From assembly GCA_039621445.1 (NCBI GenBank), contig CP154954.1:17514589-17578588 (forward strand): DNA of 64,000 nt, in the 5' to 3' direction. Position numbers and translations under genes: made by a program. This DNA is from Euglena gracilis (lineage: Eukaryota). Below, piece after piece: positions 1 through 64,000 of the stretch. Below the pieces are notes generated by a model that was not told the origin of the DNA, ran no database searches, and saw only the letters and a list, made by a program, of their open reading frames with translations. Every line of letters begins with the position of its first letter. Within the stretch, counting starts at the first letter, position 1.

Positions 1-198
1 ATTGTGGGACCCCTCTGGGGGGTGAACACTTTGGGGGGGGGTGGACACTTTGGGGGGGTGAGGGTATCCCCGGCGGAACCTCTCACCGAAATAATTCCCC
101 GGCCATCTTTCACCGAAATAATTCACTCTGACCAGTCCAAAATGCTCCCTGAACCCCATAGAACCGAAGAAAGGGGCGTCAAGAATGGTCAAAATGGC

Positions 199-1299
199 GG
201 CTCATTGCGGGAAATTGGTGATGGATTTTTTGGTGGTCGCTAGCGACTTGTCGCTAGCGACTGTTGGTGATGGCCTAGCGACCATTGGTGGTCGGGCCGA
301 CCAATTTTAAGTCCACCCCCCCCCCCTCTAAAAATTTTTTAAGCCCCCCCCTCCAAAAAAAATTCATTGAAATATGAAGGAAAATGACTCGAAACCCACC
401 CAAATGCCTTCAGAAACCCCCATTCGGGGGTCCAATTGCAAAAAAAAATTGGGTAATATGTTCTTTTTGCGCCAGTTCTGTGAAAGTTATCTTTGTCCAG
501 GAGTCCAGTTGGACGGGTGGGTCTCCGGGGGGGGGGGGGGGCGAACCCCCCCCCCCCCGGAGGAGGCCGTAGTAGGAGGGCCGAATCGTGCTCCCGAAGG
601 AACCCCGATATGCGAACTACGCGCACCGTAAACAAAACAGTCCTAAGGCGCCTTCGGCGCCCTTGGTCGTCTAGCGGGGGGGGGGGGGGGCTGCCGCCCC
701 GCACCCCCCCCCCCGCCCTCCAATAACAAAATCCCCTCCGGGGTAACCGACCCAGGGCCAGGCGCGCATGTAATGCCACGCGCACCGTAAACAAAACATT
801 CCTAAGGCGCCTTCGGCTCCTTTGTTCTTCTAGCGGGGGGGGGGGGCTGCCGCCCCCCCCCCCACACCCCCGGACCCCCCCCCCGCCCAAAATAACAAAA
901 TCCCCTCCGGGCCCCCTTGTGTGTGCAAGGCAAGGAAGGCCGAATCGTGCTCCTTAACTCCTGGACAAAGACAAGTTTCACAGAACTGGCGCAAAAAGAA
1001 GAATATTACCCAATTTTTTTTGCAGATGGACCCCCGAATGGGGGTTTCTGAAGGCATTTGGGTGGGTTTCGAGTCATTCTCCTTCATATTTGAATGAATT
1101 TTTTTTGGAGGGGGGGGGGGCTTATAAACTTTTTTAGAGGGGGGGGTGGACTTAAAATTGGTGGTCGCTAGCGACTAGTCGCCAGCGACCAGCCTTATCA
1201 CCAATGGTCGCTAGCGACTAGTCGCTAGAAAATGGTCGCTAGCGACCATGGTCGCTAGCGACCACCAAAAAGTCCATCACCAATTTCTCGCTCGGGGCC
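199..1299. mobile_element. Non-autonomous foldback/Mutator-like element with ~300-bp imperfect terminal inverted repeats and 9-bp TSD
   Basis: ~199-504 is the imperfect reverse complement of ~957-1299 (e.g. ATGACTCGAAACCCACCCAAATGCCTTCAGAAACCCCCATTCGGGGGTCCA is present in both arms). The ends are GGCTC...GGGGCC. Flanks are CAAAATGGC (190-198) and AAAAATGGC (1300-1308), 8/9 identical. The arms carry several GTCGCTAGCGAC palindromes. No transposase ORF. Confidence 0.8.
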
Positions 1300-3119
1300 A
1301 AAAATGGCTGCAAAAAATGGATGCAAAAGCCACTTGAGTTGTTCGCATTGTGGCCACTTCTGCTCAATCTGCTCATTGATATTACTCAATAAGCAGAATT
1401 TTAATTATTTTGGATCTTTGCGTGGTTCGCGGGGCTGGCCCTTGTCTGGACCTCAGTGGGGGGGGGGGGTGTTCAATCGGGGTTAGTACAGTCCCTGGGC
1501 GTAAATTTCCCCCCAGGGAAGATTTTTTGGGCTCTTGACTGGGGGGGGGGATTCCGTTTCGGACATTTTGCCCCGTTCCTCCACAGTCTTTTCTATTCTT
1601 TGAAGCCATGAAGCCTGCCGGCATTCGGAATTCATTGGCCGTATGTTGTGGGGTTGTTATGACATATTCCCGAACACCTCTGTTCTGGGCGGTGGGCAAC
1701 CGGCAAAAGATCCTGAACCGGAGGCAGGGCACACATAAAGACACACACAGGCCGAGGGTGGTTCAATGGATAAAAAGACCAAAAGATGCCAAGTCCTCGA
1801 CCCGGGGGTCATGCAAGTGGTGAAGCTGTGCTGCTGCATGCATAAAAAGAAAGTCCCAACCCACCTGCCTTTGCCGTTCCTCTGGGACAGAAGGGGGGGG
1901 AATTTCAACCGTTTCAGAGCCTTTTGCAAGTCCAGGGAAATTCCGAAACTTCAGGGGGGGGAATTTTCGGGGGGGGGGATTTACGCCCAGGGACTGTACC
2001 AGGTTTTGTGTAGTGCTGAGCTCTTTACATGCCTGATGGTGCCATGCTGCAGCAAATGTTTGAGGCATGTGCCCCAGGTCGAACATTCGGCCCAACCTGG
2101 TGGCCCGGCCCGGCCCAACCCAGCCCAATTTCGCAAACTGGAGGAAGCCGCGCAACCTGGCCCGGCTGGCTGCCAGGCATACTTCCTGGCCTGGCCCGGT
2201 CCGCCGGCCTGTGCAACTGGCCCTGGCAGCAGTCCCAGGGGCTTTATTTAGGTCCCCCTTTCCTTTGATTCCCCACCAATTTGGAGATTGCCCCAAAATG
2301 CTTTGTGTTTGAGATATTTTGAAAACATCGATTTTTTGACTCCGAAAACAGCCCAAAATGGCTCCTGAAATGGAATGGGCTAAAATTGGCCGGAAAATGT
2401 CCGTAATTCGGGCTACACGCAGAGTTGGGGGGAAAGCAAAGCATGGTTGGATAGGGCATTCCAAGGGCTTCATTTTTTTCTCTTCGGGAATTTTCTTTGA
2501 TTTTGCTTCATTGTCGAGATATTTTGGAAAACGATTTTTAAATCAAAAATCCCCCCCAAACACCAAAATGGCCGTTTTGGGCCACAAAATCGCGCCGGAA
2601 CACGGGCCAGGCGTGTCGGCGGCCAAAACGGCGAACGGGGGGCGATAGAGGGCCTCCAGGGTACATTTCGTCTTATGGACATTTCCGGAAACAATGTTTT
2701 CTCAAGAGAGAAAAAAAACGTGGGGGTTCTCCCCTTTTCCCTGGTGGTAAGCTCAGAGGTCAGTGACCCCCCCATAAATTACCCCCCCCCCCGTAAGTGA
2801 CACCCCTTCCGGGATCAAAATTTTTTCGGCCGCCCAAGAAATTTTCCTTTGAAAATTGGACCCCCCCCATGAATGACACCCCATAAATGACACTCCCTGG
2901 GGGGTTTTCAGGGTGTTGGGGGTGTCATTTATGGGCTGGTCGCCTCCATGCAGCCTTTTTTTTTGTTGCCCCCAGGGACAGCAAAAAAAAAAGTCTGGTC
3001 CCAGGTCAGCGGTGAACGTGCAGAAATTGTCTTTGCCACCTTCTTGGGTTCCACCATGTTTTGCAGATATACCGTGCGTTGTTGTAATTGTTGTCGAAAT
3101 GATGTTTTCCTGCTCTCAG

Positions 3120-21787
<18,668 letters not shown>

Positions 21788-23169
21788 GTATGCAGTATTT
21801 TACAATTTGAAGTATAAACAACCAAAAACAGCTGGTGGGCAGTTGAAAGTGTACCCCCCCCCCGAGCTATCCTTTTATGGACCGATAGGAACAGCTCGGG
21901 GAGGGTAAACCTAGGTCCCCCCCAAGCAATTCCGAAATCCCAACCTCCGACAACCCAAAAGGGGTTGTTTTTTGAAAAATTTTCAGGCTCGCAAAAAATA
22001 GTCAATTTAAAGCACATTTTCCAAAGAGTGAATTTTGAAAGCCAAAAAAACGGTCGATTTTTGAGCTTTTTTTTGGACGTTCTTGATATAAACAAAGTGC
22101 TATGACAGGAAGCCATTCCTGTAATCCTATTTGAGGTACGACAGATAGTACAAAAAAAAAACGACCAAGACAGCACAGACAAACACCGGAAGCCCAGCTC
22201 TTGCAGTTTAGGCTTCTGATGACCCACCTTTGCTCCTTAGACTGCTGATTCCTGTGATGCAGTTCCGTCGAGTCTGACTGGGCCATCAGCATTGGGAGCC
22301 TGCCAAAAGGCACGAAAGGGGGCGAAGTTCAGATAAGGGATGGGTGTGCCTGGGCAATCACCCAGTTGGGCAGCCGTTGCTCATATGTGGCTGTCCGCAC
22401 CATGTCAAAGGAGCTCGTCCAGTCTGCCCCACGGCTGCATCTGCTGCGCCGCTCTTTCCACCCGACACCCCCCCTATCTACCCCCTGGGCCCCCAGCTCG
22501 CCAGCTCACCAAAGTTTGCCGAAAAGGTGGGAAGGGGACAGTTTTTTTTTTCCTAGCCCAAAAGGGAGCACCAGTTGGCCAGGCATTTAGAGCAATTGGA
22601 TTGGTCGTCGCATGATGCTGGTTTGATACTCACGTGTGACTCAAACCAAATGATCACAGCTTTCTCAACTGACCGGATCCAGGGCCACTGTTTTTGAAGT
22701 GCCGGGCAAGCCACAGCTGCCCGTGATCCCCGTTGATGGGGTTTCCGCGGTATCGGGTGAGTTTTGCCGGCAAGTGTTCAAGTGGACAACTTGACTGTTG
22801 GCGGATCACTAGCAAGTCTTCCCCCCTGGGTTGCAAATTACCTCCTCCGCTGGAGGTGTTTTGTGCACCGGGGCACCAATCAGCTTTGCGTTTCTGCATT
22901 GGGTCACAGAACCGCACCCTCCCACCGGCCCCAGCGGGTGGGCAGGAGGGTGATGGGAGGCGTTCGGGACGTTCCGGGATGGACAACGGAATCGCACCTG
23001 CCTCCTGCATTCCCGGGCATTGGCATTGAAGCGTTGGGTTGGCGGGGTGTTGGGGAAAGAGGAAGGTGTTGACTGGTGGCTGAAGGTCTGCAGTGGCCGC
23101 GCCAGTTGGGGAGAAAGGGCCCGGTCAACCTGAGTGGTGTGTGAAAGCCCAGCTCTGGCAGTTTGCTGG

Positions 23170-23239
23170 GCTTCGTGATGACCAACCTTTGCTCCTTAGA
23201 CTGCTGATTCCTGTGATGCAGTTCCGTCGAGTCTGACTG
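23170..23239 (+). ncRNA. Box C/D snoRNA candidate 1A (representative copy; one per unit of array 1)
   Basis: GTGATGA (C, 23175-81), ccaacctttgctccttagactg, CTGA (D', 23204-07), TGATGC (C', 23214-19), agttccgtc(g/a)agt, CTGA (D, 23233-36). All four boxes are in canonical order within 62 nt. Confidence 0.8.
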
Positions 23240-23556
23240 GGCCGTCAGCATTGGGAGCCTGCCAAAAGGCACAAAAGGGGGCGAAGTTCAGATAAGGGAT
23301 GGGTGTGCCTGGGCAATTACCCAGTTGGGCAGCCGGTGGTCATATGTGGCTGTCCGTACCATGTCAAAGGAGCTCGTCCAGTCTGCCCCACGGCTGCATC
23401 TGCTGCGCCGCTCTTTCCACCCGACACCCCCCCTATCTACCCCCTGGGCCCCCAGCTCGCCAGCTCACCAAAGTTTGCCGAAAAGGTGGGAAGGGGACAG
23501 TTTTTTTTTTCCTAGCCCAAAAGGGAGCACCAGTTGGCCAGGCATTTAGAGCAATT

Positions 23557-23639
23557 GGATTGGTCGTCGCATGATGCTGGTTTGATACTCACGTGTGACT
23601 CAAACCAAATGATCACAGCTTTCTCAACTGACCGGATCC
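23557..23639 (+). ncRNA. Box C/D snoRNA candidate 1B (representative copy)
   Basis: ATGATGC (variant C, 23571-77), internal hairpin TGGTTTGA/TCAAACCA, ATGATC (C'-like), acagctttctcaa, CTGA (D, 23628-31). Flanking stem GGATTGGT / ACCGGATCC. The core looks nearly invariant across copies. Confidence 0.6.
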
Positions 23640-26600
23640 AGGGCCACTGTTTTTGAAGTGCCGGGCAAGCCACAGCTGCCCGTGATCCCCGTTGATGGGG
23701 TTTCCGCGGTATCGATTGAGTTTTGCCGGCAACTGTTCAAGTGGACAACTTGACTGTTGGCGGATCACTAGCAAGTCTTCCCCCCTGGGTTGCAAATTAC
23801 CTCCTCCGCTGGAGGTGTTTTGTGCACCGGGGCACAATCAGCTTTGCGTTTCTGCATTGGGTCACAGAACCGCACCCTCCCACCGGCCCCAGCGGGTGGG
23901 CAGGAGGGTGATGGGAGGCGTTCGGGACGTTCCGGGATGGACAACGGAATCGCACCTGCCTCCTGCATTCCCAGGTATTGGCATTGAAGTGTTGGGTTGG
24001 CGGGGTGTTGGGGAAAGAGGAAGGTGTTGACTGGTGGCTGAAGGTCTGGGGTGGCCGCGCCAGTTGGGGAGAAAGGGCCCGGTCAACCTGAGTGGTGTGT
24101 GAAAGCCCAGCTCTGGCAGTTTGCTGGGCTTCGTGATGACCAACCTTTGCTCCTTAGACTGCTGATTCCTGTGATGCAGTTCCGTCGAGTCTGACTGGGC
24201 CGTCAGCATTGGGAGCCTGCCAAAAGGCACGAAAGGGGGCGAAGTTCAGATAAGGGATGGGTGTGCCTGGGCAATCACCCAGTTGGGCAGCCGTTGCTCA
24301 TATGTGGCTGTCATACCACGTCAAAGGAGCTCGTCCAGTCTGCCCCACGGCTGCATCTGCTGCGCCGCTCTTTCCACCCGACACCCCCCAATCTACCCCC
24401 TAGGCCCCCCAGCTCGCCAGCTCACCAAAGTTTGTTTAAAAGGTGGGAAGGGGACAGTTTTTTTTTTCCTAGCCCAAAAGGGAGCACCAGTTGGCCAGGC
24501 ATTTAGAGCAATTGGATTGGTCGTCGCATGATGCTGGTTTGATACTCACGTGTGACTCAAACCAAATGATCACAGCTTTCTCAACTGACCGGATCCAGGG
24601 CCACTGTTTTTGAAGTGCCGGGCAAGCCACAGCTGCCCGTGATCCCCGTTGATTGGGTTTCCGCGGTATCGGTTCAATTTTGCCGGCAACTGTTCAAGTG
24701 GACAACTTGACCGTTGGAGGATGTGCTCAGCAGTGGACAACCAACAAGTTTTCCCCCCGGGTTGCAAATTACCTCCTCCGCTGGAGGTCAGTGTTGGTGC
24801 CCCGGTGTTTTGTGCACCGCGGCACCAATCGGCTTTGCCGTTCTGCATTGGGTCACAGAACCGCACCCTGCCACCGGCCCCAGCGGTGGGCAGGAGGGTG
24901 ATGGGAGGCGTTTCGGGACGTTCCGGGATGGACAACGGAATCGCACCTGCCTCCTGCATTCCCGGTATTGGCATTGAAGTGTTGGGTTGGCGGGGTGTTG
25001 GGGAAAGAGGAAGGTGTTGATGGTGGCTGAAGGTCTGGGGTGGCCGCGCCAGTTGGGGAGAAAGGCAGAAGAGGGCCCGGTCAACCTGAGTGGTGTGTGA
25101 AAGCCCAGCTCTGGCAGTTTGCTGGGCTTCGTGATGACCCATATATGCTCCTTAGACTGCTGATTCCTGTGATGCAGTTCCGTCAAGTCTGACTGGGCCG
25201 TCACTGCCAAAAGGCACGAAAGGGGCGAAGTTCAGATAAGGGATGGGTGTGCCTGGGCAATCACCCAGTTGGGCAGCCGTTGGTCATATGTGGCTGTCCA
25301 TACCATGTCAAAGGAGCTCGTCCAGTCTGCCCCACGGCTGCATCTGCTGCGCCGCTCTTTCCACCCGACACCCCCCCTATCTACCCCCTGGGCCCCCCAG
25401 CTCGCCAGCTCACCAAAGTTTGTTTAAAAGGTGGGAAGGGGACAGTTTTTTTTTTCCTAGCCCAAAAGGGAGCACCAGTTGGCCAGGCATTTAGAGCAAT
25501 TGGATTGGTCGTCGCATGATGCTGGTTTGATACTCACGTGTGACTCAAACCAAATGATCACAGCTTTCTCAACTGACCGGATCCAGGGCCACTGTTTTTG
25601 AAGTGCCGGGCAAGCCACAGCTGCCCGTGATCCCCGTTGATGGGGTTTCCGCGGTATCGATTGAGTTTTGCCGGCAACTGTTCAAGTGGACAACTTGACC
25701 GTTGGAGGATGTGCTCAGCAGTGGACAACCAACAAGTTTTCCCCCCTGGGTTGCAAATTACCTCCTCCGCTGGAGGTGTTTTGTGCACCGGGGCACAATC
25801 AGCTTTGCCGTTCTGCATTGGGTCACAGAACCGCACCCTCCCACCGGCCCCAGCGGGTGGGCAGGAGGGTGATGGGAGGCGTTCGGGACGTTCCGGGATG
25901 GACAACGGAATCGCACCTGCCTCCTGCATTTCCCGTGCATTGGCATTGAAGTGTTGGGTTGGCGGGGTGTTGGGGAAAGAGGAAGGTGTTGACTGGTGGC
26001 TGAAGGTCTGCAGTGGCCGCGCCAGTTGGGGAGAAAGGGCCCGGTCAACCTGAGTGGTGTGTGAAAGCCCAGCTCTGGCAGTTTGCTGGGCTTCGTGATG
26101 ACCAACCTTTGCTCCTTAGACTGCTGATTCCTGTGATGCAGTTCCGTCGAGTCTGATTGGGCCGTCAGCATTGGGAGCCTGCCAAAAGGCACGAAAGGGG
26201 GCGAAGTTCAGATAAGGGATGGGTGTGCCTGGGCAATCACCCAGTTGGGCAGCCGTTGGTCATATGTGGATGTTCATACCATGTCAAAGGAGCTCGTCCA
26301 GTCTGCCCCACGGCTGCATCTGCTGCGCCGCTCTTTCCACCCGACACCCCCCAATCTACCCCCTAGGCCCCCCAGCTCGCCAGCTCACCAAAGTTTGGGG
26401 AAAAGGTGGGAAGGGGACAGTTTTTTTTTCCTAGCCCAAAAGGGAGCACCAGTTGGCCAGGCATTTAGAGCAATTGGATTGGTCGTCGCATGATGCTGGT
26501 TTGATACTCACGTGTGACTCAAACCAAATGATCACAGCTTTCTCAACTGACCGGATCCAGGGCCACTGTTTTTGAAGTGCCGGGCAAGCCACAGCTGCCC

Positions 26601-29600
26601 GTGATCCCCGTGATGGGGTTTCCGCGGTATCGATTGAGTTTTGCCGGCAACTGTTCAAGTGGACAACTTGACCGTTGGAGGATGTGCTCAGCAGTGGACA
26701 ACCAACAAGTTTTCCCCCCTGGGTTGCAAATTACCTCCTCCGCTGGAGGTGTTTTGTGCACCGGGGCACAATCAGCTTTGCCGTTCTGCATTGGGTCACA
26801 GAACCGCACCCTCCCACCGGCCCCAGCGGGTGGGCAGGAGGGTGATGGGAGGCGTTCGGGACGTTCCGGGATGGACAACGGAATCGCACCTGCCTCCTGC
26901 ATTTCCGGGCATTGGCATTGAAGTGTTGGGTGGCGGGGTGTTGGGGAAAGAGGAAGGTGTTGACTGGTGGCTGAAGGTCTGCAGTGGCCGCGCCAGTTGG
27001 GGAGAAAGGGCCCGGTCAACCTGAGTGGTGTGTGAAAGCCCAGCTCTGGCAGTTTGCTGGGCTTCGTGATGACCAACCTTTGCTCCTTAGACTGCTGATT
27101 CCTGTGATGCAGTTCCGTCAAGTCTGATTGGGCCGTCAGCATTGGGAGCCTGCCAAAAGGCACGAAAGGGGGCGAAGTTCAGATAAGGGATGGGTGTGCC
27201 TGGGCAATCACCCAGTTGGGCAGCCGTTGGTCATATGTGGCTGTTCATACCACGTCAAAGGAGCTCGTCCAGTCTGCCCCACGGCTGCATCTGCTGCGCC
27301 GCTCTTTCCACCCGACACCCCCCAATCTACCCCCTAGGCCCCCCAGCTCGCCAGCTCACCAAAGTTTGGGGAAAAGGTGGGAAGGGGACAGTTTTTTTTT
27401 TTCCTAGCCCAAAAGGGAGCACCAGTTGGCCAGGCATTTAGAGCAATTGGATTGGCCGTCGCATGATGCTGGTTTGATACTCACGTGTGACTCAAACCAA
27501 ATGATCACAGCTTTCTCAACTGACCGGATCCAGGGCCACTGTTTTTGAAGTGCCGGGCAAGCCACAGCTGCCCGTGATCCCCGTTGATGGGGTTTCCGCG
27601 GTATCGATTGAGTTTTGCCGGCAACTGTTCAAGTGGACAACTTGACCGTTGGAGGATGTGCTCAGCAGTGGACAACCAACAAGTTTTCCCCCCTGGGTTG
27701 CAAATTACCTCCTCCGCTGGAGGTGTTTTGTGCACCGGGGCACAATCAGCTTTGCCGTTCTGCATTGGGTCACAGAACCGCACCCTCCCACCGGCCCCAG
27801 CGGGTGGGCAGGAGGGTGATGGGAGGCGTTCGGGACGTTCCGGGATGGACAACGGAATCGCACCTGCCTCCTGCATTTCCGGGCATTGGCATTGAAGTGT
27901 TGGGTTGGCGGGGTGTTGGGGAAAGAGGAAGGTGTTGACTGGTGGCTGAAGGTCTGCAGTGGCCGCGCCAGTTGGGGAGAAAGGGCCCGGTCAACCTGAG
28001 TGGTGTGTGAAAGCCCAGCTCTGGCAGTTTGCTGGGCTTCGTGATGACCAACCTTTGCTCCTTAGACTGCTGATTCCTGTGATGCAGTTCCGTCAAGTCT
28101 GATTGGGCCGTCAGCATTGGGAGCCTGCCAAAAGGCACGAAAGGGGGCGAAGTTCAGATAAGGGATGGGTGTGCCTGGGCAATCACCCAGTTGGGCAGCC
28201 GTTGGTCATATGTGGCTGTTCATACCACGTCAAAGGAGCTCGTCCAGTCTGCCCCACGGCTGCATCTGCTGCGCCGCTCTTTCCACCCGACCCCCCCCAA
28301 TCTACCCCCTAGGCCCCCCAGCTCGCCAGCTCACCAAAGTTTGGGGAAAAGGTGGGAAGGGGACAGTTTTTTTTTTCCTAGCCCAAAAGGGAGCACCAGT
28401 TGGCCAGGCATTTAGAGCAATTGGATTGGTCGTCGCATGATGCTGGTTTGATACTCACGTGTGACTCAAACCAAATGATCACAGCTTTCTCAACTGACCG
28501 GATCCAGGGCCACTGTTTTTGAAGTGCCGGGCAAGCCACAGCTGCCCGTGATCCCCGTTGATGGGGTTTCCGCGGTATCGATTGAGTTTTGCCGGCAACT
28601 GTTCAAGTGGACAACTTGACCGTTGGAGGATGTGCTCAGCAGTGGACAACCAACAAGTTTTCCCCCCTGGGTTGCAAATTACCTCCTCCGATGAGGTGTT
28701 TTGTGCACCGGGGCACAATCAGCTTTGCCGTTCTGCATTGGGTCACAGAACCGCACCCTCCCACCGGCCCCAGCGGGTGGGCAGGAGGGTGATGGGAGGC
28801 GTTCGGGACGTTCCGGGATGGACAACGGAATCGCACCTGCCTCCTGCATTTCCGGGCATTGGCATTGAAGTGTTGGGTTGGCGGGGGGTTGGGGAAAGAG
28901 GAAGGTGTTGACTGGTGGCTGAAGGTCTGCAGTGGCCGCGCCAGTTGGGGAGAAAGGGCCCGGTCAACCTGAGTGGTGTGTGAAAGCCCAGCTCTGGCAG
29001 TTTGCTGGGCTTCGTGATGACCAACCTTTGCTCCTTAGACTGCTGATTCCTGTGATGCAGTTCCGTCAAGTCTGATTGGGCCGTCAGCATTGGGAGCCTG
29101 CCAAAAGGCACGAAAGGGGGCGAAGTTCAGATAAGGGATGGGTGTGCCTGGGCAATCACCCAGTTGGGCAGCCGTTGGTCATATGTGGCTGTTCATACCA
29201 CGTCAAAGGAGCTCGTCCAGTCTGCCCCACGGCTGCATCTGCTGCGCCGCTCTTTCCACCCGACACCCCCAATCTACCCCCTAGGCCCCCCAGCTCGCCA
29301 GCTCACCAAAGTTTGGGGGAAATGTGGGAAGGGGACAGTTTTTTTTTTCCTAGCCCAAAAGGGAGCACCAGTTGGCCAGGCATTTAGAGCAATTGGATTG
29401 GTCGTCGCATGATGCTGGTTTGATACTCACGTGTGACTCAAACCAAATGATCACAGCTTTCTCAACTGACCGGATCCAGGGCCACTGTTTTTGAAGTGCC
29501 GGGCAAGCCACAGCTGCCCGTGATCCCCGTTGATGGGGTTTCCGCGGTATCGATTGAGTTTTGCCGGCAACTGTTCAAGTGGACAACTTGACCGTTGGAG

Positions 29601-32600
29601 GATGTGCTCAGCAGTGGACAACCAACAAGTTTTCCCCCCTGGGTTGCAAATTACCTCCTCCGCTGGAGGTGTTTTGTGCACCGGGGCACAATCAGCTTTG
29701 CCGTTCTGCATTGGGTCACAGAACCGCACCCTCCCACCGGCCCCAGCGGGTGGGCAGGAGGGTGATGGGAGGCGTTCGGGACGTTCCGGGATGGACAACG
29801 GAATCGCACCTGCCTCCTGCATTTCCGGGCATTGGCATTGAAGTGTTGGGTTGGCGGGGTGTTGGGGAAAGAGGAAGATGTTGACTGGTGGCTGAAGGTC
29901 TGCAGTGGCCGCGCCAGTTGGGGAGAAAGGGCCCGGTCAACCTGAGTGGTGTGTGAAAGCCCAGCTCTGGCAGTTTGCTGGGCTTCGTGATGACCAACCT
30001 TTGCTCCTTAGACTGCTGATTCCTGTGATGCAGTTCCGTCAAGTCTGATTGGGCCGTCAGCATTGGGAGCCTGCCAAAAGGCACGAAAGGGGGCGAAGTT
30101 CAGATAAGGGATGGGTGTGCCTGGGCAATCACCCAGTTGGGCAGCCGTTGGTCATATGTGGCTGTCCATACCATGTCAAAGGAGCTCGTCCAGTCTGCCC
30201 CACGGCTGCATCTGCTGCGCCGCTCTTTCCACCCGACACCCCCCAATCTACCCCCTAGGCCCCCCAGCTCGCCAGCTCACCAAAGTTTGGGGAAAAGGTG
30301 GGAAGGGGACAGTTTTTTTTTCCTAGCCCAAAAGGGAGCACCAGTTGGCCAGGCATTTAGAGCAATTGGATTGGTCGTCGCATGATGCTGGTTTGATACT
30401 CACGTGTGACTCAAACCAAATGATCACAGCTTTCTCAACTGACCGGATCCAGGGCCACTGTTTTTGAAGTGCCGGGCAAGCCACAGCTGCCCGTGATCCC
30501 CGTTGATGGGGTTTCCGCGGTATCGGTTGAGTTTTGCCGGCAACTGTTCAAGTGGACAACTTGACCGTTGGAGGATGTGCTCAGCAGTGGACAACCAACA
30601 AGTCTCCCCCCCGGGTTGCAAATTACCTCCTCCGCTGGAGGTCAGTGTTGGTGCCCCGGTGTTTTGTGCACCGGGGCACCAATCGGCTTTGCCGTTCTGC
30701 ATTGGGTCACAGAACCGCACCCTGCCACCGGCCCCGGTCAACCTGAGTGGTGTGTGAAAGCCCAGCTCTGGCAGTTTGCTGGGCTTCGCGATGACCAACC
30801 TTTGCTCCTTAGACTGCTGATTCCTGTGATGCAGTTCCGTCGAGTCTGACTGGGCCGTCAGCATTGGGAGCCTGCCAAAAGGCACGAAAGGGGCGAAGTT
30901 CAGATAAGGGATGGGTGTGCCTGGGCAATCACCCAGTTGGGCAGCCGTTGGTCATATGTGGCTGTCCATACCATGTCAAAGGAGCTCGTCCAGTCTGCCC
31001 CACGGCTGCATCTGCTGCGCCGCTCTTTCCACCCGACACCCCCCCTATCGACCCCCCCCGCCCCCCAGCCCGCCCGCCCACCAAAGTTTGGGGGAAATGT
31101 GGGAAGGGGACAGTTTTTTTTTTCCTAGCCCAAAAGGGAGCACCAGTTGGCCAGGCATTTAGAGCAATTGGATTGGTCGTCGCATGATGCTGGTTTGATA
31201 CTCACGTGTGACTCAAACCAAATGATCACAGCTTTCTCAACTGACCGGATCCAGGGCCACTGTTTTTGAAGTGCCGGGCAAGCCACAGCTGCCCGTGATC
31301 CCCGTTGATGGGGTTTCCGCGGTATCGATTGAGTTTTGCCGGCAACTGTTCAAGTGGACAACTTGACCGTTGGAGGATGTGCTCAGCAGTGGACAACCAA
31401 CAAGTTTTCCCCCCTGGGTTGCAAATTACCTCCTCCGCTGGAGGTGTTTTGTGCACCGGGGCACCAATCAGCTTTGCCGTTCTGCATTGGGTCACAGAAC
31501 CGCACCCTCCCACCGGCCCCAGCGGGTGGGCAGGAGGGTGATGGGAGGCGTTCGGGACGTTCCGGGATGGACAACGGAATCGCACCTGCCTCCTGCATTT
31601 CCGGGCATTGGCATTGAAGTGTTGGGTTGGCGGGGTGTTGGGGAAAGAGGAAGATGTTGACTGGTGGCTGAAGGTCTGCAGTGGCCGCGCCAGTTGGGGA
31701 GAAAGGGCCCGGTCAACCTGAGTGGTGTGTGAAAGCCCAGCTCTGGCAGTTTGCTGGGCTTCGTGATGACCAACCTTTGCTCCTTAGACTGCTGATTCCT
31801 GTGATGCAGTTCCGTCGAGTCTGATTGGGCCGTCAGCATTGGGAGCCTGCCAAAAGGCACGAAAGGGGGCGAAGTTCAGATAAGGGATGGGTGTGCCTGG
31901 GCAATCACCCAGTTGGGCAGCCGTTGGTCATATGTGGCTGTTCATACCACGTCAAAGGAGCTCGTCCAGTCTGCCCCACGGCTGCATCTGCTGCGCCGCT
32001 CTTTCCACCCGACCCCCCCCCCTGCACCCCCCAGGCCCCCCAGCCCGCCACCTCACCCCAGTTTCGGGAAAAGGTGGGAAGGGGCCAGTTTTTTTTTTCC
32101 TAGCCCAAAAGGGAGCACCAGTTGGCCAGGCATTTAGAGCAATTGGATTGGTCGTCGCATGATGCTGGTTTGATACTCACGTGTGACTCAAACCAAATGA
32201 TCACAGCTTTCTCAACTGACCGGATCCAGGGCCACTGTTTTTGAAGTGCCGGGCAAGCCACAGCTGCCCGTGATCCCCGTTGATGGGGTTTCCGCGGTAT
32301 CGGTTGAGTTTTGCCGGCAACTGTTCAAGTGGACAACTTGACCGTTGGAGGATGTGCTCAGCAGTGGACAACCAACAAGTTTTCCCCCCGGGTTGCAAAT
32401 TACCTCCTCCGCTGGAGGTCAGTGTTGGTGCCCCGGTGTTTTGTGCACCGGGGCACCAATCGGCTTTGCCGTTCTGCATTGGGTCACAGAACCGCACCCT
32501 GCCACCGGCCCCGGTCAACCTGAGTGGTGTGTGAAAGCCCAGCTCTGGCAGTTTGCTGGGCTTCGCGATGACCAACCTTTGCTCCTTAGACTGCTGATTC

Positions 32601-35600
32601 CTGTGATGCAGTTCCGTCGAGTCTGACTGGGCCGTCAGCATTGGGAGCCTGCCAAAAGGCACGAAAGGGGCGAAGTTCAGATAAGGGATGGGTGTGCCTG
32701 GGCAATCACCCAGTTGGGCAGCCGTTGGTCATATGTGGCTGTCCATACCATGTCAAAGGAGCTCGTCCAGTCTGCCCCACGGCTGCATCTGCTGCGCCGC
32801 TCTTTCCACCCGACACCGACCCTACCTACCCCCTGAGCCCCCCTGCTCGCTAGCCCACCAAAGTTATTTAAAACCTGGGAAGGGGACAGTGTTTTTTTCC
32901 TAGCCCAAAACGGAGCACCAGTTGGCCAGGCATTTAGAGCAATTGGATTGGTCGTCGCATGATGCTGGTTTGATACTCACGTGTGACTCAAACCAAATGA
33001 TCACAGCTTTCTCAACTGACCGGATCCAGGGCCACTGTTTTTGAAGTGCTGGGCAAGCCACAGCTGCCCGTGATCCCCGTTGATGGGGTTTCCGCGGTAT
33101 CGGTTGAGTTTTGCCGGCAACTGTTCAAGTGGACAACTTGACCGTTGGAGGATGTGCTCAGCAGTGGACAACCAACAAGTTTTCCCCCCTGGGTTGCAAA
33201 TTACCTCCTCCGCTGGAGGTGTTTTGTGCACCGGGGCACAATCAGCTTTGCCGTTCTGCATTGGGTCACAGAACCGCACCCTCCCACCGGCCCCAGCGGG
33301 TGGGCAGGAGGGTGATGGGAGGCGTTCGGGACGTTCCGGGATGGACAACGGAATCGCACCTGCCTCCTGCATTTCCGGGCATTGGCATTGAAGTGTTGGG
33401 TTGGCGGGGTGTTGGGGAAAGAGGAAGATGTTGACTGGTGGCTGAAGGTCTGCAGTGGCCGCGCCAGTTGGGGAGAAAGGGCCCGGTCAACCTGAGTGGT
33501 GTGTGAAAGCCCAGCTCTGGCAGTTTGCTGGGCTTCGTGATGACCAACCTTTGCTCCTTAGACTGCTGATTCCTGTGATGCAGTTCCGTCGAGTCTGATT
33601 GGGCCGTCAGCATTGGGAGCCTGCCAAAAGGCACGAAAGGGGGCGAAGTTCAGATAAGGGATGGGTGTGCCTGGGCAATCACCCAGTTGGGCAGCCGTTG
33701 GTCATATGTGGCTGTTCATACCACGTCAAAGGAGCTCGTCCAGTCTGCCCCACGGCTGCATCTGCTGCGCCGCTCTTTCCACCCGACAACCCCCCAATCT
33801 GCCCCCTAGGCCCCCCCGCTCGCCAGCTCACCAAAGTTTGGGGAAAAGGTGGGAAGGGGACAGTTTTTTTTTTCCTAGCCCAAAAGGGAGCACCAGTTGG
33901 CCAGGCATTTAGAGCAATTGGATTGGTCGTCGCATGATGCTGGTTTGATACTCACGTGTGACTCAAACCAAATGATCACAGCTTTCTCAACTGACCGGAT
34001 CCAGGGCCACTGTTTTTGAAGTGCCGGGCAAGCCACAGCTGCCCGTGATCCCCGTTGATGGGGTTTCCGCGGTATCGATTGAGTTTTGCCGGCAACTGTT
34101 CAAGTGGACAACTTGACCGTTGGAGGATGTGCTCAGCAGTGGACAACCAACAAGTTTTCCCCCCTGGGTTGCAAATTACCTCCTCCGCTGGAGGTGTTTT
34201 GTGCACCGGGGCACAATCAGCTTTGCCGTTCTGCATTGGGTCACAGAACCGCACCCTCCCACCGGCCCCAGCGGGTGGGCAGGAGGGTGATGGGAGGCGT
34301 TCGGGACGTTCCGGGATGGACAACGGAATCGCACCTGCCTCCTGCATTTCCGGGCATTGGCATTGAAGTGTTGGGTTGGCGGGGTGTTGGGGAAAGAGGA
34401 AGGTGTTGACTGGTGGCTGAAGGTCTGCAGTGGCCGCGCCAGTTGGGGAGAAAGGGCCCGGTCAACCTGAGTGGTGTGTGAAAGCCCAGCTCTGGCAGTT
34501 TGCTGGGCTTCGTGATGACCAACCTTTGCTCCTTAGACTGCTGATTCCTGTGATGCAGTTCCGTCAAGTCTGATTGGGCCGTCAGCATTGGGAGCCTGCC
34601 AAAAGGCACGAAAGGGGGCGAAGTTCAGATAAGGGATGGGTGTGCCTGGGCAATCACCCAGTTGGGCAGCCGTTGGTCATATGTGGCTGTTCATACCACG
34701 TCAAAGGAGCTCGTCCAGTCTGCCCCACGGCTGCATCTGCTGCGCCGCTCTTTCCACCCGACACCCCCCAATCTACCCCCTAGGCCCCCCAGCTCGCCAG
34801 CTCACCAAAGTTTGGGGAAAAGGTGGGAAGGGGACAGTTTTTTTTTTCCTAGCCCAAAAGGGAGCACCAGTTGGCCAGGCATTTAGAGCAATTGGATTGG
34901 TCGTCGCATGATGCTGGTTTGATACTCACGTGTGACTCAAACCAAATGATCACAGCTTTCTCAACTGACCGGATCCAGGGCCACTGTTTTTGAAGTGCCG
35001 GGCAAGCCACAGCTGCCCGTGATCCCCGTTGATGGGGTTTCCGCGGTATCGGTTGAGTTTTGCCGGCAACTGTTCAAGTGGACAACTTGACCGTTGGAGG
35101 ATGTGCTCAGCAGTGGACAACCAACAAGTTTTCCCCCCGGGTTGCAAATTACCTCCTCCGCTGGAGGTCAGTGTTGGTGCCCCGGTGTTTTGTGCACCGG
35201 GGCACCAATCGGCTTTGCCGTTCTGCATTGGGTCACAGAACCGCACCCTGCCACCGGCCCCGGTCAACCTGAGTGGTGTGTGAAAGCCCAGCTCTGGCAG
35301 TTTGCTGGGCTTCGCGATGACCAACCTTTGCTCCTTAGACTGCTGATTCCTGTGATGCAGTTCCGTCGAGTCTGACTGGGCCGTCAGCATTGGGAGCCTG
35401 CCAAAAGGCACGAAAGGGGCGAAGTTCAGATAAGGGATGGGTGTGCCTGGGCAATCACCCAGTTGGGCAGCCGTTGGTCATATGTGGCTGTCCATACCAT
35501 GTCAAAGGAGCTCGTCCAGTCTGCCCCACGGCTGCATCTGCTGCGCCGCTCTTTCCACCCGACACCCCCCCTATCTACCCCCTGGGCCCCCCAGCTCGCC

Positions 35601-38600
35601 AGCTCACCAAAGTTTATTTAAAACGTGGGAAGGGGACAGTTTTTTTTTTCCTAGCCCAAAAGGGAGCACCAGTTGGCCAGGCATTTAGAGCAATTGGATT
35701 GGTCGTCGCATGATGCTGGTTTGATACTCACGTGTGACTCAAACCAAATGATCACAGCTTTCTCAATTGACCGGATCCAGGGCCACTGTTTTTGAAGTGC
35801 TGGGCAAGCCCCAGCTGCCGTGATCCCCGTTGATTGGGTTTCCGCGGTATCGGTTCAATTTTGCCGGCAACTGTTCAAGTGGACAACTTGACCGTTGGAG
35901 GATGTGCTCAGCAGTGGACAACCAACAAGTTTTCCCCCCTGGGTTGCAAATTACCTCCTCCGCTGGAGGTGTTTTGTGCACCGGGGCACAATCAGCTTTG
36001 CCGTTCTGCATTGGGTCACAGAACCGCACCCTCCCACCGGCCCCAGCGGGTGGGCAGGAGGGTGATGGGAGGCGTTCGGGACGTTCCGGGATGGACAACG
36101 GAATCGCACCTGCCTCCTGCATTTCCGGGCATTGGCATTGAAGCGTTGGGTTGGCGGGGTGTTGGGGAAAGAGGAAGACGTTGACTGGTGGCTGAAGGTC
36201 TGCAGTGGCCGCGCCAGTTGGGGAGAAAGGGCCCGGTCAACCTGAGTGGTGTGTGAAAGCCCAGCTCTGGCAGTTTGCTGGGCTTCGTGATGACCAACCT
36301 TTGCTCCTTAGACTGCTGATTCCTGTGATGCAGTTCCGTCAAGTCTGATTGGGCCGTCAGCATTGGGAGCCTGCCAAAAGGCACGAAAGGGGGCGAAGTT
36401 CAGATAAGGGATGGGTGTGCCTGGGCAATCACCCAGTTGGGCAGCCGTTGGTCATATGTGGCTGTTCATACCACGTCAAAGGAGCTCGTCCAGTCTGCCC
36501 CACGGCTGCATCTGCTGCGCCGCTCTTTCCACCCGACACCCCCCAATCTACCCCCTAGGCCCCCCAGCTCGCCAGCTCACCAAAGTTTGGGGAAAAGGTG
36601 GGAAGGGGACAGTTTTTTTTTTCCTAGCCCAAAAGGGAGCACCAGTTGGCCAGGCATTTAGAGCAATTGGATTGGTCGTCGCATGATGCTGGTTTGATAC
36701 TCACGTGTGACTCAAACCAAATGATCACAGCTTTCTCAACTGACCGGATCCAGGGCCACTGTTTTTGAAGTGCCGGGCAAGCCACAGCTGCCCGTGATCC
36801 CCGTTGATGGGGTTTCCGCGGTATCGGTTGAGTTTTGCCGGCAACTGTTCAAGTGGACAACTTGACCGTTGGAGGATGTGCTCAGCAGTGGACAACCAAC
36901 AAGTTTTCCCCCCGGGTTGCAAATTACCTCCTCCGCTGGAGGTCAGTGTTGGTGCCCCGGTGTTTTGTGCACCGGGGCACCAATCGGCTTTGCCGTTCTG
37001 CATTGGGTCACAGAACCGCACCCTGCCACCGGCCCCGGTCAACCTGAGTGGTGTGTGAAAGCCCAGCTCTGGCAGTTTGCTGGGCTTCGCGATGACCAAC
37101 CTTTGCTCCTTAGACTGCTGATTCCTGTGATGCAGTTCCGTCGAGTCTGACTGGGCCGTCAGCATTGGGAGCCTGCCAAAAGGCACGAAAGGGGCGAAGT
37201 TCAGATAAGGGATGGGTGTGCCTGGGCAATCACCCAGTTGGGCAGCCGTTGGTCATATGTGGCTGTCCATACCATGTCAAAGGAGCTCGTCCAGTCTGCC
37301 CCACGGCTGCATCTGCTGCGCCGCTCTTTCCACCCGACACCCCCCCTATCTACCCCCTGGGCCCCCCAGCTCGCCAGCTCACCAAAGTTTATTTAAAACG
37401 TGGGAAGGGGACAGTTTTTTTTTTCCTAGCCCAAAAGGGAGCACCAGTTGGCCAGGCATTTAGAGCAATTGGATTGGTCGTCGCATGATGCTGGTTTGAT
37501 ACTCACGTGTGACTCAAACCAAATGATCACAGCTTTCTCAATTGACCGGATCCAGGGCCACTGTTTTTGAAGTGCTGGGCAAGCCACAGCTGCCCGTGAT
37601 CCCCGTTGATGGGGTTGCCGCGGTATCGGTTGAGTTTTGCCGGCAACTGTTCAAGTGGACAACTTGACCGTTGGAGGATGTGCTCAGCAGTGGACAACCA
37701 ACAAGTTTTCCCCCCTGGGTTGCAAATTACCTCCTCCGCTGGAGGTGGTTTTGCACCGGGGCACAATCAGCTTTGCGTTCTGCATTGGGTCACAGAAGAA
37801 CCGCACCCTCCCACCGGCCCCAGCGGGTGGGCAGGAGGGTGATGGGAGGCGTTCGGGACGTTCCGGGATGGACAACGGAATCGCACCTGCCTCCTGCATT
37901 CCGGGCATTGGCATTGAAGCGTTGGGTTGGCGGGGTGTTGGGGAAAGAGGAAGACGTTGACTGGTGGCTGAAGGTCTGCAGTGGCCGCGCCAGTTGGGGA
38001 GAAAGGGCCCGGTCAACCTGAGTGGTGTGTGAAAGCCCAGCTCTGGCAGTTTGCTGGGCTTCGTGATGACCAACCTTTGCTCCTTAGACTGCTGATTCCT
38101 GTGATGCAGTTCCGTCGAGTCTGACTGGGCCGTCAGCATTGGGAGCCTGCCAAAAGGCACGAAAGGGGGCGAAGTTCAGATAAGGGATGGGTGTGCCTGG
38201 GCAATCACCCAGTTGGGCAGCCGTTGGTCATATGTGGCTGTCCATACCATGTCAAAGGAGCTCGTCCAGTCTGCCCCACGGCTGCATCTGCTGCGCCGCT
38301 CTTTCCACCCGACACCCCCAATCTACCCCCTAGGCCCCCCAGCTCGCCAGCTCACCAAAGTTTGGGGAAAAGGTGGGAAGGGGACCGTTTTTTTTTCCTA
38401 GCCCAAAAGGGAGCACCAGTTGGCCAGGCATTTAGAGCAATTGGATTGGTCGTCGCATGATGCTGGTTTGATACTCACGTGTGACTCAAACCAAATGATC
38501 ACAGCTTTCTCAACTGACCGGATCCAGGGCCACTGTTTTTGAAGTGCTGGGCAAGCCACAGCTGCCCGTGATCCCCGTTGATGGGGTTTCCGCGGTATCG

Positions 38601-38787
38601 GTTGAGTTTTGCCGGCAACTGTTCAAGTGGACAACTTGACCGTTGGCGGATGTGCTCAGCAGTGGACAACCAACAAGTTTTCCCCCCTGGGTTGCAAATT
38701 ACCTCCTCCGCTGGAGGTGTTTTGTGCACCGGGGCACCAATCAGCTTTGCCGTTCTGCATTGGGTCACAGAACCGCACCCTCCCACC

Positions 38788-41035
38788 ATTTTTTTGGGAC
38801 ATTGCAACCCACCTATAAGAAACCCCCGGGCCGTTTTTTTTGGAAATCCACCTATAAGAAATGTTTTTCTTATAGGTGGAGGGTTTAAGTTTTGAAGTGC
38901 TGAAGTTAAAAATGCAGATGGGATGCTAATGCTAATACTGGACAGATTTTACACACAGAAGGAAGGCAGAACGTGGTTGAGATTTGCCCAGCATTTTTAA
39001 AAACGGTGGCCCCGGACCCGGTCAGTTGAGAAAGCGGTGATCATTTGGTTTGAGTCACACGTGAGTATCAAACCAGCATCATGCGACGACCAATCCAATT
39101 GCTCTAAATGCCTGGCCAATTGGTGCTCCCTTTTGGGCTAAGAAAAAAACTGTCCCCCGGATTTGCGGTTGTCTAACCGATTGCTTTTTGTTGGGTGCAT
39201 GTTTTTTTTTTCTAGCCCAAGCTGCTTGCAGGCATTGCTGGGCTTTCGATTGGTCCGTCGCATGACCTTTGGATACTCCTTAGAAGAACGTGCTGTTTCC
39301 TTGATCACAGCTTCCTTCAAGTCGATGCTGGAGTCAGATTGGGGGAGCCGCCAAAAGGAGCACAAAGGGCGGTTAAGGGATGGGGTGTGTGGGCAATTAT
39401 TTGTCTTTGTCATATTGGCGTTCATCCACGTCAAAGAGCTCGTCAGTCCCTGACCCACGCGGCTTGATCTGCTGACGCCGCTCTTTCACCCGACACCCCC
39501 GCCTATCTACCCCCTGGGCCCCCAAGCTCGCCAGCTCACAAAGGTTATTTAAACGTGGGAAGGGGACAGTTTTTTTTTATACTAGACCAAAAGGGTAAGA
39601 ACCCAACAAGTTTTCCCCCCTGGGTGCAACTTCACCTCCTCCCCTGGAGTTGTTTTTGTGCACCGGGGCACCAATCAGCTTTTGCCGTTCGGCATTGGGT
39701 CCACAGAACAGCACCACTCCCAACCGGCCCCCAGCGGGTGGGCAGGAGGGTGAGGGAGGCGTTCCAGGCATTTAGAGCAATTGGATTGGTCGTCATGATG
39801 CACGTGTGACTCAAACCAAATGATCACAGCTTTCTCAACTGACCGGATCCAGGGCCACTGTTTTTGAAGTGCCGGGCAAGCCACAGCTGCCCGTGATCCC
39901 CGTTGATGGGGTTGCGCGGTATCGATTGAGTTTTGCCGGCAACTGTTCAAGTGGACAACTTGACCGTTGGAGGATGTGCTCAGCAGTGGACAACCAACAA
40001 GTTTTCCCCCCTGGGTTGCAAATTACCTCCTCCGCTGGAGGTGTTTTGTGCACCGGGGCACCAATCAGCTTTGCCGTTCTGCATTGGTCACAGAACCGCA
40101 CCCTCCCACCGGCCCAGCGGTGGGCAGAGGGTGATTGGGAGGGGGCGTTCGTTTCAGGCGTTTCCGGGATGGAACAAAACGGAATCCGGGGAAATCCGCA
40201 ACAACTGCTCCCTGCCCCCAAACAACAACACCCGCACACAACAACCGCAGCCTCCCTCCTGCAAATTTTTCCGGGCATTGGCATTGAAGTGTTGGGTTGG
40301 GCGGGGTGTTTGGGGAAGAGGAGATGTTACTGGTGGCTGAAGGTCTGGCAGTGGCCGCGCGCAGTTGGGGATAAGGGCCCGTCAACTGAGTGGTGTGTGG
40401 AGCCCGCTCTGGCATTTGCTGGGCTTCCGTGATGACCAACATGTGCGCTTAGACATTGCTTTGATTTCCCTTTGATGCAGTTCCGTCGAGTCTGATGGGG
40501 CCGTCACAGCATTTGGGGAGCCTGTCCAAAGCACAAAGGGGGGGCGAAGTTCAGATAAGGGTGGTGTGCCTGGGCAATCAAACCAGTTGGGCAGCCGTTG
40601 TCCATAGGGGGCTGTTCATAAACACGTCAAAGAGCTCGTCCAGTCCCTGCCCCACGGCGGCATCTCTCGCCGCTCTTTTTTCCAATCCGACAACCCCCCA
40701 AATGCATTTAGAGCAATTGGATTGGTCGTCGCATGATGCTGGTTTGATACTCACGTGTGACTCAAAGCAAATGACCACAGCTTTCTCAACTGACCGGGTC
40801 CGGGGCCACTGTTTTTTTTAAAATGCTGGGCAAATCTCAACCCACGTTCTGCCTTCCTTCTGTGTGTAAAATCTGTCCAGTATTAGCATTAGCATCCCAT
40901 CTGCATTTTTAACTTCAGCACTTCAAAACTTAAACCCCGCCCCACCTATAAGAAACCCGTTTCTTATAGGTGGGTTTCCAAAAAAAACGGCCCGGGGGTT
41001 TCTTATGGCATGTCCCAAAAAAATTGTGGGAAAAC
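38788..41035. other. Inversion centre: unique ~200-bp segment in both orientations around degenerate array-1 sequence
   Basis: ~38790-39110 is the reverse complement of ~40700-41035. The sequence between them is an indel-rich, scrambled version of the array-1 unit. Confidence 0.8.
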
Positions 41036-44000
41036 ACCTCCAGCGGAGGAGGGTAATTTGCAACCCAGGGGGGGGGAAACTTGTTGGTTGTCCACTGCTG
41101 AGCACATCCTCCAACGGTCAAGTTGTCCACTTGAACAGTTGCCGGCAAAACTCAACCGATACCGCGGAAACCCCATCAACGGGGATCACGGGCAGCTGTG
41201 GCTTGCCCAGCACTTCAAAAACAGTGGCCCTGGATCCGGTCAGTTGAGAAAGCTGTGATCATTTGGTTTGAGTCACACGTGAGTATCAAACCAGCATCAT
41301 GCGACGACCAATCCAATTGCTCTAAATGCCTGGCCAACTGGTGCTCCCTTTTGGGCTAGGAAAAAAAAAAACTGTCCCCTTCCCACATTTCCCCCAAACT
41401 TTGGTGAGCTGGCGAGCTGGGGGGCCTAGGGGGTAGATTGGGGGTGTCGGGTGGAAAGAGCGGCGCAGCAGATGCAGCCGTGGGGCAGACTGGACGAGCT
41501 CCTTTGACATGGTATGGACAGCCACATATGACCAACGGCTGCCCAACTGGGTGATTGCCCAGGCACACCCATCCCTTATCTGAACTTCGCCCCCTTTCGT
41601 GCCTTTTGGCAGGCTCCCAATGCTGACGGCCCAGTCAGACTCGACGGAACTGCATCACAGGAATCAGCAGTCTAAGGAGCAAAGGTTGGTCATCACGAAG
41701 CCCAGCAAACTGCCAGAGCTGGGCTTTCACACACCACTCAGGTTGACCGGGCCCTCTTCTGCCTTTCTCCCCAACTGGCGCGGCCACTGCAGACCTTCAG
41801 CCACCAGTCAACGTCTTCCTCTTTCCCCAACACCCCGCCAACCCAACGCTTCAATGCCAATGCCCGGAAATGCAGGAGGCAGGTGCGATTCCGTTGTCCA
41901 TCCCGGAACGTCCCGAACGCCTCCCATCACCCTCCTGCCCACCCGCTGGGGCCGGTGGGAGGGTGCGGTTCTGTGACCCAATGCAGAAACGCAAAGCTGA
42001 TTGTGCCCCGGTGCAACAAAACACCTCCAGCGGAGGAGGTAATTTGCAACCCAGGGGGGAAAACTTGTTGGTTGTCCACTGCTGAGCACATCCTCCAACG
42101 GTCAAGTTGTCCACTTGAACAGTTGCCGGCAAAACCCAACCGATACCGCGGCAAACCCCATCAACGGGGATCACGGGCAGCTGTGGCTTGCCCACTTCAA
42201 AAACAGTGGCCCTGGATCCGGTCAGTTGAGAAAGCTGTGATCATTTGGTTTGAGTCACACGTGAGTATCAAACCAGCATCATGCGACGACCAATCCAATT
42301 GCTCTAAATGCCTGGCCAACTGGTGCTCCCTTTTGGGCTAGGAAAAAAAAAACTGTCCCCTTCCCACGTTTTAAATAAACTTTGGTGAGCTGGCGAGCTG
42401 GGGGGCCCAGGGGGTAGATAGGGGGGGTGTCGGGTGGAAAGAGCGGCGCAGCAGATGCAGCCGTGGGGCAGACTGGACGAGCTCCTTTGACATGGTATGG
42501 ACAGCCACATATGACCAACGGCTGCCCAACTGGGTGATTGCCCAGGCACACCCATCCCTTATCTGAACTTCGCCCCTTTCGTGCCTTTTGGCAGGCTCCC
42601 AATGCTGACGGCCCAGTCAGACTCGACGGAACTGCATCACAGGAATCAGCAGTCTAAGGAGCAAAGGTTGGTCATCGCGAAGCCCAGCAAACTGCCAGAG
42701 CTGGGCTTTCACACACCACTCAGGTTGACCGGGGCCGGTGGCAGGGTGCGGTTCTGTGACCCAATGCAGAACGGCAAAGCCGATTGGTGCCCCGGTGCAC
42801 AAAACACCGGGGCACCAACACTGACCTCCAGCGGAGGAGGTAATTTGCAACCCGGGGGGAAAACTTGTTGGTTGTCCACTGCTGAGCACATCCTCCAACG
42901 GTCAAGTTTCCACTTGAGCAGTGGCCGGCAAAACTCAACCGATACCGCGGAAACCCCATCAACGGGGATCACGGGCAGCTGTGGCTTGCCCGGCACTTCA
43001 AAAACAGTGGCCCTGGATCCGGTCAGTTGAGAAAGCTGTGATCATTTGGTTTGAGTCACACGTGAGTATCAAACCAGCATCATGCGACGACCAATCCAAT
43101 TGCTCTAAATGCCTGGCCAACTGGTGCTCCCTTTTGGGCTAGGAAAAAAAAAACTGTCCCCTTCCCACCTTTTCCCCAAACTTTGGGGAGCTGGCGGGCT
43201 GGGGGTCCTAGGGGGTAGATTGGGGGGTGTCGGGTGGAAAGAGCGGCGCAGCAGATGCAGCCGTGGGGCAGACTGGACGAGCTCCTTTGACGTGGTATGA
43301 ACAGCCACATATGACCAACGGCTGCCCAACTGGGTGATTGCCCAGGCACACCCATCCCTTATCTGAACTTCGCCCCCTTTCGTGCCTTTTGGCAGGCTCC
43401 CAATGCTGACGGCCCAATCAGACTTGACGGAACTGCATCACAGGAATCAGCAGTCTAAGGAGCAAAGGTTGGTCATCACGAAGCCCAGCAAACTGCCAGA
43501 GCTGGGCTTTCACACACCACTCAGGTTGACCGGGCCCTTTCTCCCCAACTGGCGCGGCCACTGCAGACCTTCAGCCACCAGTCAACGTCTTCCTCTTTCC
43601 CCAACACCCCGCCAACCCAACGCTTCAATGCCAATGCCCGGAAATGCAGGAGGCAGGTGCGATTCCGTTGTCCATCCCGGAACGTCCCGAACGCCTCCCA
43701 TCACCCTCCTGCCCACCCGCTGGGGCCGGTGGGAGGTGCGGTTCTGTGACCCAATGCAGAACGGCAAAGCTGATTGTGCCCCGGTGCACAAAACACCTCC
43801 AGCGGAGGAGGTAATTTGCAACCCAGGGGGGAAAACTTGTTGGTTGTCCACTGCTGAGCACATCCTCCAACGGTCAAGTTGTCCACTTGAACAGTTGCCG
43901 GCAAAACTCAACCGATACCGCGGCAACCCCATCAACGGGGATCACGGGCAGCTGTGGCTTGCCCAGCACTTCAAAAACAGTGGCCCTGGATCCGGTCAAT

Positions 44001-45033
44001 TGAGAAAGCTGTGATCATTTGGTTTGAGTCACACGTGAGTATCAAACCAGCATCATGCGACGACCAATCCAATTGCTCTAAATGCCTGGCCAACTGGTGC
44101 TCCCTTTTGGGCTAGGAAAAAAAAAACTGTCCCCTTCCCACGTTTTAAATAAACTTTGGTGAGCTGGCGAGCTGGGGGGCCCAGGGGGTAGATAGGGGGG
44201 GTGTCGGGTGGAAAGAGCGGCGCAGCAGATGCAGCCGTGGGGCAGACTGGACGAGCTCCTTTGACATGGTATGGACAGCCACATATGACCAACGGCTGCC
44301 CAACTGGGTGATTGCCCAGGCACACCCATCCCTTATCTGAACTTCGCCCCTTTCGTGCCTTTTGGCAGGCTCCCAATGCTGACGGCCCAGTCAGACTCGA
44401 CGGAACTGCATCACAGGAATCAGCAGTCTAAGGAGCAAAGGTTGGTCATCGAAGCCCAGCAAACTGCCAGAGCTGGGCTTTCACACACCACTCAGGTTGA
44501 CCGGGGCCGGTGGCAGGGTGCGGTTCTGTGACCCAATGCAGAACGGCAAAGCCGATTGGTGCCCCGGTGCACAAAACACCGGGGCACCAACACTGACCTC
44601 CAGCGGAGGAGGTAATTTGCAACCCGGGGGGAAAACTTGTTGGTTGTCCACTGCTGAGCACATCCTCCAACGGTCAAGTTGTCCACTTGAACAGTTGCCG
44701 GCAAAACTCAACCGATACCGCGGAAACCCCATCAACGGGGATCACGGGCAGCTGTGGCTTGCCCGGCACTTCAAAAACAGTGGCCCTGGATCCGGTCAGT
44801 TGAGAAAGCTGTGATCATTTGGTTTGAGTCACACGTGAGTATCAAACCAGCATCATGCGACGACCAATCCAATTGCTCTAAATGCCTGGCCAACTGGTGC
44901 TCCCTTTTGGGCTAGGAAAAAAAAAAACTGTCCCCTTCCCACATTTCCCCCGAAGTTTGGTGGGGTGGGGAGCGGGGGGGCCTAGGGGGGAGATTGGGGG
45001 GTGTCGGGTGGAAAGAGCGGCGCAGCAGATGCA
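41036..45033 (-). repeat. Inverted continuation of array 1 (partial, long, short, long, short, partial units)
   Basis: Reverse complement of the array-1 unit. The unit order mirrors ~34.7-38.7 kb. Confidence 0.93.
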
Positions 45034-45942
45034 ACACGACCAAACAGGTGTTCCAGGGGCCTCAGTAGCATCGACCAAGTTGAGATGTGCATCACAGAGC
45101 AGAAGACTTGTGGGTTGGCATCATCGAGCCCCCATTCGGGTTGGTCACCACACTGCCTCCCCAACCCCCCTTCCCGCCTGGGTCTGGGTCTGTGTCTCTG
45201 CGCCTGTGTGCGTGCGCACCTGTTGTGCTGTGCGATTTCGTGTGCGCTAAAAGCGAAACCAATGCCGACCCCGGCCCAGCCCACACCCCACCCAACCGGG
45301 AACAATCCTCCGGAGGGGCAGCTCAGACTTCTCTGAGGTTTGACCATCCATCATGCGATGACTCTGGGGACTTGGGGGTCATCACCGCTGCCAGGAGGAC
45401 ACCATCCGTCCGCCCCCGCCAACACCAATTCAGCAACTGCCCGTCCCCCAACCCTTCGTCCCAGGTTGGGCTCCCTCCAAACCCAGTTTGGCCCGTGTGG
45501 ACACCCTTTGTTGACACCATTGCTGTTCTGCATTCATGTAAACATCCACGTCACAATCTCGCCCCATTTTCCGGCCAGCAGCACCATCGGATTGGCGTGC
45601 TGGAGGATATTAAAGCTGCCACCCCCCCCCACATCAACCCACAGCGTGTTTGTGTTTGTGGGTGTGGATGAATATGCTTTTTTGCATGAAAAAATCTCAC
45701 CACCAACACGCAGTTGGTGGTGAGCCAACCACCCATGGCCCTGCCTCCTGCTCGCTGGAGTGACTGCGGCCAAAACAGCCGCCATTCCACGCAGCCACAC
45801 CCCGCGGCCAGCCCTCTCAACCCCCATTTTCCAGCCAGCAACGTCACCCGTCCAATGCGCAGGCTGTAACAGAAATGGATGGGCCCCAATCAGCCTTGAA
45901 AAAAAATCAACTGTGCGGGAACACGACCAAACAGGTGTTCCA

Positions 45943-46019
45943 GGGGCCTCAGTAGCATCGACCAAGTTGAGATGTGCATCACAGAGCAGAAGACTTGTGG
46001 GTTGGCATCATCGAGCCCC
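45943..46019 (-). ncRNA. Box C/D snoRNA candidate 2A (representative copy)
   Basis: Minus strand reads GGGGCT-cg-ATGATGC(C)-caacccacaagtctt-CTGC(D'-like)-tctg-TGATGC(C')-acatctcaacttggtcgatgcta-CTGA(D)-GGCCCC. A 6-bp terminal stem directly flanks the boxes. Confidence 0.75.
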
Positions 46020-46203
46020 CATGCGGGTTGGTCACCACATCTCCTCCCCAACCCCCCTTCCCGCCTGGGTCTGGGTCTGTGTCTCTGCGCCCGTGTGCGT
46101 GCGCACCTGTTGTGCTGTGCGATTTCGTGTGCGCTAAAAGCGAAACCAATGCCGACCCCGGCCCAGCCCACACCCCACCCAACCGGGAACAATCCTCCGG
46201 GGG

Positions 46204-46279
46204 GGCAGCTCAGACTTCTCTGAGGTTTGACCATCCATCATGCGATGACTCTGGGGACTTGGGGGTCATCACCGCTGCC
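46204..46279 (-). ncRNA. Box C/D snoRNA candidate 2B (representative copy)
   Basis: Minus strand reads GGCAGC-g-GTGATGA(C)-cccccaagtccc-CAGA(D')-gtcatcgc-ATGATGG(C')-atggtcaaacctcagagaagt-CTGA(D)-GCTGCC. Canonical boxes plus a perfect 6-bp terminal stem. Confidence 0.88.
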
Positions 46280-46440
46280 AGGAGGACACCATCCGTCCGC
46301 CCCCGCCAACACCAATTCAGCAACTGCCCGTCCCCCAACCCTTCGTCCCAGGTTGGGCTCCCTCCAAACCCAGTTTGGCCCGTGTGGACACCCTTTGTTG
46401 ACACCATTGCTGTTCTGCATTCATGTAAACATCCACGTCA

Positions 46441-46504
46441 CAATCTCGCCCCATTTTCCGGCCAGCAGCACCATCGGATTGGCGTGCTGGAGGATATTAA
46501 GGCT
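46441..46504 (-). ncRNA. Single-hairpin AGA-box (H/ACA-like) snoRNA candidate (representative copy)
   Basis: Minus strand reads gcctta-atatcct-ccagca...tgctgg-ccggaaaa-tggggc-g-AGA-ttg. It has a lower stem, an internal pocket, an upper stem, and AGA 15 nt below the upper stem. Folded by eye only. Confidence 0.45.
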
Positions 46505-49500
46505 GCCACCCCCCCCCCCCACATCAACCCACAACCACACAGTGTTTGTGGGTGTGGATGAATATGCTTTTTTGCGTGAAAAAAATCTCACCACCAACAC
46601 GCAGTTGGTGGTGAGCCAACCACCCATGGCCCTGCCTCCTGCTCGCTGGAGTGACTGCGGCCAAAACAGCCGCCATTCCACGCAGCCACACCCCGCGGCC
46701 AGCCCTCTCAACCCCCATTTTCCAGCCAGCAACGTCACCCGTCCAATGCGCAGGCTGTAACAGAAATGGATGGGCCCCAATCAGCCTTGAAAAAAAAATC
46801 ACCTGTCGTGCGGGAACACGACCAAACAGGTGTTCCAGGGGCCTCAGTAGCATCGACCAAGTTGAGATGTGCATCACAGAGCAGAAGACTTGTGGGTTGG
46901 CATCATCGAGCCCCCATGCGGGTTGGTCACCACATCTCCTCCCCAACCCCCCTTCCCGCCTGGGTCTGGGTCTGTGTCTCTGCGCCCGTGTGCGTGCGCA
47001 CCTGTTGTGCTGTGCGATTTCGTGTGCGCTAAAAGCGAAACCAATGCCGACCCCGGCCCAGCCCACACCCCACCCAACCGGGAACAATCCTCCGGGGGGG
47101 CAGCTCAGACTTCTCTGAGGTTTGACCATCCATCATGCGATGACTCTGGGGACTTGGGGGTCATCACCGCTGCCAGGAGGACACCATCCGTCCGCCCCCG
47201 CCAACACCAATTCAGCAACTGCCCGTCCCCCAACCCTTCGTCCCAGGTTGGGCTCCCTCCAAACCCAGTTTGGCCCGTGTGGACACCCTTTGTTGACACC
47301 ATTGCTGTTCTGCATTCATGTAAACATCCACGTCACAATCTCGCCCCATTTTCCGGCCAGCAGCACCATCGGATTGGCGTGCTGGAGGATATTAAGGCTG
47401 CCCCCCCCCCCCCCCCACATCAACCCACAACCACACAGTGTTTGTGGGTGTGGATGAATATGCTTTTTTGCGTGAAAAAATCTCACCACCAACACGCAGT
47501 TGGTGGTGAGCCAACCACCCATGGCCCTGCCTCCTGCTCGCTGGAGTGACTGCGGCCAAAACAGCCGCCATTCCACGCAGCCACACCCCGCGGCCAGCCC
47601 TCTCAACCCCCATTTTCCAGCCAGCAACGTCACCCGTCCAATGCGCAGGCTGTAACAGAAATGGATGGGCCCCAATCAGCCTTGAAAAAAAAAAATCACC
47701 TGTCGTGCGGGAACACGACCAAACAGGTGTTCCAGGGGCCTCAGTAGCATCGACCAAGTTGAGATGTGCATCACAGAGCAGAAGACTTGTGGGTTGGCAT
47801 CATCGAGCCCCCATGCGGGTTGGTCACCACATCTCCTCCCCAACCCCCCTTCCCGCCTGGGTCTGGGTCTGTGTCTCTGCGCCTGTGTGCGTGCGCACCT
47901 GTTGTGCTGTGCGATTTCGTGTGCGCTAAAAGCGAAACCAATGCCGACCCCGGCCCAGCCCACACCCCACCCAACCGGGAACAATCCTCCGGGGGGCAGC
48001 TCAGACTTCTCTGAGGTTTGACCATCCATCATGCGATGACTCTGGGGACTTGGGGGTCATCACCGCTGCCAGGAGGACACCATCCGTCCGCCCCCGCCAA
48101 CACCAATTCAGCAACTGCCCGTCCCCCAACCCTTCGTCCCAGGTTGGGCTCCCTCCAAACCCAGTTTGGCCCGTGTGGACACCCTTTGTTGACACCATTG
48201 CTGTTCTGCATTCATGTAAACATCCACGTCACAATCTCGCCCCATTTTCCGGCCAGCAGCACCATCGGATTGGCGTGCTGGAGGATATTAAGGCTGCCAC
48301 CCCCCCCCCCCCACATCAACCCACAACCACACAGTGTTTGTGGGTGTGGATGAATATGCTTTTTTTCGTGAAAAAAATCTCACCACCAACACGCAGTTGG
48401 TGGTGAGCCAACCACCCATGGCCCTGCCTCCTGCTCGCTGGAGTGACTGCGGCCAAAACAGCCGCCATTCCACGCAGCCACACCCCGCGGCCAGCCCTCT
48501 CAACCCCCATTTTCCAGCCAGCAACGTCACCCGTCCAATGCGCAGGCTGTAACAGAAATGGATGGGCCCCAATCAGCCTTGAAAAAAAAATCACCTGTCG
48601 TGCGGGAACACGACCAAACAGGTGTTCCAGGGGCCTCAGTAGCATCGACCAAGTTGAGATGTGCATCACAGAGCAGAAGACTTGTGGGTTGGCATCATCG
48701 AGCCCCCATGCGGGTTGGTCACCACATCTCCTCCCCAACCCCCCTTCCCGCCTGGGTCTGGGTCTGTGTCTCTGCGCCCGTGTGCGTGCGCACCTGTTGT
48801 GCTGTGCGATTTCGTGTGCGCTAAAAGCGAAACCAATGCCGACCCCGGCCCAGCCCACACCCCACCCAACCGGGAACAATCCTCCGGGGGGCAGCTCAGA
48901 CTTCTCTGAGGTTTGACCATCCATCATGCGATGACTCTGGGGACTTGGGGGTCATCACCGCTGCCAGGAGGACACCATCCGTCCGCCCCCGCCAACACCA
49001 ATTCAGCAACTGCCCGTCCCCCAACCCTTCGTCCCAGGTTGGGCTCCCTCCAAACCCAGTTTGGCCCGTGTGGACACCCTTTGTTGACACCATTGCTGTT
49101 CTGCATTCATGTAAACATCCACGTCACAATCTCGCCCCATTTTCCGTCGGATTGGCGTGCTGGAGGATATTAAGGCTGCCACCCCCCCCCCCCACATCAA
49201 CCCACAACCACACAGTGTTTGTGGGTGTGGATGAATATGCTTTTTTGCGTGAAAAAAATCTCACCACCAACACGCAGTTGGTGGTGAGCCAACCACCCAT
49301 GGCCCTGCCTCCTGCTCGCTGGAGTGACTGCGGCCAAAACAGCCGCCATTCCACGCAGCCACACCCCGCGGCCAGCCCTCTCAACCCCCATTTTCCAGCC
49401 AGCAACGTCACCCGTCCAATGCGCAGGCTGTAACAGAAATGGATGGGCCCCAATCAGCCTTGAAAAAAAAAATCACCTGTCGTGCGGGAACACGACCAAA

Positions 49501-52500
49501 CAGGTGTTCCAGGGGCCTCAGTAGCATCGACCAAGTTGAGATGTGCATCACAGAGCAGAAGACTTGTGGGTTGGCATCATCGAGCCCCCATGCGTGTGGT
49601 CACCTGTTGTGCTGTGCGATTTGGTTTGCGCTAAAAGCGAAACCAATGCCGACCCCGGCCCAGCCCACACCCCACCCAACCGGGAACAATCCTCCGGGGG
49701 GCAGCTCAGACTTCTCTGAGGTTTGACCATCCATCATGCGATGACTCTGGGGACTTGGGGGTCATCACCGCTGCCAGGAGGACACCATCCGTCCGCCCCC
49801 GCCAACACCAATTCAGCAACTGCCCGTCCCCCAACCCTTCGTCCCAGGTTGGGCTCCCTCCAAACCCAGTTTGGCCCGTGTGGACACCCTTTGTTGACAC
49901 CATTGCTGTTCTGCATTCATGTAAACATCCACGTCACAATCTCGCCCCATTTTCCGGCCAGCAGCACCATCGGATTGGCGTGCTGGAGGATATTAAGGCT
50001 GCCACCCCCCCCCCACACCAACCCACAACCACACAATGTCTGTGGGTGTGGATGAATGTGGTTTTTTTGCATGAAAAAATCTCACCACCAACACGCAGTT
50101 GGCGGTGAGCCAACCACCCATGGCCCTGCCTCCTGCTCGCTGCAGTGACTGTGGCCAAAACAGCCGCCATTCCACGCAGCCACACCCCGCGGCCAGCCCT
50201 CTCAACCCCCATTTTCCAGCCAGCAACGTCACCCGTCCAATGCGCAGGCTGTAACAGAAATGGATGGGCCCCAATCAGCCTTGAAAAAAAACCACCTGTC
50301 ATGCAGGAAGACAACCAAACAGGTGTTCCAGGGGCCTCAGTAGCATCGACCAAGTTGAGATGTGCATCACAGAGCAGAAGACTTGTGGGTTGTCATCATC
50401 GAGCCCCCATGCGGGTTGGTCACCACATCTCCTCCCCAACCCCCCTTCCCGCCTGGGTCTGGGTCTGTGTCTCTGCGCCCGTGTGCGTGCGCACCTGTTG
50501 TGCTGTGCGATTTGGTGTGCGCTAAAAGCGAAACCAATGCCGACCCCGGCCCAGCCCACACCCCACCCAACCGGGAACAATCCTCCGGGGGGCAGCTCAG
50601 ACTTCTCTGAGGTTTGACCATCCATCATGCGATGACTCTGGGGACTTGGGGGTCATCACCGCTGCCAGGAGGACACCATCCGTCCGCCCCCGCCAACACC
50701 AATTCAGCAACTGCCCGTCCCCCAACCCTTCGTCCCAGGTTGGGCTCCCTCCAAACCCAGTTTGGCCCGTGTGGACACCCTTTGTTGACACCATTGCTGT
50801 TCTGCATTCATGTAAACATCCACGTCACAATCTCGCCCCATTTTCCGGCCAGCAGCACCATCGGATTGGCGTGCTGGAGGATATTAAGGCTGCCACCCCC
50901 CCCCCACACCAACCCACAACCACACAGTGTTTGTGGGTGTGGAGGAATATGCTTTTTTTTCGTGAAAAAAATCTCACCACCAACACGCAGCTGGTGGTGA
51001 GCCAACCACCCATGGCCCTGCCTCCTGCTCGCTGGAGTGACTGCGGCCAAAACAGCCGCCATTCCACGCAGCCACACCCCGCGGCCAGCCCTCTCAACCC
51101 CCATTTTCCAGCCAGCAACGTCACCCGTCCAATGCGCAGGCTGTAACAGAAATGGATGGGCCCCAATCAGCCTTGAAAAAAAAACCACCTGTTGTGCGGG
51201 AACACGACCAAACAGGTGTTCCAGGGGCCTCAGTAGCATCGACCAAGTTGAGATGTGCATCACAGAGCAGAAGACTTGTGGGTTGGCATCATCGAGCCCC
51301 CATGCGGGTTGGTCACCACACCTCCTCCCCAACCCCCCTTCCCGCCTGGGTCTGGGTCTGTGTCTCTGCGCCTGTGTGCGTGCGCACCTGTTGTGCTGTG
51401 CGATTTCGTGTGCGCTAAAAGCGAAACCAATGCCGACCCCGGCCCAGCCCACACCCCACCCAACCGGGAACAATCCTCCGGGGGGCAGCTCAGACTTCTC
51501 TGAGGTTTGACCATCCATCATGCGATGACTCTGGGGACTTGGGGGTCATCACCGCTGCCAGGAGGACACCATCCGTCCGCCCCCGCCAACACCAATTCAG
51601 CAACTGCCCGTCCCCCAACCCTTCGTCCCAGGTTGGGCTCCCTCCAAACCCAGTTTGGCCCGTGTGGACACCCTTTGTTGACACCATTGCTGTTCTGCAT
51701 TCATGTAAACATCCACGTCACAATCTCGCCCCATTTTCCGGCCAGCAGCACCATCGGATTGGCGTGCTGGAGGATATTAAGGCTGCCACCCCCCCCCCCC
51801 ACATCAACCCACAACCACACAGTGTTTGTGGGTGTGGATGAATATGCTTTTTTGCGTGAAAAAAATCTCACCACCAACACGCAGTTGGTGGTGAGCCAAC
51901 CACCCATGGCCCTGCCTCCTGCTCGCTGGAGTGACTGCGGCCAAAACAGCCGCCATTCCACGCAGCCACACCCCGCGGCCAGCCCTCTCAACCCCCATTT
52001 TCCAGCCAGCAACGTCACCCGTCCAATGCGCAGGCTGTAACAGAAATGGATGGGCCCCAATCAGCCTTGAAAAAAAAATCACCTGTCGTGCGGGAACACG
52101 ACCAAACAGGTGTTCCAGGGGCCTCAGTAGCATCGACCAAGTTGAGATGTGCATCACAGAGCAGAAGACTTGTGGGTTGGCATCATCGAGCCCCCATGCG
52201 GGTTGGTCACCACATTGTGCTGTGCGATTTCGTGTGCGCTAAAAGCGAAACCAATGCCGACCCCGGCCCAGCCCACACCCCACCCAACCGAGAACAATCC
52301 TCCGGGGGGGCAGCTCAGACTTCTCTGAGGTTTGACCATCCATCATGCGATGACTCTGGGGACTTGGGGGTCATCACCGCTGCCAGGAGGACACCATCCG
52401 TCCGCCCCCGCCAACACCAATTCAGCAACTGCCCGTCCCCCAACCCTTCGTCCCAGGTTGGGCTCCCTCCAAACCCAGTTTGGCCCGTGTGGACACCCTT

Positions 52501-55500
52501 TGTTGACACCATTGCTGTTCTGCATTCATGTAAACATCCACGTCACAATCTCGCCCCATTTTCCGGCCAGCAGCACCATCGGATTGGCGTGCTGGAGGAT
52601 ATTAAGGCTGCCACCCCCCCCCCACATCAACCCACAACCACACAGTGTTTGTGGGTGTGGATGAATATGCTTTTTTGCGTGAAAAAATCTCACCACCAAC
52701 ACGCAGTTGGTGGTGAGCCAACCACCCATGGCCCTGCCTCCTGCTCGCTGGAGTGACTGCGGCCAAAACAGCCGCCATTCCACGCAGCCACACCCCGCGG
52801 CCAGCCCTCTCAACCCCCATTTTCCAGCCAGCAACGTCACCCGTCCAATGCGCAGGCTGTAACAGAAATGGATGGGCCCCAAAAAACAAAAAAAAAAAAA
52901 TCACCTGTCGTGCGGGAACACGACCAAACAGGTGTTCCAGGGGCCTCAGTAGCATCGACCAAGTTGAGATGTGCATCACAGAGCAGAAGACTTGTGGGTT
53001 GGCATCATCGAGCCCCCATGCGGATGCGGGTTGGTCACCACATCTCCTCCCCAACCCCCCTTCCCGCCTGGGTCTGGGTCTGTGTCTCTGCGCCCGTGTG
53101 CGTGCGCACCTGTTGTGCTGTGCGATTTCGTGTGCGCTAAAAGCGAAACCAATGCCGACCCCGGCCCAGCCCACAGACCACCAACCCGCGAACAATCCAC
53201 CGGGGGGCAGCTCAGACTTCTCTGAGGTTTGACCATCCATCATGCGATGACTCTGGGGACTTGGGGGTCATCACCGCTGCCAGGAGGACACCATCCGTCC
53301 GCCCCCGCCAACACCACTTCAGCAACTGCCCGTCCCCCAACCCTTCGTCCCAGGTTGGGCTCCCTCCAAACCCCTCCTGGCCCGTGTGGACACCCTTTGT
53401 TGACACCATTGCTGTTCTGCATTCATGTAAACATCCACGTCACAATCTCGCCCCATTTTCCGGCCAGCAGCACCATCGGATTGGCGTGCTGGAGGATATT
53501 AAGGCTGCCACCCCCCCCCCCCACAACCACACAGTGTTTGTGGGTGTGGATGAATATGCTTTTTTGCGTGAAAAAAATCTCACCACCAACACGCAGTTGG
53601 TGGTGAGCCAACCACCCATGGCCCTGCCTCCTGCTCGCTGGAGTGACTGCGGCCAAAACAGCCGCCATTCCACGCAGCCACACCCCGCGGCCAGCCCTCT
53701 CAACCCCCATTTTCCAGCCAGCAACGTCACCCGTCCAATGCGCAGGCTGTACCTCCCCCCCCCAAGCCCAATGAACACTAAGGTGACAATCTAGACGGTC
53801 CGAACGGGGGGCGTTCATTGGACATGGGTGTTCACTAATCCTGTCACCTTCTCAGTGTAGCCTTGAAACGTGCATAAACAGTGCACTCCAGGGCAGAACG
53901 GGAAGGCCTGGTGGGGGGGTCGACCCCCACCCCCCCCCCCCCCCTTCACCGATTTTTGCGCGGGTGTGGTGCGATTTATTTCTTTGGCGCAAAACTGAAA
54001 CCAATGGACCCCAAGGCCCAGCCCACACCCCAAAAACAAAATTTGAGAAAACGTTTGAATATTTGGAGGTGTGAAAAATTGGGGTTTGGGGGGGGGGGGG
54101 ACCCCTATATGGGTCCCAAAATGGGTCACCACCGCGGAATCAGGTCCAAAAAATTGCCCGTGCCCCCAAAATTCAGAGGTTGGGCGACCCCCCCAAACCC
54201 AGTTTGGCCCCCACACATACGGAAGCCTGACTGGAATCAGTACCGTGACCTAAATCAGAATCACTGGCATCCTCACAACAGCAACAAAGGAATATTTCCT
54301 TGCCGACGCAAAAAAAGTATATATGGTGACAATCTACCGAGGGGGGGAAAAATTTCGTGCCAGAGAAATTTTGCGGCGACAAACCACACGCGGTTCCTTT
54401 GTGGAAATATGCGGGATTTTTTTGCTGTGAAAAAATGGCCTGAAAAATACATGGACAAAAACGCGGGAGCCAATGGCCCTGTATTTCGCTGGAGTGACTG
54501 CGGCCAAAACAGCCGCCATTCCGCAGCGCACACCCCCCCCCGGTCTCAACCCCCATTTTCCAGCCAGCAACGTGTCCAATGCGCAGGCTGTAACAGAAAT
54601 GGATGGGCCCCAATCAGCCTTGAAAAAAAAATCACCTGTCGTGCGGGAACACGAACACGAACACGACCAAACAGGTGTTCCAGGGGCCTCAGTAGCATCG
54701 ACCAAGTTGAGATGTGCATCACAAAGCAGAAGACTTGTGGGTTGGCATCATCGAGCCCCCATGCGGGTTGGTCACCACATCTCCTCCCCAACCCCGCTTC
54801 CCGCCTGGGTCTGGGTCTGTGTCTCTGCGCCCGTGTGCGTGCGCACCTGTTGTGCTGTGCGATTTCGTGTGCGCTAAAAGCGAAACCAATGCCGACCCCG
54901 GCCCAGCCCACACCCCACCCAACCGGGAACAATCCTCCGGGGGGGGCAGCTCAGACTTCTCTGAGGTTTGACCATCCATCATGCGATGACTCTGGGGACT
55001 TGGGGGTCATCACCGCTGCCAGGAGGACACCATCCGTCCGCCCCCGCCAACACCAATTCAGCAACTGCCCGTCCCCCAACCCTTCGTCCCAGGTTGGGCT
55101 CCCTCCAAACCCAGTTTGGCCCGTGTGGACACCCTTTGTTGACACCATTGCTGTTCTGCATTCATGTAAACATCCACGTCACAATCTCGCCCCATTTTCC
55201 GGCCAGCAGCACCATCGGATTGGCGTGCTGGAGGATATTAAGGCTGCCACCCCCCCCCCCCACATCAACCCACAACCACACAGTGTTTGTGGGTGTGGAT
55301 GAATATGCTTTTTTGCGTGAAAAAAATCTCACCACCAACACGCAGTTGGTGGTGAGCCAACCACCCATGGCCCTGCCTCCTGCTCGCTGGAGTGACTGCG
55401 GCCAAAACAGCCGCCATTCCACGCAGCCACACCCCGCGGCCAGCCCTCTCAACCCCCATTTTCCAGCCAGCAACGTCACCCGTCCAATGCGCAGGCTGTA

Positions 55501-58500
55501 ACAGAAATGGATGGGCCCCAATCAGCCTTGAAAAAAAATAACCTGTCGTGCGGGAACACGACCAAACAGGTGTTCCAGGGGCCTCAGTAGCATCGACCAA
55601 GTTGAGATGTGCATCACAGAGCAGAAGACTTGTGGGTTGTCATCATCGAGCCCCCATGCGGGTTGGTCACCACATCTCCTCCCCAACCCCCCTTCCCGCC
55701 TGGGTCTGGGTCTGTGTCTCTGCGCCCGTGTGCGTGCGCACCTGTTGTGCTGTGCGATTTCGTGTGCGCTAAAAGCGAAACCAATGCCGACCCCGGCCCA
55801 GCCCACACCCCACCCAACCGGGAACAATCCTGCGGGGGGCAGCTCAGACTTCTCTGAGGTTTGACCATCCATCATGCGATGACTCTGGGGACTTGGGGGT
55901 CATCACCGCTGCCAGGAGGACACCATCCGTCCGCCCCCGCCAACACCAATTCAGCAACTGCCCGTCCCCCAACCCTTCGTCCCAGGTTGGGCTCCCTCCA
56001 AACCCAGTTTGGCCCGTGTAGACACCCTTTGTTGACACCATTGCTGTTCTGCATTCATGTAAACATCCACGTCACAATCTCGCCCCATTTTCCGGCCAGC
56101 AGCACCATCGGATTGGCGTGCTGGAGGATATTAAGGCTGCCACCCCGCCCCCCCCACATCAACCCACAACCACACAGTGTTTGTGGGTGTGGATGAATGT
56201 GCTTTTTTGCGTGAAAAAATCTCACCACCAACACGCAGTTGGTGGTGAGCCAACCACCCATGGCCCTGCCTCCTGCTCGCTGGAGTGACTGCGGCCAAAA
56301 CAGCCGCCATTCCACGCAGCCACACCCCGCGGCCAGCCCTCTCAACCCCCATTTTCCAGCCAGCAACGTCACCCGTCCAATGCGCAGGCTGTAACAGAAA
56401 TGGATGGGCCCCAATCAGCCTTGAAAAAAAAATCACCTGTCGTGCGGGAACACGACCAAACAGGTGTTCCAGGGGCCTCAGTAGCATCGACCAAGTTGAG
56501 ATGTGCATCACAGAGCAGAAGACTTGTGGGTTGGCATCATCGAGCCCCCATGCGGGTTGGTCACCACATCTCCTCCCCAACCCCCCTTCCCGCCTGGGTC
56601 TGGGTCTGTGTCTCTGCGCCCGTGTGCGTGCGCACCTGTTGTGCTGTGCGATTTCGTGTGCGCTAAAAGCGAAACCAATGCCGACCCCGGCCCAGCCCAC
56701 ACCCCACCCAACCGGGAACAATCCTCCGGGGGGCAGCTCAGACTTCTCTGAGGTTTGACCATCCATCATGCGATGACTCTGGGGACTTGGGGGTCATCAC
56801 CGCTGCCAGGAGGACACCATCCGTCCGCCCCCGCCAACACCAATTCAGCAACTGCCCGTCCCCCAACCCTTCGTCCCAGGTTGGGCTCCCTCCAAACCCA
56901 GTTTGGCCCGTGTGGACACCCTTTGTTGACACCATTGCTGTTCTGCATTCATGTAAACATCCACGTCACAATCTCGCCCCATTTTCCGGCCAGCAGCACA
57001 CATCGGATTGGAGTGCTGGAGGATATTAAGGCTTCCACCCCCCCCCCCCACATCAACCCACAACCACACAGTGTTTGTGGGTGTGGATGAATATGCTTTT
57101 TTGCAAAAAAAAAATCTCACCACCAACACGCAGTTGGTGGTGAGCCAACCACCCATGGCCCTGCCTCCTGCTCGCTGGAGTGACTGCGGCCAAAACAGCC
57201 GCCATTCCACGCAGCCACACCCCGCGGCCAGCCCTCTCAACCCCCATTTTCCAGCCAGCAACGTCACCCGTCCAATGCGCAGGCTGTAACAGAAATGGAT
57301 GGGCCCCAATCAACATTAAAAAAAAAATCACCTGTCGTGCGGGAACACGACCAAACAGGTGTTCCAGGGGCCTCAGTAGCATCGACCAAGTTGAGATGTG
57401 CATCACAGAGCAGAAGACTTGTGGGTTGGCATCATCGAGCCCCCATGCGGGTTGGTCACCACATCTCCTCCCCAACCCCGCTTCCCGCCTGGGTCTGGGT
57501 CTGTGTCTCTGCGCCCGTGTGCGTGCGCACCTGTTGTGCTGTGCGATTTCGTGTGCGCTAAAAGCGAAACCAATGCCGACCCCGGCCCAGCCCACACCCC
57601 ACCCAACCGGGAACAATCCTCCGGGGGGCAGCTCAGACTTCTCTGAGGTTTGACCATCCATCATGCGATGACTCTGGGGACTTGGGGGTCATCACCGCTG
57701 CCAGGAGGACACCATCCGTCCGCCCCCGCCAACACCAATTCAGCAACTGCCCGTCCCCCAACCCTTCGTCCCAGGTTGGGCTCCCTCCAAACCCAGTTTG
57801 GCCCGTGTGGACACCCTTTGTTGACACCATTGCTGTTCTGCATTCATGTAAACATCCACGTCACAATCTCGCCCCATTTTCCGGCCAGCAGCACCATCGG
57901 ATTGGCGTGCTGGAGGATATTAAGGCTGCCACCCCCCCCCCCCACACCAACCCACAACCACACAGTGTTTGTGGGTGTGGATGAATATGCTTTTTTTGCG
58001 TGAAAAAATCTCACCACCAACACGCAATTGGTGGTGAGCCAACCACCCATGGCCCTGCCTCCTGCTCGCTGGAGTGACTGCGGCCAAAACAGCCGCCATT
58101 CCACGCAGCCACACCCCGCGGCCAGCCCTCTCAACCCCCATTTTCCAGCCAGCAACGTCACCCGTCCAATGCGCAGGCTGTAACAGAAATGGATGGGCCC
58201 CAATCAGCCTTGAAAAAAAATCAACTGTGCGGGAACACGACCAAACAGGTGTTCCAGGGGCCTCAGTAGCATCGACCAAGTTGAGATGTGCATCACAGAG
58301 CAGAAGACTTGTGGGTTGGCATCATCGAGCCCCCATGCGGGTTGGTCACCACATCTCCTCCCCAACCCCCCTTCCCGCCTGGGTCTGGGTCTGTGTCTCT
58401 GCGCCTGTGTGTGTGCGCACCTGTTGTGCTGTGCGATTTCGTGTGCGCTAAAAGCGAAACCAATGCCGACCCCGGCCCAGCCCACACCCCACCCAACCGG

Positions 58501-61500
58501 GAACAATCCTCCGGGGGGGCAGCTCAGACTTCTCTGAGGTTTGACCATCCATCATGCGATGACTCTGGGGACTTGGGGGTCATCACCGCTGCCAGGAGGA
58601 CACCATCCGTCCGCCCCCGCCAACACCAATTCAGCAACTGCCCGTCCCCCAACCCTTCGTCCCAGGTTGGGCTCCCTCCAAACCCAGTTTGGCCCGTGTG
58701 GACACCCTTTGTTGACACCATTGCTGTTCTGCATTCATGTAAACATCCACGTCACAATCTCGCCCCATTTTCCGGCCAGCAGCACCATCGGATTGGCGTG
58801 CTGGAGGATATTAAGGCTGCCACCCCCCCCCCCACATCAACCCACAACCACACAGTGTTTGTGGGTGTGGATGAATATGCTTTTTTTGCGTGAAAAAATC
58901 TCACCACCAACACGCAGTTGGTGGTGAGCCAACCACCCATGGCCCTGCCTCCTGCTCGCTGGAGTGACTGCGGCCAAAACAGCCGCCATTCCACGCAGCC
59001 ACACCCCGCGGCCAGCCCTCTCAACCCCCATTTTCCAGCCAGCAACGTCACCCGTCCAATGCGCAGGCTGTAACAGAAATGGATGGGCCCCAATCAGCCT
59101 TGAAAAAAAAATCACCTGTCGTGCGGGAACACGACCAAACAGGTGTTCCAGGGGCCTCAGTAGCATCGACCAAGTTGAGATGTGCATCACAGAGCAGAAG
59201 ACTTGTGGGTTGGCATCATCGAGCCCCCATGCGGGTTGGTCACCACATCTCCTCCCCAACCCCCCTTCCCGCCTGGGTCTGGGTCTGTGTCTCTGCGCCC
59301 GTGTGCGTGCGCACCTGTTGTGCTGTGCGATTTCGTGTGCGCTAAAAGCGAAACCAATGCCGACCCCGGCCCAGCCCACACCCCACCCAACCGGGAACAA
59401 TCCTCCGGGGGGCAGCTCAGACTTCTCTGAGGTTTGACCATCCATCATGCGATGACTCTGGGGACTTGGGGGTCATCACAGCTGCCAGGAGGACACCATC
59501 CGTCCGCCCCCGCCAACACCAATTCAGCAACTGCCCGTCCCCCAACCCTTCGTCCCAGGTTGGGCTCCCTCCAAACCCAGTTTGGCCCGTGTGGACACCC
59601 TTTGTTGACACCATTGCTGTTCTGCATTCATGTAAACATCCACGTCACAATCTCGCCCCATTTTCCGGCCAGCAGCACCATCGGATTGGCGTGCTGGAGG
59701 ATATTAAGGCTGCCACCCCCCCCCCCACATCAACCCACAACCACACAGTGTTTGTGGGTGTGGATGAATATGCTTTTTTTGCGTGAAAAAATCTCACCAC
59801 CAACACGCAATTGGTGGTGAGCCAACCACCCATGGCCCTGCCTCCTGCTCGCTGGAGTGACTGCGGCCAAAACAGCCGCCATTCCACGCAGCCACACCCC
59901 GCGGCCAGCCCTCTCAACCCCCATTTTCCAGCCAGCAACGTCACCCGTCCAATGCGCAGGCTGTAACAGAAATGGATGGGCCCCAATCAGCCCTGAAAAA
60001 AAAATCACCTGTCGTGCGGGAACACGACCAAACAGGTGTTCCAGGGGCCTCAGTAGCATCGACCAAGTTGAGATGTGCATCACAGAGCAGAAGACTTGTG
60101 GGTTGGCATCATCGAGCCCCCATGCGGGTTGGTCACCACATCTCCTCCCCAACCCCCCTTCCCGCCTGGGTCTGGGTCTGTGTCTCTGCGCCTGTGTGTG
60201 TGCGCACCTGTTGTGCTGTGCGATTTCGTGTGCGCTAAAAGCGAAACCAATGCCGACCCCGGCCCAGCCCACACCCCACCCAACCGGGAACAATCCTCCG
60301 GGGGGGCAGCTCAGACTTCTCTGAGGTTTGACCATCCATCATGCGATGACTCTGGGGACTTGGGGGTCATCACCGCTGCCAGGAGGACACCATCCGTCCG
60401 CCCCCGCCAACACCAATTCAGCAACTGCCCGTCCCCCAACCCTTCGTCCCAGGTTGGGCTCCCTCCAAACCCAGTTTGGCCCGTGCACCCTTTGTTGACA
60501 CCATTGCTGTTCTGCATTCATGTAAACATCCACGTCACAATCTCGCCCCATTTTCCGGCCAGCAGCACCATCGGATTGGCGTGCTGGAGGATATTAAGGC
60601 TGCCACCCCCCCCCCCCACATCAACCCACAACCACACAGTGTTTGTGGGTGTGGATGAATATGCTTTTTTTGCGTGAAAAAATCTCACCACCAACACGCA
60701 GTTGGTGGTGAGCCAACCACCCATGGCCCTGCCTCCTGCTCGCTGGAGTGACTGCGGCCAAAACAGCCGCCATTCCACGCAGCCACACCCCGCGGCCAGC
60801 CCTCTCAACCCCCATTTTCCAGCCAGCAACGTCACCCGTCCAATGCGCAGGCTGTAACAGAAATGGATGGGCCCCAATCAGCCTTGAAAAAAAAATCACC
60901 TGTCGTGCGGGAACACGACCAAACAGGTGTTCCAGGGGCCTCAGTAGCATCGACCAAGTTGAGATGTGCATCACAGAGCAGACGACTTGTGGGTTGGCAT
61001 CATCGAGCCCCCATGCGGGTTGGTCACCACGTCTCCTCCCCAACCCCCCTTCCCGCCTGGGTCTGGGTCTGTGTCTCTGCGCCCGTGTGCGTGCGCACCT
61101 GTTGTACTGTGCGGTTTTGTGTGCGCTAAAAGCGAAACCAATGCCGACCCCGGCCCAGCCCACACCCCACCCAACCGGGAACAATCCTCCGGGGGGCAGC
61201 TCAGACTTCTCTGAGGTTTGACCATCCATCATGCGATGACTCTGGGGACTTGGGGGTCATCACCGCTGCCAGGAGGACACCATCCGTCCGCCCCCGCCAA
61301 CACCAATTCAGCAACTGCCCGTCCCCCAACCCTTCGTCCCAGGTTGGGCTCCCTCCAAACCCAGTTTGGCCCGTGTGGACACCCTTTGTTGACAACATTG
61401 CTGTTCTGCATTCATATAAACATCCACGTCACAATCTCGCCCCATTTTCCGGCCAGCAGCACCATCGGATTGGCGTGCTGGAGGATATTAAGGCTGCCAC

Positions 61501-63344
61501 CCCCACACCAACCCACAGCCACACAGTGTTTGTGGGTGTGGATGAATATGCTTTTTTGCGTGAAAAAATCTCACCGCCAACACGCAGTTGGTGGTGAGCC
61601 AACCACCCATGGCCCTGCCTCCTGCTCGCTGGAGTGACTGCGGCCAAAACAGCCGCCATTCCACGCAGCCACACCCCACGGCCAGCCCTCTCAACCCCCA
61701 TTTTCCAGCCAGCAACGTCACCCGTCCAATGCACAGGCTGTAACAGAAATGGATGGGCCCCAATCAGCCTTGAAAAAAAAATCACCTGTCGTGCGGGAAC
61801 ACGACCAAACAGGTGTTCCAGGGGCCTCAGTAGCATCGACCAAGTTGAGATGTGCATCACAGAGCAGACGACTTGTGGGTTGGCATCATCGAGCCCCCAT
61901 GCGGGTTGGTCACCACGTCTCCTCCCCAACCCCCCTTCCTGCCTGGGTCTGGGTCTGTGTCTCTGCGCCCGTGTGCGTGCGCACCTGTTGTGCTGTGCGA
62001 TTTCGTGTGCGCTAAAAGCGAAACCAATGCCGACCCCGGCCCAGCCCACACCCCACCCAACCGGGAACAATCCTCCGGGGGGCAGCTCAGACTTCTCTGA
62101 GGTTTGACCATCCATCATGCGATGACTCTGGGGACTTGGGGGTCATCACCGCTGCCAGGAGGACACCATCCGTCCGCCCCCGCCAACACCAATTCAGCAA
62201 CTGCCCGTCCCCCAACCCTTCGTCCCAGGTTGGGCTCCCTCCAAACCCAGTTTGGCCCGTGTGGACACCCTTTGTTGACACCATTGCTGTTCTGCATTCA
62301 TGTAAACATCCACGTCACAATCTCGCCCCATTTTCCGGCCAGCAGCACCATCGGATTGGCGTGCTGGAGGATATTAAGGCTGCCACCCCCCCCCCCCCAC
62401 ACCAACCCACAACCACACAGTGTTTGTGGGTGTGGATGAATATGCTTTTTTTGCGCGAAAAAATCTCACCACCAACTCGCAGTTGGTCCGGCCAAAACAG
62501 CCGCCATTCCACGCAGCCACACCCCGCGGCCAGCCCTCTCAACCCCCATTTTCCAGCCAGCAACGTCACCCGTCCAATGCGCAGGCTGTAACAGAAATGG
62601 ATGGGCCCCAATCAGCCTTGAAAAAAAAACCACCTGTCGTGCGGGAACACGACCAAACAGGTGTTCCAGGGGCCTCAGTAGCATCGACCAAGTTGAGATG
62701 TGCATCACAGAGCAGACGACTTGTGGGTTGGCATCATCGAGCCCCCATGCGGGTTGGTCACCACGTCTCCTCCCCAACCCCCCTTCCCGCCTGGGTCTGG
62801 GTCTGTGTCTCTGCGCCCGTGTGCGTGCGCACCTGTTGTGCTGTGCGATTTCGTGTGCGCTAAAAGCGAAACCAATGCCGACCCTGGCCCAGCCCACACC
62901 CCACCCAACCGGGAACAATCCTCCGGGGGGGGGGGGCAGCTCAGACTTCTCTGAGGTTTGACCATCCATCATGCGATGACTCTGGGGACTTGGGGGTCAT
63001 CACCGCTGCCAGGAGGACACCATCCGTCCGCCCCCGCCAACACCACTTCAGCAACTGCCCGTCCCCCAACCCTTCGTCCCAGGTTGGGCTCCCTCCAAAC
63101 CCAGTTTGGCCCGTGTGGACACCCTTTGTTGACACCATTGCTGTTCTGCATTCATATAAACATCCAAGTCACAATCTCGCCCCATTTTCCGGCCAGTGTC
63201 TCTACCTTTTAGTCATGGATAATAATGCTGTCAGAGTATAGTCACCCTCTACTCCCATCCATGCAACTGCCATTTGTCTTTTTTTGAAACAGTTTTCGGC
63301 CTTTTTGTATTCTCTCCAAAAAGAATCTCTGCAGCAGTTCGCAC

Positions 63345-63523
63345 CTCATCATAGTTGAATTTCTCGTCCCCTGTCAAGGCACCGAACTTCTTGAGGGTGT
63401 CCTTCTCCAGCTCCCCCTGCTTGCCCTTGGAGTCATAAGAATAGAAACCCTTGCCCGTCTTCGTCCCCAGGTTGGGGGTCTTGGCCATGGCGTCAAGCAC
63501 GGAGTTCAACACAAAGCGTGGGC
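63345..63523 (-). CDS. Internal exon of a 3-hydroxyacyl-CoA dehydrogenase / multifunctional beta-oxidation enzyme (C-terminal domain)
   Basis: Translation GPRFVLNSVLDAMAKTPNLGTKTGKGFYSYDSKGKQGELEKDTLKKFGALTGDEKFNYDE contains the LGxKTGxGFYxY motif of 3HCDH C-terminal domains. Acceptor ttttgccccAG and donor GAG|GTGCG. GC3-rich codons. Confidence 0.8.
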
Positions 63524-63584
63524 CTGGGGCAAAAATGGTTTTACTTCCACACTATGTGGCGGCAGCCAACAAAATACAACGCAC

Positions 63585-63752
63585 AATATAATATAATATA
63601 ATATAATATACTATACTATAATATATTATCCTATAACACAATAGAATGTAATAATATAATATAATATAATATAACAAAATGTAAGATAATTAATGTAATA
63701 CAATTAATGTAATGCAATATAATATAATATGGTATAATATAACATAATATAA
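63585..63752. repeat. Degenerate (AATAT)n microsatellite, intronic
   Basis: Directly visible AT-rich pentamer repeats. Confidence 0.9.
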
Positions 63753-64000
63753 CAGCAGCCAATCAGTCATTTTTGGCTGGTGGAGACTAAGGGTATCGCG
63801 CAGGCATTCAATTAACTGTGCTACATAATCGGCAAACATGTATTGCGAGAATGAATGAAACTTGTATGAATAGAACTTAGGCGGTGCATCTCGCACTTAA
63901 ACTTTTTTTGGTTGATTTGCAGAAATCGACCAATTTTTTGATTTAGGCGCCGGTGTTGCAAGAGGTGAGGGCGAGAGGCGACAGGCGGACGATGAATCCA

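Follow-up and report, generated by a model that had tools for sequence, protein, structure and literature searches.

A tandem array of probable box C/D guide snoRNA genes from Euglena gracilis

Introduction

The snoRNA genes of Euglena are described as clustered, multi-copy and polycistronic (PMC7671301). Clustering and multiple copies are shared with the trypanosomatids (PMC7671301, PMC2784804, PMC2613932), and the snoRNA genes of trypanosomes are likewise polycistronic (PMC2613932), as far as the portions of these papers cited here extend. In Euglena gracilis, tandemly repeated clusters of modification-guide snoRNA genes were reported by Moore and Russell (2012, Mol Genet Genomics), a study cited here through part of PMC7671301. 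The trypanosomatid clusters, in the sections of PMC2613932 drawn on here, are repeated, contain box C/D RNAs mixed with single-hairpin AGA-box RNAs, and give polycistronic transcripts from which these RNAs are processed.

The array described here lies in a 64-kb stretch of E. gracilis DNA, hereafter the window. Like the known E. gracilis clusters, so far as the cited portion portrays them, it consists of head-to-tail repeats of a unit in which several guide RNA genes share one strand; the predicted box C/D RNAs are compact, with degenerate candidate internal boxes and small differences among copies (isoforms), and single-hairpin pseudouridine guides may be mixed in. It differs from those clusters, on the same partial basis, in that all of its roughly 18 kb, with 20 units and one relic, can be read through, in its long spacers and in adjoining a second array. 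Compared with the trypanosomatid clusters in the cited sections of PMC2613932, the AGA-box member is a candidate only, and two C/D genes occupy about 890 bp.

Tandem snoRNA arrangement has already been described for Euglena, and the array is a known kind of locus. What is new here is the relatedness of two D' guides, an AGA-box candidate, a hairpin with a U run in 19 copies, and an adjoining second snoRNA-like array. The packing reported for Euglena snoRNA clusters is tighter than that of the present unit of about 893 bp. Near-identical box C/D genes in tandem are also found in mammals, where the SNORD115 and SNORD116 arrays comprise dozens of them in kilobase-sized units; those genes are intronic in a spliced, imprinted host transcript and encode orphan guides, whereas host exons are not evident in the present array.

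Results

Organization of the array

The array is a head-to-tail block of about 18 kb, in which intact units are mostly 886 to 897 bp long (about 890 bp). At its low end, 45033/45034, the array gives way to another repeat family, and its high end, at about 63196, is the onset of unit similarity.

45034..63196, minus strand, whole tandem array (20 intact units and 1 relic unit)
46204..47098, minus strand, reference unit (895 bp)
53760..54480, minus strand, relic unit within a 1739-bp interval; both cassettes have lost their C and D boxes

In the order of the RNA strand, the reference unit consists of spacer, cassette A, a psi1-like segment, a hairpin with a U run, a psi2 candidate and cassette B. 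A repeat search of the window with a 300-nt reference returned 20 copies between 45313 and 63230, with start-to-start spacings of 810 to 897 bp and one gap of 1739 bp. Measured from one cassette B end to the next, the first ten unit lengths are 854, 886, 890, 894, 893, 891, 895, 894, 893 and 1739 bp, and the last nine are 897, 825, 893, 891, 810, 895, 896, 895 and 887 bp. The preliminary description had counted about 21 copies; 20 units are intact, and the twenty-first is a decayed relic in the 1739-bp interval, colinear with a whole unit at approximately 50 to 60% identity; the box motifs of the relic have gone. That description had overlooked the relic, the relatedness of the D' guides and the other structured candidates within the "spacers".

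In four of four public runs, from four studies, a contig joins the unit end back to the unit start (887 bp); the sequences compared were contigs of uncertain library type, and one run may be the window's own source.

Each intact unit carries two cassettes with box C/D architecture

Each intact unit contains two cassettes of 76 to 78 nt, A and B, in which C and D boxes are enclosed by a terminal stem of 6 bp; together they leave about 740 of roughly 893 bp per unit unaccounted for. The copies are as follows.

46204..46279, minus, cassette B, reference copy (76 nt), sub-threshold snoU61 match
62935..63010, minus, cassette B
62081..62156, minus, cassette B
61195..61270, minus, cassette B
60305..60380, minus, cassette B
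59411..59486, minus, cassette B, sole base-changed copy (at position 7, after the stem and before the C box)
58518..58593, minus, cassette B
57627..57702, minus, cassette B
56732..56807, minus, cassette B
55838..55913, minus, cassette B
54945..55020, minus, cassette B
53206..53281, minus, cassette B
52309..52384, minus, cassette B
51484..51559, minus, cassette B
50591..50666, minus, cassette B
49700..49775, minus, cassette B
48890..48965, minus, cassette B
47995..48070, minus, cassette B
47099..47174, minus, cassette B
45317..45392, minus, cassette B, last in array
45943..46020, minus, cassette A, reference copy (77-78 nt)
62669..62745, minus, cassette A
61821..61897, minus, cassette A
60935..61011, minus, cassette A
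60044..60120, minus, cassette A
59151..59227, minus, cassette A
58257..58333, minus, cassette A
57367..57443, minus, cassette A
56472..56548, minus, cassette A
55578..55654, minus, cassette A
54683..54759, minus, cassette A
52940..53016, minus, cassette A
52118..52194, minus, cassette A
51224..51300, minus, cassette A
50331..50407, minus, cassette A
49512..49588, minus, cassette A
48630..48706, minus, cassette A
47735..47811, minus, cassette A
46838..46914, minus, cassette A
45056..45132, minus, cassette A, the array's last gene, 22 nt ahead of the neighbouring repeat family

Exact-motif counts on the minus strand gave 20 matches each for the A 5' end, the A 3' end and the B 3' end and 19 for the B 5' end, the twentieth being one base off; none of the four motifs was matched on the plus strand of the window. 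The C box of cassette B agrees with the consensus RUGAUGA at 7/7 positions, and that of cassette A at 6/7 (7/7 in 2 of 20 copies); the D box is CUGA in both. The terminal stem of cassette A includes one G-U pair. All three elements, C box, D box and 6-bp stem, are kept in 20/20 copies of each cassette, and both the stems and the 12-nt D-guide string quoted in the preliminary description were found in the sequence. The candidate D' and C' boxes are degenerate in both cassettes, the best candidates agreeing at 3/4 (D') and 5/6 (C') consensus positions of what are short motifs. When aligned at the D' box, the D' guides of the two cassettes are related (9/12 positions). None of 200 shuffles folded as well as cassette B (z, -2.9), and the predicted fold of cassette A was no better than its shuffles (z, -0.3).

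A scan for a C box and a D box flanked by a stem of 4, 5 or 6 bp gave 40 minus-strand matches, all between 44 and 64 kb, with none on the plus strand and none elsewhere in the window. Dinucleotide shuffles of the unit (1,000 for each stem length) gave on average 0.023, 0.007 and 0.004 matches for stems of 4, 5 and 6 bp, respectively, and two or more matches occurred in 0/1000.

Guide similarities and candidate targets

The Rfam search of the whole window gave no family at or above its gathering score, and no rRNA or SL RNA was located there. The similarities that rose above noise in the array and the adjoining array were to box C/D snoRNA families only. Cassette B was most similar to snoU61 (RF01170), with 24.6 bits, far short of the 55 bits set as gathering score, and with an E value of 0.016 that holds for a 2-kb search alone and would be near 0.5 if scaled to the whole window. 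The alignment covers both boxes and the D guide, and across the two copies searched there are two further matches within its clan that overlap with it at lower scores. Cassette B resembles the U61/SNORD61/snR55 family (RF01170, clan CL00067) in class, in size, in the places of the boxes and terminal stem, and in the alignment of the D guide. It differs in that its 5' half has no match to the family and in that the alignment is gapped by one base immediately ahead of the D box, so that, with an unchanged register of rRNA pairing, the selected nucleotide would lie one base further 3'.

In human and yeast, members of the U61 group have their targets in 18S rRNA. The D guide of cassette B is, most likely, the local counterpart of a U61-type guide for small-subunit rRNA, to judge from this alignment. 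The target tentatively suggested for it in the preliminary description, a conserved small-subunit rRNA region that would correspond to the U61 target, agrees with the snoU61 match. A search for guide-complementary targets yielded chance matches only in a metagenome scan and no matches in scans of genome and viral contigs.

We consider it unlikely that the cassettes are genuine box C/D RNAs of which one or both serve other than as rRNA methylation guides, whether as orphans, as guides for snRNA, spliced-leader or other RNAs, or in processing or as chaperones. The absence of Rfam similarity for cassette A would fit such a role, as would the related D' guides, at least one of which may be redundant or drifting. 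However, the D guide of cassette B aligns with that of an rRNA-directed family, and most box C/D RNAs with a long, unbroken guide beside a canonical D box target rRNA, which counts against this explanation.

Variation among copies

Nineteen of the 20 copies of cassette B are identical, as are 14 of the 20 copies of cassette A, which has three variants; one of these, present in 2/20 copies, changes the seventh C-box position to the consensus base. An alignment of 18 of the 21 segments, from which the 1739-bp interval and the piece at either end of the array were omitted, contained 6 substitutions and no indel cells in the 2,754 cassette cells, and 145 substitutions and 265 indel cells in the 13,644 spacer cells. 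The earlier contrast between invariant cassettes and indel-collecting spacers is borne out only in part, as long spacer stretches (alignment columns 351 to 450 and 651 to 835) are invariant to the same degree as the cassettes. Variation clusters in homopolymer runs, in two deletion variants and in columns 501 to 600. Because these spacer stretches match the cassettes in invariance, the identity among copies reflects mostly homogenization of the array and not selection on the cassettes, and identity alone is no proof of selection.

The same invariance of the spacers would fit an array that was snoRNA derived but a silent or weakly expressed amplified satellite, whose cassettes remained intact solely through its youth or homogenization, with the working copies elsewhere in the genome. 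Such arrays are prone to expansion, and the relic unit indicates that copies can die in place. Nevertheless, boxes and stems are intact in all 20 units with indels confined to the regions outside the cassettes, the changed C-box position shifts towards the consensus, and none of the differences between the public contigs and the window (11 substitution places and 8 indel rows) falls inside cassette A or B. These observations make a silent satellite improbable, and we rank it below a role other than rRNA methylation.

Two further explanations are negligible. The proposal that the box-like motifs arose by chance in a G+C-rich satellite has the shortness of the motifs in its favor and nothing more; it is refuted, as far as sequence statistics go, by the comparison with shuffles, none of which gave the two matches seen per unit, and by the empty opposite strand and remainder of the window. 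That the units are protein coding or part of a mobile element is suggested by stop-free frames of 130 to 270 amino acids on both strands, which are expected at 58% G+C; frame lengths vary among units, unit-length differences are not multiples of three, 0/5 frames reached the Pfam cut-off (one weak match scored 16.3 bits against 27), and the unit lacks terminal repeats, its internal repeats being limited to one direct repeat of 19 nt and two short palindromes able to form hairpins.

Other structured elements and the neighbouring array

Three further elements lie between the cassettes of the reference unit.

46441..46507, minus strand, psi2, candidate single-hairpin AGA-box pseudouridine guide, reference copy; weak Rfam H/ACA match
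46703..46778, minus strand, psi1-like segment ending in AGA
46581..46615, minus strand, 12-bp hairpin with a 5-nt loop, then a U run (19 copies)

The psi2 candidate is present in 18 full-length copies. The rules for trypanosomatid AGA-box guides, in the cited part of PMC2613932, specify a length of 57 to 91 nt, a stem I of 5 to 8 bp, 5 to 11 nt on the 5' side of the pocket, a perfect stem II beside the pocket, 13 to 16 nt from pocket to AGA, and an AGA 3 nt from the 3' end. Within these rules, the segment 46504-46441 is 64 nt long with a stem I of 6 bp and pocket sides of 7 and 8 nt; stem II is 6 bp, the distance is 15, an A lies one base before stem I, and the fold has a z score of -2.4. The same structure filter gave a mean of 0.65 matches in shuffled units, with at least one match in 46% of 300 shuffles. 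The psi2 structure is no rarer than chance, and psi2 is a candidate only. Of 19 nt in the 3' half of psi2, 18 recur in the psi1-like segment, whose fold does not surpass those of shuffles.

A second snoRNA-like array adjoins the present one directly and in the same orientation. One of its cassettes has a below-threshold match to SNORD104 in Rfam.

Discussion

The array is very probably a minus-strand tandem cluster of box C/D methylation-guide snoRNA genes, as the preliminary description had proposed from the same sequence. This assignment is supported at the level of sequence by a box and stem architecture far beyond chance, the restriction to a single strand, near-identical cassettes over 20 copies, a relic unit that has lost its boxes, and above-noise Rfam similarities to box C/D snoRNA families. 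Weighing against it are the sub-threshold Rfam scores, the absence of both Rfam similarity and a better-than-shuffled fold for cassette A, the degeneracy of the D' and C' candidates, the invariant spacer stretches, and the loose packing, with about 740 bp of each unit outside the two genes.

We infer the transcription, processing, protein binding, targets and methylation activity of the cassette RNAs from these features. The minus strand would be transcribed, probably yielding one long precursor with multiple genes; this precursor may extend into the next snoRNA-like array, which has the same orientation. Nucleases would trim the precursor to RNAs of 76 to 78 nt, shielded by core proteins on the kink-turn that the C and D boxes would form beside the terminal stem. 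Through the sequence immediately upstream of its D box, and possibly through a second one upstream of the degenerate D' box, each RNA would then pair with a stable RNA, which is most likely rRNA. The methyltransferase fibrillarin would 2'-O-methylate the nucleotide of this target that faces the fifth position of the guide. High copy number would provide dosage, and concerted evolution would keep the copies alike.

Less likely than not, though conceivable, is an operon of mixed guide RNAs in place of two C/D genes with junk between them. In each unit the two C/D genes would then be accompanied by an AGA-box guide (46504-46441 and its copies), its decaying paralogue (46778-46703) and the conserved hairpin with its U run (46615-46581). 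In such an operon the hairpin and U run would punctuate or end the long precursor or direct its cutting. To our knowledge, no promoter of euglenid snoRNA clusters has been defined. Should the hairpin and U run end transcription, every unit would be transcribed on its own, from psi2 through cassette B, cassette A and psi1 to the stop.

Results

Organization and extent of the array. The preliminary description had claimed that the minus-strand block near the end of the window is a tandem cluster, and a repeat search of the window bore this out: a 300-nt reference recovered 20 head-to-tail copies across 45313-63230, with start-to-start distances of 810 to 897 bp and a single exception of 1739 bp. 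TRF had overlooked the array because its longest period is 500. The parts of the array referred to below are as follows.

45034-63196, minus strand: tandem array, units mostly of 886-897 bp
46204-47098, minus strand: reference unit
45943-46020, minus strand: reference copy of cassette A, a box C/D guide RNA-like gene
46204-46279, minus strand: reference copy of cassette B, the second such gene of the unit

Exact-motif counting on the minus strand gave 20 occurrences each of the 5' end of cassette A, the 3' end of cassette A and the 3' end of cassette B, and 19 of the 5' end of cassette B, copy 20 of which carries a single-base difference; none of the four motifs occurred on the plus strand. 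Successive cassette B ends lay 854 to 897 bp apart in 16 intervals; the remaining three intervals measured 825, 810 and 1739 bp. The longest is occupied by a decayed unit (approximately 54480-53760, minus strand) that matches a complete unit colinearly, at roughly 50 to 60% identity, and has lost the box motifs of both cassettes. The array thus consists of 20 intact units and 1 dead unit, and because all the other units are near-identical, this relic has escaped homogenization. At its high end, at approximately 63196, the array begins within a unit, and its low end is the joint at 45033/45034, from which another repeat family takes over. The GC skew of the plus strand is -0.15 to -0.22 across 46000-64000, and the RNA-sense strand of the array is therefore G-rich.

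Two box C/D-like cassettes per unit. Our scan required a C box, any base being allowed at its last position, with CUGA 40 to 95 nt downstream and a flanking stem. It picked out exactly two cassettes in every unit, both with 6-bp stems, and none on the opposite strand; across the whole 64-kb window the same scan gave 40 matches on the minus strand, all within the array, and none on the plus strand. When one unit was dinucleotide-shuffled 1000 times at each stem setting, matches averaged 0.023 with a 4-bp stem, 0.007 with a 5-bp stem and 0.004 with a 6-bp stem, and no shuffle contained two matches.

Cassette B is 76 nt long, with a full-consensus C box, CUGA, a 6-bp stem and 21 nt from C' to D, and its fold was better than those of all 200 shuffles (z = -2.9). 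Cassette A is 77 to 78 nt long, with a C box matching at 6 of 7 positions, CUGA, a 6-bp stem that includes one G-U pair and a 23-nt stretch ahead of D; its fold showed no advantage over shuffles (z = -0.3). The internal boxes of both cassettes are degenerate, the best D' matching 3 of 4 consensus positions and the best C' 5 of 6. Aligned at the D' box, the D' guides of the two cassettes agree at 9 of 12 positions, and the nucleotide that each is predicted to select is a C, in a short target context common to both. The relatedness of these guides points to a single gene that would have been duplicated within the unit long ago.

Sequence variation among units. It had also been proposed that the cassettes are nearly invariant and that indels collect in the spacers. 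Cassette B is identical in 19 of 20 copies and cassette A in 14 of 20. The variants of cassette A have the second base before D' changed (three copies), the last C-box base converted to consensus (two copies) or one base changed between D' and C' (one copy). We aligned 18 of the 21 segments, omitting the 1739-bp interval and the piece at either end of the array. The 2754 cassette cells of this alignment held 6 substitutions and were free of indel cells; the 13644 spacer cells held 145 substitutions, with 265 indel cells. The invariance of the cassettes was therefore upheld, but the contrast with the spacers was only partial, since spacer alignment columns 351-450 and 651-835 are as invariant as the cassettes. 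Much of the identity between units therefore reflects homogenization of the array and is not proof of selection.

Other structured candidates in the unit. A 64-nt segment at 46504-46441 (minus strand) has every structural feature that PMC2613932 lists for trypanosomatid single-hairpin AGA-box RNAs, with a stem I of 6 bp, a pocket whose sides measure 7 and 8 nt, a perfect stem II of 6 bp, 15 nt from pocket to AGA and the AGA 3 nt from the end. Its fold had a z score of -2.4, with 2 of 200 shuffles equally good. The AGA-box structural scan itself was not above chance, shuffled units averaging 0.65 matches, and the segment is therefore a lead rather than a finding. A second segment (46778-46703, minus strand) agrees at 18 of 19 nt with part of this candidate's 3' half and has AGA at its end; its fold was no better than those of shuffles, and the folds of the stretches 46628-46705 and 46280-46425 likewise did not surpass them. 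The same structural scan returned two ACA-box matches, at 46499-46421 and 46452-46380. One further element was a hairpin.

46581-46615 and 18 other copies, minus strand: hairpin (12-bp stem, 5-nt loop; fold z = -2.9) ahead of a U run

The stem of this hairpin is altered in five copies, four of which (at three distinct sites) still pair through G-U on the minus-strand RNA and one of which breaks a pair. This pattern is no more than suggestive.

Occurrence of the unit in public sequence data. At least 59% of the words sampled from two units were present in 20 runs from 18 studies, 19 of which carry one organism label and 1 another. All four runs compared, each from a different study, contain a contig in which a unit end leads straight back into a unit start; these contigs are of uncertain library type, and one of the runs may be the source of the assembly itself. 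Tandem copies of the unit are thus not confined to the present assembly. Comparison of the contigs with the window showed 11 substitution places and 8 indel rows, none within the two cassettes or the two AGA segments and 2 within the hairpin, with 45631-45714 uncovered in two runs and hence uninformative. Contig depth in the public runs is no guide to copy number.

Family similarity and predicted target of cassette B. No Rfam family reached its gathering score anywhere in the window. In a permissive Rfam scan of 45000-47000, the sole matches below an E value of 0.1 were those of cassette B to snoU61 (24.6 bits against a gathering score of 55; E = 0.016), two lower-scoring overlapping matches from the same clan, across the two B copies of this interval, being left out of the listing; cassette A matched nothing in Rfam. 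The snoU61 alignment spans the terminal stem, C box, C', D guide and D box of cassette B, with a one-base gap immediately ahead of the D box. If rRNA were to pair as it does with snoU61, the choice of nucleotide would shift by one base in the 3' direction. The 18S stretch recognized by U61 is conserved, and its counterpart is the putative target of the cassette B D guide; this proposal and the snoU61 match are consistent with each other.

Scanning metagenomes with 14 nt from the guide region of cassette B gave at least 115 loci. Among those listed, no match was longer than 17 nt and all four of the universal small-subunit rRNA motifs sought were absent, and we regard these loci as chance matches. 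A gapped pattern combining the guide-target core with a universal 18S motif had no match in genome contigs or viral contigs, and the 14-mer had no occurrence in the literature full text searched.

Neighborhood of the array. The repeat family that adjoins the array at its low end has units of 974 and 802 bp and is present in two blocks.

22190-38787, plus strand: main array of a second snoRNA-like tandem family, approximately 18 units
41031-45033, minus strand: approximately 4.5 units of the second family, adjoining the array in the same orientation

A box C/D-like cassette of this family (e.g., 43482-43416) matched Rfam SNORD104 below threshold (20.1 bits, E = 0.09). The units of the two families have no extended similarity, their best match being 15 nt. 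With a second family adjoining the array and bearing its own C/D-like cassette, the window looks like a snoRNA super-cluster. Between the two blocks, 38790-41030 holds approximately 2.2 kb of scrambled, degenerate second-family units flanked, as judged by eye, by inverted terminal sequences of approximately 200 bp (38790-38990 and 40830-41030); this interval could mark where an inversion joins the two orientations, or it could be an insertion bounded by terminal inverted repeats.

A tRNA search of the window found none. Stop-free frames within the array differ from unit to unit, and none of five reached the Pfam cutoff. A 100-amino-acid stop-free frame of ordinary protein-like composition lies approximately 50 nt 5' of the array (63249-63551, minus strand). 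It matched no Pfam family at an E value of 0.01 or better, which leaves its assignment as the end of a hydroxyacyl-CoA dehydrogenase unsupported; it could be an exon or gene fragment. An AT-rich 5-bp microsatellite (63585-63752) is also found just 5' of the array, and elsewhere the window contains a 77-bp satellite (12038-15776; 48 copies, 94% matches) and a (TG)40 run (18372-18451).

Discussion

The best reading of this structure is a polycistronic snoRNA gene array. The minus strand would be transcribed into a polycistronic precursor, which would be trimmed to the protein-protected box C/D cores, and the RNAs so released would guide fibrillarin-dependent 2'-O-methylation. Cassette B most likely acts on small-subunit rRNA.

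Euglenid rRNA is among the most heavily modified known and needs a very large set of guide RNAs, whose genome-level supply has so far been known mainly from PCR-sized fragments. Published accounts describe Euglena and trypanosomatid snoRNA genes as clustered, multi-copy and polycistronic (PMC7671301, PMC2784804, PMC2613932); they also give 200 or more 2'-O-methyl sites for Euglena rRNA (PMC2613932) and over 100 further E. gracilis snoRNAs identified by RNA-seq (PMC7200641). The clustered multi-copy arrangement of our array is thus already documented in those organisms, and the array leaves the understanding of such loci unchanged. It can be read from end to end, displaying its true scale of 20 units, its homogenization, a dead unit in place and its contact with a second array. 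In the available part of the 2024 chromosome-level E. gracilis genome paper (PMC11252322), the noncoding RNA classes are miRNA, tRNA, rRNA and snRNA, and the word snoRNA does not occur; for this class, not listed there, the array provides raw material for annotation.
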